This document shows positions 1 through 64,000 of a DNA stretch of 64,000 nt, piece after piece. This DNA is from an uncultured virus (IMG/VR IMGVR_UViG_3300030110_004015) (taxonomy: Duplodnaviria; Heunggongvirae; Uroviricota; Caudoviricetes; Crassvirales). The stretch lies in the IMG/VR virus record IMGVR_UViG_3300030110_004015, one strand, 5' to 3'. The translations under genes were made by a program, and so were the position numbers. Below the pieces are notes generated by a model, which was not told where the DNA came from, searched no databases, and worked only from the letters and a program-made list of their open reading frames with translations. How positions within the stretch are numbered: position 1 is the stretch's first letter; the number at the start of each line of letters is the position of its first letter.

Positions 1-156
1 ACCACGTTCCCAATCATAGCTAGCACATTGTGCTTTCTGATTCTTAGGTTTCCTAGTATGAGAGCATAACGGGCATACACCTTGTGTTGCACCCTCTTTT
101 AGGTCGTGTTGATTGAACTTATCAATCAAAAATCCATTGATCTCTTCAGTGCTCAT
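1..156 (-). CDS. Primase(-helicase) N-terminal zinc-binding domain, partial (runs off window edge)
   Basis: Manual translation MSTEEINGFLIDKFNQHDLKEGATQGVCPLCSHTRKPKNQKAQCASYDWERG; CPxC motif; follows SSB in a replication cluster. Confidence 0.6.
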   Translation of the reverse strand, partial: MSTEEINGFLIDKFNQHDLKEGATQGVCPLCSHTRKPKNQKAQCASYDWERG

Positions 157-465
157 TTAAAATGGTAAATCATCTGCTGGAGCGGCAGCTGGCGCGGCTT
201 GAGCAGGAGCACCATCACGTGGTGCTGGTTCAACATTTTGACCATTAGTCCAAACTACTTTTACATTACCAAGGTAAGTCTTAGCTGCCTTCGCATCTCT
301 TTCTTCCTTAGTTTGTTCTACAACTACAGGACCTTGATTACCAAACTGATCTAGCTCGTCATTCAAAGTAATTGTAATTGGTAAATATGAACCTTTTTTA
401 CCTTTAAAGATTTTGTCTTTAGGTATAGCTGTAAGGTTTATACTTGCTTTAATAATACTTGCCAT
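157..465 (-). CDS. Single-stranded DNA-binding protein-like
   Basis: Small beta-rich core, Ala/Pro linker and acidic C-terminal DDLPF tail; next to ERF and exonuclease. Confidence 0.6.
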   Translation of the reverse strand: MASIIKASINLTAIPKDKIFKGKKGSYLPITITLNDELDQFGNQGPVVVEQTKEERDAKAAKTYLGNVKVVWTNGQNVEPAPRDGAPAQAAPAAAPADDLPF

Positions 466-633
466 TTAATAATTATTTATTTGGTTAAACATTCTTGTTA
501 ATTGATCTTTAGTTGCTCCAGTATTTCTTCTAATATTATCTACAGCTTTTACATGGTTTTGATTACTGTAAAAATTGTTAACACTAGTTTTAATACCTGT
601 TACCGAGCATACTCTTGATTTTGTTCTTGCCAT
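466..633 (-). CDS. Small hypothetical protein (55 aa)
   Basis: Manual ORF MARTKSRVCSVTGIKTS...; fills the gap between flanking genes. Confidence 0.5.
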   Translation of the reverse strand: MARTKSRVCSVTGIKTSVNNFYSNQNHVKAVDNIRRNTGATKDQLTRMFNQINNY

Positions 634-642
634 AATTTTGGT

Positions 643-1383
643 TTAAAGGGTTTTACTTATGAAATACTGTTTAGGATCAAAGTCCTTGGTCTTGTAAAAC
701 AAGTCATAAGCTTCGCTTGCTTTACGTACCTTATCTTCACCTCTTTCGTAGAACTGTGGTGAACAGTCGAACATGCCAATTTGATGGGTGTTCTTATCGA
801 TAACTATAAATAAAAACTCATATCCAAATAACTTACTATAAATATAAGCCTGTGAATCATAGTTATACTTAGACGCTGACCATTGAAACTTCTCAATGTC
901 TGCTGTTGTTTTTAAATCGATGATTAATTTTTCGTTATGATTAACTATATCTGCTTTACCTTTCCATTTGTTACCAAATAATTCTGTAACCATAGGTACT
1001 TCAAAATCATTTAACTTACCATCCGTACCCATAATAAGATCAGCACATATATCATTAGCCATAACTTTCTCTCTCATTAATTCAATTGCATCTACTTCGT
1101 GTTGCAGTAGACATAGCTCGCCACCCGCAACATCTTTATAAGCTTTAGTATTTCTAGTAGTTGATTTAACAACTTTGTATTTTTCTATTTTGTCTGGTTC
1201 TAAAATACACGTATGGAAATACCCACCAACTAAAAACGCTGGAGATGGTTTGCTTTGTTTAAAGACATTTAATGGGTCTTTTAGTAATCTTCCAACATGA
1301 GAGTTGGATAAGAACTGATTACCAAAATCACCATAATAGTCTTCATCATTTTGCAGCTTTTGTAATATCTTTTCTTTGTTCAT
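643..1383 (-). CDS. PD-(D/E)XK exonuclease (RecE/DUF3799-like)
   Basis: KGKAD...IIDLKTT...Q.Y.Y motifs; adjacent to ERF. Confidence 0.8.
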   Translation of the reverse strand: MNKEKILQKLQNDEDYYGDFGNQFLSNSHVGRLLKDPLNVFKQSKPSPAFLVGGYFHTCILEPDKIEKYKVVKSTTRNTKAYKDVAGGELCLLQHEVDAIELMREKVMANDICADLIMGTDGKLNDFEVPMVTELFGNKWKGKADIVNHNEKLIIDLKTTADIEKFQWSASKYNYDSQAYIYSKLFGYEFLFIVIDKNTHQIGMFDCSPQFYERGEDKVRKASEAYDLFYKTKDFDPKQYFISKTL

Positions 1384-1900
1384 TTGTTAGTTTATATTTA
1401 GATTCAATAGCTTCTATTTTACCACCAGCAGCTACATATTCTCTAGCTTTTTGTTGTTGCTCAGCTGTTATAGTTGGTTTTGCTGCTTGTTTAATTTTAT
1501 CAATAGCTTTAGATGGTTTTTGAGCATCGGCATCTTCTGTGTCATCAATAAGCAATAGATTACCTAGGGCATATTTCTTACCGTAAGTTGATGCTGCACC
1601 GAATTGCTGAGCGGTTTGCATACCTTTTTGATTAAGGTCTACACCGACTAGTGCTGTGGCGTGTATAGCATTTTCGCCATCTGATATTGTTGCTGTTGAT
1701 TGCATTGTTGGAACAGGGTCGGTAGCAATGATCTCTTCATTGATTGTAACCGTAACGCCGTGTTCGATTAAGAAAGGCTTTATAGCCTCTAAGATGTCTT
1801 CTGATTTTCGGAAATGGTATTTACCAAACGAATTGTACGAAGACTTTTTTGCTTTTAGCTTAGTCTGAATGACTGCTAATTTTTGGTTTAATTCTTTCAT
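1346..1900 (-). CDS. ERF-family single-strand annealing protein
   Basis: N.FGKY.FR..EDILEAIKP and GAASTYGKKYAL..L..IDD..DAD motifs. Confidence 0.85.
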   Translation of the reverse strand: MKELNQKLAVIQTKLKAKKSSYNSFGKYHFRKSEDILEAIKPFLIEHGVTVTINEEIIATDPVPTMQSTATISDGENAIHATALVGVDLNQKGMQTAQQFGAASTYGKKYALGNLLLIDDTEDADAQKPSKAIDKIKQAAKPTITAEQQQKAREYVAAGGKIEAIESKYKLTNEQRKDITKAAK

Positions 1901-1927
1901 AATTTGGTCTTTTGGTGTATATATATA

Positions 1928-1951
1928 ATTACACGTTTTTATTTATTTTTA
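1928..1951 (-). promoter_or_regulatory. Class II (middle/late) promoter-like motif
   Basis: TAAAAA-N12-TGTAAT, just downstream of the sigma gene and upstream of ERF. Confidence 0.55.
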
Positions 1952-1971
1952 CATTATTCACTTCGCTTAAC

Positions 1972-2733
1972 TTATAGATAATCAAGCACTTGCGAGTGGT
2001 CTACATTGTCTATTAATTTTTGCACAGCTTGCTTTTTTAATTGTGAAACTCTAACATAAGCGCTGCTTCCTTCGATACCTAATTTATTAGCTATTTCGTT
2101 GGCAGAATGTTTATCGCAATCAAGACCATAACTTAATCTAAGTACATCATATTCTTTCATATCTAAATGTTGTTTTAATAAACTCATTAAATATATATTT
2201 AAAAATTCTTGGTTGTATGGTTCTGATTTATCTTCAATTTGATAAAGCATATCATCTTCGTCTCTTGGCCCAGCGTCTATACTTAAAAATATAGAGTTGA
2301 AGAACATAGCGACCATCTTTTGATCTTTACCTGCGTTTTTTCTTACACTATTTATAACATGTTCAGGTAAACGCATTTGGCCTCTATTAATATCGATAGC
2401 CCTACGTATACCTCCTTTAATACGTTTAGATAAAAAACTTTTCATTGTTTTTTCTTGATCATCTGACTCTTGTATTGTAGACCAGTCTATACGATCTACA
2501 GCTTTTATTAGGTTTAAATTACCTTCTTGTATAAGATCGTTAATACTCATTACACCTGATGCTTGTTGTGATGTAGCAAATTTTCTAGCTATATTTTCTA
2601 CAAGAGGCATAAATAAAGTTACCAATGTATCTCTATCATATAAAGAATAATGTTCTTTTTTATCTATTCTTTTAATAGTTTCTTCAAGATCTTTTTTATA
2701 TCTAATATAGTTTTGTATATTATAACTTTTCAT
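1972..2733 (-). CDS. Phage RNA polymerase sigma-70-family factor
   Basis: Region 2 (PLVENIARKF, DLIQEGNLNLIKAVD), RLPEH, and region 4 HTH (VLRLSYGL...EIANKLGI...VRVSQLKKQA). Confidence 0.9.
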   Translation of the reverse strand: MKSYNIQNYIRYKKDLEETIKRIDKKEHYSLYDRDTLVTLFMPLVENIARKFATSQQASGVMSINDLIQEGNLNLIKAVDRIDWSTIQESDDQEKTMKSFLSKRIKGGIRRAIDINRGQMRLPEHVINSVRKNAGKDQKMVAMFFNSIFLSIDAGPRDEDDMLYQIEDKSEPYNQEFLNIYLMSLLKQHLDMKEYDVLRLSYGLDCDKHSANEIANKLGIEGSSAYVRVSQLKKQAVQKLIDNVDHSQVLDYL

Positions 2734-3167
2734 TATATGTGGTTTTTATAGATCAATTCTAATGTTGATGGCCAGTCTAAACATCTTTGAGCTGTACCAA
2801 ACCAAAGCCAATGGCCTTTAAAATCTGGTTGACCTCGCCATCTACTATCGTCAATTAAAATATCACCGATTAATAAATCTTTTCTGTGTGTTAGTATTAG
2901 CTTACGTTTAAGCCATGGAAAGTGTTTCTCTAACCATTCACGCTTTGCACCCCACTGCGATGGTCTATCCCATGGTGGTGTGGATGCTATAAAGATATCA
3001 AAATCTTTATTTAGTTTTATAAGTGCATCTTTTGCGCCTGGCATTACTTCTAGGTTACCATAGTCTACATATTTATCTGGTCTATGTGGATTACCTAGTC
3101 TTTCTGCATCTTTTTTAAAGTTGGCAATTACGCCGTCCATATCTATATATATTATTTTTTTATTCAT
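2733..3167 (-). CDS. 5'(3')-deoxyribonucleotidase (NT5C, HAD family)
   Basis: IDMDGV motif I, KREWL.KHFP, GDILIDD. Confidence 0.85.
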   Translation of the reverse strand: MNKKIIYIDMDGVIANFKKDAERLGNPHRPDKYVDYGNLEVMPGAKDALIKLNKDFDIFIASTPPWDRPSQWGAKREWLEKHFPWLKRKLILTHRKDLLIGDILIDDSRWRGQPDFKGHWLWFGTAQRCLDWPSTLELIYKNHI

Positions 3168-3173
3168 ATTTTT

Positions 3174-3203
3174 ATTATCTTATCGTATTCGTATTAACTT
3201 TGT
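3174..3203 (-). promoter_or_regulatory. Class I (early) promoter-like motif
   Basis: ACAAAGTTAATACGA-N9-GATAAT, 6 nt before the ATG at 3167. Confidence 0.7.
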
Positions 3204-3820
3204 AATTGCTGATTTAGTAATTCTTTTTCTCTTTTTAATTCTTCACACATGTTTCTATGTACAGTTCTCGTTGATACATTTAAGTGTGTTGATAATCTTT
3301 TTATAGTTATTTTTCTATCACTATCGTGTATGGATAACATTAAGTCATATATATCACTTTTTGTAACACTTTTAGATCTACCTATTAACTGTCCTACAAT
3401 ACGTAATTTTTCTTCTTTACACATTCGGCTAAATGGTTTAAATATAACTTTACGCAACTTGTTTTTAGGTGGTTCTTCTAAATCTATCATGCTCACCTCA
3501 TATACTATCTTGCGTAGTAGCTCGGCGTGTATAGCAAAACTAATAAAACCGTTTGACTTGTTGCATATTATTTCCGCTAATCCCATAAACTCATCTTGAT
3601 CAAGTTGCGGGTTTAAATACCACAGCACAAGTAAGTGCCATTTAAGGGATTTATATGTTGTTATCTTTGCTTTACTTCTAAACAGTTCATAGCACTCATG
3701 CGTACCGTTTAAATAAAACATATACACTTCATTGTCTTGATCTGGTATATCATTTATTGGGTGTCTTCGGTATACGATGCGATGATCGTTTAGGTATTTA
3801 AGGTTTCTTTCGTGTGACAT
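3194..3820 (-). CDS. Putative DNA-binding protein with C-terminal HTH
   Basis: ITIKRLSTHLNVSTRTVHR HTH pattern; operator-like repeat overlaps its start codon. Confidence 0.6.
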   Translation of the reverse strand: MSHERNLKYLNDHRIVYRRHPINDIPDQDNEVYMFYLNGTHECYELFRSKAKITTYKSLKWHLLVLWYLNPQLDQDEFMGLAEIICNKSNGFISFAIHAELLRKIVYEVSMIDLEEPPKNKLRKVIFKPFSRMCKEEKLRIVGQLIGRSKSVTKSDIYDLMLSIHDSDRKITIKRLSTHLNVSTRTVHRNMCEELKREKELLNQQLQS

Positions 3821-3856
3821 TAGCCTGTTACTATTTATTCTTAGGGGCTGTTGTCA
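3812..3856. promoter_or_regulatory. Operator-like inverted repeat (TGACAnnAGCC half-sites)
   Basis: 3812-3833 matches the reverse complement of 11459-11480 at 20/22 positions. Confidence 0.55.
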
Positions 3857-3959
3857 GCCCTTGTGGTTTTAATGTTGTAAATATAATTCTTGTTTCATTA
3901 TTATTAGGATATTTAATTTTATTAAATTCCTTAATGCGTTGTTTTAGGTCTTCGCTCAT
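3831..3959 (-). CDS. Small hypothetical protein (42 aa)
   Basis: Manual ORF MSEDLKQRIKEFNKIKYP... fills the intergenic gap. Confidence 0.35.
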   Translation of the reverse strand: MSEDLKQRIKEFNKIKYPNNNETRIIFTTLKPQGLTTAPKNK

Positions 3960-4422
3960 ATAATTTTTCGGTTTTAGGGTTTGCTACTGTGTGTTTCTCG
4001 CCTATGTAATAATTCCAATAAGCTTGTATACTACATTTGTCTTTGTATTCATCAGGCATACACTGTGGAGGTTGATTAAACATAACAGTTGGTATATTTT
4101 TTGGTGGATAAACTAAATGTTTACATTTTGTTATTGACAAATGAGTTTTACCGTATCTTTTAGTATATTCATCGCCTAACGCTCTCATGTGGTCATATAA
4201 CCAGTCATAATGTATAGAGTTTTGTCTTACCCATACAGTTGATGGATGGTTTATGTGAGCTATTTTGTATGGTATATCATCTAGTAATCTAATTCTGTTG
4301 TCTAATACATGGTGAGCTGTACATAACATTTGAGCTGACTCAAGTATCATTTTAACTACGTGTTTATTGTATTGTAGTCTAGCTGCTTTATCAGGACATT
4401 CATCTAAGTAAAATATATTCAT
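3931..4422 (-). CDS. Pyrimidine-dimer DNA glycosylase / endonuclease V-like protein
   Basis: MNIFYLD...HVVKMILESAQML...HINHPSTVW family pattern. Confidence 0.65.
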   Translation of the reverse strand: MNIFYLDECPDKAARLQYNKHVVKMILESAQMLCTAHHVLDNRIRLLDDIPYKIAHINHPSTVWVRQNSIHYDWLYDHMRALGDEYTKRYGKTHLSITKCKHLVYPPKNIPTVMFNQPPQCMPDEYKDKCSIQAYWNYYIGEKHTVANPKTEKLYERRPKTTH

Positions 4423-4523
4423 GCGTTATCTTTTATTAATTTTTCTAACAATTTAACAAGCTTTTGTACCGCTTTAGTTAAGTCGCTAATGTCTTTATAT
4501 AGTCGTTGTTCGTTCTTATTCAT
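4419..4523 (-). CDS. Small hypothetical protein (34 aa; likely start MNKNEQ)
   Basis: Overlaps the ligase stop and the next gene's start. Confidence 0.4.
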   Translation of the reverse strand: MNKNEQRLYKDISDLTKAVQKLVKLLEKLIKDNA

Positions 4524-5379
4524 AATTACGTATACATTTAAATAGTGGATGCCTGTAACTACCAGCTTTAGTACGCTCGAAATATGTAAATGTAGCTGTT
4601 TGACCCATATACTCATGTATATTATCTAGCATATCTTTCATATCTTTGTAGCTGTGACCTTTACCAGGTGGACAACCGAATTTATTACCATCTTCATCTT
4701 GCATTAAGAATTTACCAAGTGTACCTTCACGTTTGCCTTGGCCAGCTTCATAACCTACAATATAAGCTTCGGCATCGTGAAAGTCTTTAAACTTACGCAG
4801 CGACCATGATCTACCACATTTGTATACATCATTAGTTCTAACAATAGAGCCTTCATAACCATTACTAAGATTTATTTTATGATCTCTTAAAGCTTGATTT
4901 TCAGAAAATATATCAATAGTTTCAACAGTTCTAACACAAAAAGAGTCTCTTAGGTTGTCAAATACAAACTTATAACGATCTTCAAACGTTATAGTCTCAT
5001 CTATAATATCGTAACAATGAAATTGTACCATCTCGCGTGATTCTAGCATGTCTATGTCATCTGGTTTTTGTCTTCTGACCAATGATATGATTTGTTCAAA
5101 ATCGTTCTTTAGGTCGTGATTATACAGCTCGCCATCGAGTATAACATTTGGATGTTTTGCAAAGAATGGTTTTAATTCTTGTATTATATGATATATATTT
5201 TTCCACTCTTTACCTGTACGTGAATAAGCTACAACTCTGTTTTCTGATTTGTTAATATGCTTCTCGTATTGTATTACACACCTAACACCGTCAAGCTTTG
5301 GTTGCATGAAGACTTTATCTTCATAGTTAATTGGTTTTGTACTAACAGGATATGCTAGCATTGGTTTCTTTCTCATCAT
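4516..5379 (-). CDS. ATP-dependent DNA ligase
   Basis: KPMLA, KLDGVR (motif I), SRTGK, LDGELY, FHCYD, EGSIVR, KFK and OB domain. Confidence 0.92.
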   Translation of the reverse strand: MMRKKPMLAYPVSTKPINYEDKVFMQPKLDGVRCVIQYEKHINKSENRVVAYSRTGKEWKNIYHIIQELKPFFAKHPNVILDGELYNHDLKNDFEQIISLVRRQKPDDIDMLESREMVQFHCYDIIDETITFEDRYKFVFDNLRDSFCVRTVETIDIFSENQALRDHKINLSNGYEGSIVRTNDVYKCGRSWSLRKFKDFHDAEAYIVGYEAGQGKREGTLGKFLMQDEDGNKFGCPPGKGHSYKDMKDMLDNIHEYMGQTATFTYFERTKAGSYRHPLFKCIRNYE

Positions 5380-5716
5380 TTGTATTTCTTTAATATTTTA
5401 TTTACTTCTTGCATTCTATTTTTAATAATAGCACATTTTTCATAAGCCTCATCTTGCTTAAACATTTCCATCAGTGTCATAAGCTTCGCGGCATCACCAA
5501 GGGCATTTTCTTCTTCAGTTAGCTCAAGATCTTGATAAGATGTTGAAAAAGCTATTTCAGATTTACTTACATGTTGAAACCAGTCTTCCATTGACTTAAG
5601 CTTTACCATACGGCTTACTATCTTGACAGCCAATATGTTAAGACCTTCGTCACCAACCTTTAATGCGTCTATTTTATCTAATATTTGTTTATTTGTTACA
5701 CGTTTATTATCCGTCA
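5376..5716 (-). CDS. Hypothetical protein with C-terminal UVR-like motif
   Basis: EAYEKCAIIKNR; start placed at MTDNKRV, overlapping the upstream stop. Confidence 0.5.
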
Positions 5717-5735
5717 TTGTTCGTATTTGTTTTGT
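5706..5735 (-). promoter_or_regulatory. Class I (early) promoter-like motif
   Basis: ACAAAACAAATACGA-N9-GATAAT. Confidence 0.6.
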
Positions 5736-6069
5736 ATTTATCAATTAGTTTTTGTGGTTCGCCTACAAATATACATTCAAAATCAAGGCCATTACCCATA
5801 CCTTCGAATATACTTATCCATGTGGTTTTTAATGGTGCTTGCCATATATAATATATATATTCTAAATCACCGTGTCTTGTATCAAGATGTTCTACTTCCC
5901 ATCCTGATAGTTTTGTTGAGTCTAATAATGACTCTGCTATTTCTATACCTAACCCTTCTGGATAACCATCGCTGTGGTTATAGAACTGCGCGTGTATAGC
6001 ATTTGGATGCTCGTTAAAACTTACGCCAGCTTCTCGCGTGGCAAATCTAATCTGTGCTCTTGTGCTCAT
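5707..6069 (-). CDS. Phage hypothetical protein
   Basis: MSTRA...Y.HSDGYPEGLG...HGDLEYIY pattern seen in small phage proteins. Confidence 0.6.
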   Translation of the reverse strand: MSTRAQIRFATREAGVSFNEHPNAIHAQFYNHSDGYPEGLGIEIAESLLDSTKLSGWEVEHLDTRHGDLEYIYYIWQAPLKTTWISIFEGMGNGLDFECIFVGEPQKLIDKYKTNTNNDG

Positions 6070-6427
6070 CTTTTAATTTATTTATTTCTGTTATTAATCT
6101 ACCAAAACCTTGGTTTATACTATATATTAAAGTCTTCATTGCTTGTTCAGATCTTAACTCAACTGAAAAATTTTCAGTGTAATCATTATTTAACAAAGAC
6201 AATAATTGCTCTGGATTATTATAATCTCTACCAGGTATATAATAATTATCACCTTGAACTGTTGTTGGCCAGGTTGATAAACCTGTTAATCTTTGTATCT
6301 TTATCCAATCACTTTGATAGTCTTCGTTGTTTTTTTCTATAAACTTAATATCTTTACTATTAAAAAACTCTTTTAATTTCTTACAGTAACCACAAGTTTT
6401 TGATGTGTATATTGTTATTTCTTTCAT
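6047..6427 (-). CDS. Glutaredoxin-like protein
   Basis: IYTSKTCGYC active site and TWP cis-Pro motif. Confidence 0.85.
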   Translation of the reverse strand: MKEITIYTSKTCGYCKKLKEFFNSKDIKFIEKNNEDYQSDWIKIQRLTGLSTWPTTVQGDNYYIPGRDYNNPEQLLSLLNNDYTENFSVELRSEQAMKTLIYSINQGFGRLITEINKLKDEHKSTD

Positions 6428-6430
6428 AAT

Positions 6431-6700
6431 TTAATCTAATAATACCATATAAGCTTTAGCATTGTGTTGTCTAAACCAGTCAAGACCTTTTCTAAGTTCT
6501 TCTACATTAGCATGTTTGTAACCATCGGTCATTTCTAGTACTATAGTAGCACCAACAATGAAGTCATACATAGATAATTCTACGTTGTTTAGCTTATATT
6601 CTTCTCCAGAAAACCTGTTCTGTACAGTAGCTCCATCCATATAAACAGAGCCTTTAAACCATTTAGGTAATTGTTGTTTACTTTTTACTTTCGTATTCAT
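6431..6700 (-). CDS. Hypothetical protein
   Basis: Tightly packed early-arm ORF. Confidence 0.6.
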   Translation of the reverse strand: MNTKVKSKQQLPKWFKGSVYMDGATVQNRFSGEEYKLNNVELSMYDFIVGATIVLEMTDGYKHANVEELRKGLDWFRQHNAKAYMVLLD

Positions 6701-6962
6701 AATATTTCATCTTTAATGTTTCTATAATATTTCTACCCGTTGCTGTGTTAAAACCATAACTATGTGTATGTAGTTGAGGTATTGGGTCATTAAAGAATAA
6801 TAATTGCATTAAATCTTTTGCTTTTAACTCTTCACTAAATTCATCATTAAACTTTATAGCCATGTCATTACAGGCAGAAGCTATGCAATCAGGACAATGT
6901 TTTAGTTCTTCATCAGTCCTCCATTCCATATATTCTTTTACTTTTTTACTTGTTATCTTCAT
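6678..6962 (-). CDS. Hypothetical protein
   Basis: Tightly packed early-arm ORF. Confidence 0.55.
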   Translation of the reverse strand: MKITSKKVKEYMEWRTDEELKHCPDCIASACNDMAIKFNDEFSEELKAKDLMQLLFFNDPIPQLHTHSYGFNTATGRNIIETLKMKYYEYESKK

Positions 6963-6965
6963 ATT

Positions 6966-7160
6966 TTAATTTATAAAAGCCCATACTTGTTGGTATACAA
7001 AGTCAGGGTGATTATCATTTATCTCATCTAGCATTTTATCACTCATTGGATTACCATTATAATCTGCTTCTGATATATAAGCATCTACATAATCTGGGTA
7101 ATCATAATGATTAATACCATCTACTTCTATTACTTCTACTTTTTTAAAATCTATCTTCAT
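6966..7160 (-). CDS. Hypothetical protein
   Basis: Acidic small ORF with DYPD..DAYI..A motif. Confidence 0.55.
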   Translation of the reverse strand: MKIDFKKVEVIEVDGINHYDYPDYVDAYISEADYNGNPMSDKMLDEINDNHPDFVYQQVWAFIN

Positions 7161-7161
7161 A

Positions 7162-7569
7162 TTATATTACTTTTTTTGCTACAGTTTGTGTGTTTAATTG
7201 GTCAGCTGTTGGCTCGTCTTCAGGAGCGTCAGCTTCTTTAAATAGTTTGTATACAGCATTACATACTTTTTCCTGTAAATCATACGGGTCAAAACCTATA
7301 TTACTTAAACCAACTCTACCATCATAATCTATTTCATATTCTAAATCTTGATAGTTATCAACATCAGTCCAATCAAAATCACTTAACACTGACTCAATAG
7401 CGTCGGTAATTTGGTCAAATACTATTGGCTCTAACTCTGGTTTATTGTAATCTTTTAATTGTTTTTCCACTGCTGCTAAATCATTTTGATAAGTAGCACT
7501 AAAGTCATCATGTTCTTTGATTGCTTTTTTAAGACCTTCAATCTTGGTCGTTAAATCCATTTCATTCAT
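7162..7569 (-). CDS. Acidic hypothetical protein
   Basis: Directly downstream of a class I promoter motif. Confidence 0.6.
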   Translation of the reverse strand: MNEMDLTTKIEGLKKAIKEHDDFSATYQNDLAAVEKQLKDYNKPELEPIVFDQITDAIESVLSDFDWTDVDNYQDLEYEIDYDGRVGLSNIGFDPYDLQEKVCNAVYKLFKEADAPEDEPTADQLNTQTVAKKVI

Positions 7570-7591
7570 TTTATTATATTTTTATATTTAT

Positions 7592-7621
7592 ATTATCCGA
7601 CTTATTTCGTATTTAGTTTGT
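7592..7621 (-). promoter_or_regulatory. Class I (early) promoter-like motif
   Basis: ACAAACTAAATACGA-N9-GATAAT. Confidence 0.75.
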
Positions 7622-7696
7622 AACTAGTGAGGAATCGAACCTCATACTCGTCAGTAGTCGCGCGCTCGTGAAAACGTTTACGCTCCATACCTAGTT
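7622..7696 (-). ncRNA. tRNA-like element (acceptor-like stem plus canonical T-arm, no canonical D or anticodon arm)
   Basis: AACTAG...TGAGG-TTCGATT-CCTCA-CTAGTT. Confidence 0.55.
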
Positions 7697-7700
7697 TCCT

Positions 7701-7864
7701 GCTCCCAACAGCACAACGCATTATTTTTCCATCTATGTCTGGATGGTGATTTCAACCCACGTTGCTATCGCTTAAGGAGCTAGTGTCATGCGAGTAAGAT
7801 GAGATTACTTCAGTTGTATTCTAGAACAAACGTACTTATATCTCTACACGTCTCGCGCACACTA
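7701..7864. ncRNA. Candidate structured non-coding RNA (two long interrupted hairpins)
   Basis: Nested pairings gctcc/ggagc, caacg/cgttg, ccatc/gatgg and tagtgt/acacta, gcgag/ctcgc, gagat/atctc; ORF-free and GC-enriched. Confidence 0.45.
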
Positions 7865-7886
7865 TTTATACCATATTCCATATACT

Positions 7887-8066
7887 TTAACTCCGTGATG
7901 AGTTGTACATAGTAGTTTCTTTTCCTTTATTGGCTTCTCCGTTAACTGGCTTTTGTCCCAGTATTTTGGATTCTTGCTGTTTAGCTTTTTCTTTTTGCTC
8001 ATATTCTTCTATATTTTTTAATAGTTTTTCGTTTTGTCCTAATCTTTTCTTAAATAGTTTCATCAT
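7887..8066 (-). CDS. Small hypothetical protein (59 aa)
   Basis: Manual ORF MMKLFKKRLGQNEKLLKNIEEYE...; start overlaps the upstream stop. Confidence 0.4.
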   Translation of the reverse strand: MMKLFKKRLGQNEKLLKNIEEYEQKEKAKQQESKILGQKPVNGEANKGKETTMYNSSRS

Positions 8067-8605
8067 ATTATACTATATCTTTCATTATTAACTGTAACTG
8101 ATAATTGTTGTAAAGCACCATTACTTTCTAACTCTGCTTCAGCAACTCTATTCTCATACATCCACTTTGGATAGAAATCACCGTTTGATACTTGATTAGC
8201 ATGTTTAATATAATAGTTTTTAACACAATATTTTATTAAATACTCTAATCTATCTATTTCTTTTGGTATTAATACACAAGTGCGAGTTGAAAATTGAGTA
8301 TACAATGGTCTACCCATACTATCTTTTCTACCTGAGTCAAAATATTCTGGTTCACCATCAATTCTTTTATTTAGTTGATAGTTACTATAACCACTATTCT
8401 GATTACGTACATAACCTGTACTAAAACTAGCTACTTCAATATAACTAGCGCTACCTTGTGGCCAGTTATTTTTGATTGGTAATCTCCAAACTATTGTGCC
8501 ATTTTTCTCTTGTCTTTTTGTGCTAACATCCTCAATACCAAGTAGTTGCATTTTTTCCCATACCGCCCAGTATCTTGGGTCATTATTATATTCTTTTATA
8601 TTCAT
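8063..8605 (-). CDS. Hypothetical protein
   Basis: 180-aa ORF with STKRQEKNGT motif. Confidence 0.6.
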   Translation of the reverse strand: MNIKEYNNDPRYWAVWEKMQLLGIEDVSTKRQEKNGTIVWRLPIKNNWPQGSASYIEVASFSTGYVRNQNSGYSNYQLNKRIDGEPEYFDSGRKDSMGRPLYTQFSTRTCVLIPKEIDRLEYLIKYCVKNYYIKHANQVSNGDFYPKWMYENRVAEAELESNGALQQLSVTVNNERYSII

Positions 8606-8606
8606 A

Positions 8607-8798
8607 TTATTCTGCTATGTAAGTAAAACCTTTATAATTAAACCATTCTGTAATATAAGAATTGCCATCATTATCTACTTGGCCAAATCTAGTATCTGCT
8701 AGTTGACAAACAGTATAAGGTTTATAAGTTGTGTTATTTAGTTTGATTTTTTGTAGACCAGTAGTTGTATTTGGTCTGAGAAATTTAATTTTGTTCAT
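8607..8798 (-). CDS. Small hypothetical protein
   Basis: Follows a class I promoter motif; resembles ORF 10961-11194. Confidence 0.55.
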   Translation of the reverse strand: MNKIKFLRPNTTTGLQKIKLNNTTYKPYTVCQLADTRFGQVDNDGNSYITEWFNYKGFTYIAE

Positions 8799-8810
8799 AA
8801 TTTTATTTAT

Positions 8811-8840
8811 ATTATCTATTAGTGTTCGTATTTAGTTTGT
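8811..8840 (-). promoter_or_regulatory. Class I (early) promoter-like motif
   Basis: ACAAACTAAATACGA-N9-GATAAT. Confidence 0.75.
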
Positions 8841-8841
8841 A

Positions 8842-9051
8842 TTAACCTAACATTGTACCATAACCTCTACGTTGAGTCATCTTGGATATGCGAGCAGCGT
8901 CACTGCTTGACATTATTTGTATGGAATTGCCGGTTTTATGGTTTATAAGTGGTACACAGCCATATTGCTCGGTTTGAGAGCAGTCTACGCATACTTTGAA
9001 TCCAAGATTAACTCGTTGTATTGGTATTATTTTTTTACATTTACATTTCAT
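8842..9051 (-). CDS. DksA/TraR-like C4 zinc-finger protein
   Basis: CKC..IIP.QR..LG..VCVDC. Confidence 0.55.
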   Translation of the reverse strand: MKCKCKKIIPIQRVNLGFKVCVDCSQTEQYGCVPLINHKTGNSIQIMSSSDAARISKMTQRRGYGTMLG

Positions 9052-9068
9052 ATTGTATATTTTATTAT

Positions 9069-9098
9069 ATTATCCAATAGTAATCGTATTTAATTTGT
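9069..9098 (-). promoter_or_regulatory. Class I (early) promoter-like motif
   Basis: ACAAATTAAATACGA-N9-GATAAT. Confidence 0.75.
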
Positions 9099-9099
9099 A

Positions 9100-9270
9100 T
9101 TATGGTATAATTATATCAGGATTCTTGTGCGCCATCCACTCACAATTAGTTAAGTTGTGACCAGAATGAGTTAAAAACTCTTCAATTTGCTCATGCTCAG
9201 CAGTTATACCAATCTCATATTGATATACTTTACCATCTTCAAAATCTAATACTGTTATATATTTATTCAT
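9100..9270 (-). CDS. Small hypothetical protein (56 aa)
   Basis: Manual ORF MNKYITVLDFEDGKVYQYEI...NCEWM. Confidence 0.5.
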   Translation of the reverse strand: MNKYITVLDFEDGKVYQYEIGITAEHEQIEEFLTHSGHNLTNCEWMAHKNPDIIIP

Positions 9271-9341
9271 AATTTATTCTTCTTTCATTAAAGCACCATA
9301 ACACATCATGGTGATTAATATTAATATTATCCATCCTCCCA

Positions 9342-9677
9342 TTAGTCTATTTCATCACAGTTTTCACATCTATTTTCTACTTCAGTTTGCTTATAGATTT
9401 GTTCTCTATAATTAGGACACTCAAAGTCTTTACATAAGTTCATTTGTATATCTTCTAGTTTACTCAACATATCGAGTAAATTATGCACATATATTTCTGA
9501 CATTTGTACAAAACTATAACAATGAGTGACAGTATCATTAGTCATTCTCATTGACTGAATCATATCTTCAGTAGTTATTGATATTTCTTTTACTAGTTGT
9601 TTACTAGTTGGTGGATTTGTACTAAACCCACTTATCGCAAGTGATAGTGCTGCGACACTTAATGTTATTTTCTTCAT
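9342..9677 (-). CDS. Putative exported early protein
   Basis: Sec-type signal peptide MKKITLSVAALSLAISGFS. Confidence 0.55.
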   Translation of the reverse strand: MKKITLSVAALSLAISGFSTNPPTSKQLVKEISITTEDMIQSMRMTNDTVTHCYSFVQMSEIYVHNLLDMLSKLEDIQMNLCKDFECPNYREQIYKQTEVENRCENCDEID

Positions 9678-9679
9678 AT

Positions 9680-9940
9680 TTAATCTAAATTATCTCTATT
9701 TCCTTTTAATAATCCACCTTTTTTATCTAGTTCAATACAAGCGGCTATTGCATTTGCCATTAAATCTTCTTTAGGTTTTACTTCATTTGCCCATATTTCT
9801 TCGGCTCTTTTCTCAATATCTTCAATATAATCAAAGTGTTTCCAATAACCTAAGTGATGTTCTGTACCATAACTATCAATTACATAAACACTATAAACTG
9901 TATTACCTTGATATTTACTTATTTTTATTTGTCTACTCAT
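9680..9940 (-). CDS. Hypothetical protein
   Basis: Packed early-arm ORF. Confidence 0.55.
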   Translation of the reverse strand: MSRQIKISKYQGNTVYSVYVIDSYGTEHHLGYWKHFDYIEDIEKRAEEIWANEVKPKEDLMANAIAACIELDKKGGLLKGNRDNLD

Positions 9941-10066
9941 ATTATTCTTTCATTTATTATAGTTACAAATGTAAATATTATTGCACTCGCGGTACCAACA
10001 CCTATTATTGTTAGTATAGTTTGTAGTGCGTAGTGTTTAAATTGTATTTTAAATTTTCTATTCATA

Positions 10067-10255
10067 TTAATTATTTTTTAATCTATTATTTATTTCTTCT
10101 ATTACTTGTGAGAACAATTCTTCTTTGTCATTATAAAATTTATTATCTGACTCATTATAATTTCCGTACTCAAACATATAATCAACTAGTTTTTCTTCTA
10201 TATTATCTATTATAGTTTCTACTGTTTCTTCTATTATTTTATTTTTTACTGACAT
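10067..10255 (-). CDS. Small acidic hypothetical protein
   Basis: Downstream of a class I promoter motif. Confidence 0.5.
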   Translation of the reverse strand: MSVKNKIIEETVETIIDNIEEKLVDYMFEYGNYNESDNKFYNDKEELFSQVIEEINNRLKNN

Positions 10256-10293
10256 AGTTTATTTATTTATATTTATAATTTATTTACGTTTAT

Positions 10294-10323
10294 ATTATCC
10301 AATACTAGTCGTATTTAGTTTGT
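10294..10323 (-). promoter_or_regulatory. Class I (early) promoter-like motif
   Basis: ACAAACTAAATACGA-N9-GATAAT. Confidence 0.75.
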
Positions 10324-10458
10324 TATACATAACTCATTGTTGAGAATAATTTCTCATAACATTTACTCTTGTTTCTACTAACCATTATTAGTTGTCCACA
10401 CATTACTAATTTGTAATATTTACCGTTATATCTTATCATAATTTTATATTTTATTTGT

Positions 10459-10497
10459 TGTAGTGTGAGAATCGAACTCACAAAAACCATTACTACA
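10459..10497 (-). ncRNA. Minimal tRNA-like element (39 nt)
   Basis: TGTAGT-AATGG-TTTTT-GTGAG-TTCGATT-CTCAC-ACTACA. Confidence 0.55.
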
Positions 10498-10560
10498 CTG
10501 TACTCATTCACATTATTTATAGTTGTTAAACAAGTGGAACTACAACTTTTGTTTTAATTA

Positions 10561-10794
10561 CTATTCAGTAATTGTTTGTAAGTCACGACAAAAACTTGGT
10601 ACACAATTTGAATTAGTGTAACTTTTGTACTTATCAAAACAAGACATTGAGTCAAACCTTTCTTTGTGAGTATTATACACTTCATCATGATTATATGATA
10701 CTTTTTCTTGTTTTTTGTTAGTAAAAGTAATTACAGTATTTTTACCGATTAATGACTTTCTGATTACAAATCTTTTTGTTTCTAATTTTGACAT
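10561..10794 (-). CDS. Small hypothetical protein
   Basis: KRFVIRKSLIGKN...YNHD.VY...KYKSYTNS; follows a class I promoter motif. Confidence 0.65.
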   Translation of the reverse strand: MSKLETKRFVIRKSLIGKNTVITFTNKKQEKVSYNHDEVYNTHKERFDSMSCFDKYKSYTNSNCVPSFCRDLQTITE

Positions 10795-10850
10795 AATTTA
10801 TTTATTTAAGTTATTATTTATTTATTTATTAGTTGTTTGTTTGTATATAT

Positions 10851-10880
10851 ATTATCCAATTAGTATCGTATTTACATTGT
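10851..10880 (-). promoter_or_regulatory. Class I (early) promoter-like motif
   Basis: ACAATGTAAATACGA-N9-GATAAT. Confidence 0.7.
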
Positions 10881-10960
10881 ATAAAGTATATTGTTTGTTT
10901 AGTTGTTAGTTGTAGTCGTCACCCACTACCCCGACTCTCTTACTTTATAATTAGTATTTA

Positions 10961-11194
10961 TTATTTAATACTATTATTATTTATATTACTATAATTTAAT
11001 GTATCAATATAGTTTTTAGTTTGTTGTTTAGTAAACTCGACAGTATTTATATATATTGTTGTTTTAATTTTAATTATATTATTTATATTAAATGTATTAT
11101 ATTTAGTTGGTAAGTTATGTATTAAAAAAGGTATATATATATTGTTATTTAATTTTAATATTTGTTTGTTGTTTATTAATTTTAATTTGTTCAT
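10961..11194 (-). CDS. Small AT-rich hypothetical protein, first gene of the early arm
   Basis: Follows a class I promoter motif. Confidence 0.45.
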   Translation of the reverse strand: MNKLKLINNKQILKLNNNIYIPFLIHNLPTKYNTFNINNIIKIKTTIYINTVEFTKQQTKNYIDTLNYSNINNNSIK

Positions 11195-11208
11195 GTTAAT
11201 TTTATTAT

Positions 11209-11238
11209 ATTATCCACATGTAGTCGTAGTTAGTTTGT
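11209..11238 (-). promoter_or_regulatory. Class I (early) promoter-like motif
   Basis: ACAAACTAACTACGA-N9-GATAAT. Confidence 0.7.
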
Positions 11239-11367
11239 AAGTGAAATGTGAAACGTAGAAAATACGGGTGAATATGGATAATTCTATTGTGTCTAGGGCA
11301 AACGTTGACCTTTTCGATTCGATTATGGATTGAAACGCGGGGGCGCCAAAAGGTTTTGACTTTTCCT

Positions 11368-11395
11368 GGGAGAGGGGAGTGTAGGGGAGAGGGGG
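11368..11395 (+). other. G-quadruplex-forming motif in the divergent non-coding region
   Basis: GGG-AGA-GGGG-AGTGTA-GGGG-AGA-GGGGG. Confidence 0.55.
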
Positions 11396-11433
11396 CAACA
11401 CGGTACCTCTAAATTTACAATATGATTTTTTTA

Positions 11434-11480
11434 TGACATTAGGCTATTAATAGAATACTAGTAACAAGCTAGTGTCACAC
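11434..11480. promoter_or_regulatory. Operator-like inverted repeat upstream of the first late promoter
   Basis: TGACATTAGGC-N22-AGCTAGTGTCA; homologous to 3812-3856. Confidence 0.55.
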
Positions 11481-11487
11481 TATCACT

Positions 11488-11511
11488 TAAATAGTGTTTT
11501 TTATATGTAAT
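11488..11511 (+). promoter_or_regulatory. Class II promoter-like motif
   Basis: TAAATA-N12-TGTAAT before the first plus-strand gene. Confidence 0.55.
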
Positions 11512-11520
11512 ATAAGATAA

Positions 11521-11739
11521 ATGAAGCAAAGATTATCTCCCACAGCAAGACGAGACAAAAGAGCTCGAGATTTAAGATACGCGAATACTCGTGATAGAGA
11601 AATAAAAAGAGCGGAGAATCAAAGAAGACGTAGAGCTGCAATTAAAGCAGGTATCAATATAAAAGGTAAAGACTACGATCATAAAGATAATAAATTTAAA
11701 CCAGCATCGGAAAATAGAGCTGGAACTAAAAACGAATAA
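11521..11739 (+). CDS. Small basic HNH-like protein
   Basis: KGKDYDH...ASENRA pattern. Confidence 0.5.
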   Translation: MKQRLSPTARRDKRARDLRYANTRDREIKRAENQRRRRAAIKAGINIKGKDYDHKDNKFKPASENRAGTKNE

Positions 11740-11740
11740 C

Positions 11741-12523
11741 ATGTCAGAATACTCACCATATAAAATGAAGGGATCACCTATGTATCGTAACTACGGTATA
11801 GGTAAGCCACCTAAAGGAACTACTGAACCTACAGAGGGAAAAGAAAAACCTTCTAAGCAAAGCATGGAATCACAGGCAAAACTTGCAGGTGTAAGTGTAG
11901 AAAAGCTTAAAAAATATAAACAATCACCAGAATATGGTAAAGATAATAAACCTGTTGAACAATCAGAAGGTAAAGCAACACCAGCTAAATTCTTTAAAAA
12001 ACTAGGAAAAGCAGCAAAATTCTTAAATCCGTTCGGTGGAGCTGTGGCCGCGGTTAAAGGAATGAAAGCACTTAAAGGTAAAAACGAACAGCTAAAAGGT
12101 CTAGAAGAAAGAGTAACCGCGTTAGAAGGTGGAGGAGAAGGAGAAGCAGCGGCAGTTGGAGGTGAAGCGCAAGCAGCAGATCCAGCAGCGGCAGCAGCAG
12201 CTGAAGGAGGAGATCCAAAAGCAGCTAAAATTGCAGCGTTGAAAGCGGGACAAAAAGGAGCTGGTGGGCCTGCGGGAATAGCTGGAGGTATGATATCTGG
12301 CTTATCTGACATAAGAGCTAAAGAAAAAATACAAAAAACTGGAATATCAGCATCTGGTATCCCTATATATGAATTTAATTATATTGGTAGTGAAGCTAGA
12401 TATAGTGGAACTATGGCGCAAGACCTATTAAAAATGGGTGTAGATGCTGTTTCAATGCATGAAGACGGCTATTATAGAGTAAATTATAACAACATCGACG
12501 TAGATATGCGTCAAATAAATTAA
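11741..12523 (+). CDS. Basic protein with C-terminal peptidase S74 (autocleaving chaperone) domain
   Basis: SDIRAKEKI...IPIYEFNY...GTMAQDL...DGYYRVNY; N-terminal YKMKG motif. Confidence 0.7.
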   Translation: MSEYSPYKMKGSPMYRNYGIGKPPKGTTEPTEGKEKPSKQSMESQAKLAGVSVEKLKKYKQSPEYGKDNKPVEQSEGKATPAKFFKKLGKAAKFLNPFGGAVAAVKGMKALKGKNEQLKGLEERVTALEGGGEGEAAAVGGEAQAADPAAAAAAEGGDPKAAKIAALKAGQKGAGGPAGIAGGMISGLSDIRAKEKIQKTGISASGIPIYEFNYIGSEARYSGTMAQDLLKMGVDAVSMHEDGYYRVNYNNIDVDMRQIN

Positions 12524-12528
12524 TAACT

Positions 12529-13380
12529 ATGACATTTAAAATGAAAGGGCCATCAATGCACAAAGGAACATCAGGCCATAAAAAAGCATTAAATAGATAC
12601 CAAGAACTAGCAGTTGATAGATCAGGTGATCCATCTCCAAATAAAATGAAAGAAGCTGATGAAAAACAGAAAGCTTCAGAAAAATTCTTAAAGAAAGATA
12701 ATCCAAAGGTACCCATAAATCCAAGCGGCGAAAAAGAGGTTACTAGAGAGCGAGTTATAAAGGAAGCTAAAAAGAATCAAGAAAAAAAGATAGTAGGAGA
12801 AGGCGGAGCAGAATTATATAGAAAAAATGTAACCGAAAATCCGGCTGTACAAAAGAAGAAAAAAGAGAGGCTAGAGAAAATGAAAAGGGAGGGAAAACGC
12901 CCAATCCCAAAAAGAAAAGATTCTGCAGCTAAAATGGCTAAAAAATCACCAGCTAAAATGGCTGGAAAAGTAGCTGGTATGGTTGCTAAAAAAGCTGGAC
13001 AAAAAGCAGCAGCAAAAGGTGCTAAAAAAGCAACTCAAGCTGTAGCTGATAAGCAGGGAATAGATTCTCCAGCTAAAATGGGTAGTAAATCACCTACTAA
13101 AGCTGCTTTAAAAGGTAAGCAACACAATTTACCTGAAGATTTAAAAGCTAAAATAAAAGCATCACCAGCTAAAAATAAAAATGAAGGTAAAAGCAGAGGT
13201 ACAGAAGGTAAATTAACAAGAATAAAGCAAGGTGCAAATACTAAAGAAACTCAAAAAAATACTAAATATTATATTGGAACAACACCGTCTGACTCAACTT
13301 CATTTTACAATAAATATACCGAGCTTAAAGAAATAGGTAAAAAATATAAAAAAAATCAAGCAAAGAAAAATAAAAGTTAG
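12529..13380 (+). CDS. Lys-rich SPxK-repeat protein (putative virion internal protein)
   Basis: MTFKMKG start; SPNK, SPAK x3, SPTK, SAAK. Confidence 0.65.
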   Translation: MTFKMKGPSMHKGTSGHKKALNRYQELAVDRSGDPSPNKMKEADEKQKASEKFLKKDNPKVPINPSGEKEVTRERVIKEAKKNQEKKIVGEGGAELYRKNVTENPAVQKKKKERLEKMKREGKRPIPKRKDSAAKMAKKSPAKMAGKVAGMVAKKAGQKAAAKGAKKATQAVADKQGIDSPAKMGSKSPTKAALKGKQHNLPEDLKAKIKASPAKNKNEGKSRGTEGKLTRIKQGANTKETQKNTKYYIGTTPSDSTSFYNKYTELKEIGKKYKKNQAKKNKS

Positions 13381-13423
13381 GGAAACACCCTAAACCAAGT
13401 TATTAACCAAAAATAAAACCAAA

Positions 13424-13717
13424 ATGACTTATTTATACTACAAGACTAGTACGTATACTAGCAATGCTAAACCAAATGAAAAAACTATTAACCAGTGGAA
13501 ACATCTAGCTGATAAGAAAAACTGGAGAATTACACAATTACCGAATGGATTTTACCAAACGGAGGTGAATGACCCAGAAAACGATAAAAATTGGCACGAT
13601 GTTACACGTAGAGAGACCATAGAAGGCGCAGAAGCTGCTATAAACGGTAGTGTTGAGCACTTTTCTAAAAAATTAGACGCTATAAAAGGTCCAAAAGTCG
13701 TAAAAACATTTGAATAA
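13424..13717 (+). CDS. Phage hypothetical protein
   Basis: 97-aa ORF with A-rich leader preceded by hairpin TAGGG-AAACA-CCCTA. Confidence 0.65.
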   Translation: MTYLYYKTSTYTSNAKPNEKTINQWKHLADKKNWRITQLPNGFYQTEVNDPENDKNWHDVTRRETIEGAEAAINGSVEHFSKKLDAIKGPKVVKTFE

Positions 13718-13731
13718 CAACAAAATTACAC

Positions 13732-14535
13732 ATGGGATTTAAATTACCTAAACAATCTATAATACATGGTACAAAAGGCCACAAAAAAGCCGTTGAAACT
13801 GCTAAAGCTTCTCCGGCTAAAGGCCTTTTAGACAGTCTTCAAGACGGATTATCAGTTGCTGGTATGATTCCTGTTGTAGGAAACATAGCAGATGGTGCTA
13901 ACACACTGCTTTCGGGCGGTAGAGCTGCACACGCTAAATACAAAGGTGATGACAAAGCTGCAGCAAAACATACTAAAAACATGGCTATTAACGCTACAGC
14001 TATGATACCTGGTATAGGGCAAGCAGCTACAGCTGGAAAATTAGCTTTAAAAGGTGGAAAAGCTTTAACAAAAGCAACTAAAAAAGGAATTAAAGAAACC
14101 ACAAAAGAAGAAGCTGGTAAAAAAATAGCTAAAAAATCAGAAGTATTCGCAGCTAAAAAAGTTGGTGACGAAGCTATAGATAAATCAGTACAAGATAAAA
14201 ATATTGCTCAAACAGACACAAAACAACCTAAAAAAGAGAGTAAAGGTAAAGTAAGTTATGATCAAGCTTGGGAAAAGGCTGATAAAAGTAAATATGCTTC
14301 TAAAGAAGAGTTTACTAAAGAAGCTAAAGATTGGAATAAAAAACAAGCTGAGAAAAAACAAACTAAAAAAGAAACACCTAAAAAAGTAGAAAAAAAGCAA
14401 ATAGCTAAAAAAGAAGCTCCTAAGAAAGAAGCTCCTAAAAAGCAAAAGCCTAAAACACAAAAACCAAAAATAGCTAAAAACAAAACTCCTAAGAAAAAAG
14501 ATGGGGAAGGGCTATTTAGTAAAAATAAAGCGTAG
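13732..14535 (+). CDS. Lys-rich protein with pre-toxin TG (PT-TG)-like segment
   Basis: SPAK then LSVAGMIPVVGNIADGAN...AMIPGIG; KKE.PKK-rich tail. Confidence 0.6.
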   Translation: MGFKLPKQSIIHGTKGHKKAVETAKASPAKGLLDSLQDGLSVAGMIPVVGNIADGANTLLSGGRAAHAKYKGDDKAAAKHTKNMAINATAMIPGIGQAATAGKLALKGGKALTKATKKGIKETTKEEAGKKIAKKSEVFAAKKVGDEAIDKSVQDKNIAQTDTKQPKKESKGKVSYDQAWEKADKSKYASKEEFTKEAKDWNKKQAEKKQTKKETPKKVEKKQIAKKEAPKKEAPKKQKPKTQKPKIAKNKTPKKKDGEGLFSKNKA

Positions 14536-14561
14536 GAATTTAATCAAATTTAATTTAATAT

Positions 14562-16124
14562 ATGGAATACAATCAGCCTAGCGAGATTGTCAAAGATATA
14601 AACTTTGGTAATCAAGCTAAAGAAAGAATTATTGCTGGTGTTCAAAAACTAGCAAAAGCAGTAAAATCAACCTTAGGAGCATCTGGAAAGTGCGTGGTAT
14701 ACGAAGACGCCAGAGGACTCCCGGTCATAACAAAAGACGGTGTAACAGTAGCAGAATCTGTTGTCTTATTTGACCCGGTTGAGAATATGGGTGCAACCCT
14801 TATTAAAGAAGCTGCTAGAAATACAGTGAGAGAAGCAGGGGACGGTACTACTACAGCGACCGTCCTTGCTGAATCACTATTACAAGAAATAAATAATAGT
14901 GATGAAACTGTTAGAAGTATAAAAGACGGAGTTAAATCTGGTCTTAAAAAGGTAAATGATTACCTAGACAAAGTTTCTGTCAAGATCGAAGGCGATATGC
15001 TGGAATCTGTTAGTTCAATTAGTTGCAATAATGATGAAGAGCTAGGAAAGATTATAGCGGAGGCTTATACTAAAGTAGGTAAAGATGGTGTGGTATTAAT
15101 GGAAGAGTCACCAACTGAAGAAACATATGTTGACGTCGTTGACGGCGTGCAAATCGACTCAGGACTCACATCTCCACATTTTGTTACCGATAAAGATAAA
15201 CAAGTTTGTGAACTTGATAATCCACTAGTATTAATCGTAGCTTCAGAAATACCAAACATAAGAAGAATACAAACAATATTAGAATACGTTATAAAACAAA
15301 AACGTTCTTTATTAATTGTAGCACCAGTTGATCAACAGGTTAAAGCTGCCTTACTTATGAATAAAGTTAAAGGTAACATTAAAATTAATATAATTGACTT
15401 ACCAGGCTTTGGTCCTACTAAAAACGATACCGTAGCTGATTTAGCCTTATTAGTTAATGCTAAGGTAATAAACGAAGAACTAGGTGATGATTTAGACAAT
15501 ATAACTATAGATTGTTTAGGAAAAGCAAATACGGTTATAACTAATGATAAAAATACTATATTAACAATAGATGCTTTAGAAGAAGAAATTGAAGAAAGAA
15601 TTAAAAGCATACAAAGGTTAATTGATAAATCGGATAAAGATCCGTTTATGAAGAAAAAACATCAACAAAGATTAGCAATGCTATCAGGAAGTGTAGGTAT
15701 AATAAAAGTAGGTGCTAATTCTAAAGTTGAGCTAAAAGAAAAGAAAGATAGAGTAGAAGATGCAATATACGCAACAAAAGCAGCATTACAAGAAGGAATT
15801 GTATCTGGAGGAGGAATAGCACTATTAAATGCATCTCAAAAAATTTCAACCGACTCCGTCGGTGAAGAGATACTACTAAAAGCTATTACAGCTCCTTTTC
15901 ACACTATACTAGCAAACGCAGGTTTAGAACAAACAGAGCCAAGACCTACTAAAGGTTTAGGTGTAGATGTTGTTACAGGTAAAGCTGTTAACATGATTGA
16001 GTCTGGAATAATAGATCCAGTACTTGTTACTAAGTCCGCACTTAAAAATGCTATTTCTGTTGTGACTACTATTATATCAGCTGATTGTGTAATTTCAAAT
16101 ATGAGAATGAATGAAGGCAGTTAA
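14562..16124 (+). CDS. groEL: Chaperonin GroEL (phage-encoded)
   Basis: ITKDGVTVA, AGDGTTTATVLA, KEKKDRVEDA, GIVSGGG, GIIDP. Confidence 0.97.
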   Translation: MEYNQPSEIVKDINFGNQAKERIIAGVQKLAKAVKSTLGASGKCVVYEDARGLPVITKDGVTVAESVVLFDPVENMGATLIKEAARNTVREAGDGTTTATVLAESLLQEINNSDETVRSIKDGVKSGLKKVNDYLDKVSVKIEGDMLESVSSISCNNDEELGKIIAEAYTKVGKDGVVLMEESPTEETYVDVVDGVQIDSGLTSPHFVTDKDKQVCELDNPLVLIVASEIPNIRRIQTILEYVIKQKRSLLIVAPVDQQVKAALLMNKVKGNIKINIIDLPGFGPTKNDTVADLALLVNAKVINEELGDDLDNITIDCLGKANTVITNDKNTILTIDALEEEIEERIKSIQRLIDKSDKDPFMKKKHQQRLAMLSGSVGIIKVGANSKVELKEKKDRVEDAIYATKAALQEGIVSGGGIALLNASQKISTDSVGEEILLKAITAPFHTILANAGLEQTEPRPTKGLGVDVVTGKAVNMIESGIIDPVLVTKSALKNAISVVTTIISADCVISNMRMNEGS

Positions 16125-16371
16125 CCATTACATAGTCGTAAAAAATATAAAAACAGAACCAAAAAAGGTTGCTGGCTTAATTGTAACAGATGACACAGAT
16201 GTTGACAATAGGTATATAAAGGCTGATGTTATCTCAATAGGTAATTTAGTCGAAGGAATAAAAGAAAACGATATTGTATATTATGATAAGCATGCTGGTC
16301 ACGATGTACAATACAAAGATACATTATACCGTGTTATTCGCTCGGGTGACGTGGTACTAATTGATACCTAA
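16111..16371 (+). CDS. groES: Co-chaperonin GroES
   Basis: 86 aa, GroES pattern (GLIV mobile loop, VISIG, D.VYY); overlaps the groEL end. Confidence 0.8.
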   Translation: MKAVNHYIVVKNIKTEPKKVAGLIVTDDTDVDNRYIKADVISIGNLVEGIKENDIVYYDKHAGHDVQYKDTLYRVIRSGDVVLIDT

Positions 16372-16436
16372 ACCAAAATCCAAAACCCTAGAACCTAAAA
16401 ACAAAAACAAATTAATAATTAAAAAAACAAAAAAAA

Positions 16437-16832
16437 ATGAAAGAAGTTTATTTGTACTTTCGTACACAGGCAACTATCGGAGACGATGACGCTGCGGGGG
16501 ATTCAGCTATGTATCCATTATCTGCCTTAAAAGGTATGGTGCCATCAGCTGATGACACGTTGAATCTTTATTTTGATCCAATGATTGCAAGACAAGAAGG
16601 TGGTGCTGCCGCTGCTGACGTTGTTAATAGTGATAAAGTTGTTGTATCATTAAGCGCAGTAAATACACATAAAGATGTTATGCAATCTTTAGCTCAATTA
16701 TTTTCTGGAGCTGCTAACGGTGGGTCTATTTACAATGATGGCTTTATATCGGTTGCTGATGATAAAACTGGCGTATATGCTGTTAGTGGAATCTCTGGTC
16801 TTAGTACTATGACAACTCCTACATTAGCGTAG
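16437..16832 (+). CDS. Hypothetical (possibly structural) protein
   Basis: 131-aa ORF with strong A-rich leader. Confidence 0.6.
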   Translation: MKEVYLYFRTQATIGDDDAAGDSAMYPLSALKGMVPSADDTLNLYFDPMIARQEGGAAAADVVNSDKVVVSLSAVNTHKDVMQSLAQLFSGAANGGSIYNDGFISVADDKTGVYAVSGISGLSTMTTPTLA

Positions 16833-16836
16833 TAGT

Positions 16837-17221
16837 TTGAGATTAACCGCGCAGGATCTGCGTGATATGAATATCCTTAAGTATTACAGGCTCACTAGAA
16901 AGTGGGTCTGTAAAACTTACGGGNNNNNNNNNNTTTTTAGACGGTACTTACACATATTCATGGGACAAAAACCGTTGGGAAAGATTACGAAGAGATGGTT
17001 GGATAGAAGTGTGGAGACATAGAAACAGAACAACTATAAAATACTCTGTATTCAAAACTACATTTAAATGCTCTCAAGTAATAACTAGAATATATAGAAT
17101 ACTATTAGGTGAAGAAGATTTACCTACATCAGAAAGAAGTATTTTTTACAATAATAAATCATACACAGATAAAGTTTATAATAAAGCTATAGATGATATG
17201 ATAAAAGACAAAGACAGATAA
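16837..17221 (+). CDS. Hypothetical protein, one gene interrupted by an assembly gap
   Basis: Ns at 16924-16933; an open frame after the gap reads FLDGTYTYSWDKNRWERLRRDGWIEVWRHR into ORF 17009-17221. Confidence 0.6.
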
Positions 17222-17223
17222 TT

Positions 17224-18147
17224 ATGCCAAATTTTCCAAAAAGCACAGGTTTTAAAATGAAAGGCTCTCCTCATAAAATGGGAAGCATACAAGGAACATC
17301 TTCTCATGCGTCAGCGTTAAAACAAACCGAACAATTAAGTACGATCGAGGTTAAAAATCCAAGAGTACTAACTAATGACGAACCTAAAATGAAACCTATC
17401 GAAGCTTCAAAAACTTATGATGAAGTACAAGAAGAGATTGCAACAGAAAAACTATCACCACGTAGAAAAAGGCGTAAAGAAAGACGTGATCTTAGAAAAG
17501 AATATAGAAAAGAAAGAAGAGCTGAAAGAAAAGAACACAGAGAAATGATAAAAGGAGCTTCTAAAGAAGACAAAAAAGCAGCAAGAGAAGTTGCTAGAGA
17601 TGAAAGAAGAGCGCATAGAGCAAGTTATAAGAAAGAAAGAAAAGAACTTAAAAATAAGCAAAAAGAAGAGAAATCTAGCAAAGGAGCTAATGTTGAAGGT
17701 ACAGATGTTCAAAATCAAAAAAGAACTAAAGAGCAACGATCTATTGATATTCGTAATACCATAGCTGAAATAGATTCTATAATACCTTCTCAATTTGGTG
17801 GAGGTAGAGGTGTTTATGCTGTTCAAAAAACTGGTGATCAGGGACCAAGTATAGATAATAAACAGGGTTTTTCTAAAAACAATAAAGTAAGTCCAGAAGG
17901 TAGTCCTGATGATAATAAAGGCAATATAAAAACAACAGATAATACTACAGACGATATAAACAAAGCTAATCCAAACAAAAACACGTCTACAGTTGAAGAA
18001 GTTAATAATCAAAAGAAAAACAAAAACAAAGGAAGTGGTCCTGATTGGAGTACAGCACCGGCGGTAGGATCAAAAGCGAGAGCGACTTGGTATAAGAAAC
18101 ATAATCTTGCACTAGACCACACAACACCTGGAGGTCCTAAAGAATAA
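17224..18147 (+). CDS. Basic low-complexity protein (FKMKG family)
   Basis: GFKMKGSP, SALK, Arg/Lys-rich helix. Confidence 0.6.
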   Translation: MPNFPKSTGFKMKGSPHKMGSIQGTSSHASALKQTEQLSTIEVKNPRVLTNDEPKMKPIEASKTYDEVQEEIATEKLSPRRKRRKERRDLRKEYRKERRAERKEHREMIKGASKEDKKAAREVARDERRAHRASYKKERKELKNKQKEEKSSKGANVEGTDVQNQKRTKEQRSIDIRNTIAEIDSIIPSQFGGGRGVYAVQKTGDQGPSIDNKQGFSKNNKVSPEGSPDDNKGNIKTTDNTTDDINKANPNKNTSTVEEVNNQKKNKNKGSGPDWSTAPAVGSKARATWYKKHNLALDHTTPGGPKE

Positions 18148-18152
18148 AAAAT

Positions 18153-18518
18153 ATGAATTTTAAATTACGATCAGGAAACAAAACATCTTTTAAACAAATG
18201 GGTAGTAAAGCCTCACCAGCTAAAGAACAAGTTGTAGAAGGTGTTTTATGTGACGCGTATGGTAATCCAAAGCCTAGCGCAGAACAAATCAAAGCTGGTA
18301 CGGCAACTCCTGATTTTAGAAATAAAGCTAAAAAAGGTAAACAAGAAAAAGGATTAGGACCTGGTTTTGGAGATAGTAAAGCGGAGCAAAAAACAAAAGC
18401 TAAAGCTGATGAAAAATCAGAGGAGGCTAGAAAAGCTGAAATAAAAGCTAAAAAGAAACAACAAGACGCGGAGACTATGGAAAGTTCTATAGATATGACT
18501 TTAGGTAAAAATAAATAA
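18153..18518 (+). CDS. Basic protein (FKL/SPAK family)
   Basis: MNFKLRSGN...SPAK. Confidence 0.6.
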   Translation: MNFKLRSGNKTSFKQMGSKASPAKEQVVEGVLCDAYGNPKPSAEQIKAGTATPDFRNKAKKGKQEKGLGPGFGDSKAEQKTKAKADEKSEEARKAEIKAKKKQQDAETMESSIDMTLGKNK

Positions 18519-18519
18519 T

Positions 18520-18891
18520 ATGACATTTAAATTAGGTAGTGAAAAAAGAGGTTTTCCAAGTAAAAAGAATCATTTTGACAAAAGAGACGATGCTTCTATA
18601 CCTGGAACACCTGTGTTTAGAAAAGATTTAAAAAAAGGTATAAAAGCTGAGGCTAATATAGATGGTACTATATTTATAAGTAAAAATGTAGAACCTGGTA
18701 GCGAAGAAGAGAGAAAGATATTAATGCACGAGATGAAGCATTTAGTAGATATGAAAATTGGTAAATTATCATATACAGATAATGATATTACATGGATGGG
18801 TGAAACACACGAAAGAAAAGACGGAAAAATTTATTACAATGGAAAATGGTCACCTGAAGGTAGTAAAGAGTTTCCTTGGGAACAACACTAA
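18520..18891 (+). CDS. Small zincin-like metallopeptidase
   Basis: AEAN.DGTIFI...ILMHEMKH (HEXXH)...PWE. Confidence 0.7.
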   Translation: MTFKLGSEKRGFPSKKNHFDKRDDASIPGTPVFRKDLKKGIKAEANIDGTIFISKNVEPGSEEERKILMHEMKHLVDMKIGKLSYTDNDITWMGETHERKDGKIYYNGKWSPEGSKEFPWEQH

Positions 18892-18902
18892 AAAAAACAA
18901 TT

Positions 18903-19364
18903 ATGGGATATAAAATGAATGGATTTTCAGGTTTTGGAAACTCACCAGCAAAAGATGTGGATATGGAAAAGTTAAGATCTAAACAAGAAAGAATGAGTAA
19001 AGGTATATCTGAGTTTCAATACTTTGCTGATCCTAAATCACAAGGTGATGAACCACCAGTTAGTCGTTCAGACTTTGACGAAGGAAGCGAACAGCAAAAG
19101 ATGTTTGATAGAAATCAAGCAAAATCAAAAGCTAAAAAATCTCCAAATAAAAAACGTGGATTATGGGATAATATACACGCTAAACGTAAAAGAGGAGAAA
19201 AAATGAGAAAACCTGGTAGTAAAGGTGCTCCAACTGATAAAGCATTGAAAGAGTCTCAGTCTCCAAATAAACTTATGGGTTTAGTAAAGAAAAAAGTAAA
19301 TAAAGAATTAGATACGCCAGCTGGACAAATGGCAGCAAAAGCTGCTACTGGTGGTATGGCATAA
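18903..19364 (+). CDS. Basic SPxK-module protein (likely start MGYKMNG)
   Basis: MGYKMNGFSGFGNSPAK; SPNK x2 flanking a GLWDNIHAKRKRG module. Confidence 0.6.
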   Translation: MGYKMNGFSGFGNSPAKDVDMEKLRSKQERMSKGISEFQYFADPKSQGDEPPVSRSDFDEGSEQQKMFDRNQAKSKAKKSPNKKRGLWDNIHAKRKRGEKMRKPGSKGAPTDKALKESQSPNKLMGLVKKKVNKELDTPAGQMAAKAATGGMA

Positions 19365-19375
19365 ACTATATAAAT

Positions 19376-19762
19376 ATGTTAAGTAAAATATTTTCAGCTG
19401 GAGCTGGTGAATTAATAAAAGGTGTGGGTGGTGTAATAGATAATCTACACACATCAAAAGAAGAAAAGCTAGCGGCTGAACAAAAAATAAAAGAATTAGT
19501 TTCCAGCTACGAGGTAGAAATGGAAAAACAAATAACTGAGAGATGGAAGATGGATATGTCTAGTGACTCTTGGTTAAGTAAAAATATAAGACCATTAGTT
19601 TTAGTATTTTTAGTTATATCTACAGTATTATTAATATTTATTGATGCTGGAGCAATTAACTTTATAGTACAAGATAAATGGACTGATCTATTACAATTAG
19701 TATTAATAACCGTGATCGGTGCCTACTTCGGTGGTAGATCACTAGAAAAAGTAAAAAAATAA
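19376..19762 (+). CDS. Holin (3TM / GTA holin-like)
   Basis: RW..DM.SDSWLSKNIRP, two hydrophobic helices, AYFGGRS.EK. Confidence 0.8.
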   Translation: MLSKIFSAGAGELIKGVGGVIDNLHTSKEEKLAAEQKIKELVSSYEVEMEKQITERWKMDMSSDSWLSKNIRPLVLVFLVISTVLLIFIDAGAINFIVQDKWTDLLQLVLITVIGAYFGGRSLEKVKK

Positions 19763-19765
19763 ATT

Positions 19766-20551
19766 ATGATAAATAAATATTTTACAGTAGAAGTAAAGCC
19801 AACTATAACTGCCTCTCATCAAAACGGTAACACTGCTGTATTTAGCGATAACGATGTTCTTTTTGATTGGACATCATTTGAGGTTCCAAAAGGAGCTAGT
19901 AAATTAACAGCTGCTACATTGGTTATGAGAGGTAAAGATGCTGGAGCGCCAACGATAGTTGATATTGATTTAGTATTTGCAAAAACAATAGATGGCGTTG
20001 CACCAACCACATTAGGACAACCTAACCAAACTGCTCTAGCTGCGCCAGTTGTTGCTAATCACGCTATCGGTATAACGCATGTTAGCTCAGCTGGAGATCA
20101 CGGTGGTAAAGCTATAGACTACTGGTCTGTTGGATCAACAGGCTCTGGTGGATCGCAAAGTTTAATACCAGGTTTAGTTTTAGAAGGAGAACCTGATTCC
20201 GGTAGTAACGTTGGTTATGACACTTTATACGTTGGTGGTATATGCACTGAGGCTAATCTATCTTTTGGTACAACAGTTTTAGTAAGAGGCGCTATTTCAG
20301 CTGACAACACAACTACAATACCAACAGACGCTGGTAGTGATGATGATCCAGATGCGGAGTTAGTATTTGCGCCAGGCGACGTTATACATACTGCTACAGA
20401 TGACGTTGTTGGTACTATATCAAGTATATCTGCTTTTGACACTAACCATCAAGATATAATACTTACAGCAAACAATGTTGGGGCGATAGCTGATAATGAA
20501 GAACTTTTTAATATTAACCCTATAAGAGTAATATTATCATTTGAAAAATAA
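19766..20551 (+). CDS. Putative structural protein
   Basis: Beta-rich, G/T/D-rich 261-aa ORF in the late arm. Confidence 0.5.
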   Translation: MINKYFTVEVKPTITASHQNGNTAVFSDNDVLFDWTSFEVPKGASKLTAATLVMRGKDAGAPTIVDIDLVFAKTIDGVAPTTLGQPNQTALAAPVVANHAIGITHVSSAGDHGGKAIDYWSVGSTGSGGSQSLIPGLVLEGEPDSGSNVGYDTLYVGGICTEANLSFGTTVLVRGAISADNTTTIPTDAGSDDDPDAELVFAPGDVIHTATDDVVGTISSISAFDTNHQDIILTANNVGAIADNEELFNINPIRVILSFEK

Positions 20552-20580
20552 ACAATAACAATTAAATTAAATTAAATAAA

Positions 20581-20877
20581 ATGGCAAAAAACACAAGTAA
20601 AAAAATTAAAGAATTAAATGGAATTAAACCTGAAAAGGTAACTGACGAACAACTTAGAAAAATAAAAGAAGTTGTTGATAGAATAAATAACACAACTATG
20701 AGTTTAGGTCAGTTAGAAGCTAGAAAACATCAAGCGCTACATTATTTAGCTGGGGTAAATGACGAATTAGTTCTTTTGCAAAACGAATTAAAAGAACAAT
20801 ACGGTACTGATGATATTAACATTCAAGATGGTACTATAAAATACCCAGAAAATGGCGAAGCTGATAAGAAAGATTAG
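20581..20877 (+). CDS. Small coiled-coil protein
   Basis: Helical 98 aa ending YG...INIQDGTI. Confidence 0.6.
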   Translation: MAKNTSKKIKELNGIKPEKVTDEQLRKIKEVVDRINNTTMSLGQLEARKHQALHYLAGVNDELVLLQNELKEQYGTDDINIQDGTIKYPENGEADKKD

Positions 20878-21073
20878 CGTTGGAAAAGACTATAAAAATG
20901 ATGCAATGCATTATGCAGTCGGTCAGGAAGTTTACGGTGGACATACTATTTGTGATATTGTAGAAGAAGAAGATAAGTATTCTATTTATATTAAAAAAAA
21001 GAAAGACGTGTTACCTTGGAAAGACTTTAATAAGAACATGGCATTATCTATAGAATACAACCTAGAATATTAA
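20852..21073 (+). CDS. Phage hypothetical protein
   Basis: IRKISVG.DYK..AMHY.VGQ.V.GGH. Confidence 0.65.
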   Translation: MAKLIRKISVGKDYKNDAMHYAVGQEVYGGHTICDIVEEEDKYSIYIKKKKDVLPWKDFNKNMALSIEYNLEY

Positions 21074-21663
21074 TGAAAAGTGTTTACAACTTTGTTGTAG
21101 AACCAAAAGGAAATAGATATAACAATAAAACAAAAGTTGGTGATTCAGAATTAATACTTAATACTGAAATATTTAATCATCAATATATAAATAGACAAGC
21201 TATTGTAAAATCTTTACCTGTGATTGGTGATACAGATATAAAAATAAACGATACTGTTATTGTGCATCATAATGTTTTTAGACGATGGCACAACCAGCAA
21301 GGATTAGAAAAAAATAGTAGAAGTTATTTTGATGAAGATAACTACTTAGTAAACCATGATCAAATATTTTTATATAAAACAAAAGAAAAGTGGATGTGTA
21401 CTAAAGGATATTGCTTTGTACAACCACTAAAAAGAAAAAATCCATTGAATATAGATTTAGAAATACCTTTAATGGGTATTGTTAAATATTCAGATGGTAC
21501 TGTTAATGTTAATGAACTTGTTGGTTTTACACCTAATAGTGAGTACGAGTTTGTAGTTGACGGTGAAAGACTATATAGAGTTTTATCTAAATTTATTACA
21601 ATCAAATATGAATATCAAGGAAACGAAGAAACTTATAATCCAAGCTGGGCACAGAGCGGTTGA
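21073..21663 (+). CDS. Tandem GroES-like protein
   Basis: Two GroES-like halves (FVVEP...AIVKS.P...D.VIVHHNVF; CFVQP...GIVKY...ELVGF...VDGERLYRV). Confidence 0.55.
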   Translation: MKSVYNFVVEPKGNRYNNKTKVGDSELILNTEIFNHQYINRQAIVKSLPVIGDTDIKINDTVIVHHNVFRRWHNQQGLEKNSRSYFDEDNYLVNHDQIFLYKTKEKWMCTKGYCFVQPLKRKNPLNIDLEIPLMGIVKYSDGTVNVNELVGFTPNSEYEFVVDGERLYRVLSKFITIKYEYQGNEETYNPSWAQSG

Positions 21664-21886
21664 AGAACTTATTAACGTTGCTAAAGAAAAAATTATTACT
21701 AACACAGAAGATGATGTTTCTGCTGATAGATTAAAAAATGCTGCTGCAACTAAAAAACTAGCTATATTTGACGCATTCGAAATACTTAATAGAATCCAAG
21801 AAGAAGAAAACATTTTGGAAGGTAAAGAGGTTGAAGAGAAAAAGACCACGGTTTTTAAAGGATTCGCTGAAGGAAGATCAAAATGA
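21608..21886 (+). CDS. Putative terminase small subunit (start MNIKET)
   Basis: Small helical ORF overlapping the terminase large subunit start. Confidence 0.55.
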   Translation: MNIKETKKLIIQAGHRAVEELINVAKEKIITNTEDDVSADRLKNAAATKKLAIFDAFEILNRIQEEENILEGKEVEEKKTTVFKGFAEGRSK

Positions 21887-24102
21887 GTTATCAACAAACA
21901 TTAGTAAAAATAATAGAACCTATAAAAAAGACTACAATTAGTAGACTTAATAAGGGTAAAAAATGGAAATATGGATACAATAAAGAACATGATATCGTCG
22001 TTATATCAAAAACTGGTAAAATTGGTGAAATATATGAAATACAAAATTTGCGAATTGCGCTGCCAAAAACCCCAGTGCAAGTGTTCAAACATGAGCTAAA
22101 CAAATGGGTAAAATTAGATCAACCAAAAGAACTAAGTAAACTTAAAAACATATTTGACTGGAAAAATTATCCAGACGAAGCAAAAGAACAATGGTTTGAT
22201 TATATAGATGAAGAGTTTAAATGTAGAGATGAAGGTTTTTGGTTTACAAACAACGGTAAGCCAACATATATAACAGGTACACATTACATGTATCTACAAT
22301 GGAGTAAAATAGATGTAGGTGCGCCAGACTTTAGAGAAGCAAATAGATTATTTTATATATTCTGGGAAGCATGTAAAGCAGATAAGAGATGTTATGGCAT
22401 GTGTTATCTAAAGAACAGAAGATCAGGGTTTTCGTTTATGTCATCTGCAGAAACAGTTAATTTAGCCACTCTTGCGAGTGATAGTAGATATGGTATCTTA
22501 TCTAAAACAGGTGCTGATGCTAAAAAAATGTTTACAGATAAAGTGGTACCAATTAGTATTAACTATCCATTTTTCTTTAAGCCAATACAAGACGGTATGG
22601 ATCGTCCTAAAACAGAATTAGCGTATAGAGTTCCAGCTAGTAAGTTTACAAGGAAAAAAATTACAGCTAATGAAAAGCTAGAAGATATACAAGGGTTAGA
22701 TACAACTATTGATTGGAAAAACACTGGAGACAATAGTTATGATGGTGAAAAACTAGCGTTATTAGTACATGATGAAAGTGGTAAATGGGAAAGACCCGAC
22801 AATATATTAAACAATTGGAGAGTTACAAAAACATGTTTACGATTAGGTAGTAGAATAGTTGGTAAATGTATGATGGGCTCAACTTCAAACGCATTAGATA
22901 AAGGTGGAGACAATTTTAAAAAACTATACAATGCTTCAGATGTCACACAACGAAATAGAAATGGTCAGACGAAGTCTGGTTTATACTCTTTGTTTATCCC
23001 AATGGAATGGAACTACGAAGGATTTATTGACGAGTTCGGAATTCCAGTTTTTGATGACCCAAGTGATGATGTGCTCGGACCAGATGGCGAATTAATAGAT
23101 TATGGTATTATAAACCATTGGCAAAACGAAGCTGATGGTTTAAAGTCAGATCAAGATGCTTTAAACGAGTTTTATAGACAGTTTCCTAAAACTACAGAGC
23201 ATGCGTTTAGAGATGAAGCAATAGGAAGTATATTTAACTTAGTAAAAATATACGAACAGATAGATTACAACGAAGAAATGTCTAGAACATTAGGTGTTAC
23301 TAGAGGTAATTTTCAATGGGTAGGTGGTATTAAAGATACAAGTGTTATTTTTTATCCAGATTTAAAAGGTAGATTTATGCTTAGTTGGACACCGCCAACA
23401 CATTTGCAAAATAAAATAATAATAAAAAACGGTAAAAAATATCCTGGTAATGAACATATGGGAGCGTTTGGTTGTGACTCTTATGATATATCAGGTACCG
23501 TGGATGGTGGTGGTTCAAAAGGAGCTTTACACGGTTTAACTAAATTTAGCATGGAAGATGCTCCTGCTAATAGTTTTTTTTTAGAATATTTAGCTAGACC
23601 GCAAACAGCTGAAATATTTTTTGAAGACGTATTAATGGCTATCGTGTTTTATGGTATGCCAATATTAGTAGAAAATAATAAACCTCGATTATTATATTAT
23701 TTAAGAAGAAGAGGATACAGAGGGTTTAGTATGAATCGTCCAGATAAAGTTTGGAATAAATTATCTGTAGCAGAAAAAGAAGTTGGTGGTATACCAAACT
23801 CAAGTGAAGATATAAAACAAGCTCACGCTGCTGCTATTGAAATGTATATACAAAATCATATTGGTTTAAACTCTGAGGGAGATTTTGGAGATATGTATTT
23901 TAATAGAACTTTAAATGAATGGACAAGATTTGATATAACTAAAAGAACAAAGTTTGATGCCACAATAAGTAGTGGTTTAGCTATAATGGCTTGTAATAGA
24001 CATTTGTATGCACCAAATGCTAAAATAGAACGTGAGCCATTAGATATAAGTTTCGCTAAATATAATCAAAAGGGTAATATGAGTAGAATAATTAAAAATT
24101 AA
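21883..24102 (+). CDS. Terminase large subunit
   Basis: LKNRRSGFS (Walker A-like), LVHDESGK (Walker B), MGST, nuclease GCDSYD...VENN...D. Confidence 0.9.
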   Translation: MSYQQTLVKIIEPIKKTTISRLNKGKKWKYGYNKEHDIVVISKTGKIGEIYEIQNLRIALPKTPVQVFKHELNKWVKLDQPKELSKLKNIFDWKNYPDEAKEQWFDYIDEEFKCRDEGFWFTNNGKPTYITGTHYMYLQWSKIDVGAPDFREANRLFYIFWEACKADKRCYGMCYLKNRRSGFSFMSSAETVNLATLASDSRYGILSKTGADAKKMFTDKVVPISINYPFFFKPIQDGMDRPKTELAYRVPASKFTRKKITANEKLEDIQGLDTTIDWKNTGDNSYDGEKLALLVHDESGKWERPDNILNNWRVTKTCLRLGSRIVGKCMMGSTSNALDKGGDNFKKLYNASDVTQRNRNGQTKSGLYSLFIPMEWNYEGFIDEFGIPVFDDPSDDVLGPDGELIDYGIINHWQNEADGLKSDQDALNEFYRQFPKTTEHAFRDEAIGSIFNLVKIYEQIDYNEEMSRTLGVTRGNFQWVGGIKDTSVIFYPDLKGRFMLSWTPPTHLQNKIIIKNGKKYPGNEHMGAFGCDSYDISGTVDGGGSKGALHGLTKFSMEDAPANSFFLEYLARPQTAEIFFEDVLMAIVFYGMPILVENNKPRLLYYLRRRGYRGFSMNRPDKVWNKLSVAEKEVGGIPNSSEDIKQAHAAAIEMYIQNHIGLNSEGDFGDMYFNRTLNEWTRFDITKRTKFDATISSGLAIMACNRHLYAPNAKIEREPLDISFAKYNQKGNMSRIIKN

Positions 24103-24104
24103 AC

Positions 24105-26522
24105 ATGGCTGAATCAGTTATAAGTAGACATTTTCCTAGCCAAGTAGTTAGTGATTTAGAAAAAATAAGTTACGACTATGGTATGAAGGTAGCAAAAGCT
24201 ATTCAGCATGAATGGTTCACTAGAACATATGGTGGTAGCAACAGTAGGTATCACAATAATATATCTAAATTTCATAGATTAAGATTATATGCTAGAGGCG
24301 AACAGTCTATACAAAAATATAAAGATGAATTATCTATTAATGGTGATTTATCTTATTTAAATTTAGACTGGACACCAGTTCCAATTATACCTAAGTTTGT
24401 AGATATAGTTGTTAATGGTATTGCAGAAAGATTATATGATATACGAGCTTATTCAACAGATCCTTTCGGTGTAAATAAAAGAACCGAGTATATGGAGCAA
24501 ATTCAAAAAGACATGAAACTAAAAGAGTTTAATGATTTTGCTATTGAAAAGTTTGGTTTAAGTATGCAGAATAGTAATGAGAGGCAATTACCTGGAACTC
24601 CTGAAGAGTTAAGTCTTCATATGCAGTTAGACTATAAACAAGCTGTTGAGCTAGCTGAAGAGCAAGCTATAAGTATGTTAATGAGAGGTAATCAATATGA
24701 ATTAACAAAGAAAAGATTTTATCATGATTTAGCTGTTTTAGGTATAGGTTGTGTTAAAACGTGTTTTAATACTTCTGAAGGTGTTACTATAGATTATGTT
24801 GATCCAGCCAACCTTGTTTACTCTTACACAGATTCTCCGTATTTTGATGATATATATTATGTTGGTGAAGTTAAATCAATACCAATAAACGAACTTGTAA
24901 AACAATTTCCATACCTTAAGCATGAAGACTTAGAAGAAATAACTAAAAGTAGTACTGGTAGTTTTGCTAATTACTATGGTAAATCAAGACCAAACGGAAG
25001 TGCTGACAACAACAAAGTTGATGTTCTTTATTTTAACTATAGAACCTATATGAATGAGGTTTATAAAATGAAAAAAACAGGCACGGGAGGTGAAAGACCT
25101 ATTGAAAAAGATGATCAGTTTAATCCGCCAGAAGGAAAAGAAGGTGAATATGAAAAAGTTGGTAGATCTTTAGAAACTTTGTTTGAAGGTGCTTTAATAC
25201 TAGGTACTGATAAATTGCTTAAGTGGGAAAGAGCTCAAAATATGATGAGACCTAAAAGCGATTATACTAAAGTAAAAATGAACTATAGTATAGTGGCTCC
25301 ACGTATGTATGAAGGACGTATAGAATCACTAGTGAGTAGAATAACTGGTTTTGCTGACATGATACAAATAACACACTTAAAACTTCAACAGGTTATGTCT
25401 AGATTAACTCCTGATGGTGTTTATTTAGATGTTGATGGTTTAGCAGAAATTGATTTAGGTAATGGTACAAACTATAACCCACAAGAAGCTTTAAACATGT
25501 TCTTCCAAACTGGTTCGATAATTGGTAGGTCATACACTCAAGATGGAGATGGTAATCCTGGTAAAATACCAATACAAGAAATACAAGCGGGTGCGGGTAG
25601 TGGTAAAATACAACAATTAATAGGTACATATAATTATTATTTACAAATGATAAGAGATGTTACCGGTTTAAATGAAGCTAGCGATGGTTCTACTCCAGAC
25701 GCTAAGTCATTAGTTGGTGTACAAAAAATGGCTGCAGCTAATAGTAATACTGCTACAAGACACATATTACAAGCTGGTATGTTTTTAACAGCAGACGTAG
25801 CAGAGCAACTTTCTCTTAGAGTTTCTGATATAATAGAATACTCTCCAACTAAAGATGCTTTTATACAAGCTATAGGTGCACACAATGTTGCTACGTTAGA
25901 TGAAATGCAAAATTTACATTTATACGACTTTGGTATATTTATAGAATTAGAACCTGATGAAGAAGAAAAGAATTTATTAGAAAATAATATACAAACAGCT
26001 TTAAGTCAAGAAAGCATACAATTAGAAGATGCTATAGATTTACGTATGATTAAGAACGTTAAACTAGCTAATCAATTACTAAAACTTAGACGTAAGAAAA
26101 AAGGCGAAGAAGATCAAGCTAGACAACTAGAACAAACAGAAGCTCAAGGAAGATCTCAAGCAGAGGCTTCAGCTGCTCAAGCTGAATCAGAGGTGAAAAA
26201 GAATAATAGCATTACTGAAAATCAAGTTAAAATTGAAGGTATAAAAACAGATGGTCAAATAAAAGTAAATCAAGCAGAAACACAAAATAAAATGATGTTA
26301 CTTGAAAAAGAATATCAACTAAAAATGCAATTAGAGCAAATGGCATCTCAAACAACAACAAGTAGAGATACTATGAAGGAAGATAGAAAAGATGAAAGAA
26401 CAAAGATTCAAGCAACTCAACAAAGCGAGTTGATTGACCAAAGAAATAATCAAAGTCCTCCAAAGAAATTTGAATCACAAGATCAAAACTTAATGGGTGG
26501 TCTTGAAATCGGATTAGATTAA
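24105..26522 (+). CDS. Portal protein
   Basis: 805 aa after TerL; IIPKFVDIVV, RDVTGLNEASDG, coiled-coil C-terminus. Confidence 0.85.
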   Translation: MAESVISRHFPSQVVSDLEKISYDYGMKVAKAIQHEWFTRTYGGSNSRYHNNISKFHRLRLYARGEQSIQKYKDELSINGDLSYLNLDWTPVPIIPKFVDIVVNGIAERLYDIRAYSTDPFGVNKRTEYMEQIQKDMKLKEFNDFAIEKFGLSMQNSNERQLPGTPEELSLHMQLDYKQAVELAEEQAISMLMRGNQYELTKKRFYHDLAVLGIGCVKTCFNTSEGVTIDYVDPANLVYSYTDSPYFDDIYYVGEVKSIPINELVKQFPYLKHEDLEEITKSSTGSFANYYGKSRPNGSADNNKVDVLYFNYRTYMNEVYKMKKTGTGGERPIEKDDQFNPPEGKEGEYEKVGRSLETLFEGALILGTDKLLKWERAQNMMRPKSDYTKVKMNYSIVAPRMYEGRIESLVSRITGFADMIQITHLKLQQVMSRLTPDGVYLDVDGLAEIDLGNGTNYNPQEALNMFFQTGSIIGRSYTQDGDGNPGKIPIQEIQAGAGSGKIQQLIGTYNYYLQMIRDVTGLNEASDGSTPDAKSLVGVQKMAAANSNTATRHILQAGMFLTADVAEQLSLRVSDIIEYSPTKDAFIQAIGAHNVATLDEMQNLHLYDFGIFIELEPDEEEKNLLENNIQTALSQESIQLEDAIDLRMIKNVKLANQLLKLRRKKKGEEDQARQLEQTEAQGRSQAEASAAQAESEVKKNNSITENQVKIEGIKTDGQIKVNQAETQNKMMLLEKEYQLKMQLEQMASQTTTSRDTMKEDRKDERTKIQATQQSELIDQRNNQSPPKKFESQDQNLMGGLEIGLD

Positions 26523-26548
26523 ATTATTAACTATTATTATATTATATT

Positions 26549-27760
26549 ATGGCAAAAAAGAAAAAAGAAGAGGTAGTTGAAAAAACTATTGATAAACAAC
26601 CAAAAGCAAAAGAAACTAAAGGTGATATTACTAAAGTGAAAGCAACTTTAAAACAAGAACCTGAAGATTTAAGTAAAGCAACTATTACTAAAGTTGACTT
26701 AAATAAACCAACAAAACCAGAAGAAAATGAAATTAAAGAAGATAACACTAACGACAGCGGAGTGGCTCCAGTCCTTGAAGACACCTCTACCGTACAAGAA
26801 CAAAAAGAAGTACAGCCGGAAGCAGAAGCACAAGAAGCCCCAGTATTAGAAGAAGTAACAGAAGAATCTAAAGTTGAAGAAGCAAAAGAAGTCGCGGTTG
26901 TAGCTGAAGAAGCAATTAAAGAAAATTTAGAAACTGGAAAACCTCTTCCTGAAAACGTTCAAAAATTAATGAACTTTATGGAAGAAACAGGTGGTGATTT
27001 AAATGATTATGTAAAGTTAAATCAAGATTATTCTGAAATGGATAACCAAACAGTTTTAGAAGAATACTATAAACAAACAAAACCTCACTTAACTGCAGAA
27101 GAAAGAAGCTTTATGATGGAAGATCAATTTTCATATGATGAAAATGAACACAGTGAGTTAGAAATAAAAAGAAAAAAATTAGCGTTAAAAGAGCAAGTTG
27201 CCAGCGCTAAAAGCCACTTGGACGGGCAAAAGTCCAAATATTACGAAGAAATTAAAATGGGTTCTAAACTGACTAACGATCAACAAGAAGCTATTAATTT
27301 CTACAAACAATCTCAGAAGTATCAAGAAGAAGAAAAAAATGCTAAATCTAGATTTTTAAAACAAACCGATAATGTATTTAACAATAAGTTTAAAGGCTTT
27401 GAATATAATGTTGGCGAAAAAAATTATAGATTTAATGTTAACGATGTAAACAAAACTAAGGAAGCACAAAGCGATATCAATAATTTCATTGGAAAGTTTC
27501 TTAATGAAAAAAATGAAGTAGCAGATGCAGCTGGTTATCACAAAGCTTTATTTACAGCCTCTAATTCTGATGCTATCGCAAAACATTTTTATGAACAAGG
27601 TAAAGCAGACGCTTTAAAAGATAGTGTTGCTAAATCTAAAAACGTTAGTATGGACCCACGTCAAGAGTTAACAAATAATATTGACACTGGTGGTATTAAA
27701 GTAAAAGTGCTAGGTGAAAGCTCTTCTGATTTTAAGTTTAAAATTAAAAACAATAAATAA
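26549..27760 (+). CDS. Putative capsid scaffolding protein
   Basis: Acidic N-terminus, helical; between portal and capsid. Confidence 0.65.
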   Translation: MAKKKKEEVVEKTIDKQPKAKETKGDITKVKATLKQEPEDLSKATITKVDLNKPTKPEENEIKEDNTNDSGVAPVLEDTSTVQEQKEVQPEAEAQEAPVLEEVTEESKVEEAKEVAVVAEEAIKENLETGKPLPENVQKLMNFMEETGGDLNDYVKLNQDYSEMDNQTVLEEYYKQTKPHLTAEERSFMMEDQFSYDENEHSELEIKRKKLALKEQVASAKSHLDGQKSKYYEEIKMGSKLTNDQQEAINFYKQSQKYQEEEKNAKSRFLKQTDNVFNNKFKGFEYNVGEKNYRFNVNDVNKTKEAQSDINNFIGKFLNEKNEVADAAGYHKALFTASNSDAIAKHFYEQGKADALKDSVAKSKNVSMDPRQELTNNIDTGGIKVKVLGESSSDFKFKIKNNK

Positions 27761-27780
27761 CAATTTAAAATTACAAAATT

Positions 27781-29280
27781 ATGGCAATTTCAAACCCTGG
27801 TGGTAATTTAAATAGTGTTCCTAGTCCAATACAACAGGCACTACAAACAAATTACCTAGATCTTTCAACCACTGCTGGTTGGGGTCAACAATATGTACCA
27901 GACCTAATGGAGAAAGAAGCTGAAGTATTTGGTCCTAGGACTATTTCAGGTTTCTTATCACAAGTTGGGGCTGAAGAATCTATGACGGCTGATCAAGTTA
28001 TTTGGTCTGAGCAAGGTAGATTACATTTATCTTACAAAGGTGAGGTAAAATCAACAAGTACTATCCAAATTCAATCTGATATTGATGGTAATAATTCTGA
28101 TACTACTAATGGTATATCTGGTTCTGGTAACAACCCAATCAGACATGGTGTTAGAGTAAATGATACTATTATTATATCAAACAGCAACGGTGTGGTTAAA
28201 GCGTTAGTTACTGTTGTAGCTAATGACTTGATTACTGTAGCTCCTTATGAATCAACTGTTTTAGATCACTCTTCAACTGCTGCTTTAGCAACTACAATAT
28301 TAGTTTATGGTTCTGAATACGGTAAAGGTAGATCTTATGGAACAGCTGCTGACGCAACTGTAGCTTCAGAATCAAGAGGTGCTAACGAACCTGACTTCAA
28401 AACGTTCACGAACAAACCAATCATTATGAAAGATTACTACGAAGTATCAGGTTCTGATGCATCTAGAATTGGTTGGGTTGAGATTACTGGTGAAGAAGGT
28501 CAATCAGGTTACTTATGGTACTTAAAAGCTGAAGCTGATACAAGAGCACGTTTTACTGATTACTTGGAAATGGCAATGCTTGAAGGTGTTTTAGGAGCTT
28601 CTGATGGTTCTAACACTACAGCTGATACTACTTTAGGTATGGCTGGCGCTAAAGTTGGTACTGAAGGTTTATTTGCTGCTATCGAAGATAGAGGTAATAT
28701 AACTACCGGTGTTACTGGTGTTAACGCTGCTACTGATTTAGCTGAGTTTGATGCAATACTTGCTGAGTTTGATAAGCAAGGTGCTATTGAAGAATACATG
28801 ATGTTTGTTAACAGATCTACATCTTTAGCGATGGATGACATGTTAGCTTCTATGAATTCTTACGGTGCTGGTGGTACATCTTACGGTGTATTTAACAACT
28901 CTGAAGATATGGCATTAAATTTAGGTTTCTCTGGATTCCGAAGAGGTTCTTATGACTTTTACAAGTCTGATTTCAGATACTTAAATGATTTAGCTACTAG
29001 AGGTGGTATTAACGCTGTTGCTGGATCTGCTGCTATTAGAGGAGTTATGATTCCAGCTGGTACTTCAACTGTTTATGATCAAATGTTAGGTAAGAACTTA
29101 AAACGTCCATTTTTACATGTACGTTATAGAGCTTCTAAGACTGATGATAGACGAATGAAGACTTGGACAACTGGTTCGGTTGGTGCTACTACATCAGCGC
29201 TGGACGCGATGCAGATACACATGTTATCTGAAAGATGTCTAATTACTCAAGGTGCTAACAACTTTATGTTAATGAAGTAA
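27781..29280 (+). CDS. Major capsid protein
   Basis: 499 aa after scaffold; WSEQGRLH, GTEGLFAAI..RG, LGFSGFRRG.YDF; followed by a terminator. Confidence 0.85.
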   Translation: MAISNPGGNLNSVPSPIQQALQTNYLDLSTTAGWGQQYVPDLMEKEAEVFGPRTISGFLSQVGAEESMTADQVIWSEQGRLHLSYKGEVKSTSTIQIQSDIDGNNSDTTNGISGSGNNPIRHGVRVNDTIIISNSNGVVKALVTVVANDLITVAPYESTVLDHSSTAALATTILVYGSEYGKGRSYGTAADATVASESRGANEPDFKTFTNKPIIMKDYYEVSGSDASRIGWVEITGEEGQSGYLWYLKAEADTRARFTDYLEMAMLEGVLGASDGSNTTADTTLGMAGAKVGTEGLFAAIEDRGNITTGVTGVNAATDLAEFDAILAEFDKQGAIEEYMMFVNRSTSLAMDDMLASMNSYGAGGTSYGVFNNSEDMALNLGFSGFRRGSYDFYKSDFRYLNDLATRGGINAVAGSAAIRGVMIPAGTSTVYDQMLGKNLKRPFLHVRYRASKTDDRRMKTWTTGSVGATTSALDAMQIHMLSERCLITQGANNFMLMK

Positions 29281-29294
29281 GCATTTATTATATT

Positions 29295-29329
29295 AAGGAT
29301 CGAGGCTTCGGCCTCGACCCTTTCTTTTT
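29295..29329 (+). terminator. Rho-independent terminator
   Basis: TCGAGGC-TTCG-GCCTCGA stem followed by a U-rich tract. Confidence 0.85.
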
Positions 29330-29353
29330 ATTAATTTTATTATATATTATATT

Positions 29354-30190
29354 ATGGCAAAAAAAACAAAAACAGTGGTAGAACCACAAATAGAAGAAAC
29401 GTTTGAAGAAACGTTTGAAGAAACAATGGTTGAAGAAAAACCAAGAGAAATATTAAAACCCAAAGATGAATGGGAAATAAAAGACAGAATTTATTATTTA
29501 AAAAGTAATAAAACACCTGTATCAAGATCAATTAGATCAGCGAATATATACTGGTTTGATGAAGCAAAAGGCTATGAAAGAGAGTTAAAATATACTCAAA
29601 ACCAAAAAACACCTTTTGTAGATGAAATGAAAGGTGATCATAGATTAGATCATATTATTTTTAGAAGTGGCTCTTTGTTTGTTCCAAGAGAAAAAACAAT
29701 ACTTCAAAAATTACTTTCTTTATATCATCCAGATAGAGATAAATTATATTATGAATTTAAACCATCTAAAATAGCAGAAGAAGAAATAGATGTTTTAGAA
29801 ATGCAAGTTGACGCGTTAACAGCCGCTAGAACTGTTGATATTGATTTAGCAGAAGCTATTATGCGTGTTGAGGTTGGTTCTAAGGTATCTACGTTGAGTT
29901 CTAAAGAGCTTAGAAGAGATTTATTAGTATTTGCTCGTAATAATCCTAAGTTATTCTTAGAATTAGCAGATGATGAAAACGTTCAACTTAGAAACTTTGG
30001 TATTAAATCTGTTGAAAGTGGTATATTAAGACTATCTCCTGATCAAAGATATTTTATGTGGGGTAGTAACGGTAGAAAAATAATGACCGTACCATTTGAT
30101 GAGCATCCATATACAGCGCTAGCTCATTGGTTTAAAACCGATGAAGGTATGGAAATCTATTCAAATATTGAAAAAAGGTTAAACCAATAA
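29354..30190 (+). CDS. Hypothetical/structural protein following the capsid gene
   Basis: 278-aa ORF; EETF tandem repeat near the N-terminus. Confidence 0.65.
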   Translation: MAKKTKTVVEPQIEETFEETFEETMVEEKPREILKPKDEWEIKDRIYYLKSNKTPVSRSIRSANIYWFDEAKGYERELKYTQNQKTPFVDEMKGDHRLDHIIFRSGSLFVPREKTILQKLLSLYHPDRDKLYYEFKPSKIAEEEIDVLEMQVDALTAARTVDIDLAEAIMRVEVGSKVSTLSSKELRRDLLVFARNNPKLFLELADDENVQLRNFGIKSVESGILRLSPDQRYFMWGSNGRKIMTVPFDEHPYTALAHWFKTDEGMEIYSNIEKRLNQ

Positions 30191-30199
30191 TAATAATAT

Positions 30200-30231
30200 G
30201 TGATCACTCCTTATGGAGTGGTCACTTATTT
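30200..30231 (+). terminator. Hairpin / probable terminator
   Basis: GTGATCACTCC-TTAT-GGAGTGGTCAC-TTATTT. Confidence 0.65.
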
Positions 30232-30242
30232 AAACAAAACCT

Positions 30243-30410
30243 ATGAAAGAAAAATCAAAAGGATTAGGAGATACAATACAAAAAATAACAGACGCAACTG
30301 GTTTAAGTGCACTAACAAATATGTTGGAAGAAAAAGGTGTTATAAAAGATTGTGGTTGTAATAAAAGAAAAGAAAAGTTAAACAAAATATTTCCTTATAA
30401 AAATAAATAA
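30243..30410 (+). CDS. Small protein (55 aa) with GLGDTI...CGC motif
   Basis: Manual translation MKEKSKGLGDTIQKIT...DCGCNKRKEKLN. Confidence 0.65.
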   Translation: MKEKSKGLGDTIQKITDATGLSALTNMLEEKGVIKDCGCNKRKEKLNKIFPYKNK

Positions 30411-30412
30411 TA

Positions 30413-31108
30413 ATGGCAGAATTTGGCATAAATATAGATACAGTATATCAAACAGTACAAGCTTTAGCTAATAAGGAGCAAAGAGGATATGTAACACCTC
30501 AAGAGTTTAATCTATTTGCTAATCAAGCTCAATTAGATATTTTTGAACAATATTTTTATGACTTAAATGCTTTTGTACAACAAAGACCAGAAAGCAATGA
30601 AATAGGTGATTCTGTTAGTATATTAAGACAAAAATTAAAACCTTGGACATATGTAGCTAATGTAAACGGTGCAATACCAGCTAATGCAAGGCCTGGTAGA
30701 ATTTGGACTGGTAGCGGTAATACAATGCAAATACCAGTAGAAATTAGTCCTAATGAGTGGCAAGATTTAAATGCGTCTAGATGGCATAAACAAGGAAATA
30801 GTACAGAATCTTTTTATTGGAGAGAGCCTACAAATGGATCACAACAACAAATACACGTTAGAGGTGGTCAGGGTAATATAGAATATATAGAAGGTAGGCC
30901 AAAATTAGTTTATTGGGGTTATGTTATTGTTAACGAAAAACCCATGTACGATCCATCTCAATCTGCACACTTTACACTTCACGCATCAGAACAACCAGAT
31001 ATTATTATAAAAATATTAGAACTAGCTGGTATATCAATTGAAGATGCTCAATTATTACAGTATGCTAGTTCAGAAGAACAGCAAAATATAGCAGACGAAC
31101 GAATTTAA
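30413..31108 (+). CDS. Putative head-tail adaptor / tail ring protein
   Basis: NKEQRGYVTPQEFN.FA.QAQ.DIFE.YF; position after the capsid module. Confidence 0.6.
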   Translation: MAEFGINIDTVYQTVQALANKEQRGYVTPQEFNLFANQAQLDIFEQYFYDLNAFVQQRPESNEIGDSVSILRQKLKPWTYVANVNGAIPANARPGRIWTGSGNTMQIPVEISPNEWQDLNASRWHKQGNSTESFYWREPTNGSQQQIHVRGGQGNIEYIEGRPKLVYWGYVIVNEKPMYDPSQSAHFTLHASEQPDIIIKILELAGISIEDAQLLQYASSEEQQNIADERI

Positions 31109-31119
31109 AAAAATAAAAC

Positions 31120-32394
31120 ATGCCTAAAGTACCAGTACCAGGAGGAAAAGGGGCTACAAAGCCGAATAAATATTATAATCATGGAAATAATCATGGTGAA
31201 TATGGTTATGTAGATCTTCAAGAAATTATAAATAATTTTACAGCAACATACGTTGGTACGGGTAAAATATTAGAAGGTACTTTAAAAGGTGATGTTGCAT
31301 ACCATGCTCATAGAGCATTACAAGAATTATCTTATGATACTCTAAAATCTTGTAAAGCTATATCAATAACACTACCACCGTCACTCATAATGACAGTTCC
31401 ACACGATTATGTTAATTACACAAAAATAACTTACGCTGATAGTAGTGGTATAGAACGATTGTTATATCCTACTAGTAAAACATCTCACCCAGATAAAATA
31501 CAACAAGATGATGACGGTAATTATTTATATAACGACAGGCATCAAATAAATTTATTACAAAATGAATTTGAATTAAAATTTGATATCAACAAACTTACAC
31601 CGGCTGGCAATAGTTTTACAATAAAACCTAGAAATCCATACGGTGTTGATGATACTGTAACACCAGCTGTATATACTGATGGTACCGTTATAGTTCCTGG
31701 TCAAGATTCAATAGAGTATAATGCTATGAAACATCCTTTAGAAGTTGGTATGGAGATATTTGCTCCTGGAATTTTTCCTCCAGGAACTAAAGTAGCTAGT
31801 ATAACTGGTCCAACACTTCAATCTTCAACTGGTAGTCAATTTACATTCACCGCAGATAAACCGTCTATAAATCAAAGCGATTTAACAGGAGAACAAATTA
31901 TATTCAAAAACTATACAAGTAGTACTGTTTGGGGTAAATATAAAAACTCAGGTAGTCATACCCAAGGTATAGATCCGTCTATAAACTCTAGTGCTTCTAC
32001 AGATTTAGATAATTATTTTGATAATAGAGGTCAAAGATACGGGTTAGATCCACAGCATGCACAAGCTAATGGATCATTTTTTATAGATTGCAAATCAGGT
32101 AAAATATTTTTTAGTTCTAATTTATCTGGAAAACAAATAGTATTACATTACATAAGTGATGGTCACGGAACAAACGAAGAATTAATTGTTCCAAAGCTTG
32201 CTGAAGAAGCTATGTATAAATGGATAGCGTATGGATGTTTGTCTGCAAAAGCTGACGTATCAGAAGGAGTGGTACAAAGATATAAAAGAGAAAAATTTGC
32301 TGAAACAAGAAAAGCAAAAATAAGATTATCAAATATTAAAATCGAAGAGATTGCTCAAGTAATGAGGGGTAAATCTAAATTTATAGATCACTAG
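31120..32394 (+). CDS. Putative tail ring / structural protein
   Basis: RALQEL.YD, P.DYVNY, LHYISDG, VPKLAEEA. Confidence 0.6.
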   Translation: MPKVPVPGGKGATKPNKYYNHGNNHGEYGYVDLQEIINNFTATYVGTGKILEGTLKGDVAYHAHRALQELSYDTLKSCKAISITLPPSLIMTVPHDYVNYTKITYADSSGIERLLYPTSKTSHPDKIQQDDDGNYLYNDRHQINLLQNEFELKFDINKLTPAGNSFTIKPRNPYGVDDTVTPAVYTDGTVIVPGQDSIEYNAMKHPLEVGMEIFAPGIFPPGTKVASITGPTLQSSTGSQFTFTADKPSINQSDLTGEQIIFKNYTSSTVWGKYKNSGSHTQGIDPSINSSASTDLDNYFDNRGQRYGLDPQHAQANGSFFIDCKSGKIFFSSNLSGKQIVLHYISDGHGTNEELIVPKLAEEAMYKWIAYGCLSAKADVSEGVVQRYKREKFAETRKAKIRLSNIKIEEIAQVMRGKSKFIDH

Positions 32395-32397
32395 AAT

Positions 32398-35300
32398 ATG
32401 CCAGAGTTAAAACACACTTTTACAGGTGGAAAAATGGACAAAGACAACGACGAAAGAATCGTTGCTAATGGACAATATAGAGAAGCTTTAAATATACAAG
32501 TTGCTACCTCAGAAGGTTCTGATGTTGGAGCTGCTCAAAATATATTGGGTAATCTACAGCAAACGGTGGCTGTCTCTGGTCCTGATAACAAATACCTTCC
32601 TTATAATCAACATGTTGCTTCTATTGTTGATCCACTAACAGATAATGTATATAGATTTATTCACACTCCCTCTGAGCCTTTAGGTATATGGATGGATCGT
32701 ATTGTAGAATTTAATACTCAAGGTATGGGAGATTCTAGTGGTGGTAGAGTTTTTAATCCTTATTATAATGAAAAATCTGTTGTAGTAGATATATATAAAG
32801 TTCGTACTATATTAACAGGTGTACACACCACCCTGTGTGATCATGAAGTATTTTTAGACTTTACAACAAACGTATTTCAAATGCGTTGGGGTATGCAATT
32901 AACAAATATAATAGGTCATTTTTCGTGGATGAATAATTGGGGTGTTTATATACAATCAATAGAAATACTAGATGATGGTACTGGTTCAACACCAGCGTCT
33001 ATAAGATGTAAAATGAATGTTAGCGAATCTGATTTTGAATTTGATCCAGTAAGTGGGAATAGAATACCACTAAGCGTTTCTTTAAGTAGTTTAGTGGGTG
33101 CGCAATGTATATTTGAAGCTGATAGAAATCTTAATTTTGCACTAAGCGATACCAGTATGGCTGCTTCAAATCTTGATAGATGGAGTGGTATTACTGGTAT
33201 AAATATTATAGATGGCATGTTATTTTGGACAGATAATTATTCTGAACCAAAAAAAATAAATATAGAAAGAGCTAAAAAAGGTTCTACGTGGCAATCTTGG
33301 GATACTTGGAGAGATAGAAGAGGGTTAATCTCAAACATGGGTTTTGATTATGGAGATTTTGATCAACATACGAGATTAGTTGTTAAAGATGAAAATCCTA
33401 CAGATTGTATTATAACTAATAACACATGTATTGATGATGGTTCTAATGGAGGACCTCAACCTAGACCTGGATGTACAGACCCAACCGCTAACAATTTCGA
33501 TCCACTAGCTACTGTTGATGATGGAAGTTGTATAACTAAAGCAAGTGGAGACGTGTGTGGCTGTACTATATCAACGTTTAAACTTGGATTAATGCATCAA
33601 ACTAGCAACCCACCAGTTAGCGCTCATTTTGTACACGGTGGAGCTACAACCCAAATTGATTTACCTGTCACTGGTTATAATCCCGTGGCAAATATTGAAG
33701 ATGGCACGTGTGAATGTCATTTTGATATTGGCGATGGGCACGCGGGCACTTTAGACTGTTATACTGTTAACCCAGTTTATACAGCGTTCCAAACATCTTA
33801 TGCTTCCGCTGTAGCCACAATGGATACTGAAAATCCTAGTTTTGCTACTCAGTATTGGTTGGCTGACACTTCAATATCTCTTCCGGTTGCAATAACTAGT
33901 CCTTGTGAAGATGGTCCCGGTTCTCCTTTACCGTGGAAAGATGAGTTTCAATTATCTTCTCCGTTTAAATACAATGGCGACGAGGATGATCCCCCTCCTA
34001 CTGCTCAAAATGTAGTTCCTGGCGGTGGTCCTACCGGTCCTTCTACCGGTCCTTCTACTGGTCCTGCTACCGGTGGTCCTTCTACTGGTCCTGCTACTAA
34101 TACTGGGACTGGAACTGGACCTTCCACACCCCCAGCTCCATTAGGTAATTCTCCACAAAAAGGAATATCAACCGGTGTTGACGTTGGTATAGCTACCGGT
34201 GATGTTGTTTCTGGTGTAACTCTTAATGAATACGAAGAAGCAACTAAGATACCTGTAAGGGGAGGTGGTTATGAAAATCAAACTAATTTTGTATACGATT
34301 GTAGACCAGTATATCTTGAAGAAAAACATATAACTGTTATTAGAAGAGGTCCTACTGCACCACCTAGTGTAGAGATGTATAGCACAACACAGCCTGACTA
34401 TAACAACGATGACTATATAGATATAGAAGGTGTTATGAGAGGTATAACATCTACTTTGACTGGTAATGAGCCTAATGAGTTTGATGTTGATCCGGGAACT
34501 GGTGCTATTACGCCAAATCCAGAATATGACGCTAGATATCCTAATGGTTATAATTTAACTGGTGTTAGTAAAGCTCTTTATACAGATGGTTCACCTGGTA
34601 GATTAGGAAAAAATATAAGTATATTTTACGATGACGACGGGTTGTTGCTTGAAGCGGGTGCTGAAGTTGTGTTAAATGTAGATGCTAGCGATACAGCTGA
34701 AGACTGGACTTTAAATGACAAACTAATTATATCAGGTCAGTATTACAATAGTTTTGGTGTTAAAAAAGGTTGTGGTGTAACTGGTATAATAACAGATATG
34801 GCCGCAAACTCTACAACGTCTTTATTAGGAGTTAAAATTCGTATAACATCAATTTCACCAAGCACACCTATGTCTGTTGGGCCTAATGATATTTATACTA
34901 TTACATTGAGCCAGAAAGAACCTATGTTTGAATATAAATTCCCTAGGTTTTGTTATAGATATAAATATGAAGATGGTGAATATTCTGTTTTTGGACCTTG
35001 GTCTGAAGTAGCTTTTGTTCCATCTGAATTTGATTATTTACCTAAAAAAGGTTATAATCTAGGTATGACTAATAGAGTGAGATCTTTAGAGGTGAGTAAT
35101 TTTGTTCCTAAAAATATACCTAAAGATGTTGTTCAAGTCGACTTGTTATATAAAGAGTCAAACTCACCAAATGTATATACTGTAGAAAGCTTTAAAAAAG
35201 AAGATCCTCTTCCAGATGATACTTCTTTATATAACTATTGGAACGCACCTGGTACTGGTCAAAACAAAGGTAGATATAGAGTAACCTCAGAATTAATACA

Positions 35301-38300
35301 CGCTGTTGTGCCTAGTAATCAATTATTACGACCTTGGGACAATGTACCAAGGGTTGCTCAAGGACAAGAAATAACAGCTAATAGACTTATATATGCTAAT
35401 TACTTACAAAATTATGATACTAAAGACGCTAGTGATGCTCCTATAAAACCTATATTTAGTATTAACGTTGATAGCGTAGATGCTGGTTTGTTAGATTCTG
35501 ATTTAGTGGGTAGACCAGCTAAGTCTTTAAAAACAATGCGTACATATCAACTAGGTGTTGTATATAGAGATAGATATGGTAGAGAAACACCTGTAATGAC
35601 ATCTGAATCTGGATCTGTACAAATACCAAAATCAGAAGCGTTTAAATCTAATAGAATAAACGTATCGTTAAATAATACCGCTAACGGTGAATCTAATTAT
35701 CCTGAATGGGCTGAGTCATATACGTTTTATATAAAAGAAACGTCTAACGAGTATTATAACGTTTCTATGGATCGTTGGTATAACGCTGATGATGGTAACG
35801 TTTGGTTATCTTTTCCTTCTTCAGAAAGAAATAAAATAAATGATGATACGGTATTAATACTTAAAAAACAACACGATAATAATATACCAGTAATAGATGA
35901 AACTAGATATAAGGTTGTCTCTATAAAAAGTGATGCACCAAATTTCATAAAGACTGAAAATCAATATTGGGGTAGTTTAGCTATGATGTTACCTCCTCCT
36001 GGTTGGGGTAGTGGTGGAAAACCTGGTGGATGGCAATCTGGTATGTTCTCGCCATCTGGACTTCCTTTACCTAATCATCAATATTTAGATATATATGCTG
36101 AATATTGGGATCAATCGGTATTTTCAGAATTAGAAAAGAAACCAACTTGCCAAGTAAGATTAGTACAAGCACCTGGTCAAGCATCTAACTATAATCCTCA
36201 AACTAACACCGGATCGGTATCTCCAACTTCTAATTTTTCTAAATGGTATGACGTTGCTAATATTAGCCACATAGGTCAACCACCAGAAATTATTGAAGAA
36301 GAAACACACACGTACGATGCTAATGGTAATATAATATCATCTGTAACAGAACAAGTAGAGCAACCAGCTACAGAAGTTCAATTGGTTAGGTTAACTTTAG
36401 AAAAAGTAATGGGTCCTGAGGTTGGTTTTGCTAAAGCCGCTGACTTGTTAGATTTATCAAGAGGTTTAGTATTAGAAGCCAGAACACAAATTATAAAAGA
36501 TAAGTCTCAATTTGAAGGAAGATTTTTTGTTAAAGTAGAAAGAGATGCTGTTATTGAAAACTCTATTATAGCTCCACAAACAAAAGCTTCTGATAATTGG
36601 CAGGTATTACAATCAAGAGAAATATCTTATTTATGCGCGGCTCATCCGGGGAGACAAGATTGGAATCATAACGTTTATATACCTATAGCTGGCGAAGGTA
36701 CTTATCCTATATCTTTTGACGACGGGTTAGGGCACCAAGGTAATACAAGTATACAAGGTGCAAACTTTCTATCATCACCAGTTCCCTCAGGTGCTAATGC
36801 TAACACAGAACCAAGATTAATTAGTAGTTATCATAAATACGCTGGACTTGACGCTGTTGCTTATGCTTCTAATGGGGTATTAATAGATCCACCAAACCCT
36901 GGATTTGATGATAATATTTGGGGTAAAAATTTAGTAGGAACGACATATACATCAACTGGTGGTACAGTGTATACTTGGCCTTTAGGACCAGGTGAGCAAG
37001 AGTTAGAAGTATTTATGGACGGTGCTACTCAATCATGGTCACCACCTATAGCCGCTGGCGGTTGGCTAACCTCAGCTATGGCTTCGGCTATGGGATTAAA
37101 AGGTAAAACGACAACTATATCTGGCCAACCTAAATCCACTTCAAGTAGTTGGCCTTCTTGGTCTAACGGGCCAGTGCTTAAAAACTCAGACACTTTCTAT
37201 ACTGATGGTGCTTGGTTGCCTGGTTATGGAACACATAGTGTAACTGGCGTTGCGTTTGGTTACAATAACTACAAGAGTAGTTTAGGTGCTGTTGACGGTA
37301 TTTCTCTTATAGAACCGTTAGATGGTTGGGATGGTTTAAATCACTTTTGGAAACCTGCTATTTGGGATAGAGGAGATGATGCTCACGGTGGTAAAGCTTA
37401 TGATTGGGATAAAGATACAATATTTAGTTTAGGTGCGGCTTGGTATGATTTAGCAGCGGGTAGAAGAGTTCACTGGTCTTGGCCTTTAGCTGTTAGTTGG
37501 AAAAGATGGTTTATTGATAAAGCTGGTGCCGCAAGAGGATATTCTGGAGCTGGTATATGGGACGAAGGTAATATAAGTAAAATGGATTTATCCTTTTATG
37601 GTATTGGAAGTTCTATAAAACCAGGTGCTAGAACTTTTGATTTAGCAACGTACCAACCAGAAGAATTAGTATTTGCTGATGCTATAAGTACTGTTGGAAC
37701 AAGTTTTAGATTTAAACAAGATCCAGATCAAACGGTTTACACCGTCACGGATGTTAAAACGCATAAAGTATATAATTATGAAGCACCTTGTGGTACTTGG
37801 GGTTATATAGATGGTTTGCCAAAACCTATGGAAGATGTTAATAATACTCCAACCGATCCCGACGATGATGTTGCTTATTCTGAAAATGGCGGATACGGAC
37901 CTAACAATGGTTCTACTATGCCTGATATGGCGAATAGAGGTAGTGGGTGTGCAAAAGCATTATGGCCACCATGGGGTCCAGCTAAAAAACATCCAGATGG
38001 TATAGCTGGTAAAGAAGCATTTATGTCTGACTTTTTACTAGGTGTTCAAGATATGGCTTATGGTACAAATCATTTATATTCCGGTGGTGGACTATATAAT
38101 CGTAGAATAAGACTTACTATAACGTTAGACAAAAAAATAGGTAGTGGTCCTAATGGTTTTCATCCTATAACAAACCATGTTGATGAAGTTGGTAAAGCTA
38201 ATATTTTAGCTTCGTTAAACGAAAAAGCAGCAGCTTCTTATAGTGAAGGAATAACCTCTGGTGGATACAATTCAGTTGTAAAAGCAAATGGAGCATTACC

Positions 38301-41300
38301 AATGGGTGGACCAAGTGGAGCGCCTGTTCACAAAGCTTTTTATAATTTAAATAGTTATTGGAACGCAAGTGATGGAGCTGGAGGTGGACTAGATACTCAA
38401 CCAGATGTTGTTGATAGAACTGATAGTGGTAACTTTTATCACGCGAGTAATAACCCTCTTGCATATATTGGTTTACATGAAAGAGGTTTAAATCATACCA
38501 CGCTAGAAATTATAGCTCCTTATTCAGGCGATGAAGGTGATAGACCAATGAGTAATAATCCAGCTGTATGGGAAACAGAACCAAAAGAAGATGTTGGTTT
38601 AGATATATATCAAGCAGCTAGCCCTACATACCCTATAAACTTACAAAGACATAGAAAAGGTGTTGATAGTAATATTAATTATGACTTTGGCGGTAGAGGA
38701 GAAGAGTATATACCAATAGGTGCAACATGTAAGGTATTTAATTACGTAGGTGGTGGTTACACTGGTTTAGAATCATTTGTTGATGGTGTTAGTGGTAATA
38801 CAATTTATTTAAACTCTCACTTATGGGAAGATTCTCCAGGAGGAACACCTCAGCACGTGCCTGTTGTAGACTCTAATAATGATCCAACAAGACTTATGTT
38901 TACTTGGAAAGGTGAGGGTAATTATTACGGATCACGTCAAGATGATATGTTTGTTGAAGCTCGTATAAGTAGAACTTTTTCAAATAATATTTTAGCTATA
39001 GAGCTTATGTCAGACGTGCATAATGAAAGAAAGTCATTAAGTTACTTTAATTGTTACTCATATGGTAATGGTGTTGAGTCAAATAGAATAAGAGACGATT
39101 ACAATGCTGTTACTATAGACAAAGGTGTTAAAGCTTCTATGCCTTTAGCAGAGCAATATGAAGAAGAAAGAAAAGCTAGTAGTTTAATATTTTCTGGTAT
39201 ATATAATTCTACAAGTGGTATTAATAGAACTAATCAATTTATACAAGCAGAACCTATAACTAAAGATTTAAATCCTATAAATGGTAGTATACAAAAATTA
39301 TTTACTAGAGATACTGATCTAGTCACTTTCTGTGAAAACAAAGTATTTAAAATATTAGCTAAAAAAGATGCTCTATTTAACGCTGATGGTAACACAAATG
39401 TAACATCTAATCAAGCTGTTCTTGGTCAAGCAATACCTTTTAGTGGTGAATATGGAATAGCTAGAAACCCTGAATCGTTTGCATCGGAATCTTATAGAAT
39501 ATATTTTGCTGATAAAATAAGAGGTGCCGTACTTAGATTATCAAGAGATGGTTTAACAAACATATCAGATTATGGTATGAAAGATTGGTTTAAAGATAGA
39601 CTTAAGTTTGCTGATAGAATTGTTGGTAGTTTTGATGATAGAAAAGATGAGTATAATTTAACTATAGAAACTTATAATAGTCCAGAGCCTGAGTTTGTAA
39701 CATTACAGCAAAGTTTTTCATACGGTAATGATAAAACCTTAGCCGGCATGTCAGCTTATACAGTTAGTTATACAGAGTCTAGAAAAGGTTGGGTGAGCTT
39801 TAAAAGTTTTATACAAGAAGATGGTTTTAGTTATAAAAATGATTATTATACTTTTCCTTCAAACATATTTAATAGAACTAAATATACAGGACTTAAATCA
39901 CGTCTAGGGTTTAGATATGGTAACGAGCATGGAAACGCAGAGGTTTGGAAACACCATCAAGATATAAAAATGAGAGGTTTAATAAAAGCAAACGTTTCTA
40001 ACAATACTACTTTGCTTTTACAAATGAAAGACTCTACAAGCACCGCTTCTGATTATCAAGTTGTAAATGGAATGATAATATCTGGTAATGGTATTCCGTT
40101 AGAAACATACGTTACAGCTGTAAATTATGGTAGTCCAATGACTGCCACCGTAACAATATCTAATCCTGTGCATGTGTTTGCAGATGAAGAAGTAATATTA
40201 ACGTCTGCTAGAAATACTTTTTATAATATACCATCTTTTTCTTCTTTAACAGTAATGTTTAATGGTGACCAAGGTAGTGTTAAAAGATTTAAAACATTAA
40301 ATTACGAAGGTACACAAGCTGAAATTACCTACAAAGAAAATAATGTTCAGTATTTATATGACACTAATATCGCTATTGGTCCTAATCAAGGTGTTGGCGC
40401 TGGTGAAATATATTATGATAACTATGCTAAAGATGGTTGGAAAGTAGAAAGCTTAAAAACAGATATGCAAGAAGCGTTGTTATCTGAATTTTTAGATAAA
40501 GAAAACAAATGGTTTAATTACATTAGAGGTCATGCTGATGCGAAGGAAGGTGATTTAATTGATACTGGAGAATTTTCAGCTCAAGGGTTAGGTAGATATG
40601 AATCTATTATTCCAACTCAAGATGTTCAAGGTTGTTTAGATCCTACCGCGGTTAATTATGCTGGTGTTGGTAATACAAATGGAATTGATCCACCTGCTAA
40701 TCTACCTTGTTATAACTGTTGTCTTTATAATGAGGGTTGTTTAGATCCTGCTGCGTCTAACTTTGATCCAACGGCAGATACGTCTTGTGAGAGTTGTTGT
40801 ACATATAAAGAAGGTTGTACAGATCCTTTGTCATTTAATTATGATCCAACCGCTGTTGTTGATGATGGTTCGTGTATATATTGTGTTTATGGATGTACTG
40901 ATGAAAACGCTGACAATTATGATCCGAACGCTACTTGTGGAGATGGAAGTTGTACTTATACTTATGGTTGTACAGACAACACAACTATAGATGGCGCTGG
41001 TATTGGTCTTGATGGTGCGCTTAACTATGACCCATTAGCCACTATGGATGATGGTTCTTGTATTTACTGTTCGTATGGATGTACCGATGCTCTTGCTTCA
41101 AATTATGATCCTAATGCTACTTGTGATGATAACTCATGTGATTTTTGTGTCTATGGTTGTACTGGAAATGGTACCAATCCAAACAACCCACAAACACAAA
41201 CAAATCCAGGTGGTAATAATTATTATGATGTTTTTGGTGATGGAAGTAAAGCTGACAATTATGACGAGCTTGCTACATGTGATGATGGAACCTGTTTATT

Positions 41301-43122
41301 ATCTGGTTGTACAGACTTTAACTCAAACAACTATAATCCTAATGCTAATGTTGATGATGGTAGTTGTTATTCTTGCAACTGTAATCCAGCTGTAGATTGT
41401 TGTACAGACTCAAGCGCGTTTAATTATAATCCTAGTGCAACTTGTGATTGTAATGGAGATCCATTAGGAACAAACAATCCAGGTTGGGACGATTGCTGTC
41501 AAGACGAAATAAGAGGTTGTATGAATCCTGGCGCTGTTAATTATCTTAATACAGATGGTGATGGTGGTAGAGCTTGTGATGGTAGTGATTTACCAGCTGG
41601 TGAATATCCAAACATGCCTTGTCTTACAGATAGTGATGGTAGTGGTGGTACTTATGGTAATACAAATCCCGCTAACTACGGTTGTGAAATGCCAGATGTA
41701 ACTCCTGACACATATATAAGAGTAATACAAGATATTAGCGCTAGTATGGATATTGTAATTAATCCGTTAAAATCCGCTGTTGTTGGTACATATGGTTCGC
41801 CAGAATGTTTACGTACAGATTTACAAGATATATATGCTAATCATCCTAACTGGAGACAAAGCAACTGTACATCTCCAAACACATTAGGTGTTTCTGGGTG
41901 TAGCGATAGTAGTGCTTGTATAAAAGCTTGTGATCCAAAATATAATGGTAAAGATGCTTACGAAGCTCACGTTAGTTGGGTTGCTGGTTGGGAACATAAT
42001 GTTGCTTGGGCTGGTAATATATCACCAATACATAATCATGGGGCTGGAGGTAAAAATGCTCTTATTGGTGGTTTTTGGGGTCCAGACTCTACCCTTGACG
42101 GTGGTAATCCTGTTTCTTTTCAAAATATGTATAGTGTTAATGGTGTTTCAACAGCTCAACCTACAATAACTGATTTTTTTGCAGGTAATAATAAGTTTAG
42201 CGCTTCTAATAATAACGGTACCGATGTATTAACAACGCAACAGTCTATGTCAACCGGTTTGTTAAGCTTTCCTGCTCCTATAGAAAAAGTGTATATGATT
42301 CTTCTTACAGATGAAAACGCATATCATTATCACGGGCACCAAACTAAAGGTGACCATATAGAAGCTGTTAAGTTAGGCTGTATAACAGGTGTTGGGCAAT
42401 ACGGTACAACTGTTATTAACGGTATAACAGCTACAGGTACTGGCTTAACATCACCTGCTGATACAAGCACTATAAATTATGGTTTAAACAATCCAGACCC
42501 AAATGCACAACCATATAGCACTCCTGTGTTTAATACTATTAATTATAATAATGTTAATGGTTCTACAAGTTTTGATTTTCCTACGGGTTGTGGTGATTTA
42601 AGACATTTAGGTTTTCCTTCCTGGACTGGCTCACCTGTTACTGCAAACGCAAACCAAACTCAATTTAGCGCCTATCCAGAATGTGTCGGGTGTACACCAG
42701 TGCATGAGGGTGCTCTTGTTCAAGATATAGGATCGTTAAGACAACAACTAACCGCTTTAGCTGCTGATGGAACAGTACATTATGGAGCAGCGTTTATGAC
42801 CGTTGCCACTAATAATTCTTCAGATTACAAAATATCTTTGTATGAAAGTATTAGGACTGTATTTCAATGTCTTATTGAGGGTGATAATCCTAACAGTCAG
42901 GTTATTCAAGGATGTCACGCTTGGGGTGATTTTACCGGATCTGCGTTTGAGCACGCCGGATTTGAAAGTATTAGAAATGTAGCTGATTTTCAAAACGCAA
43001 GTTATAACGGTGGGACGGGTTCTATAAAATTCACTGTGCCAGATACAATAACACTAAAAACTCAAGCAAGTTTTTATAACGCTATAAAAGCAGCTATGGT
43101 AGATTTAGGAATTACAATATAA
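32398..43122 (+). CDS. Giant tail stabilization/nozzle-like protein with Cys-rich repeats and C-terminal vWA-like domain
   Basis: N-terminal F..GKMDKD.DER...GQYR.A.N; LFWTD..SEPKKIN; GVESNRIRDD; GEYGI..NPESFA; GCTD..A.NY repeats; DISAS...LLTD. Confidence 0.75.
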   Translation: MPELKHTFTGGKMDKDNDERIVANGQYREALNIQVATSEGSDVGAAQNILGNLQQTVAVSGPDNKYLPYNQHVASIVDPLTDNVYRFIHTPSEPLGIWMDRIVEFNTQGMGDSSGGRVFNPYYNEKSVVVDIYKVRTILTGVHTTLCDHEVFLDFTTNVFQMRWGMQLTNIIGHFSWMNNWGVYIQSIEILDDGTGSTPASIRCKMNVSESDFEFDPVSGNRIPLSVSLSSLVGAQCIFEADRNLNFALSDTSMAASNLDRWSGITGINIIDGMLFWTDNYSEPKKINIERAKKGSTWQSWDTWRDRRGLISNMGFDYGDFDQHTRLVVKDENPTDCIITNNTCIDDGSNGGPQPRPGCTDPTANNFDPLATVDDGSCITKASGDVCGCTISTFKLGLMHQTSNPPVSAHFVHGGATTQIDLPVTGYNPVANIEDGTCECHFDIGDGHAGTLDCYTVNPVYTAFQTSYASAVATMDTENPSFATQYWLADTSISLPVAITSPCEDGPGSPLPWKDEFQLSSPFKYNGDEDDPPPTAQNVVPGGGPTGPSTGPSTGPATGGPSTGPATNTGTGTGPSTPPAPLGNSPQKGISTGVDVGIATGDVVSGVTLNEYEEATKIPVRGGGYENQTNFVYDCRPVYLEEKHITVIRRGPTAPPSVEMYSTTQPDYNNDDYIDIEGVMRGITSTLTGNEPNEFDVDPGTGAITPNPEYDARYPNGYNLTGVSKALYTDGSPGRLGKNISIFYDDDGLLLEAGAEVVLNVDASDTAEDWTLNDKLIISGQYYNSFGVKKGCGVTGIITDMAANSTTSLLGVKIRITSISPSTPMSVGPNDIYTITLSQKEPMFEYKFPRFCYRYKYEDGEYSVFGPWSEVAFVPSEFDYLPKKGYNLGMTNRVRSLEVSNFVPKNIPKDVVQVDLLYKESNSPNVYTVESFKKEDPLPDDTSLYNYWNAPGTGQNKGRYRVTSELIHAVVPSNQLLRPWDNVPRVAQGQEITANRLIYANYLQNYDTKDASDAPIKPIFSINVDSVDAGLLDSDLVGRPAKSLKTMRTYQLGVVYRDRYGRETPVMTSESGSVQIPKSEAFKSNRINVSLNNTANGESNYPEWAESYTFYIKETSNEYYNVSMDRWYNADDGNVWLSFPSSERNKINDDTVLILKKQHDNNIPVIDETRYKVVSIKSDAPNFIKTENQYWGSLAMMLPPPGWGSGGKPGGWQSGMFSPSGLPLPNHQYLDIYAEYWDQSVFSELEKKPTCQVRLVQAPGQASNYNPQTNTGSVSPTSNFSKWYDVANISHIGQPPEIIEEETHTYDANGNIISSVTEQVEQPATEVQLVRLTLEKVMGPEVGFAKAADLLDLSRGLVLEARTQIIKDKSQFEGRFFVKVERDAVIENSIIAPQTKASDNWQVLQSREISYLCAAHPGRQDWNHNVYIPIAGEGTYPISFDDGLGHQGNTSIQGANFLSSPVPSGANANTEPRLISSYHKYAGLDAVAYASNGVLIDPPNPGFDDNIWGKNLVGTTYTSTGGTVYTWPLGPGEQELEVFMDGATQSWSPPIAAGGWLTSAMASAMGLKGKTTTISGQPKSTSSSWPSWSNGPVLKNSDTFYTDGAWLPGYGTHSVTGVAFGYNNYKSSLGAVDGISLIEPLDGWDGLNHFWKPAIWDRGDDAHGGKAYDWDKDTIFSLGAAWYDLAAGRRVHWSWPLAVSWKRWFIDKAGAARGYSGAGIWDEGNISKMDLSFYGIGSSIKPGARTFDLATYQPEELVFADAISTVGTSFRFKQDPDQTVYTVTDVKTHKVYNYEAPCGTWGYIDGLPKPMEDVNNTPTDPDDDVAYSENGGYGPNNGSTMPDMANRGSGCAKALWPPWGPAKKHPDGIAGKEAFMSDFLLGVQDMAYGTNHLYSGGGLYNRRIRLTITLDKKIGSGPNGFHPITNHVDEVGKANILASLNEKAAASYSEGITSGGYNSVVKANGALPMGGPSGAPVHKAFYNLNSYWNASDGAGGGLDTQPDVVDRTDSGNFYHASNNPLAYIGLHERGLNHTTLEIIAPYSGDEGDRPMSNNPAVWETEPKEDVGLDIYQAASPTYPINLQRHRKGVDSNINYDFGGRGEEYIPIGATCKVFNYVGGGYTGLESFVDGVSGNTIYLNSHLWEDSPGGTPQHVPVVDSNNDPTRLMFTWKGEGNYYGSRQDDMFVEARISRTFSNNILAIELMSDVHNERKSLSYFNCYSYGNGVESNRIRDDYNAVTIDKGVKASMPLAEQYEEERKASSLIFSGIYNSTSGINRTNQFIQAEPITKDLNPINGSIQKLFTRDTDLVTFCENKVFKILAKKDALFNADGNTNVTSNQAVLGQAIPFSGEYGIARNPESFASESYRIYFADKIRGAVLRLSRDGLTNISDYGMKDWFKDRLKFADRIVGSFDDRKDEYNLTIETYNSPEPEFVTLQQSFSYGNDKTLAGMSAYTVSYTESRKGWVSFKSFIQEDGFSYKNDYYTFPSNIFNRTKYTGLKSRLGFRYGNEHGNAEVWKHHQDIKMRGLIKANVSNNTTLLLQMKDSTSTASDYQVVNGMIISGNGIPLETYVTAVNYGSPMTATVTISNPVHVFADEEVILTSARNTFYNIPSFSSLTVMFNGDQGSVKRFKTLNYEGTQAEITYKENNVQYLYDTNIAIGPNQGVGAGEIYYDNYAKDGWKVESLKTDMQEALLSEFLDKENKWFNYIRGHADAKEGDLIDTGEFSAQGLGRYESIIPTQDVQGCLDPTAVNYAGVGNTNGIDPPANLPCYNCCLYNEGCLDPAASNFDPTADTSCESCCTYKEGCTDPLSFNYDPTAVVDDGSCIYCVYGCTDENADNYDPNATCGDGSCTYTYGCTDNTTIDGAGIGLDGALNYDPLATMDDGSCIYCSYGCTDALASNYDPNATCDDNSCDFCVYGCTGNGTNPNNPQTQTNPGGNNYYDVFGDGSKADNYDELATCDDGTCLLSGCTDFNSNNYNPNANVDDGSCYSCNCNPAVDCCTDSSAFNYNPSATCDCNGDPLGTNNPGWDDCCQDEIRGCMNPGAVNYLNTDGDGGRACDGSDLPAGEYPNMPCLTDSDGSGGTYGNTNPANYGCEMPDVTPDTYIRVIQDISASMDIVINPLKSAVVGTYGSPECLRTDLQDIYANHPNWRQSNCTSPNTLGVSGCSDSSACIKACDPKYNGKDAYEAHVSWVAGWEHNVAWAGNISPIHNHGAGGKNALIGGFWGPDSTLDGGNPVSFQNMYSVNGVSTAQPTITDFFAGNNKFSASNNNGTDVLTTQQSMSTGLLSFPAPIEKVYMILLTDENAYHYHGHQTKGDHIEAVKLGCITGVGQYGTTVINGITATGTGLTSPADTSTINYGLNNPDPNAQPYSTPVFNTINYNNVNGSTSFDFPTGCGDLRHLGFPSWTGSPVTANANQTQFSAYPECVGCTPVHEGALVQDIGSLRQQLTALAADGTVHYGAAFMTVATNNSSDYKISLYESIRTVFQCLIEGDNPNSQVIQGCHAWGDFTGSAFEHAGFESIRNVADFQNASYNGGTGSIKFTVPDTITLKTQASFYNAIKAAMVDLGITI
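34027..34098 (+). repeat. Degenerate 12-bp coding tandem repeat (GPST/GPAT linker)
   Basis: ggtccttctacc/ggtcctgctact units. Confidence 0.7.
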
Positions 43123-43127
43123 TAATT

Positions 43128-45011
43128 ATGAAAATAGTATTTAGATCAAGTAACGTAAACAAAGCATATACGATAAATTATCAAGTTCAAGATATATCTG
43201 TGGGCGCAACTATTAATAGTGGTGTTCGTAATGACAACGTTATGATTGTTACTCCTAGAGTAGGATATGTAATAGATGCTAAAGATTTTTTACATGGACT
43301 TTTACCTGAGGGTATAGCCGCTGTTACGTTTAGTAATTCTAGTAATATAATAGATTATTCTAATCAGGTTAGAGTAAATGTTATTTTAGATAATAATTTT
43401 TCTGCTATTGGAAACGAAAATATTGTATTTGATATACCAATAAGTGGTGTTGGTAAATTTCCTGCAAATAAAGTGGAGTTAAATGTTTCTACTCCTGAAG
43501 ATACAACTGTAATCAAATCTACTATTTTAGGATTAAAAGTTAAAACATCTAATATATCTGTAAAAAATGGTTTAAAAAATACAACGTATTCTCTTGAAGG
43601 AAAAAAAGGTATAAAAACGCTTTTATTTCAAAAAGAATTTAAAGCTTTTGAGGGTTTTTATTTGTCTCAACCACCAACATACAAGTTGACCGCTCAACAA
43701 AGAAAAAGATATAATATAAGAATATACAACGAGTATAACAAAGAAAAAAGACTTATATCAAGAAAAATATCGGTTTATTATACTTTTCCAATGGAAGACT
43801 ATAACTCAAAAGATTATATTAATTTTACAACAGTAACAGCTAAACAAATTGTTGGTAAAAAAGATATTAACTATACTAAATCATTACAACCTACAATATA
43901 CTCTGTAGAAACCATAGGTGAAGCTGGGCCAAACGGTGGTATAATACCAATTGAAGTAAGAGGTACACCTGGCACGCCATTTAGAGTAGCTATACAAAAC
44001 AGCGCTAAACAAGTATATGATCAATCAACAGGTGCTTTTGTTACGGGTGGTCAATTTTTAACTGGTAAAATACCTTCTGGAGGTAATAATCCAGTTGGGA
44101 TATATAGAACTAGAATAGTCATGCCTTCTATATTTGAAAATAATTCAAATGCTAGTGCTAATAATTACGTTGCTAATACAGCAAAGGGTAATGAACTTGA
44201 GCTTAGATTAATAAAAGAAAAAGATATTAAAACAGATATATTAGGTTATAAAGATCAAAGAAAAGAATATACAGATCAAAGATTAGAAAAAGCTGATGTA
44301 AAACAATATGGATCAAGTGCCATACATATATTCCCTGATTATAATTACTCTGAAAACGGTACAGATGGCGCTAGTCCTGTCTCTTCATTTAGCGCTTCTG
44401 GTTCATATTTTAGAAAGCAAAGAATATCAAATTATGAATTAATAGAGAGAACAGAAATTGCCGGCGGGACAAGTCAAGATGAATCAACTATAGTAATTAG
44501 TGGTAACTCTTTAAAACCCCACGAGTTTCAATATAATTTTGAATATATATTAACACCTACCGGTGGAACATATGGAACTAATGGATATATAAGAGTAATT
44601 AGACAACCTAAGTTTAGACTTTATAATGGAGATGTTAATACAGATACGGCTTTTAGACCTTGGAATTGTAGTTCATCTGCATCAGCAGCTAAAACATGTA
44701 CTGATGCTAATACAAAGTTACTTAGCTTTTCAAGCGGTAAAGAATTAACTATATTTAATGATATAAAAGCTTACAGTAGCACTGATACTGAAGAAAATAA
44801 TCTTGGAGCTGCTTACAGAGTAAATTGTAAAGTAATAGGTAAAGGCAAACCTATAACAAGCACTGGTGATGCTAGTGGAGATGGTACTAGTTATGATTAT
44901 TACAGAAGTGTTATTTTAACGGGAAGCATAAGTGGTATAACATTTCCAACAGAACAATTAAACATAGCAATTAAATTGCAAAACTTTTTATCACTAAAAA
45001 ATATAACATAA
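43128..45011 (+). CDS. Putative tail-associated structural protein
   Basis: 627-aa beta-rich ORF in the tail module. Confidence 0.55.
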   Translation: MKIVFRSSNVNKAYTINYQVQDISVGATINSGVRNDNVMIVTPRVGYVIDAKDFLHGLLPEGIAAVTFSNSSNIIDYSNQVRVNVILDNNFSAIGNENIVFDIPISGVGKFPANKVELNVSTPEDTTVIKSTILGLKVKTSNISVKNGLKNTTYSLEGKKGIKTLLFQKEFKAFEGFYLSQPPTYKLTAQQRKRYNIRIYNEYNKEKRLISRKISVYYTFPMEDYNSKDYINFTTVTAKQIVGKKDINYTKSLQPTIYSVETIGEAGPNGGIIPIEVRGTPGTPFRVAIQNSAKQVYDQSTGAFVTGGQFLTGKIPSGGNNPVGIYRTRIVMPSIFENNSNASANNYVANTAKGNELELRLIKEKDIKTDILGYKDQRKEYTDQRLEKADVKQYGSSAIHIFPDYNYSENGTDGASPVSSFSASGSYFRKQRISNYELIERTEIAGGTSQDESTIVISGNSLKPHEFQYNFEYILTPTGGTYGTNGYIRVIRQPKFRLYNGDVNTDTAFRPWNCSSSASAAKTCTDANTKLLSFSSGKELTIFNDIKAYSSTDTEENNLGAAYRVNCKVIGKGKPITSTGDASGDGTSYDYYRSVILTGSISGITFPTEQLNIAIKLQNFLSLKNIT

Positions 45012-45397
45012 TGGCATATAAATTATTTTTTCCACATACTTTAAATGTATCTGTACAACCAGGTGATATGATCATGTATTGCACCACTACACCTAAACAG
45101 ATAAATGGTAAAAACTTTCATCAATCCGGTAAAAACTTTATGTCAATAGATATGACTAGACCTATAAAATTTGGTTACGCAATAGAGGTTAACCACGCTG
45201 CTAAATGGGTGTTAGTTAACAATATAACGCCAGGTGTTTTTCCAGCGGCTGATGATTATATATTTTTTAGTAAAGACAGAAGAGCTAATATATCAGGGGT
45301 TGTTGGGTATTTTGCTGAAACAAAATATGTTAATGATTCAAAAAACAAAACAGAAATGTTTGCTACAGCTATAGATTACGCCGAAAGCAGTTCATAG
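45011..45397 (+). CDS. Putative tail-associated small protein
   Basis: N.S.Q.GD...FFSKD...N.SG..GYFA...NDS....E.FA pattern. Confidence 0.6.
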   Translation: MAYKLFFPHTLNVSVQPGDMIMYCTTTPKQINGKNFHQSGKNFMSIDMTRPIKFGYAIEVNHAAKWVLVNNITPGVFPAADDYIFFSKDRRANISGVVGYFAETKYVNDSKNKTEMFATAIDYAESSS

Positions 45398-45421
45398 TAA
45401 AAAAGCGTGAAAAACTGTAAT
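45398..45421 (+). promoter_or_regulatory. Class II promoter-like motif
   Basis: TAAAAA-N12-TGTAAT before the ejection/cargo genes. Confidence 0.55.
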
Positions 45422-45449
45422 AATATGAATAATAAAGATATACAATAAA

Positions 45450-47999
45450 ATGGTAGATATAAACGGTAATAAATTATTAAAACCTTCCCCACTGAAAATA
45501 GTAGGCTCTATTATAGGAGCTGGTGTAGGTATTTTTGGCGCTATAAAAGGTGCTAAAGATAAAAAGGCTGCAAGAAAAAAGATGGACGCGGCTCAAAAAG
45601 CTTTAGATAAAAACAAAAAAGATTACGCGGCTATCGATGTGTCTAATCCGTTTAAGGATACAAAGAACCATATGAAAGATATGAAAAACGTTTATGAGGG
45701 TGCTAAAAACGTTTATGCTGGTAAAATGGAAAATAAGTTTGAGGGCCAGAAGAATGCTTTTGAAGGAATGAAAAATAAATTTGAAGGCATGGAAAATGCT
45801 TTTGAAGATCTTACTGTTAACACACAACAAGCAGAGTTTGAAGCTCAACAAAACGCACAAAACCAAGCAAATATATTATCTAGTATGGCTGGAGCTGCAG
45901 GTGGTTCTGGTATAGCGGCATTAGCTCAATCAATGGCTAATCAAGGTGCTTTACAAGCGCAAAAAGCTTCTGCTAGTATTGGTGCTCAAGAAGCCGCTAA
46001 CGCTAAAAAAGCTGCAGAAGCATCTCAAGATATATCTATGAAAACCGCTGAAGAAGCTTCACAGCAACAAACAATGCAAGCTCAAGAACAATCAAGACTT
46101 GACACACAAAAGAATCAAGCTGATATGGATATACAAGCAACGGTTCTTGGTGCTGATGAAAAACTACAAGCCGCTAAACTAGACGAAGCATCTAAACTAC
46201 AAATGGCTGAAAGAGAGGGTGCTGAAAGAGCTGAAATAAGAAAAGGTGAAGGACAAATGTGGGAGGCTGAATCTAAAATGCGTAAAGAAGAAACACTTAT
46301 GTCTCAAAACATGCAAGAAATGAACATGCATCGTGAAGATAAAAACGCCGCTGATAAAGCTATGATGGAAGGTATTGGTGGAGCGGCTAAAGGTATTGGT
46401 GGTATAATAACTGGGTTAAGTGACAAAAGATTAAAAGAAAATATAAGTAAAATAAAATATTCTGATTCTGGTATACCTATTTATACATTTAAATATAAAG
46501 GAGACGATAGAACCTGGATTGGTACTATGGCTCAAGATTTAATTAGACTAGGTAAAGAATACGCTGTAACCAAGGGAGATGATGGTTACTATAGAGTTAA
46601 ATATAATTTAATAGATGTTAACATGGAAGAAATAAAACTACCTTCTCCGTTAAAACAACAAGATCCTGCTCAACAACAATCAGCTGATTTAAACAAAAGC
46701 ATGCAAGATGCTGGTATGGATATATTAGCTGCTGGTGCTGAAGAAAAAGCTTGGGAACAAAGACAGTTAGATATAAGAGCTATTGAGCCTTCTACAATGC
46801 AAGTAAGAAAAAGGCAAGATCAAGAGTTGCGTGAGGAGCAAAAGAAACTTGTAGATTCTGGTGGTGGTAACGAATTAGCACCACAATATATGGATGTTTT
46901 TTATTTAAGAATACAAAACCTTCAAGACGAAATGTATGATGCTTTAAAAAATGATGATAAAAAAGCTGAAAAAGATGTTATGCAAAAATTAGCAATGTTA
47001 GATCAATTACAGCAAATTATAAAAGAAGCTAAACAAGAGTTTTATGCAGATCATTTTGAAGGAGAAAGCCAATTATCAAAATCTGTTTCACAACAGCAAG
47101 TAAGTTTTGCCACGCAAATGTATTGTGAAAACCCTGAATTACGAATAGTATTTGCAGCACAAGGAGATGTTGACTCTGGTAGAAAAGATTATTATGGAGA
47201 TGTCGTTACCTTAGATACTATTTATGCTATAGTTCGTGATTTTGATTTTAATCCTACATTAATACCTATAACGAAAGGTAATAAAGATATGTATATTGTT
47301 GATAAGATGAAAGCTTTAGAATATCAAAACTTTAAAAAAGAACAATATGATTTAGCTACCAAGTCTAGAGAAAGTGGTAGTGAGGCTAAAATAAATTCAG
47401 GCGCAATAAATTATAAAATAGACATGCTATTTGGTCAAAACGACGGGACGGCATCTAAAGAACAAGATCAATTAGTATTAATGTTTGCTTGGGACGACGC
47501 TATACTTCAAGATGGTACTACGTTTAGAAGAGATTTGTATCAGCATCCAGATTTAACTACATTAAACTATGGTAGTTTAGACATGAAAATGCTAGATGCT
47601 AATGGTCAATTATTACCGCTTGGTGTAGAAGATATAAGTCATTGGGGTGATATGATATCTGAAGAAGATAAACTAAAAGTAGTTGACGCTATATTAAATC
47701 AAGATTCACCTTTTTTTGATATAACAATGCTAAGAACATTAATTAAAGAATATTATACATATAAAATAGAAAACGCTTGGTGGAAAGGTATGGGCTTTGA
47801 TGAAGGTAAATTACAAATGATGAGAATGAAAGCTGAAGAACTGGCTAAATCTAGATTTGAAATGGCTAAAGCAGAAGCTGCTGCTAAAGGAGAAAAGAAC
47901 TTCTTGTTTGACGGGGCGTTATATCCTTCAGGTGCTAAAGAAAAATCTATGGAAGAAAAATCAAAAGAAAACGATCAAGATACTAGTTTTGCAGTTTAA
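45450..47999 (+). CDS. Putative ejection/pilot protein with internal peptidase S74 domain
   Basis: Gly-rich hydrophobic N-terminus, Q/A-rich coiled coil, SDKRLKENI...GTMAQDL...DGYYRV, two SPLK motifs. Confidence 0.65.
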   Translation: MVDINGNKLLKPSPLKIVGSIIGAGVGIFGAIKGAKDKKAARKKMDAAQKALDKNKKDYAAIDVSNPFKDTKNHMKDMKNVYEGAKNVYAGKMENKFEGQKNAFEGMKNKFEGMENAFEDLTVNTQQAEFEAQQNAQNQANILSSMAGAAGGSGIAALAQSMANQGALQAQKASASIGAQEAANAKKAAEASQDISMKTAEEASQQQTMQAQEQSRLDTQKNQADMDIQATVLGADEKLQAAKLDEASKLQMAEREGAERAEIRKGEGQMWEAESKMRKEETLMSQNMQEMNMHREDKNAADKAMMEGIGGAAKGIGGIITGLSDKRLKENISKIKYSDSGIPIYTFKYKGDDRTWIGTMAQDLIRLGKEYAVTKGDDGYYRVKYNLIDVNMEEIKLPSPLKQQDPAQQQSADLNKSMQDAGMDILAAGAEEKAWEQRQLDIRAIEPSTMQVRKRQDQELREEQKKLVDSGGGNELAPQYMDVFYLRIQNLQDEMYDALKNDDKKAEKDVMQKLAMLDQLQQIIKEAKQEFYADHFEGESQLSKSVSQQQVSFATQMYCENPELRIVFAAQGDVDSGRKDYYGDVVTLDTIYAIVRDFDFNPTLIPITKGNKDMYIVDKMKALEYQNFKKEQYDLATKSRESGSEAKINSGAINYKIDMLFGQNDGTASKEQDQLVLMFAWDDAILQDGTTFRRDLYQHPDLTTLNYGSLDMKMLDANGQLLPLGVEDISHWGDMISEEDKLKVVDAILNQDSPFFDITMLRTLIKEYYTYKIENAWWKGMGFDEGKLQMMRMKAEELAKSRFEMAKAEAAAKGEKNFLFDGALYPSGAKEKSMEEKSKENDQDTSFAV

Positions 48000-48011
48000 T
48001 AAAATCTAAAT

Positions 48012-51000
48012 ATGTCATTATTAAAAATATATAAAACAGAAGACGGAAAAGAACATAAAGTTGGCCCTACAAGCGAAGCAAGGTTTTTAGAAGAAAATCC
48101 TAGCGCACAGTTTGTTAGGGATGATTATATATTTACTAAAAGTGCTGATGTAAATGAATTCATGGTTAAACCTACGTTTGAGCTTGAAAACCCTTTAACA
48201 AAAATATTAGAAAATAAAAAAGTTAAAGAAAAAACTAGCAATAACCAGTTTGGATATGGTATACACGAAGTACAAAAAGGTACTGATCCAAGTGGAAATC
48301 CCATCATGGAAACAAAACAAGGATGGTTTAAACAAGAAGTAGAAGAGGAAGGTGTTGGTGTATTAAAAGAACCAAAAGTAAATTACACACATGTAGATAG
48401 AGACGATGTACCTAGTGATGTTATAGAAAAACATAACAACGGTGTTTTAGATACATATTTAAGTTCTATAAAAAACAATGAAGATCCTAGAGAAAACGGT
48501 GTAACCACAGAGATGATGATAGATGTTTTTCAACCGTCAAAGGAACAAAAAGTAAAAAATAACACAGAGGCAACAAAAAAAATAGATGAATATTTACAGA
48601 TAAAAAACACACCTAGACCAGAAGCCGATTTAGATACAAAAGAAATAATGTCGAAAAACATTCGCCCTATAGACCCAGGCGATGGAGGGGCTATCGTTGA
48701 TCACAGCTTGCATGAAAAAAATACTAGTTGGCATGCTAATCAAGAAAAAAATGAAAGATCTTACACCGGTAAAAAGATAAAAGAAGCTAGACAAATTTTA
48801 GAAAATAAAAAAAATAAAAATAAAGACTTTACATATACAGAAGATGATGTTCACGTACAGGCAATAGAACTAATGAATAGAGATATTGAAATAGAACACA
48901 TGAATAATGTTATCATAGAAGCTATAGAAAGATCTGATGAAGAAGATGGTACTTGGGGAGATATAGATAAAACAGATTTTCAAAAAGAACTATACGAAGA
49001 TATACAGGAGCATAAAAAAACACTAGCGAAAGTTGATAAAAACGGTGTGCCTGAATATATAATGAAACATAAAAGATCATTAGATACTACTGTAAAACTA
49101 ATTCAAAATAATGATACCTGGTTGTTAGAAAATGGAAATGAATTAAAAGCGTTTAACGAAAAATATGTTCCTAAGTTTAAAGAAATAGATGATCAATTAG
49201 AATCAGAAGAGTATAACGGTATAACAAATGTTTTTCAAACTTTACAAGGTATTAATAAAAAAATAGAAGCATATGTTGAGGATGGTTTAGATGAAAACTC
49301 TGATTCAGAAGATTTAAAAGCTTATAATGCTTTAGTTTCTGAGTATACTCAATTGTATAATCAAAATAAAGATAAATTAGAAAAATATAGGAATTTATAT
49401 GCTAGTAGAGAAAAATTAGTATTTGAATATACACAAGAAAAAGAAAGTAAATCTTTTGGTGAAACAGGGGATAAAACATTTCAACAAGCTGCAGAAGCAT
49501 ACAACACTGTACGAAATAAAAACAATTTATTAAGGCAAGGTTATAACAAACAACTTGTTCATACTAAGCATGATATTGAGAATAATGAAGGCGATATTAA
49601 CGATATACCTATCATAGAGTCTGCACTTAAAAGAAACAATCATAATGTCGCTTTATGGGGTGCTACGCTTCTTGATTGGGGTGTTACGGCTGCGTATTCA
49701 TTAGAACAGTTAGTAACAGATGCACCTATATATCTTAGTGAATTAGCTTTAAAAGAACTAGGTTACGACAAAGAGTTTAGTGAAATGAATGATATTGAAA
49801 AATTATTCGCAACTACTCATAAAATTTGGAAAGGACAAAGCGAGCAAAAAAGAAATGCTTATAATAGTTTTAGAGAAGAGTTACTCTCAAATGTTAAAGA
49901 ACCTCCTCAATGGGGTGATCAAGGTACAGATGAAGGTAATTGGGGAGAGTATATAGCTTATCAATTAGTTAATTTTGCTCCTCAAGCAGCTATGCTAGTA
50001 ACAATGCCGCAATCATCACTATCTATATTATCAAGCATGGCTGCTGGTCAAAAATATATAGAATTAAGTGATAAAAATAAAAGCGGTGCAGAATTAACTT
50101 CTTATCAAATACTAGGTTCTATGATGGCTGCTGCTGGGGCTGAGTATTATTCAGAAAAATACACACAAAAACTTATAAATAAAACGTGGGGAAACAAATC
50201 TAATGTTGTTGAGCGAGTTGGTTTTATAGATGGTTATAAAAGATTTATTAAAAATATGCCAGGAGCAGCGGCTGATAGAGTTGGTGAAGGAGGTAGTGAA
50301 GTATTAGCTACTATATTTGGAGATAATTTACCAGCTATAATGTTTCAAGGTGATAATACCGTTGGTGTTTTTGATAATGTAGATGAATCTTTTTTCAATG
50401 GTCTTGTTATGGCTGAGGCTATGAAAATACCTTCTACATTTAAACATGTTGTGACGCCATTTATGACGCCTAAAAACAAAGATCTTATAACATCAAAGAC
50501 AAAAGAATTAATGGATTTAGAGTTTCAATTACAAACTAATGAAACTATATCTGATGCGGCTAGAGAAGCTATTGAGAAAAAAATAGAAAAAATAACAAGC
50601 GAAGTTGGTGATATATTATACGAAACTATTGATAGAGTTGATGATATGACCAACAAAGAAAAGCGTGCTATAATGGACGCTACTAAAGAGGTTACAAAAG
50701 AAAAAGCTATAGCAGAAGATATAGCGCAAGATCAATCTATACCTATTGAAACTAGAAAAAAATTAATAAAAGAATCTCAAGACAGAATCAATTTATCTCA
50801 CAAAAAGAGAATTGATTTAATGAAAGACGTAAAAATAAGACAAGATTTAGAAGTTACTGAAGCTGCCGCTAAAAAAATAGGTACAAAAACAAATGTTGTA
50901 AACGATAGAGGTGATTTTGTAAGAAGATTTAAAAAGTCATATCCACAAAGTACAGAAACAAATCCTGGTTTACTAGACGCGTATTATGATCCGAATACAA

Positions 51001-54000
51001 ATGAAATGATCATAAATAAAACTAGAGCTAAAGAAATAGGTGCTGTTAGTGTTGGTTCGCATGAGTTGTTACATGCTATAATGAGAAACTCATTGAGAGA
51101 TAAAAAGAGCGGTAGAATGTCTCAAGAAGGTGAAGAGCTAGTAAATAACTTTTTAGGATCTTTATCTTCTCAAGAAAGAGCTATTATTGAAAAAAGAATA
51201 GAAGATAATTATAAATATGATAGTTACGAAGTTGGTGAAGACGGTGTTAGAAAAGGTGTTGGTGAGGCAAAGCCATTTGCTGAGTACGGTGAAGAATATT
51301 TAAATTCATACGTTGATGCTATAAGAAAAGGTGAGATAAGAACACCTGAATCTACATTTGAAAGGATGGGTGAAAAAATTGGTGATTGGTTTAAAACAAA
51401 AAAAGGTTTTGAAAATATAGAGTTTGAAGGTTTTGAAAGCGTGAGAGATTTTTTAAGAACATATACTTCTGAAGTAAAAGCTGGTGATGTAAGCCAAAGA
51501 ATATTAGATATTGCAGGGCCAATAACAAGAGAAAGAACGCCTAATTATAAAATGGCAGCTTCAAAAACATCACCAAACGCTTTTGAAAATGCTGAAGTTG
51601 TAAGTGATTTAGGTTTAAAAGGTGAAACAGCAAAAATAGTAGAAAGAAATAAAGCCATAGAAGAACGTATAATAAGAGAAGGTGAAACAGATGCTGATGG
51701 CAACGTGATGGCGTCTACTAGAATGCAACAAGAGCTTGCTCGTAATAATCTACCTAGAGCTTTTGCTTTAGCTAGACAAGCTGCTGGTAAAGGTAATGAT
51801 CTTACTCTTGAAGAAGGTTTAAAGATGAACGATGTTTCTGAGTGGTTTGGTGAATATAGTTTAAAACTTACTGAACTAGCTAGAACATATAGGCCTATAG
51901 TTAAAGATAAAGATGGCAACTTAAAAAGAATACCATTTGGTGCTTACATGAACTCTTTACTACCAAGAAAATATTCTGGTATATTAAATAGATTAAAAAG
52001 CAAAGTGCAAGCTTCTAGTATGGCGGAAGAAACTACCGCTAAAGAAGTTGGTAAACAAGCCGCTCCTACATATGAGCTTTCTAATAATGAGGTTGAAGGT
52101 AAAAAGGTAGCTTTAAATACTATAGGGCAAAACGAAGTGCAACAACAATTAGTAAATATAGTTAAAGGTATTCCTTTTCTTTCTAAACTTCGTAAATATA
52201 AAGAAGTTAAAAGCGAGTTAGTATCTCATAATAAAGCTAAGAAAAAATCAAATAGAAAACCAACTGGTAAATTGTATCCAGCACTAGAAGCTGTGTCAGC
52301 TATATTTGGTATAGATCCAATGAGAATAATAGAAGAAAAAGATCTAGACACAATGCAGAGAAAAGCTGCTCAAGACGCAATATTAAAAAATACTAACGAA
52401 ATAATATCTATGATGCCGTTTGGTACTACCGCTAGTGGTGATGCCACCGGTATAGCCAACACTAAGTTAGGAATATTTTACAAAAAAGGACAAAGAACAA
52501 AAATGAGTGCTACCGGTACTGGTAAAGGATTAGCAACGCAGGTAAAGCAAAATATAGACCCTAATAAATTTAGAGAATTAGTTGGTCTTGTAAAAGGTGG
52601 TCGTGTTAACAATACATCTGTTGATGGTGCTATTAGAGCTATAGTAGTACAAGTAGCAACTATAGCTTCTAATCAGGCTATAAGACAAACGTATGGTCCA
52701 GAAACACTACCATTAAAAGATGGTAAAGCTTCAGCTATGTATTCTAAAACATATTCAAAGGCTGATAGCGCTATACTTCAAGAGCTTGGTCAACTTAGTA
52801 GAATGATGAAAGAAGAGCAAGGACTATGGCCAGCTATAGTAAAAAGATTTGGCTACACGCCTGTAAATATGAAAAGCGAAGGTGGTAGATACGATATGGA
52901 AAACTGGGTATTTAGTAGTTTAACCCAATATTTACCATTGTCTTTTTTTCAACATAGCGGCACTTGGACAGGAACTTCGGCTGGAGCCTTAGAAGCTGAT
53001 GGTACGGAAATTAGATTACATAAAGGTAACTACTTATATAAAAACACAAAAGAATTAAACGAGGCTATAGACTACTATATACAAGACGGTAGAGCTTGGA
53101 AAGGAGAAACTATGTCAGAAAAAGACAAGCAAGACATAGCTAACGCTCTTAAAAGAGTTTCGTTAAACGAATCTAGTCTTGCGGACACTGAGTTTAAAGC
53201 TAGTAAAAAAAGAGGCTTTGAATTAATTTGGAAGCAACTAGACAAAATGGTAGAAGACAATCCTGATAATTTACCATATATTGCAGCAATGTTAAGTTCT
53301 GCTAGTGCTTACCAAGGTCATTTTATGAGAACTGGATCTGTAAACGAGTTTGCAAATTTAGAAGATGGAAAAACAGTAGAAGAGCATCAACAACCCGCAA
53401 GTGATTTAGCTAAGTTTTTATTTAATAGATTAGCTGAAAGAAGATTGTTTGGTAAAAATGGAACTTTTAAAAACGCTGTAAAAGGTTATCAACAAGGAAA
53501 ACTACTTGATGTTGATGATAAAAAACTTAAACTTGGAAAAGAGTGGAGTTATCAGTCAGATGCTGGTGAATATATGTATCCTATATTTATGGGTACAATG
53601 CCTATATGGGTTAGATACTTTAACCCAAATGTTAATAACAATAAAGGAGGTATAAATCCTAACGCGTATAAATTATCTAATGGAAATACTATAGCAGAAG
53701 AATTTGGTGTTGGCGTGAGCAAAAATCTACAAACACCTACTGTTATAGCTGAACAACAAGATTTATTATATAGAATATTTACAAACCAAGTAACACAAAA
53801 ACAAGCTACAAAAGCTATAAATAATTTTGCTAATCTTAAAATAAAAGAAAGTGTTGGTGATCAGGCTATACTAGACAATGCTATCGCTGCATCTAGGACA
53901 ACAGGAGATCCAAAGGGTATTACAGTGCTAGATTTTGATGACACATTAGCTACGACAAAATCTGGAGTTAGAGCTAGAATACCAAATCCTACTGGAGATC

Positions 54001-57000
54001 CTAAACCAAGAAGAAAAGTTATATTTTTAGCAGGTGGAGCTGGTAGTGGAAAATCAAACGTTGTAAGCAAATTAGGATTAGAAAATCAAGGGTTTAAAAT
54101 AGTAAATCAAGATATATCTTTAGAGTGGTTAAAAAAGAATAATGGTTTACCAGAAAATATGAACGATCTTACTAAAGAACAAAAAAGCACGTTAGGTTCT
54201 TTGCAACATCAAGCGAGAGGTATTGCTAAAAGAAAAATGATGAAATACCAAGGTCAAGGTGATGGCGTTGTTGTTGATGGTACAGGTGGATCACTAAGCG
54301 TTATGACAAAACTTGTTGAGCAATTTGAGGCTGATGGATATGATGTTAGTATGTTATTTGTAGGAACCTCTGTTGAAACCGCTTTAGAAAGAAATGCTAA
54401 TAGAAAAGAAAGATCTTTGTTAGATGTAATAGTTAGAAAAAACCACGAAGCTGTACAAGGTAATAAAAAAGGATTTAAATCAATATTTGGTAATAACTTC
54501 ATGGAAGTAAGCACTGATAAGTTATCGCAACAAGATCCTATGCCTAAAAATCTTGTTAACAAAATGAATGACTTTGTTAGTGGTTATGAAAAAAGAAGAT
54601 TAGATGCCGAGCAGTTTGCTTCTGAAGGAGCTGATATATTAGAACAGGGTGGTGAGTTTGATTTTTCAGAATTTAATATAGTTGTAGAAGGACAAACAGC
54701 ACCACTGTTTAATAAAGCAATGAAACTACAAAAAAAGTTTGGTAGTAAAGATATGTTTGTTTTAACAGCAAGACCATCAGAATCAGCACCACACATATAT
54801 GAATTTTTAAAAGCAAATGGTTTAAATATACCTTTGAAAAATATAACTGGACTTGCTAATTCTACACCTGAAGCAAAAGCTTTATGGATGGCTGGTAAAG
54901 TTGGTGAAGGTTATAATGATTTTTACTTTGCTGACGATGCTTTGCAAAATGTGCAAGCTGTGCAAAATATGTTAGATCAGTTTGATGTTAAATCAAAAGT
55001 GCAACAAGCTAAGGTTAACTTTAGTAAAACAATGAACGATTCATTTAATGATATACTACAAGATGTAACCGGTATTGAGTCTGAAAAAAGATTTGGAGCT
55101 ACTAAAGCTAGAAAACGTGGAGCGAGTAAAGGTAAGTTTAGATTTTTTATACCACCATCACACGAGGATTTTGTAGGCTTATTGTATAATTTTATGGGTA
55201 AAGGTGAGCAGGGTAATAAACATAGAGACTTTTTTGAAGAAGCTTTAGTTAGACCTTTAAATAGAGCAAATAGAGAATATGATACTGCAAGACAAACTAT
55301 TGCTAACGATTATAAAGCTTTAAATAAACAGTTTCCAAGTATTAAAAAGAAGTTTAATAAAAAAACACCAGATGGTGATTTTACTTTTCAAGATGCTATA
55401 AGAGTTTATTTATGGGACAAGCATGGTTATAGTATTCCAGGTTTAAGTAAACCAGATCAAGAGGCTTTGGTTAATATAGTAAGGTCTGACGCTGAATTAA
55501 AAACATATGCAGACGCTTTAAATATAATATCTAAAAGAAGCGATTACGTTAATCCTACAGAGGGTTGGGATTCTGGAGATATAAGAATGGATTTAGACGA
55601 TGCTACCGGTAGAGTTGGTAGAGCAGAATATTTTGCCGAGTTTAACGAAAACGCTGAAGTAATATTTTCTGAAGAAAATTTAAATAAAATAGAAGCTGCT
55701 TATGGTAAAAACGTTAGAAGTGCTTTAGAAGATATGCTTTATAGAATTAAAACTGGTAGAAATAGACCTAGTGGTCAAAATGCTATTGTAAATAGATTTA
55801 TGAACTATTTAAATGGATCTGTTGGTTCTGTTATGTTTTTTAATATGAGATCTGCTTTACTACAGCAAATGTCTATGGTTAACTATATAAACTTTGCTGA
55901 TAACAATATATTTGCAGCTGCCAAAGCTTTTGCTAATCAACCTCAATACTGGAAAGATTGGGCATTTATATTCAACTCTGATATGATTAAACAAAGAAGA
56001 GGTGGTATTAGAACAGATGTTAACGGTAATGAACTTGCTCAAGCTGTTAGTAGGTCAAGACACCCAATGAGAACTTTAGTTTCTAAATTATTAGAACTAG
56101 GTTTTTTACCAACACAAATTGGTGATAATATAGCTATTGCAACCGGTGGTGCTACATATTATAGAAATAGAATAAACAAGTATATAAAAGATGGTATGAG
56201 CAAAAAAGAAGCTGAAGCGGCGGCTTTTACTGATTTTCAAAATATAACTCAATCAACACAGCAGTCAGCTAGACCTGATATGGTTTCACAGCAGCAAGCC
56301 TCTCCACTTGGTAAGGTTATATTAAATTTTCAAAACGTAACATCACAGTTTAATAGATTAGGTAAAAAAGCTTTTCAAGATATATATAATAGAAGAATAA
56401 CACCTCCTAATAGTACGCAATTACAGAGTGATGTTTCTAATGCCTCTAGAATAGCTTATTACTTTGCAATACAAAACGCTATATTCTATAGTTTACAAAC
56501 AGCGTTGTTTGCCATGATGTTTGATGATGATGAAGAAGATGAAAGATTTTTAAAGAAAAAAGAGAGAATGATAAATGGTAGTATTGACTCTGTATTGAGA
56601 GGTACTGGTGTTATGGGTGCCGTTATATCTACGTTAAAAAATATGGCTATTAAATTTGCAGCGCAAAGAGATGTTAAGTATAATCCAGACGAAAGCTCTG
56701 TGTTAATGGAAATGTTAAATGTTTCTCCAGTTGTAGGTATTAAAGCTAGAAAAATAACTAATGCTGAAAAAACTCTTAACTATAATAAAAAAGTTATTAA
56801 CCACATGGGTGATTTTGATATTGACAACCCACAGTGGTCAGCAGTTACAAATTATGTTGAAGCGTTTACGAATGTTCCTGTTAACAGATTATATAATAAA
56901 ACACAAAACATTAGACAGGCTTTAAATAATCAAAATGAATCTTGGCAAAGAGCTTTAATGTTTTTAGGTTGGAGTCAGTATAATCTTGGTATTGAAAATG

Positions 57001-57341
57001 TTAAAATACAAGACGTTAAAGAAGAGATAAAAATAGAAAATAAAAAAGTTAAAGAACAAAAGAAAATTCAAAAGAAATTAGAAAAAGAAAAAGTTAACGA
57101 AGCGGTAGTTGAAGAAAACAAAAAGAAGAGCGAAAAAGATGGTATTTGTGCTGCTGTAACTAGAAGCGGTAAAAGATGTAAAACAAAAGTAGTTGAAGGA
57201 AAAACTTTTTGTACAGTACATGAAAAAGTAGAAAAAAGCGAAACTGGTGAGAAAAAACAATGTAAAAAAATAAAGTCAGACGGTAAGAGATGTAAAATGC
57301 AAACTAATTCAAAGTCAGGTTTGTGTTACTATCATGATTAA
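48012..57341 (+). CDS. Giant polyvalent (putative injected cargo) protein: zincin, sigma-r2-like, HAD with inserted P-loop kinase, C-terminal C3H zinc fingers
   Basis: HELLH; DFDDT/LTAR/FADD; GGAGSGKS, VVDGT; two C-x8-RC-x9-C-x2-H repeats. Confidence 0.75.
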   Translation: MSLLKIYKTEDGKEHKVGPTSEARFLEENPSAQFVRDDYIFTKSADVNEFMVKPTFELENPLTKILENKKVKEKTSNNQFGYGIHEVQKGTDPSGNPIMETKQGWFKQEVEEEGVGVLKEPKVNYTHVDRDDVPSDVIEKHNNGVLDTYLSSIKNNEDPRENGVTTEMMIDVFQPSKEQKVKNNTEATKKIDEYLQIKNTPRPEADLDTKEIMSKNIRPIDPGDGGAIVDHSLHEKNTSWHANQEKNERSYTGKKIKEARQILENKKNKNKDFTYTEDDVHVQAIELMNRDIEIEHMNNVIIEAIERSDEEDGTWGDIDKTDFQKELYEDIQEHKKTLAKVDKNGVPEYIMKHKRSLDTTVKLIQNNDTWLLENGNELKAFNEKYVPKFKEIDDQLESEEYNGITNVFQTLQGINKKIEAYVEDGLDENSDSEDLKAYNALVSEYTQLYNQNKDKLEKYRNLYASREKLVFEYTQEKESKSFGETGDKTFQQAAEAYNTVRNKNNLLRQGYNKQLVHTKHDIENNEGDINDIPIIESALKRNNHNVALWGATLLDWGVTAAYSLEQLVTDAPIYLSELALKELGYDKEFSEMNDIEKLFATTHKIWKGQSEQKRNAYNSFREELLSNVKEPPQWGDQGTDEGNWGEYIAYQLVNFAPQAAMLVTMPQSSLSILSSMAAGQKYIELSDKNKSGAELTSYQILGSMMAAAGAEYYSEKYTQKLINKTWGNKSNVVERVGFIDGYKRFIKNMPGAAADRVGEGGSEVLATIFGDNLPAIMFQGDNTVGVFDNVDESFFNGLVMAEAMKIPSTFKHVVTPFMTPKNKDLITSKTKELMDLEFQLQTNETISDAAREAIEKKIEKITSEVGDILYETIDRVDDMTNKEKRAIMDATKEVTKEKAIAEDIAQDQSIPIETRKKLIKESQDRINLSHKKRIDLMKDVKIRQDLEVTEAAAKKIGTKTNVVNDRGDFVRRFKKSYPQSTETNPGLLDAYYDPNTNEMIINKTRAKEIGAVSVGSHELLHAIMRNSLRDKKSGRMSQEGEELVNNFLGSLSSQERAIIEKRIEDNYKYDSYEVGEDGVRKGVGEAKPFAEYGEEYLNSYVDAIRKGEIRTPESTFERMGEKIGDWFKTKKGFENIEFEGFESVRDFLRTYTSEVKAGDVSQRILDIAGPITRERTPNYKMAASKTSPNAFENAEVVSDLGLKGETAKIVERNKAIEERIIREGETDADGNVMASTRMQQELARNNLPRAFALARQAAGKGNDLTLEEGLKMNDVSEWFGEYSLKLTELARTYRPIVKDKDGNLKRIPFGAYMNSLLPRKYSGILNRLKSKVQASSMAEETTAKEVGKQAAPTYELSNNEVEGKKVALNTIGQNEVQQQLVNIVKGIPFLSKLRKYKEVKSELVSHNKAKKKSNRKPTGKLYPALEAVSAIFGIDPMRIIEEKDLDTMQRKAAQDAILKNTNEIISMMPFGTTASGDATGIANTKLGIFYKKGQRTKMSATGTGKGLATQVKQNIDPNKFRELVGLVKGGRVNNTSVDGAIRAIVVQVATIASNQAIRQTYGPETLPLKDGKASAMYSKTYSKADSAILQELGQLSRMMKEEQGLWPAIVKRFGYTPVNMKSEGGRYDMENWVFSSLTQYLPLSFFQHSGTWTGTSAGALEADGTEIRLHKGNYLYKNTKELNEAIDYYIQDGRAWKGETMSEKDKQDIANALKRVSLNESSLADTEFKASKKRGFELIWKQLDKMVEDNPDNLPYIAAMLSSASAYQGHFMRTGSVNEFANLEDGKTVEEHQQPASDLAKFLFNRLAERRLFGKNGTFKNAVKGYQQGKLLDVDDKKLKLGKEWSYQSDAGEYMYPIFMGTMPIWVRYFNPNVNNNKGGINPNAYKLSNGNTIAEEFGVGVSKNLQTPTVIAEQQDLLYRIFTNQVTQKQATKAINNFANLKIKESVGDQAILDNAIAASRTTGDPKGITVLDFDDTLATTKSGVRARIPNPTGDPKPRRKVIFLAGGAGSGKSNVVSKLGLENQGFKIVNQDISLEWLKKNNGLPENMNDLTKEQKSTLGSLQHQARGIAKRKMMKYQGQGDGVVVDGTGGSLSVMTKLVEQFEADGYDVSMLFVGTSVETALERNANRKERSLLDVIVRKNHEAVQGNKKGFKSIFGNNFMEVSTDKLSQQDPMPKNLVNKMNDFVSGYEKRRLDAEQFASEGADILEQGGEFDFSEFNIVVEGQTAPLFNKAMKLQKKFGSKDMFVLTARPSESAPHIYEFLKANGLNIPLKNITGLANSTPEAKALWMAGKVGEGYNDFYFADDALQNVQAVQNMLDQFDVKSKVQQAKVNFSKTMNDSFNDILQDVTGIESEKRFGATKARKRGASKGKFRFFIPPSHEDFVGLLYNFMGKGEQGNKHRDFFEEALVRPLNRANREYDTARQTIANDYKALNKQFPSIKKKFNKKTPDGDFTFQDAIRVYLWDKHGYSIPGLSKPDQEALVNIVRSDAELKTYADALNIISKRSDYVNPTEGWDSGDIRMDLDDATGRVGRAEYFAEFNENAEVIFSEENLNKIEAAYGKNVRSALEDMLYRIKTGRNRPSGQNAIVNRFMNYLNGSVGSVMFFNMRSALLQQMSMVNYINFADNNIFAAAKAFANQPQYWKDWAFIFNSDMIKQRRGGIRTDVNGNELAQAVSRSRHPMRTLVSKLLELGFLPTQIGDNIAIATGGATYYRNRINKYIKDGMSKKEAEAAAFTDFQNITQSTQQSARPDMVSQQQASPLGKVILNFQNVTSQFNRLGKKAFQDIYNRRITPPNSTQLQSDVSNASRIAYYFAIQNAIFYSLQTALFAMMFDDDEEDERFLKKKERMINGSIDSVLRGTGVMGAVISTLKNMAIKFAAQRDVKYNPDESSVLMEMLNVSPVVGIKARKITNAEKTLNYNKKVINHMGDFDIDNPQWSAVTNYVEAFTNVPVNRLYNKTQNIRQALNNQNESWQRALMFLGWSQYNLGIENVKIQDVKEEIKIENKKVKEQKKIQKKLEKEKVNEAVVEENKKKSEKDGICAAVTRSGKRCKTKVVEGKTFCTVHEKVEKSETGEKKQCKKIKSDGKRCKMQTNSKSGLCYYHD

Positions 57342-57362
57342 AAAACAAAGAAAACAAGTGAT
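57339..57362 (+). promoter_or_regulatory. Class II promoter-like motif
   Basis: TAAAAA-N12-AGTGAT before ATG 57373. Confidence 0.45.
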
Positions 57363-57372
57363 TTACAGATAT

Positions 57373-58455
57373 ATGAAGAAATTAATAATTTTACTAATGG
57401 TAATTGTTACTTCTTGTGCTGCTCCAAAAAAATGTTGCTCACAAGATTTGCAAAAACTTTTAAAGTTTTCTACGTTTTATGCTGCTGTAAACGGTGGTAC
57501 TTCCTTGTCTGATATAAAAGTGTTTTCTGTTGACAATGGTTTATCAACACAAACTATTTCAACTCCTTATGATTACAACTTTACAATAGGTTTACGTAAG
57601 ATAGCAAGGTTTGGCTATGAAAATAAAGCACAAACATTTTATGATGGCACGGAATCTAATTACAGTGATGCGGCTACTGTCGGTAAAGTTAAAGGAGTTG
57701 AATACTTATTTGAAGTAGATTACAAAAGGCAAGAGGGTATTGACTATATGGATCAACATCATTTTGTACGTTGGAGTTCTGATGATGGTTGTCCTAGTGG
57801 TTTGTGTGTTAATTACTTTGCTTTAAAAGTAGAATATTTACAAGACGGTTTTGCTGATGTAGAGTATTTCGAAGCATCAGAAAGATACAGACATCGTAAA
57901 GGTAAAAATTTATCTTGGAATATAGGGGCTGTTCATAGGTTATCAGAACCATATGGTTATGATCCGTTGGACGAGTGGATGTTATCAAACGGTAATTTAC
58001 ACTATACTTATCTAGCAATTCAAGAAGGATATACTGTGAACGTTGCTAATAGTGAATACTTTGATCCTAACGGAGTTTTAGTTGCAACTAGTCCTGAAGT
58101 ATGGGAAGCAGTTGTAATTCCAGAGGTGTTATCAGATTATGTTACAAAAAAACGTAATGAATTAGATAGATTAATACAGCACTCAATAGTTATTGGCTTT
58201 GATTACTATAAATATACAAAGAAAAACTGGTTACACGTTTGGGGTAACTTTATGCCTTGGCATTATAACGATGGTAGTGAATTTTCATATCACAATTTTA
58301 TAGAAGATGATCAGTGGTACGATTATTCGGGTGGGCTAATATACGGAATAAAACAAAATAAAAACTTAGGTTATTTTGTAGAAGGAAAATATAATAAGTA
58401 CTGGAATCGTGAGTGGTACGATTTTAAAATAGGATTAAATTACACAATTTTTTAA
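57373..58455 (+). CDS. Putative outer-membrane beta-barrel protein (start MKKLIILL)
   Basis: Signal peptide, aromatic amphipathic strands, terminal KIGLNYTIF with final Phe. Confidence 0.65.
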   Translation: MKKLIILLMVIVTSCAAPKKCCSQDLQKLLKFSTFYAAVNGGTSLSDIKVFSVDNGLSTQTISTPYDYNFTIGLRKIARFGYENKAQTFYDGTESNYSDAATVGKVKGVEYLFEVDYKRQEGIDYMDQHHFVRWSSDDGCPSGLCVNYFALKVEYLQDGFADVEYFEASERYRHRKGKNLSWNIGAVHRLSEPYGYDPLDEWMLSNGNLHYTYLAIQEGYTVNVANSEYFDPNGVLVATSPEVWEAVVIPEVLSDYVTKKRNELDRLIQHSIVIGFDYYKYTKKNWLHVWGNFMPWHYNDGSEFSYHNFIEDDQWYDYSGGLIYGIKQNKNLGYFVEGKYNKYWNREWYDFKIGLNYTIF

Positions 58456-58456
58456 A

Positions 58457-58738
58457 ATGGCAAAAGAATTAAATGAAGATACGGGTTTCGTATTAAGTAT
58501 AAAAACAATGATAGGTTTAGGTTTTGCAATAGCAACTTTAATAGGTATGTGGTTTACGCTTCAAGCAGATATTGCTGAAGCTAAAGAGTTGCCATCTCCA
58601 CCAGATCCAGAAGTAACTCGTATGGAGTTTGATATGAAAGATCAAATGATTCGTAACACGATTATGGAAACAAAAAAAGATGTTGAGGAAATTAAAGAAA
58701 CTCTAGATAAAATAGAAGATAAATTATATAACAGATAA
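58457..58738 (+). CDS. Small single-pass membrane protein with coiled coil
   Basis: TM segment MIGLGFAIATLIGMWFTL. Confidence 0.6.
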   Translation: MAKELNEDTGFVLSIKTMIGLGFAIATLIGMWFTLQADIAEAKELPSPPDPEVTRMEFDMKDQMIRNTIMETKKDVEEIKETLDKIEDKLYNR

Positions 58739-58743
58739 ATTAA

Positions 58744-59097
58744 ATGGAAAGACAAGATATGTCAAAGGTGTTGTATGTGTTGTTAATGATATTAGTATTT
58801 ATGGCATCACAAGCACTTGCACAAATAGAAGTAAAACATTTTAATGCTGGATGGAATAACGTTAACAGCGTTAAATGGTTTATGGATTTAGAAGATTGTA
58901 AAACCAAAGGAACGACAGATATAGCTAAAAATCCAAAAATAGCTAAAAAATATAAAATAGCAGTTGTGCCTACTATTATTATATTTAAAGACGGAGAAGA
59001 GGTTGCTAGGTTTCAAGCAGATTTATCATTTAAAATGGTAGCAACTAGAGAAGAAGTACAAGAAGAAATAGATAATCAATTAATGAGCGATTTTTAA
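58744..59097 (+). CDS. Exported thioredoxin-fold protein lacking CxxC
   Basis: Signal peptide; FNAGWN in place of WCxxC; KYKIAVVPTIIIFKDGEEVARF. Confidence 0.7.
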   Translation: MERQDMSKVLYVLLMILVFMASQALAQIEVKHFNAGWNNVNSVKWFMDLEDCKTKGTTDIAKNPKIAKKYKIAVVPTIIIFKDGEEVARFQADLSFKMVATREEVQEEIDNQLMSDF

Positions 59098-59098
59098 T

Positions 59099-59497
59099 AT
59101 GGGATATGTAATGAAAGGTTTTGGTGGGTTTGGTAACTCACCAGCTAAGAAAAAAGGACCTTGTTGGAAAGGTTATGAAATGGTAGGTATGAAAAAGAAA
59201 GGTAGTAGAACGGTTCCTAACTGTGTTCCTTCACCTGCTAAAAACAGTAATGAACCTAGAAAAACAACTAAAGGGCCTGGTAGAAATTTTAGGACTACAG
59301 AAGAAGGAGCGGGTATGACTGCAAAAGGTGTTGCTGCATACAAAAGAAAAAACCCTGGTAGTAAATTACAAACAGCTGTAACTGGTGATGTAAAACCTGG
59401 TAGTAAAGCAGCTGGTAGAAGAAAATCGTTTTGTGCTAGATCAAAAGGTTGGACTGGCGAAAGAGGTAAAGCCGCAAGAGCAAGATGGAAGTGTTAA
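59099..59497 (+). CDS. Basic SPxK-module protein
   Basis: MGYVMKGFGGFGNSPAK; PCWKGY...VPNCVP; SPAK; RRKSFCARS. Confidence 0.65.
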   Translation: MGYVMKGFGGFGNSPAKKKGPCWKGYEMVGMKKKGSRTVPNCVPSPAKNSNEPRKTTKGPGRNFRTTEEGAGMTAKGVAAYKRKNPGSKLQTAVTGDVKPGSKAAGRRKSFCARSKGWTGERGKAARARWKC

Positions 59498-60012
59498 AAG
59501 GTTTTCCTATAAAAAAATATTTAGATAAAAAACCACCTAGTAACAACTCATTTACTACTATGCAAGAGTTAAAGGAGTTAAACAAGGTGCCTATGAATAA
59601 AAAATTTGTAAGACAAAAAGATGATGTTGAAAAATGTTTTAGCTCTATAGTTGATGATAAGCCTCTTATAAGACAATTAATGGACGAAACAGTTCCTATT
59701 ATAACAAAAATAAAACATCATCACAAAAGACCTAGACCTAAAAAACTTGCAAAAAAATACGGTATGAATATGAAAGACATTGAGATGCCATCAATGAAAA
59801 CACCTTCATACCCATCAGGACACTCTGCTCAAGGTGTATTAGTTGGCATGGCTTTAAGTAAAAAATTTCCAAGCAAAAAGAAACAACTAATGAGTATGGC
59901 AAAAGATATTTCTAAAAGTAGAAACGTTGCGCATGCACATTATAAATCTGATTCTGTTCTTGGTGAAAAAATAGGCAAAGACATGTATAATTATATAAAA
60001 GATAAACTATGA
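59485..60012 (+). CDS. PAP2-superfamily phosphatase
   Basis: K....RPRP, PSYPSGHS, SR....AHY.SD. Confidence 0.85.
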   Translation: MEVLKGFPIKKYLDKKPPSNNSFTTMQELKELNKVPMNKKFVRQKDDVEKCFSSIVDDKPLIRQLMDETVPIITKIKHHHKRPRPKKLAKKYGMNMKDIEMPSMKTPSYPSGHSAQGVLVGMALSKKFPSKKKQLMSMAKDISKSRNVAHAHYKSDSVLGEKIGKDMYNYIKDKL

Positions 60013-62375
60013 AAAAAATTTTACTGTTATTAATGTTACCAATAATAACCTTTGCTCAAAAAGAAATGGTTATTATGGTAAAAACAGATAGCTATCCTTC
60101 TGAAACTAGATGGGTATTGTATGCAGATAGTTTTCAAGGACCAATGATTTCAGAGGTTCAATATGGTCATTATGATTCTGCTAATACAATGAATTATGAT
60201 ACATTATTTTTAGCAGATAGTATTACTAATATATCATGGGTTATATATGATTCTTTTGGAGATGGTATTGTTAATGGTGAATATTATGTAACTATATGTG
60301 AAGATACTATAGTTAATTATCCTGTTTCTACATTTAGCAATGGTTTAATACATAATAGAACTGTGCCTCAATGTATGCCACAGCCTCCACCGTTACAAAT
60401 GGTGCCAGCTAAAGTTATAATAAACTTAGATCAATATCAAAGTGAAACTAGTTGGGATATAAAAGACACAAATGGTATAACGTATGCTTCTGGTAGTGGT
60501 TATAACTCTCAACCTGATTATGCTAGTGTTGTTATACCGGTACAGATACCAAAAGGACAATTAGTATTTACAATATATGATACGTATGGAGATGGTTTAA
60601 ACGGTGCGTTATGGCAAGGACAAGATGGTTCTTATTACGTTGTTCAATGTAATGATACGTTAGTGTATGGTACAGATCCTGCTTTTGGAAATGATACTTC
60701 TCATGTACTTGTATCTGATTCTTGTCCTCCTATACTTGGTTGTACTGATAATGATTATATAGAGTGGAATCCTTTTGCTACAGTAGATGACGGTAGTTGT
60801 CAAACTTTAAAAATATTTGGATGTGTAGATAGTACAATGTACAACTACGATCCTAACGCTAATACAATGGAGTTAATTGACACTTGTGTTTACACTTTAA
60901 TATTACATGATTTAATGGGTAATGGTTGGGTTGGTTCACATTTAAAACTTATACACCCTGATACAATGTATCAATTTACTCATACTGGTGGTTTTAATGA
61001 TATATATTATGTGGGATTAACCGCACCAGATCCAATAACGTTTAGATTTCATATATCTGCTCAAGCTAGTTTAACCACTATAGAGTGTGGATTTACTCTG
61101 ATTAATCCAGAAGGAGATACAATGATAAGTATACAACCTCCTTTTATACAACCATTATTACCTTATCAATTAATAACTAATTGTGGTAACACATGTGAAG
61201 AAAAAGTATATGGTTGTTTAGATTCATTAGCTGTTAACTATGATAGTTTAGCAAACACAACTGATAACTCTTGTTATTATACGCCTGGGTGTACAAACTC
61301 TTCTTATTTAGAATATTATACACAAGGATTTGTAGCTGATTATAATGATGGTAGCTGTGTTACTCCAGCTATATGGGGTTGTATCGACTCAACAGCATTT
61401 AATTATGACCCAACGGCAAACATAGATAATGGTGGTTGTGTACCAGTTGTTGTAGGTTGTATGATACCAGGGTCTTTTAATTATAACGCACAAGCAAATA
61501 CATCCGGACCGTGTATTCCTATTATTTATGGTTGTACTTCTCCTATAGCTTTTAACTATAATCCTCTCGCAAATACAGATGATGGGTCTTGTATAGGAGT
61601 CATATATGGATGTACAGATTCTACAATGTGGAATTATATGCCTAGTGCTAATATAGATGATTCTAGTTGTGTTCCGTACATATTTGGATGTATGGATGCA
61701 ACAATGTGGAATTATAACCCTAGCGCAAACACTGATAACGGATCGTGCATTGCTTTTGCTTATGGTTGTACTGATAGCACAATGTTTAATTACGATCCAC
61801 TAGCAAATACAGATAATGGAAACTGCATACCTTTTATTTATGGTTGTACTGATCCTAGTATGCTTAATTATAACCCGCAGGCTAATACAGAAGATTTTAG
61901 TTGCATTGCTTATATTTATGGTTGTATGGACAGTACTGCTATTAACTATGATACGCTGGCTAATACTGACAATGGTTCGTGTATTGAAGCTATTATCGGG
62001 TGTATGGATCCGAATGCGTGGAATTATAATCCGTTAGCAAATGTAATCTTAGGACATGATTCGTTAGGATGTTTATACGCGGCAGATTGTTCTGCTACAG
62101 AGCCTGGTGAGCCTTTCTTTTTAAATGACGAATGTTACGCTTGGGTTATTAGTGTAGATGATTATTGTTGTGAAAACGAATGGGACACGATATGTCAAGC
62201 CACATACGATCATTGTTTTAATGGTTGGACTGGGCCGTTATTAGCAAGAGAAATGCAAAAGAAAATTATAGCTATAACAGATTTGTTAGGAAGACCAACA
62301 AAAGAAATAAAAAATCAACTTCTATTTTACATATACAACGATGGAAGTGTAGTAAGAAAATTAATAAAAGAATAA
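60009..62375 (+). CDS. Secreted Cys-rich repeat protein with T9SS-like C-terminal sorting domain
   Basis: Signal peptide; DS.GDG Ca-binding-type motifs; many GC.D....NY.P.AN.D.GSC repeats; ITDLLGR...FYIYNDGSV..K.I. Confidence 0.75.
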   Translation: MKKILLLLMLPIITFAQKEMVIMVKTDSYPSETRWVLYADSFQGPMISEVQYGHYDSANTMNYDTLFLADSITNISWVIYDSFGDGIVNGEYYVTICEDTIVNYPVSTFSNGLIHNRTVPQCMPQPPPLQMVPAKVIINLDQYQSETSWDIKDTNGITYASGSGYNSQPDYASVVIPVQIPKGQLVFTIYDTYGDGLNGALWQGQDGSYYVVQCNDTLVYGTDPAFGNDTSHVLVSDSCPPILGCTDNDYIEWNPFATVDDGSCQTLKIFGCVDSTMYNYDPNANTMELIDTCVYTLILHDLMGNGWVGSHLKLIHPDTMYQFTHTGGFNDIYYVGLTAPDPITFRFHISAQASLTTIECGFTLINPEGDTMISIQPPFIQPLLPYQLITNCGNTCEEKVYGCLDSLAVNYDSLANTTDNSCYYTPGCTNSSYLEYYTQGFVADYNDGSCVTPAIWGCIDSTAFNYDPTANIDNGGCVPVVVGCMIPGSFNYNAQANTSGPCIPIIYGCTSPIAFNYNPLANTDDGSCIGVIYGCTDSTMWNYMPSANIDDSSCVPYIFGCMDATMWNYNPSANTDNGSCIAFAYGCTDSTMFNYDPLANTDNGNCIPFIYGCTDPSMLNYNPQANTEDFSCIAYIYGCMDSTAINYDTLANTDNGSCIEAIIGCMDPNAWNYNPLANVILGHDSLGCLYAADCSATEPGEPFFLNDECYAWVISVDDYCCENEWDTICQATYDHCFNGWTGPLLAREMQKKIIAITDLLGRPTKEIKNQLLFYIYNDGSVVRKLIKE

Positions 62376-62376
62376 T

Positions 62377-62778
62377 ATGGGTACTTTTCAAAGCAGAAAA
62401 ATAACAGAAACATCTCTAGTGGAATCATTAACCGATTGTAATACTGGAGGTGATGATTTTTATAATTCTGGAATAGAGTTTGTTAAGATAGTAAATGATC
62501 ATGCTTCAAATCATTACAAAATAACTCTTACACCACCGAAAACTAGTGTTTCAACAACGATACATGGTTCTTTAACAAAATCAGCGGTAGTTGTTACTGT
62601 TGAAAATGGTGAAGAAGCTTATCTTGGACCTTTTAAACCTAACATGTGGAATAACGCTAGTGATAAAATATCTTTAGCGTACGCTCACGGTGCTGGTAGT
62701 GGTTCTGCAGAAGACACAGCTATTGGCTCTGGTTCACACCTTTTAAAAGCAGAAGTATTATATCTAGATCCTAAATAA
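62377..62778 (+). CDS. Putative small structural protein
   Basis: 133-aa beta-rich ORF. Confidence 0.5.
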   Translation: MGTFQSRKITETSLVESLTDCNTGGDDFYNSGIEFVKIVNDHASNHYKITLTPPKTSVSTTIHGSLTKSAVVVTVENGEEAYLGPFKPNMWNNASDKISLAYAHGAGSGSAEDTAIGSGSHLLKAEVLYLDPK

Positions 62779-62795
62779 TAAATAAATAATAAATT

Positions 62796-63203
62796 ATGGC
62801 AACAGTAACAGCAGCAATTACCTTATCTAGTGCGGCAGGTGATTTAATAACAGACGCACTATCACTGTCTGATTCTACAAGTATGACGGTAACAGATATG
62901 GGAACAACAGGTTTAGCTAGAGCAAAAGTTCAAGCCACAGCGGTTCACGCTACGGCTACAGTATTATATACTGCGGATGATTATGCTGCTGGACCCCATT
63001 TGTATATTAAAAATACAGCGGCATCACCATCTGAATTTATTTGGGTGTACGACGATACTACTTCTGGTGATCCTGTTATATTAAAAATGGCGGGTGGCGA
63101 TTGGGCTTTCATGCCTTTAAAAGGTGATAAGACTTTAAAAGCTTATGCACCAAGTGGTAATAATCCATTAATAGAGTGGATAGTTTACGGAACAGATCAA
63201 TAA
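62796..63203 (+). CDS. Small structural protein, paralog 1
   Basis: MAT.TA.ITL...LYIKN...SEF...GDWAFMP. Confidence 0.6.
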   Translation: MATVTAAITLSSAAGDLITDALSLSDSTSMTVTDMGTTGLARAKVQATAVHATATVLYTADDYAAGPHLYIKNTAASPSEFIWVYDDTTSGDPVILKMAGGDWAFMPLKGDKTLKAYAPSGNNPLIEWIVYGTDQ

Positions 63204-63234
63204 CAATAAATAATAATAACAAAAATAATTAATT

Positions 63235-63651
63235 ATGCCTACAGCAACACTAACATTAACAAGTGCGGATATAGCCGGTGATCCGGTAAACGTATCCAAA
63301 ACGTCTACTTGCTATAAAGCCGGTACGACTACTCCGCTAGATCAAACAGCGGGATTAAATAAAATAATTTTAACAACAACAGATAATAAAGAATTATATG
63401 TAGCTACAGCAGCTGGAAATGATTTAAATGCTAAGTTATATATATGTAATAAATCTACAGTTCCTTCTGAATTTGTTACTATAACAATAAACGCTCAAGA
63501 TATAGGAAAACTATATGCTGGCGCGTGGATGTTTATTCCTTGGAGTCAAACAGATACAGCGGCTCAAATTGAGTGTCAAGCAAGCGTAGCAACTGCTATG
63601 CCGGTTGAGTACATGCTTATGCATGAAGGATACGATTTAATAACTGCATAA
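63235..63651 (+). CDS. Small structural protein, paralog 2
   Basis: YKAG, LYICN...SEF...IGKLYAGAWMFIPW. Confidence 0.6.
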   Translation: MPTATLTLTSADIAGDPVNVSKTSTCYKAGTTTPLDQTAGLNKIILTTTDNKELYVATAAGNDLNAKLYICNKSTVPSEFVTITINAQDIGKLYAGAWMFIPWSQTDTAAQIECQASVATAMPVEYMLMHEGYDLITA

Positions 63652-63675
63652 AATAACTTTTAAAAAAATAATAAT

Positions 63676-64000
63676 ATGGCAACAATAACAGCAAATATAG
63701 CTTTAAATAATGATGTGGCTTCTTCAGCAATATCTATAGCTCAAGCAATGGATCTTTATAAAGCTGGAGGTACAGAAGGCATGGATACTATGACCTCCGT
63801 AAGTAAAATATTAACTAGCACAGATCATGTTGATTTAATAACAGCAGCATCTGTAAGTGGATCACACCATTATGTTTATATATCTAACCCTTCAACAGTG
63901 GCTTCAGAATATTTTCATGTAACAATTGGGGACAGCGTTGGTAGTGGTACTTACGACAACGGTACTTTACCTACTGAAGAAATTGGTAGATTATACGGTG
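63676..64000 (+). CDS. Small structural protein, paralog 3 (partial)
   Basis: Manual translation MATITANIAL...YKAGG...VYISN...SEYF...IGRLYG. Confidence 0.6.
   Translation, partial: MATITANIALNNDVASSAISIAQAMDLYKAGGTEGMDTMTSVSKILTSTDHVDLITAASVSGSHHYVYISNPSTVASEYFHVTIGDSVGSGTYDNGTLPTEEIGRLYG

What the first reader, a model, noticed from the sequence alone, without database searches (positions are those of the whole stretch)
48012..57341. 3109-aa protein looks like a self-processing polyprotein with [AYF]S[KR] boundary motifs
Seen: a zincin HELLH at 51060-51074. Short motifs MAASK (51552-51566), MYSKTYSK (~52737-52760), AASR (53886-53897) and NFSK (55017-55028) fall at apparent module edges. The HAD domain starts just after AASR and ends just before NFSK. 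Known: large polyvalent proteins of phages and plasmids combine zincins with diverse effector domains. Inference: the embedded protease cleaves at these motifs to release several effectors at or after injection.
Basis: partly seen in the sequence, partly recalled or inferred. Interest (0 to 1): 0.8.

Follow-up and report, generated by a model that had tools for sequence, protein, structure and literature searches.

The report
Phage giant protein with junction motifs
A 3109-residue protein of a marine flavobacterial phage is built from modules joined by a short conserved motif that looks like a set of cutting sites read by a metalloprotease embedded in the same protein, although cutting itself has not been shown.

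Summary
It lies in the structural module of a podophage related to Flavobacterium and Cellulophaga phages.

Across relatives the motif is sharper than [AYF]S[KR]. It is [VI]-x-[FYM]-S-[KR], or S-E in a minority:
- FSK/FSR occur in 107 distinct contexts, about 2.1 times background.
- 232 of 947 homology break clusters sit on it, against 17 of 947 random positions.
- It is enriched only between the zincin and the conserved C-terminal core: 365 seen, 75 expected.
- The window's other virion ORFs lack it.

Most proteins use one dialect (K/R or E) at their junctions. The pre-HAD and pre-core junctions agree in 78 of 78 classifiable proteins. The dialect follows the zincin tree, not the core or HAD trees.

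The zincin keeps invariant H, E, H and E in 163 sequences. Its model weakly resembles anthrax lethal factor and Pro-Pro endopeptidases.

The reading is partly supported: one common reader is well supported, while cleavage and the zincin as cutter are inferred. Zincin self-processing of polyvalent proteins was proposed in 2017; the junction motif and its dialects appear new.

The parts
48012..57341 (+). Giant ORF, 3109 aa (P0001)
   Evidence: More than 2282 relatives at E<=0.001 among the 7996 candidates scored.
48012..50759 (+). N-terminal region, aa 1-916. No family assigned. The junction motif is not enriched here.
   Evidence: Pfam gives only sub-threshold hits. FS[KR] is seen 25 times against 27.8 expected upstream of the zincin in 136 proteins. 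aa 644-888 is 24% identical to the 3694-aa 'structural protein' of Flavobacterium elemo phages.
50760..51527 (+). Zincin metalloprotease domain, aa 917-1172 (HELLH at 51060-51074; invariant E1095 at 51294-51296)
   Evidence: H1017, E1018, H1021 and E1095 are invariant in 163 sequences. The AF2 model has pLDDT 81 and pTM 0.78 and is folded over residues 1-255. The top six VIA rows are all lethal-factor-type folds: the LF catalytic domain (Z 5.5, rmsd 5.1, 168 aligned), PPEP-2 (Z 5.2, 142), Certhrax, the LF N-terminal domain twice, and PPEP-3 (Z 4.9). BFVD hits include the elemo structural protein, large polyvalent proteins and MuF-C.
51528..51644 (+). Junction 1: linker aa 1173-1211 holding MAASK (51552-51566)
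   Evidence: Model residues 257-295 have pLDDT below 50. A family x-S-K column lies 3-4 residues away.
51561..52739 (+). Module X, aa 1184-1576 (X1 1184-1345, X2 1346-1576); function unknown
   Evidence: No Pfam or NCBIfam hit. X2 ends in the family motif KDGKSxxMFSK. The sigma70_r2 likeness of X1 is an unsupported lead.
52737..52760 (+). Junction 2: tandem motif MYSK-TYSK, aa 1576-1583
   Evidence: Aligned to family MFS[KE]; homology with relatives ends here. Tandem copies also occur in relatives.
52761..53885 (+). Module Y, aa 1584-1958; function unknown
   Evidence: No Pfam or NCBIfam hit.
53886..53897 (+). Junction 3: AASR, aa 1959-1962, just before the HAD
   Evidence: Aligned to family A-I-x-F-S-R...PKGI. 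In relatives this junction is often a double motif, FSKxxxFSR.
53898..55016 (+). HAD phosphatase, aa 1963-2335, with a P-loop kinase (about aa 1998-2136; nt 54003-54419) nested at the cap position
   Evidence: DFDDT at aa 1974-1978. Motifs II-IV are invariant in A2. Kinase: AAA_33 and Zeta_toxin score above their cut-offs. HAD Pfam hits are below cut-off (DUF2608 in 11 of 11 members, best E 5e-5). The kinase region is covered in about 43 of 120 homologues.
55017..55028 (+). Junction 4: NFSK, aa 2336-2339, between the HAD and the core
   Evidence: At this column, of 148 proteins: 106 FSK, 7 FSR, 9 FSE, 9 FSN, 3 FSQ, 3 LSK, 2 YSM, one each of FSM, YSK, LSV and LST, and 5 with no motif found. The motif is kept when the upstream module is a different one.
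55029..57011 (+). Conserved all-alpha core, aa 2340-3000; no known family
   Evidence: Covered in 115-120 of 120 listed homologues, at 38-81% identity in loci. No Pfam, PDB-sequence or fold match. AF2 model pLDDT 69, all helices. No match in 50,697 cultured-phage records.
57012..57338 (+). K/E-rich linker and two Cys/His zinc-ribbon-like motifs, aa 3001-3109
   Evidence: DUF5763 (E 1.5e-4) and zf-primase (E 1.9e-5), both below their cut-offs.

Best explanation
This is a giant polyvalent protein of a flavobacterial podophage, probably carried in the virion. It consists of an N-terminal region plus a lethal-factor-like zincin, then four cargo modules: X, Y, a HAD phosphatase with a nested P-loop kinase, and a highly conserved all-alpha core with zinc ribbons.

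Shown here:
- The modules are joined by a short motif, [VI]-x-[FYM]-S-[K/R, or E in some lineages].
- The motif is confined to the stretch downstream of the zincin.
- Most proteins use one dialect at their junctions, and that dialect follows the zincin's lineage.

Inferred:
- The motifs are endoproteolytic processing sites.
- The embedded zincin reads and cuts them, in cis or between copies.
- In this protein that would give pieces of about 1183, 395, 380, 375 and 770 residues.
- The pieces are released in the capsid or after ejection into the host.

The scissile bond is unknown. A hydrophobic residue just after the cut, that is cleavage before F/Y/M, would suit a zincin (recalled knowledge, not tested).
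For: 1. Motif at junctions. In this protein three sites align with family FS[KR] motifs and the fourth lies within about 4 residues of one. FSK and FSR occur in 107 distinct sequence contexts. Their clusters-per-expected ratios are 0.96 and 1.01, against a background of 0.455 +/- 0.113 over 150 control tripeptides.

2. Module edges. 12.8% of 20,346 homology end points lie 0-4 residues from the motif, against 1.0% for random positions and 0.4-2.3% for seven control tripeptides. 232 of 947 break clusters sit on a motif, against 17 of 947 random positions.

3. Zone restriction in 136 proteins. FS[KR] counts are 365 against 75 expected between the zincin and the core, 25 against 27.8 upstream of the zincin, and 44 against 37 in the core.

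4. The window's other structural ORFs, including the capsid-region genes and the 3574-aa protein, lack the motif. Serine codons differ between the sites (TCA, TCT, AGT), so the signal is at the protein level.

5. One reader. E-type proteins use FSE at nearly all junctions: P0003 has 0 K-type and 8 E-type sites, P0043 0 and 6, P0051 1 and 6. The pre-HAD and pre-core junctions are 73 K/K, 5 E/E and 0 discordant. HAD cassettes that are 77-88% identical carry K-type flanks in one protein and E-type flanks in another.

6. Link to the zincin. The dialect needs 4 changes on the zincin tree (shuffled mean 8.7; 0 of 500 shuffles reach 4 or fewer). It needs 8 on the core tree (97 of 500). On the HAD tree it needs 4 for 5 E-type taxa (45 of 500), where the zincin tree for the same taxa needs 3 (3 of 500).

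7. The zincin is nearly universal and looks active. 116 of 120 homologues have at least one HExxH, and 3 of the other 4 have HDxxH. H, E, H and E1095 are invariant in the 163 sequences that carry exactly one HExxH. The model is confident, and junction 1 follows it in a stretch with pLDDT below 50.

8. The top six VIA fold matches are lethal-factor-type folds, among them the site-specific endopeptidases LF and PPEP.

9. No prohead protease was recognised in the Pfam and PHROG scans of the window's ORFs.
Against: - No cleavage product has been observed, and no cultured phage carries this family.
- The zincin lies next to the motif-bearing zone, so shared descent of zincin plus middle region could produce part of the tree signal. 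Only 9 E-type proteins, in about 4 zincin lineages, were available.
- No single zincin or core column explains the K/E switch.
- Concordance is not perfect. The end-of-X2 junction disagrees with the pre-core junction in 3 of 56 classifiable proteins, and mixed proteins exist, such as P0015 (4 K-type, 4 E-type) and P0004.
- Three E-type proteins have HDxxH in place of HExxH. That may mean a weakened or dead protease in proteins that still keep the motifs.
- In the core model, FSK (model residues 18-20) sits inside a predicted helix (residues 10-34) at pLDDT about 57, not in an obvious loop.
- This protein's own copies are partly degenerate: A replaces F/Y/M at two sites.
- The fold match of the zincin is middling (Z 5.5 or less), and profile searches of PDB sequences found nothing.
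- Phage N4 virion RNA polymerase also carries such a peptidase domain but is packaged unprocessed, as stated in PMC5512222 (passages read).
Confidence: 0.45

Rival explanations
1. The motifs are processing sites, but another protease cuts them: an unrecognised phage protease (for example a head-maturation enzyme) or a host enzyme. The zincin would have a different job, such as attacking the cell wall or a host protein during entry.
For: HDxxH zincin variants still keep E-type motifs. No zincin column explains the dialect. For phi24B gp47 the authors propose that the metallopeptidase acts on peptidoglycan (passages read). The pattern of a hydrophobic residue, any residue, then F/Y/M/A before Ser resembles assemblin-type sites (V/L-x-A|S); this is recalled, not tested.
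Against: The motif is absent from the other virion proteins of the window. No prohead protease was found by Pfam or PHROG. The dialect follows the zincin tree. The motif occurs only downstream of the zincin.
Confidence: 0.15
2. The motif is not cut. It is a conserved connector that every module boundary needs for a common non-proteolytic partner or structure, for example docking to the portal or capsid interior, a chaperone handle, or a helix cap. The K/E dialect would then match that partner.
For: In the core model FSK lies in a helix. A common reader is shown but proteolysis is not. N4 vRNAP is packaged whole. A third position that can be K/R or E is unusual for a protease subsite.
Against: A protease domain with an intact active site is nearly universal and lies directly upstream of the motif zone. 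Tandem duplicated motifs with short spacers occur. Junction 1 is predicted to be disordered. No partner gene was identified.
Confidence: 0.25
3. The motifs are relics of gene fusion, or internal translation starts: former protein N-termini of the type M-x-S-K.
For: M is enriched 5.3-fold just before FS[KR], in 13 of 107 contexts. MAASK and MYSK in this protein begin with M.
Against: Most contexts lack M, and V/I-K/Q-F-S-K predominates. At X2 the motif belongs to the upstream module, because homology ends after it. The concerted K/E switching is not expected of relics. The shorter database proteins start at scattered internal Met residues, as fragments of short contigs would, and the one short ORF in a long locus (L028) is a frameshift inside the HAD.
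Confidence: 0.05

Closest known systems
Large polyvalent proteins of phages and conjugative elements with zincin-like metallopeptidase (Iyer, Burroughs, Anand, de Souza, Aravind 2017, PMC5512222; abstract and passages read)
   Same: A giant phage protein that joins unrelated enzymatic domains to a HExxH peptidase, in a structural-gene setting. Those authors proposed autoproteolytic release of the domains. Viral fold matches of this zincin include proteins named 'large polyvalent protein associated domain' and MuF-C.
   Different: No LPD Pfam domain is detected here. In the passages found, that paper defines no cleavage motif: 'cleavage site' occurs only in a reference title and 'linker' not at all. 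The 660-aa core has no described family.
Anthrax lethal factor and Pro-Pro endopeptidases (peptidase family M34; the family number is recalled)
   Same: HExxH plus a downstream Glu. The best fold matches cover most of the domain (1yqy_A Z 5.5, 168 aligned; 6fpc_A Z 5.2, 142 aligned; 9g0j_A Z 4.9). Both are sequence-specific endopeptidases acting on extended peptides (recalled).
   Different: The Z values are middling, and there is no sequence-profile match to PDB chains. The spacing from HExxH to the invariant Glu is 74 residues here, longer than I recall for that family. Here the enzyme is embedded in its presumed substrate.
Polyproteins of RNA viruses and retroviruses with an embedded protease and short junction motifs (recalled)
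   Same: Short conserved motifs at domain junctions, an embedded protease, tandem sites with small spacers, and site dialect that varies with protease lineage.
   Different: This is a tailed dsDNA phage with a metalloprotease. Processing is not demonstrated. Only part of the protein, downstream of the protease, carries sites.
phi24B gp47 and Flavobacterium elemo-phage giant 'structural protein'
   Same: Proteins of about 2800-3700 aa with a metallopeptidase. gp47 was found in virions by proteomics (bioRxiv 10.64898/2026.04.10.717836, passages read). The elemo protein occupies the same gene position, has a HEIFH, and its zincin is a fold relative (prob 0.99, E 0.04).
   Different: The other modules differ. 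The elemo protein has three FS[KR], none in the [VI]-x-F-S-[KR] context. gp47 was not reported as processed in the passages read.
Phage T4 polynucleotide kinase-phosphatase (recalled)
   Same: A P-loop kinase and a DxDxT HAD phosphatase in one polypeptide of a phage.
   Different: Here the kinase is nested inside the HAD at the cap position and is present in only about a third of relatives. No sequence similarity was tested, and the substrate is unknown.

Membership tests
Polyvalent proteins (Iyer et al. 2017) | Several unrelated catalytic or binding domains in one phage-encoded polypeptide | tested here: met
   Zincin, P-loop kinase, HAD motifs and zinc-ribbon-like tail in one ORF of a phage structural module.
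Polyvalent proteins (Iyer et al. 2017) | Zincin-like metallopeptidase domain | tested here: met
   HExxH plus an invariant Glu in 163 sequences. Confident fold model whose best matches are LF and PPEP zincins.
Polyvalent proteins (Iyer et al. 2017) | LPD (large polyvalent protein-associated) Pfam domains | tested here: not met
   No LPD family at E<=0.1 for the whole protein, at E<=5 for the eight segments, or at E<=10 among the first 25 of 46 families listed for the 51 core sequences. LPD38 and LPD39 appear only as weak ESM-Atlas neighbours.
Polyvalent proteins (Iyer et al. 2017) | Delivered with the DNA (packaged in the virion) | not testable with these tools
   Inferred from the gene's position among virion genes and from annotated relatives.
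Peptidase family M34 (lethal factor / PPEP) | HExxH with a downstream Glu as third zinc ligand | tested here: inconclusive
Peptidase family M34 (lethal factor / PPEP) | Shared fold or sequence similarity | tested here: inconclusive
   VIA Z 5.5, 5.2 and 4.9 over 142-168 residues, with the top six rows all lethal-factor-type folds. Foldseek E is 0.3 or worse. Profile against PDB sequences finds nothing relevant.
HAD phosphatase superfamily | Motif I DxDxT, motif II S/T, motif III K, motif IV DD | tested here: met
   DFDDT at aa 1974-1978. VLTARP, a conserved K and FADDA are invariant in alignment A2.
HAD phosphatase superfamily | Pfam model above its curated cut-off | tested here: not met
   For the first member scanned: DUF2608 20.9 bits (cut-off 22.6), HAD 14.3 (27), Acid_phosphat_B 16.2 (27). 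DUF2608 matches 11 of 11 members, best E 5e-5.
P-loop kinase (AAA_33 / Zeta_toxin-like) | Pfam model above its curated cut-off | tested here: met
   AAA_33 40.6 bits (cut-off 27) and Zeta_toxin 37.9 (22.3), at aa 1998-2136.
Self-processing viral polyprotein | Conserved short motif at domain junctions | tested here: met
Self-processing viral polyprotein | Site motif co-varies with the embedded protease | tested here: inconclusive
   The dialect clusters on the zincin tree and not on the core or HAD trees. The sample is 9 E-type proteins, linkage is a possible confound, and no determinant residue was found.
Self-processing viral polyprotein | Cleavage at the motifs that depends on the protease | not testable with these tools
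   Needs proteomics or expression with and without an active-site mutant.
Targets of a head-maturation (prohead) protease | The same site motif in capsid, scaffold or other internal proteins, and a prohead protease gene | tested here: not met
   32 other ORFs of the window were scanned for [FYM]S[KR]. The scaffold-position and capsid-region ORFs have none, and the 3574-aa protein has one. No protease family was found in the Pfam and PHROG scans.

The most novel reading that the evidence does not exclude
A tailed dsDNA phage uses a true polyprotein strategy. An embedded lethal-factor-like zincin cuts a giant virion protein at [VI]-x-F-S-[K/R] junctions. Protease lineages and their sites have co-evolved into at least two incompatible dialects (K/R and E), which lets cargo cassettes be swapped between phages as long as their flanking sites are re-tuned. 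The released cargo would include a nested kinase-phosphatase and a widespread, still unnamed 660-residue all-alpha core.
Probability: 0.35. Interest if true: 0.8.

Novelty: new variant of a known kind. Interest (0 to 1): 0.68.

Why it matters
Self-processing of giant phage 'polyvalent' proteins by their embedded zincins has been a prediction since 2017, without a defined site. A concrete junction motif makes that prediction directly testable with peptides, point mutants and mass spectrometry. The motif comes in two mutually exclusive dialects that follow the protease lineage.

It would also allow the cargo boundaries of thousands of uncultured marine phage proteins to be read from sequence. 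This family has at least 2282 members in the first search and 1472 cluster representatives for the zincin. None is found in 50,697 cultured phage records.

The work also flags two undescribed building blocks. One is a HAD phosphatase with a nested P-loop kinase. The other is a very conserved all-alpha core with no Pfam, PDB or fold match.

Tried and rejected
- Complex prediction of the zincin (A3 residues 1-256) with the HAD/core junction peptide (A1 residues 1-45) gave no verdict, score 0.00. It carries no weight either way.
- A charge-swap partner for the K/E position was sought in the zincin and core alignments. No clean column was found.
- Natural split forms were sought. The shorter database proteins start at scattered internal Met residues and look like contig fragments. 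L028's 879-aa ORF is a frameshift inside the HAD cap, not a split at a motif.
- The sigma-factor likeness of module X1 was tested.
  - For it: 25 of 30 named ESM-Atlas hits are Sigma70_r2 at score 0.93 with few shared features, and BLASTP against the phage's own sigma gives E 0.62 aligned on region 2.
  - Against it: the X1 profile finds no sigma factor in the PDB, and PF04542 is not found in the giant gene of L013 or L007.
  - It is left as an unsupported lead.
- Identity of the core was sought by Pfam on the segment and on 51 members, an A1 profile against PDB sequences, Foldseek against the PDB and VIA wide. Nothing beyond short helical hairpins came up. The model has 691 residues, so single domains may have been missed.
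- Zincin profile against PDB sequences and Foldseek against the PDB found nothing significant.
- PHROGs gave 0 families for the whole protein.
- Cultured phages: megablast of the gene and tblastn of core aa 2201-3000 found no match.
- A viral-contig scan with the zincin alone confirmed no relative.
- A DNA-level repeat at the motifs was rejected because the serine codons differ.
- The generic K/E label shuffle over all [FYM]S[KRE] sites gives only a modest signal. Mixedness is 91 against a shuffled mean of 109.1 and minimum of 97. Six proteins have at least 3 E-type and at most 1 K-type site, against a shuffled mean of 1.19 and maximum of 6. Chance non-junction hits dilute this test.
- The top 150 hits of the zincin profile search added few new E-type proteins.
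- Earlier-findings look-ups returned nothing.
- No whole genome is held for this window.
Full report
**Observation**

The window is phage DNA of about 32% G+C. Its long + strand block encodes terminase (phrog_6681), portal (phrog_6547) and several 'virion structural protein' families. The terminase is 46% identical to those of Flavobacterium elemo phages and also matches Cellulophaga, Tenacibaculum and Maribacter phages; all 87 matching records cover at least 80% of the query.

ORF 48012-57341 is open and gives 3109 aa. [AYF]S[KR] occurs 9 times against 3.9 expected, and 27 of 2000 shuffles reach 9. Within this one protein the excess is therefore mild.

**Anatomy**

Pfam recognises only a P-loop kinase above cut-off (AAA_33 and Zeta_toxin, aa 1998-2136). 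PHROGs gives nothing.

The kinase sits inside a HAD phosphatase. Motif I, DFDDT, is at aa 1974-1978, and motifs II-IV lie after the kinase. Relatives without the kinase have a roughly 50-residue cap in its place. HAD Pfam models score just below their cut-offs.

The C-terminal 100 residues hold two Cys/His ribbon motifs.

Aa 2340-3000 is the family's core:
- It is covered in 115-120 of the 120 listed homologues.
- It is 38-81% identical in 55 IMG/VR loci.
- It has no Pfam, PDB-sequence or fold match.
- Its AF2 model is all-helical, with pLDDT 69.
- tblastn finds it in none of 50,697 cultured-phage records.

**The zincin**

Of 120 homologues, 76 align over HELLH, 40 more have a HExxH elsewhere at the corresponding place (39 with one and one with two), and 4 have none. 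Three of those four are full-length and have HDxxH at that place.

In a MAFFT alignment of the 163 sequences that carry exactly one HExxH, H1017, E1018, H1021 and E1095 are invariant.

The AF2 model of aa 917-1211 (50-row alignment) has pLDDT 81 and pTM 0.78. It is folded over model residues 1-255. Residues 257-295, which include MAASK, are below pLDDT 50.

Structure and profile comparisons gave the following:
- Foldseek against the PDB gives nothing better than E 0.3, though lethal factor recurs among the weak rows.
- The six best rows of VIA-align against 48,161 chains are the lethal factor catalytic domain (Z 5.5, rmsd 5.1, 168 aligned), PPEP-2 (Z 5.2, 142), Certhrax, the LF N-terminal domain twice, and PPEP-3 (Z 4.9). 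These Z values are middling.
- They agree with the lethal-factor link reported for polyvalent-protein peptidases in PMC5512222 (passages read).
- Against viral predicted structures, hits include the elemo 'structural protein' (prob 0.99), proteins named large polyvalent protein-associated, and MuF-C.
- A profile of the zincin finds 1472 cluster representatives at E<=0.001 among 1.84 billion.

**The motif in the family**

Aligned columns show KDGKSxxMFS[KE] at site 1577, A-I-x-F-S-R...PKGI at 1960 and KVQQAKVKFSK at 2337. At 1183 there is a nearby [FM]SK followed by the conserved start of module X.

Long relatives carry 7-12 copies, typically [IV]-[QK]-F-S-[KR].

Counting contexts that differ by more than 60%, FSK and FSR reach 0.96 and 1.01 clusters per expected occurrence. 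The background over 150 control tripeptides is 0.455 +/- 0.113, with a maximum of 0.93. MSK, YSK and FSE are also raised, while ASK and ASR are not.

The 107 distinct FS[KR] contexts prefer V/I at position -2, M/K/Q at -1 and S/T at +1. They include tandem pairs such as FSKSVNFSR.

**Junction test**

In an all-against-all BLAST of 175 family proteins, 12.8% of 20,346 homology end points lie 0-4 residues after the motif start, against 1.0% for random positions. Homology start points are enriched 3-5 fold just upstream.

Seven control tripeptides give 0.4-2.3%. 232 of 947 break clusters sit on a motif, against 17 of 947 random positions. About three quarters of break clusters are therefore not at a motif.

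**Zone restriction**

In 136 proteins:

| Zone | FS[KR] seen | Expected |
|---|---|---|
| N-terminus to zincin | 25 | 27.8 |
| Zincin to core start | 365 | 75.1 |
| Core to C-terminus | 44 | 37.2 |

[VI]xFS[KR] between the zincin and the core is 194 against 9.4 expected. These counts include homologous sites.

The window's other ORFs, including the 3574-aa virion protein and the capsid-region genes, show no enrichment.

**Two dialects**

Nine of 108 labelled proteins use [FYM]-S-E at their junctions in place of S-K/R. Examples are P0003 (0 K-type, 8 E-type), P0043 (0, 6), P0051 (1, 6), L023 (1, 5) and P0028 (0, 4). These counts include one conserved FSEF inside the HAD, which is not a junction.

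The third residue at the pre-core and pre-HAD junctions is K/K in 73 proteins, E/E in 5, and never discordant.

The end-of-X2 junction is looser. Against the pre-core junction, 53 of 56 classifiable proteins agree and 3 do not. Mixed proteins exist (P0004, P0015).

HAD regions that are 77-88% identical carry E-type flanks in P0028, P0017 and P0035 and K-type flanks in P0020, P0021, P0048 and P0022.

The serine codons differ among this protein's sites, so the signal is at the protein level.

**Which module does the dialect follow?**

| Tree | Parsimony changes | Shuffled labels |
|---|---|---|
| Zincin | 4 | mean 8.7, minimum 6; 0 of 500 at or below 4 |
| Core | 8 | 97 of 500 at or below 8 |
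| HAD C-terminal half (78 taxa, 5 E-type; 4 E-type proteins dropped by my anchors) | 4 | 45 of 500 at or below 4 |
| Zincin, same 78 taxa | 3 | 3 of 500 at or below 3 |

The three HDxxH proteins are all E-type.

No single zincin or core column accounts for the switch.

**Interpretation**

It is shown that a short protein-level motif marks module junctions, that it is limited to the zone after the zincin, and that it is kept uniform within most proteins. This argues for one reader.

- an intact, nearly universal active site;
- its position directly upstream of the motif zone;
- the disordered junction right after it;
- its likeness to site-specific endopeptidases;
- the tree association;
- the lack of the motif in other virion proteins and of any recognisable prohead protease.

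Points against this reading:
- No cleavage data exist.
- Linkage of the zincin to the middle region is a possible confound.
- The E-type sample is small.
- Some proteins have HDxxH in place of HExxH.
- FSK is predicted to be helical at the core junction.
- This protein's own sites are partly degenerate.
- N4 vRNAP offers a precedent for packaging without processing.

**Comparison with what is known and novelty**

Zincin-mediated self-processing of polyvalent proteins is a published hypothesis (PMC5512222; abstract and passages read). In the passages found for 'cleavage site' and 'linker', that paper defines no site motif.

Two full-text searches for processing of such phage proteins and one on Cellulophaga phage virions listed no paper that describes this motif. 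I read passages of only three of the listed papers.

I therefore rate this as a new variant of a known kind.

Noticed in passing
window 32398-43122 (+): A second giant ORF of 3574 aa (phrog_14478, virion structural protein) lies upstream of the studied gene. It has no Pfam hit and only one FSK.
   Followed up: partly
window 1972-2733 (-); L057, L058: The phage encodes its own sigma-70-like protein (Sigma70_r2 27.7 bits, r4 21.9 bits). Two related viral contigs carry a similar gene of about 250 aa.
   Followed up: partly
window 51561-52046 (+), aa 1184-1345: Module X1 looks sigma70 region 2-like by eye, by ESM-Atlas features (25 of 30 named hits) and in a non-significant BLASTP alignment to the phage sigma. 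A profile search of the PDB and a PF04542 scan did not support it.
   Followed up: yes
window 53898-55016 (+): A P-loop kinase is nested in the cap position of a HAD phosphatase. This unusual arrangement recalls polynucleotide kinase-phosphatases. The kinase region is covered in about 43 of 120 relatives.
   Followed up: partly
window 57334-60012 (+): Downstream genes: a 373-aa ORF that overlaps the giant gene's end by 8 nt (no family), a thioredoxin-like ORF (58744-59097), DUF6321 (59099-59497) and a PAP2 phosphatase (59485-60012).
   Followed up: no
window 14562-16124 (+) and 643-6427 (-): A GroEL-like chaperonin (Cpn60_TCP1, E 6e-49). On the other strand: an ERF recombinase, a PDDEXK nuclease, an ATP-dependent ligase, an NT5C nucleotidase, a pyrimidine-dimer glycosylase and a glutaredoxin.
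   Followed up: no
window 45450-47999 (+): A tail-fibre-like ORF with a Peptidase_S74 intramolecular chaperone domain. This was the only other peptidase-type Pfam hit among the ORFs scanned.
   Followed up: no
proteins P0017, P0035, P0051 (zincin motif): Three full-length relatives have HDxxH in place of HExxH, and all three use the E-type junction motif. This is a possible functional link between the active site and the site dialect.
   Followed up: partly
L028:9300-9660: A frameshift inside the HAD cap splits the giant gene into ORFs of 1800 and 879 aa in one viral contig. Its close relative L029 is intact, so this is probably an assembly error.
   Followed up: yes
L001:12462-23546 (NC_055852.1): Flavobacterium phage elemoA has a 3694-aa 'structural protein' in the same gene position. 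It has its own HEIFH zincin but no clear FS[KR] junction pattern.
   Followed up: partly

Follow-up and report, generated by a model that had tools for sequence, protein, structure and literature searches.

Does this phage DNA carry a P-loop kinase nested inside a HAD phosphatase, and what would such an enzyme do within a giant protein encoded among virion genes? The locus lies in a stretch of 64,000 nucleotides from an uncultured marine virus, here called the window. A module at 53898-55016 (residues 1963-2335 of a 3109-aa ORF) had been predicted from motif strings, and on re-translation all of these are found in frame 1, inside one ORF. They follow each other in the order HAD motif I, a P-loop kinase of ~200 aa, and HAD motifs II-IV.

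The module and its setting

The features are given below. Single motifs are placed by re-translation of the window, and residues are numbered from the start of the module unless the giant protein is named.

48012..57341, + strand: giant ORF (P0002), carrier of the kinase/HAD module; single uninterrupted frame, 3109 aa
53898..53987, + strand: N-terminal HAD piece, strand 1 with motif I and the first flap-hairpin strand (model strand 24-29); from model, translation and alignment
53931-53945, + strand: HAD motif I, DFDDT
53988..54584, + strand: inserted P-loop kinase, segment residues 31-229; from Pfam AAA_33/Zeta_toxin, fold match and conservation in 59 nested homologues
54033-54056, + strand: kinase Walker A, GGAGSGKS
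54111-54113, + strand: candidate catalytic Asp72 of the kinase
54276-54293, + strand: Walker-B-like DGTGGS of the kinase
54390-54413, + strand: kinase lid, RNANRKER
54585..55016, + strand: C-terminal HAD piece, second flap strand (model strand 230-235), a small helix/strand element and motifs II-IV; from model, fold matches and alignment
54765-54773, + strand: HAD motif II, T-A-R
54876-54878, + strand: HAD motif III, Lys
54918-54938, + strand: HAD motif IV, DFYFADD (N-D..D-D)
55017..57011, + strand: conserved C-terminal region of the giant protein, constant companion of the HAD domain; from BLASTP coverage of homologues

The giant ORF stands in a structural gene block, downstream of terminase, portal, virion-protein and tail-fibre genes, and follows a tail-fibre-like gene (neighbours named by PHROGs and Pfam). 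Residues 644-888 of the giant protein weakly match (24% identity, E 3e-6) a 3694-aa Elemovirus ORF that is annotated 'structural protein' and has the same gene position. A gene for a PAP2 lipid-phosphatase-like protein lies 2 kb downstream. The same phage encodes an ATP-dependent DNA ligase (4516-5379); an RNA ligase was not found among the window's ORFs scanned. By BLASTP, residues 2200-3000 of the giant protein are covered by 82-92 of the 93 giant homologues, and most of the N-terminal two thirds by just 0-44 of them, and this part is thus variable. Pfam has no family for the conserved C-terminal region.

A kinase within a hairpin

The original prediction held that the kinase is nested in the HAD domain and not in tandem with it as in T4 Pnkp, and it named structure prediction and a search for homologues lacking the insert as checks. 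Both checks, together with fold matches, agree with nesting. An alignment-based AlphaFold model of the module (125 sequences; pLDDT 94.9, pTM 0.85) unites the two HAD pieces as one fold. Model strands 24-29 and 230-235 bracket the kinase at 40-228, and the range matched when the model is superposed on single HAD domains, 4..373, spans the insert.

Homologues without the kinase are many, and they are continuous through the kinase site (..TKSLVKFTRPDGTTGTLNAEQYA..); the insert of ~200 residues stands where they have a 6-residue hairpin turn. Because these homologues read straight across the site, the kinase is a true insertion. As modelled, the module is one compact two-enzyme unit, in which the flap beta-hairpin of the HAD domain is opened at its turn and receives a complete P-loop kinase. 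Strand pairing, as judged by the secondary-structure string together with the homologues, puts the kinase at the flap hairpin's tip, i.e. at the classical C1 cap site directly after motif I.

The phosphatase half

Is the divided HAD domain an enzyme? The hallmarks of the superfamily are present: a Rossmannoid core, DxDx[TV], the motif II Thr, the motif III Lys and the acidic pair of motif IV. The catalytic residues are kept in at least 97% of sequences: D12 in 88 of 88 sequences, D14 in 89 of 89 and T16 in 88 of 89 for motif I (alignment A2); T290 and R292 each in 105/105 and K327 in 101/101 for motifs II and III; and D346 in 98/100 and D347 in 97/99 for motif IV, where D341 is also present. 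The domain is a predicted Mg-dependent phosphatase with Asp12 of DFDDT as nucleophile.

The best structural match is the T4 Pnkp 3'-phosphatase (5uj0_B: Z 13.3, rmsd 2.4 A, 127/142 residues), followed by other HADs with Z 11.1, 11.0 and 10.9; the lower matches include capsule-synthesis HAD domains (Z 11.0) and the lipid-binding LNS2 domain of Nir2 (Z 10.9). Read by eye, T-A-R of motif II parallels S-G-R of T4 Pnkp, and ADD of motif IV parallels IDD. Sequence comparison with the PNK 3'-phosphatases gives no detectable homology: the HAD profile matches 0 PDB sequences even with an E limit of 10, and hhalign against T4 Pnkp aligns motif I alone, with a probability of 8.5%. Pfam finds no significant match in the HAD part of the query (DUF2608 alone, a HAD-clan family, E 0.12). 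Insert-less homologues match DUF2608 (18/30 members) and PF12710 HAD (4/30), but no PNK phosphatase family; two of the nine scanned exceed the curated Pfam cut-off.

Could the module be a decayed or purely structural remnant with no enzymatic role? The missing Pfam HAD match of the query would fit, as would the finding that the 14 giant homologues scanned have no other recognisable enzyme domain. However, the catalytic residues of both folds are near-invariant among homologues that are 45-80% identical, and canonical folds are predicted with high confidence. A remnant is extremely improbable.

The kinase half and its substrate

The P-loop kinase that had been read from motifs is beyond chance, as Pfam finds AAA_33 in the module segment (E 5.4e-11, 43.4 bits, cut-off 27) and, level with it, Zeta_toxin (PF06414; E 9.3e-11, 42.0 bits, cut-off 22.3). 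Zeta_toxin is also above the Pfam cut-off in 13 of the 14 giant homologues scanned. The top structural match is the kinase of Clostridium thermocellum Pnkp (CthPnkp; 4gp6_A: Z 16.9, rmsd 2.9, 165 aligned, model 35..230), and Foldseek gives the same leading entries (CthPnkp kinase E 5.8e-8, TM 0.73). Just below CthPnkp stand the kinase folds 2rhm (Z 16.1) and PSTK (Z 15.7); T4 Pnk (1ly1) and zeta toxin (1gvn_B) both have Z 13.9. Whole-chain matches are T4 Pnkp (1ltq_A, Z 14.0, 244 aligned) and Pnkp1 (4xrp_A, Z 13.1, 259 aligned). The likeness to Pnkp proposed at the outset thus holds at the fold level, for both halves.

The segment has the elements of a PNK-type kinase, i.e. K52/S53 of Walker A, D72 as candidate general base, and the lid arginines R165, R169 and R172. 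At least 95% conservation is seen for K52, D72, D127-G-T-G, R165, R169 and R172 in 59 nested homologues; S53, the Walker A Ser/Thr, is replaced by Gly in 7/31 homologues. The lid, ERNANRKER, lines up with ERNKNRTDR of CthPnkp. The Walker-B-like DGTG, on the other hand, is closer to the substrate-binding motif EGTGR of zeta toxin than to the PNK D(T/A)TN. The acceptor side also differs from that of T4 Pnkp: Arg38, three residues after the catalytic Asp, is reported to bind the acceptor nucleotide in the T4 enzyme (PMC2831316), and its counterpart is Leu in 34/34 homologues, with the register set by the N-x-D motif. The computed pI is 9.6 for the kinase segment, which is basic, and 5.1 for the acidic HAD.

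What, then, might be phosphorylated? The substrate could be a small phospho-metabolite. A zeta-toxin/AvrRxo1-like kinase would act on a sugar hydroxyl of UDP-GlcNAc, NAD or another nucleotide, the HAD would dephosphorylate nucleotides or sugar phosphates, and pools of cell-wall precursors, cofactors or signalling nucleotides would be disturbed as infection begins. The Zeta_toxin match and the missing acceptor Arg point this way, and so does phmmer against the PDB, where zeta toxin is the best match (E 0.019) with DGTGG aligned on EGTGR. Zeta, PezT and AvrRxo1 structures align with Z 12.6-13.9, a close homologue bears the automatic UniProt name 'UDP-N-acetylglucosamine kinase', and zeta-toxin-like kinases are reported among the modules of phage and conjugative polyvalent proteins (PMC5512222). 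Yet polynucleotide- and tRNA-directed kinases score ~3 Z units above zeta, and the lid fits RNxNRxxR of CthPnkp, whereas the zeta alignment ends ahead of the lid. The Arg of EGTGR is itself absent, the motif here being DGTG[GA]S with G/A at 131 and S at 132. The top HAD match, moreover, acts on polynucleotides and has an open active site. There is no small gene for a zeta-type partner antitoxin upstream, and the kinase is embedded in the giant ORF. A small-metabolite substrate is regarded as a tentative and somewhat unlikely alternative.

Rearrangements among relatives

Relatives of the module fall into 2609 clusters when grouped at 50% identity, and the majority are proteins of 2000-4000 aa. 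Nearly all are giant proteins on uncultured viral contigs and almost wholly unannotated; none was found among the 50,697 deposited phage genomes searched. HAD without kinase is the majority form (49/87 giants; 48/80 IMG/VR loci), and thus the HAD domain has a job independent of this kinase. The kinase is found in other places as well: in homologue P0242 the same kinase (39-44% identity) follows the HAD in tandem, and in P0176, P0183, P0184 and P0185 it lies ~800-1100 residues upstream of the HAD. Tandem and distant copies fall among nested ones in the kinase tree, with at least three changes forced, and an AU test against a single nested clade gives p 0.029. Kinase and HAD are therefore repeatedly associated, in differing arrangements.

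What is the independent job of the HAD? It might act on a macromolecule other than nucleic acid (e.g. phosphoproteins, or phosphates of envelope phospholipid or lipopolysaccharide). The kinase would then be no second repair activity but a dispensable cap, which adjusts how substrates reach the site or serves to bind nucleotide. The frequency of HAD alone is in keeping with this, and the flap tolerates other inserts, 45 aa in P0109 and a non-kinase domain of ~145 aa in P0184. The Nir2 LNS2 and capsule-synthesis matches, the PAP2-like gene downstream and the Gly at the Walker A Ser position in 7/31 kinases can be read in the same sense. Such a role is nevertheless quite improbable: the conserved set K52, D72, D127, R165, R169 and R172 argues for a working kinase, and the same kinase is retained when relocated within the protein.

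Accessory domains found so far in the HAD flap are the P-loop kinase, a domain that also occurs in the kinase protein of Agrobacterium phage Atu_ph07, and the short 45-aa element. Could the flap be a plug-in socket, by which giant virion-module proteins of marine phages swap whole accessory domains, the kinase moving between nested, tandem and distant positions? Both sites of a nested pair would then face one cleft, and the 5'-OH and 3'-phosphate of a single break would be healed together in one binding event. Arriving ready-made with the phage genome, the enzyme would counteract in advance those host nucleases that strike before phage genes are expressed. This broader proposal is unlikely as it stands.

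A possible role in end healing

The likeliest function is Pnkp-like end healing by a 5'-kinase and 3'-phosphatase, perhaps delivered by the virion, with a probability of roughly one half. In this scheme a 5'-OH end would receive the gamma-phosphate of an NTP from the kinase, and a 3'-phosphate would be taken off by the HAD. RNA or DNA that host nucleases have cut to 5'-OH and 3'-phosphate ends would thereby be made fit for sealing by a ligase of the phage or the host. Since the giant protein is encoded among virion genes, the module would be a late product, probably packaged in the particle and so at hand at genome entry, where an anti-defence role may be envisaged.

If the giant proteins do enter with the DNA, many marine phages would bring a phosphatase at entry, and often a kinase too. 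Delivery would also offer a testable route to the role of giant 'dark' virion proteins. The series of nested, tandem, distant and absent kinases offers a ready natural test of what domain insertion does to a bifunctional enzyme.

Comparison with known systems

End healing by kinase plus HAD occurs in T4 Pnkp, bacterial Pnkp1 and mammalian PNKP, to our knowledge always with the domains in tandem. T4 Pnkp (PseT; 1ltq, 1ly1, 5uj0) is like the module in joining a 5'-kinase-type P-loop fold and a DxDxT HAD phosphatase in one polypeptide, and both have Walker A, an Asp after strand 2, an RNxxR lid and the [ST]-x-R of motif II. However, the T4 enzyme has an N-terminal kinase followed by a C-terminal HAD, whereas in the module the kinase is nested within the phosphatase; Arg38 has no counterpart in the module, and sequence likeness is not detectable beyond motif I. 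T4 Pnkp is a free early enzyme of 301 aa, the module part of a 3109-aa structural-block protein.

The kinase of CthPnkp (4gp6, 4mde), the best fold match, shares the lid ERNxNRxxR in an alignable form. Its partners are a metallophosphoesterase and a ligase-like domain, whereas the module kinase is joined to a HAD. Where CthPnkp has the pair Asp38/Arg41 the module has Asp/Leu, and the Walker B of CthPnkp is DATN as against DGTG. Capnocytophaga Pnkp1 (4xrp) can be aligned over both domains (Z 13.1). Zeta and PezT toxins (PF06414) are alignable over the N-terminal two thirds, with GxxGxGK and (D/E)GTG, but their structural score is lower than that of the polynucleotide kinases, and the module kinase differs in having no epsilon-type antitoxin, no Arg after GTG, and a fused phosphatase.

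A kinase at the cap-insertion site of a HAD domain was not found described in the literature searched. The P-type ATPases are the standard example of nucleotide binding by a domain set into the C1 cap position: their N domain enters the HAD-fold phosphorylation domain. The N domain, however, does not belong to the P-loop kinases, and the phosphate is accepted by the HAD Asp itself.

Among very large proteins, the polyvalent proteins of phages and conjugative elements are the nearest comparison. In PMC5512222 they are multi-module proteins thought to be delivered with incoming DNA; the word 'phosphatase' is absent from its main text. Pfam finds no polyvalent hallmark domains such as MuF in the giant protein or the 14 giant homologues scanned. 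The giant protein resembles the polyvalent proteins, as that paper portrays them, in its great size and many modules, here with a variable part and a conserved anchor region.

A kinase nested in a HAD phosphatase

The module lies within one uninterrupted giant open reading frame; its residues are numbered below along the segment itself.

48012-57341 (+), giant ORF, 3109 aa, uninterrupted
53898-55016 (+), module, residues 1963-2335 of the giant protein

The original prediction placed a P-loop kinase inside a HAD phosphatase here. The motif strings that it quoted are all present, and re-translation confirmed the coordinates of each motif. In the query, Pfam finds no HAD beyond DUF2608 at E 0.12, a family that we take to belong to the HAD clan. 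Homologues that lack the kinase insert, which were to be looked for, do exist and run continuously from motif I to motif II. One of these, P0052, reads ..VLDFDDTLATTKSLVKFTRPDGTTGTLNAEQYA..FDFSEF..VLTARP.. through motif I, flap and motif II, and in the alignment the six-residue turn of the kinase-free proteins corresponds to approximately 200 residues in the query. DUF2608 is matched in 18 of 30 insert-less homologues (best E 1.1e-5) and the HAD family PF12710 in 4 of 30; two of the nine scanned exceed the curated cut-off.

Do the flanking parts form one fold? A single-sequence AlphaFold model (pLDDT 37.5) was discarded; with 125 aligned sequences, mean pLDDT was 94.9 and pTM 0.85. In the latter model, strand 7-11 ends at motif I and is followed by strand 24-29, the kinase (40-228), strand 230-235, a helix and short strand, and then strand 286-290, which ends at motif II. 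As strands 24-29 and 230-235 flank the kinase, its predicted place is the tip of the hairpin just after motif I, presumably the flap, or C1 cap-insertion point. In a structural search, single HAD domains superpose on model residues 4-373, i.e. spanning the insert. The highest-scoring of them, the T4 Pnkp 3'-phosphatase domain (5uj0_B), reaches Z 13.3 at an rmsd of 2.4 Å over 127 of 142 residues, with further HADs at Z 11.1 (2ybd), 11.0 (8a0c), 10.9 (9jtz) and 10.6 (4jdp). By sequence, the HAD profile has no match among PDB sequences at E up to 10, and its hhalign match to T4 Pnkp is limited to motif I. The model, the HAD matches across the insert and the insert-less homologues bear out the assembly of the flanking parts into one HAD fold.

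Conservation points to function in both halves. Among 59 nested homologues, residues conserved at 95% or more comprise D12, D14, D15, T16, T290, A291, R292, K327 and N340 of the HAD, G46, G49, G51, K52, D72, D127-G-T-G and S132 of the kinase, and R165, N166, R169, E171 and R172 of the kinase lid. In non-gap cells of the 125-sequence alignment, D12 (88/88), D14 (89/89), T290 and R292 (105/105 each) and K327 (101/101) are invariant, and the motif IV region is nearly so (D341 97/101, D346 98/100, D347 97/99). Residue 53, which follows the Walker A Lys and is Ser in the query, varies among 31 homologues, of which 22 have Ser, 2 have Thr and 7 have Gly; some copies with Gly (e.g. GSGKG in the homologues P0003 and P0004) may be impaired or bind nucleotide differently. 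The module is a compact, conserved kinase-in-phosphatase that is apparently active.

Full-text searches of the openly accessible literature gave no account of a HAD with a kinase nested in it. A paper on polyvalent proteins (PMC5512222) mentions zeta-like kinases, and the word 'phosphatase' is absent from its main text; its passages likewise describe no such nesting.

The giant protein and its genome

The giant gene follows the structural genes:

21883-24102, terminase large subunit (phrog_6681, E 5.7e-171)
24105-26522, portal
32398-43122 (+), second giant ORF of the same structural block, 3574 aa, no Pfam family; phrog_14478 'virion structural protein', E 3.6e-123, in four stretches
45450-47999, tail-fibre-like gene with a Peptidase_S74 chaperone domain, next to which comes the giant ORF

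Several further 'virion structural protein' families are present among the ORFs of this block; by its gene content, the window is a piece of a tailed-phage genome. No tRNA genes are found within it. The terminase shares 65% identity with that of uncultured podovirus MW202828.1 and approximately 46% with those of Flavobacterium 'elemo' phages; its matches total 87 records, Cellulophaga, Tenacibaculum and Maribacter phages among them. Judged by these matches, the host is probably a marine or aquatic flavobacterium.

When the whole 3109 aa are compared by BLASTP with 93 giant homologues, residues 2200-3000 (the C-terminal piece of the HAD and approximately 700 residues beyond) are covered in 82-92 of them, and the N-terminal two thirds mostly in 0-44. 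Judged by this coverage, the protein has a constant back and a variable front, with the HAD at their junction. Besides the module, Pfam shows only weak C-terminal Cys/His motifs (DUF5763, E 0.076), and in 14 giant homologues the kinase is the sole domain, detected in 13. PHROGs gave no family with the whole protein as query, and NCBIfam nothing useful. In the ESM Atlas, the two regions flanking the module fall in unnamed viral clusters only, the upstream one at a score of 0.75, below the lead threshold; in clusters of the C-terminal region, 11-27% of members carry DUF5763. The idea that the C-terminal region has clear transmembrane helices was dropped, as no 19-residue stretch reached 1.4 in a hydropathy scan.

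A weak match (24% identity, E 3e-6) links residues 644-888 of the giant protein to an Elemo-type 3694-aa ORF annotated 'structural protein', which has an equivalent gene position in 66 Flavobacterium phage records. This match and the position of the gene are the evidence that the giant protein may be packaged in the virion.

Other features of the protein and the window are the following:

51060-51074 (+), HELLH (HExxH, zincin-like) motif at giant ORF residue 1017; the surrounding stretch, residues 1001-1150, is common to approximately 38 of 93 giant homologues and has no Pfam match
57147-57338 (+), two Cys/His-rich repeats at the C-terminal end, residues 3046-3109 (NCBIfam GvpO_arch_Nterm E 1.1e-6, below cut-off)
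58744-59097 (+), thioredoxin-like ORF just downstream of the giant gene, E 3.4e-5
59485-60012 (+), PAP2-superfamily (lipid phosphate phosphatase-like) ORF, also just downstream, E 8.9e-9
643-6427 (-) and 14562-16124 (+), early region: PDDEXK-like DUF3799, ERF recombinase, sigma-70-like factor, pyrimidine-dimer glycosylase-like ORF, glutaredoxin, GroEL-like chaperonin and an NT5C-type 5'-nucleotidase, a second HAD-type enzyme

Distribution and history of the insert

The family is large. A full-library HMMER search gave 2609 cluster representatives (E up to 1e-3), of which 798 reach 1e-30 or lower; the 150 listed are mostly of 2000-4000 aa. IMG/VR relatives number 185, of which 80 were retained. 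The HAD part is absent from 50,697 deposited phage genomes (tblastn with the segment and the C-terminal 1446 aa). Nine records have kinase-only matches (Melnitz, HTVC008M, Atu_ph07, RsoM2USA), and the Atu_ph07 protein, read through, has no HAD motifs. Exact peptide patterns found no relative in prokaryotes (one GTDB genome per species), a scan sensitive to close relatives only.

Table. Spacing between HAD motifs I and II in 252 proteins
70-79 residues: 121 proteins, no P-loop between motifs
approximately 124 residues: 1 protein (P0109), no P-loop, 45-aa insert
approximately 220 residues: 1 protein (P0184), no P-loop, non-kinase insert of approximately 145 aa
270-289 residues: 58 proteins, P-loop between motifs
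one or both motifs missing: 71 proteins, mostly fragments

Table. Architectures, from lists ranked by score to the kinase-bearing query, so that nested forms are over-represented
87 proteins of at least 2000 aa with both motifs: HAD alone 49, nested kinase 33, kinase elsewhere in the protein 5
80 IMG/VR loci (approximately 10 kb each side): HAD alone 48, nested kinase 32, kinase elsewhere 0

Kinases placed elsewhere include that of P0176 (HAD at 2043-2205, a 43%-identical kinase at 1033-1224) and that of P0242, where the kinase (2032-2217) directly follows the HAD (1838-2007). Did the insertion happen once? In a tree of 61 kinase rows, for which the Atu_ph07 and HTVC008M kinases served as outgroup, 'elsewhere' kinases are intermixed with nested ones, and well-supported branches force at least three changes; a tree constrained to keep the nested kinases in one group is worse by 40.7 log-likelihood units (AU p 0.029). 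A HAD tree (FastTree, 173 rows, 158 columns) has 10 changes between nested and not nested, at least five of them forced. Both trees speak against one ancient insertion with vertical descent. Because the HAD columns are mostly C-terminal to the insert, the pattern in the HAD tree may be explained equally well by within-gene recombination or by repeated gain and loss.

Residues 2142-2202 of P0184, part of its non-kinase insert, are 36% identical over 61 residues (pairwise E 6e-6) to residues 513-568 of the Atu_ph07 protein (779 aa, phrog_12810, L084:2221-4557), in the domain next after its kinase. P0109 has its 45-aa insert at the same flap site. The flap thus appears to take up, time and again, modules that accompany this kinase. 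The base composition of the query insert is not distinct (GC 0.31-0.35 vs 0.29-0.37 around it).

The kinase and its possible role

Pfam assigns segment residues 36-174 to AAA_33 (E 5.4e-11, 43.4 bits, cut-off 27) and to Zeta_toxin (E 9.3e-11, 42.0 bits, cut-off 22.3). The PHROGs matches of the segment alone are phrog_12810 (E 9.5e-21) and, annotated 'polynucleotide kinase', phrog_505 (E 8.2e-8).

Table. Structural matches to the kinase, model residues 35-230, among PDB representatives
Clostridium thermocellum polynucleotide kinase (4gp6_A): Z 16.9, rmsd 2.9, 165 aligned; best match
Putative kinase (2rhm): Z 16.1
Archaeal phosphoseryl-tRNA kinase (3a4l): Z 15.7
T4 Pnk (1ly1): Z 13.9
Zeta toxin (1gvn_B): Z 13.9
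Kti12: Z 13.7

The Foldseek top entries agree (4gp6_B, E 5.8e-8, TM 0.73 on target). In sequence, the lid ALERNANRKER pairs with CQERNKNRTDR of CthPnkp, and for the N-terminal two thirds the best alignment is with zeta toxin (DGTGG vs EGTGR). Pfam and phmmer affinities to zeta toxin argue for a zeta-toxin-like kinase that acts on a small molecule, as does the missing acceptor Arg; this is a serious rival, which we rate as unlikely on balance.

Pnkp-like end healing would be the best explanation of the module, with a probability of roughly 0.5. The kinase half would phosphorylate 5'-OH ends, the HAD half would remove the 3'-phosphate, and a ligase would be required for final sealing of the healed ends. 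End healing is favoured because the best solved counterparts of both halves are polynucleotide kinase-phosphatases, because the PNK-type lid is kept and the kinase half is basic (pI 9.6), and because kinase and HAD stay together in three different arrangements. Is a ligase at hand? One candidate was found:

4516-5379, small ATP-dependent DNA ligase of the early region (Pfam DNA_ligase_A_M, E 1.9e-14, plus OB domain)

No RNA ligase was found among the window ORFs scanned, the window being perhaps less than the whole genome. Among cultured phages, the closest kinase is the stand-alone gp129 of Pelagibacter phage HTVC008M (33% identity), which has a DUF6267 gene on one side and a cytidylyltransferase-like/DUF5824 gene on the other (L085:1209-5402). 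Phrog_455 spans both neighbours, and the two genes are therefore fused in some phages. The DUF6267 translation has K-W-D-G and E-G-Y-V motifs that, by eye, are reminiscent of nucleotidyl-transferase ligases. DUF6267 as a ligase was set aside, with no phmmer match in the PDB and no paper found that has the term DUF6267.

Comparison with known systems

Both domains of the module are matched by the whole T4 Pnkp chain (1ltq_A, Z 14.0, 244 aligned) and by Pnkp1 of the Pnkp1/Rnl/Hen1 complex (4xrp_A, Z 13.1, 259 aligned).

Table. Motifs of T4 Pnkp and of the module
Walker A: GCPGSGKS vs GGAGSGKS
Catalytic Asp region: NRDDYR vs VNQDISL
Walker-B-like: SDTN vs DGTG
Lid: RNSKR vs RNANRKER
HAD motif II: VVSGR vs VLTAR
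HAD motif IV: AIDD vs FADD

By motif register (N-x-D), Asp72 of the module fits the catalytic Asp35 of T4 Pnkp. Three residues further on, where T4 Pnkp has its acceptor Arg (Arg38; PMC2831316), Leu is found in 34 of 34 homologues, and this substitution is the main argument against a bona fide polynucleotide kinase.
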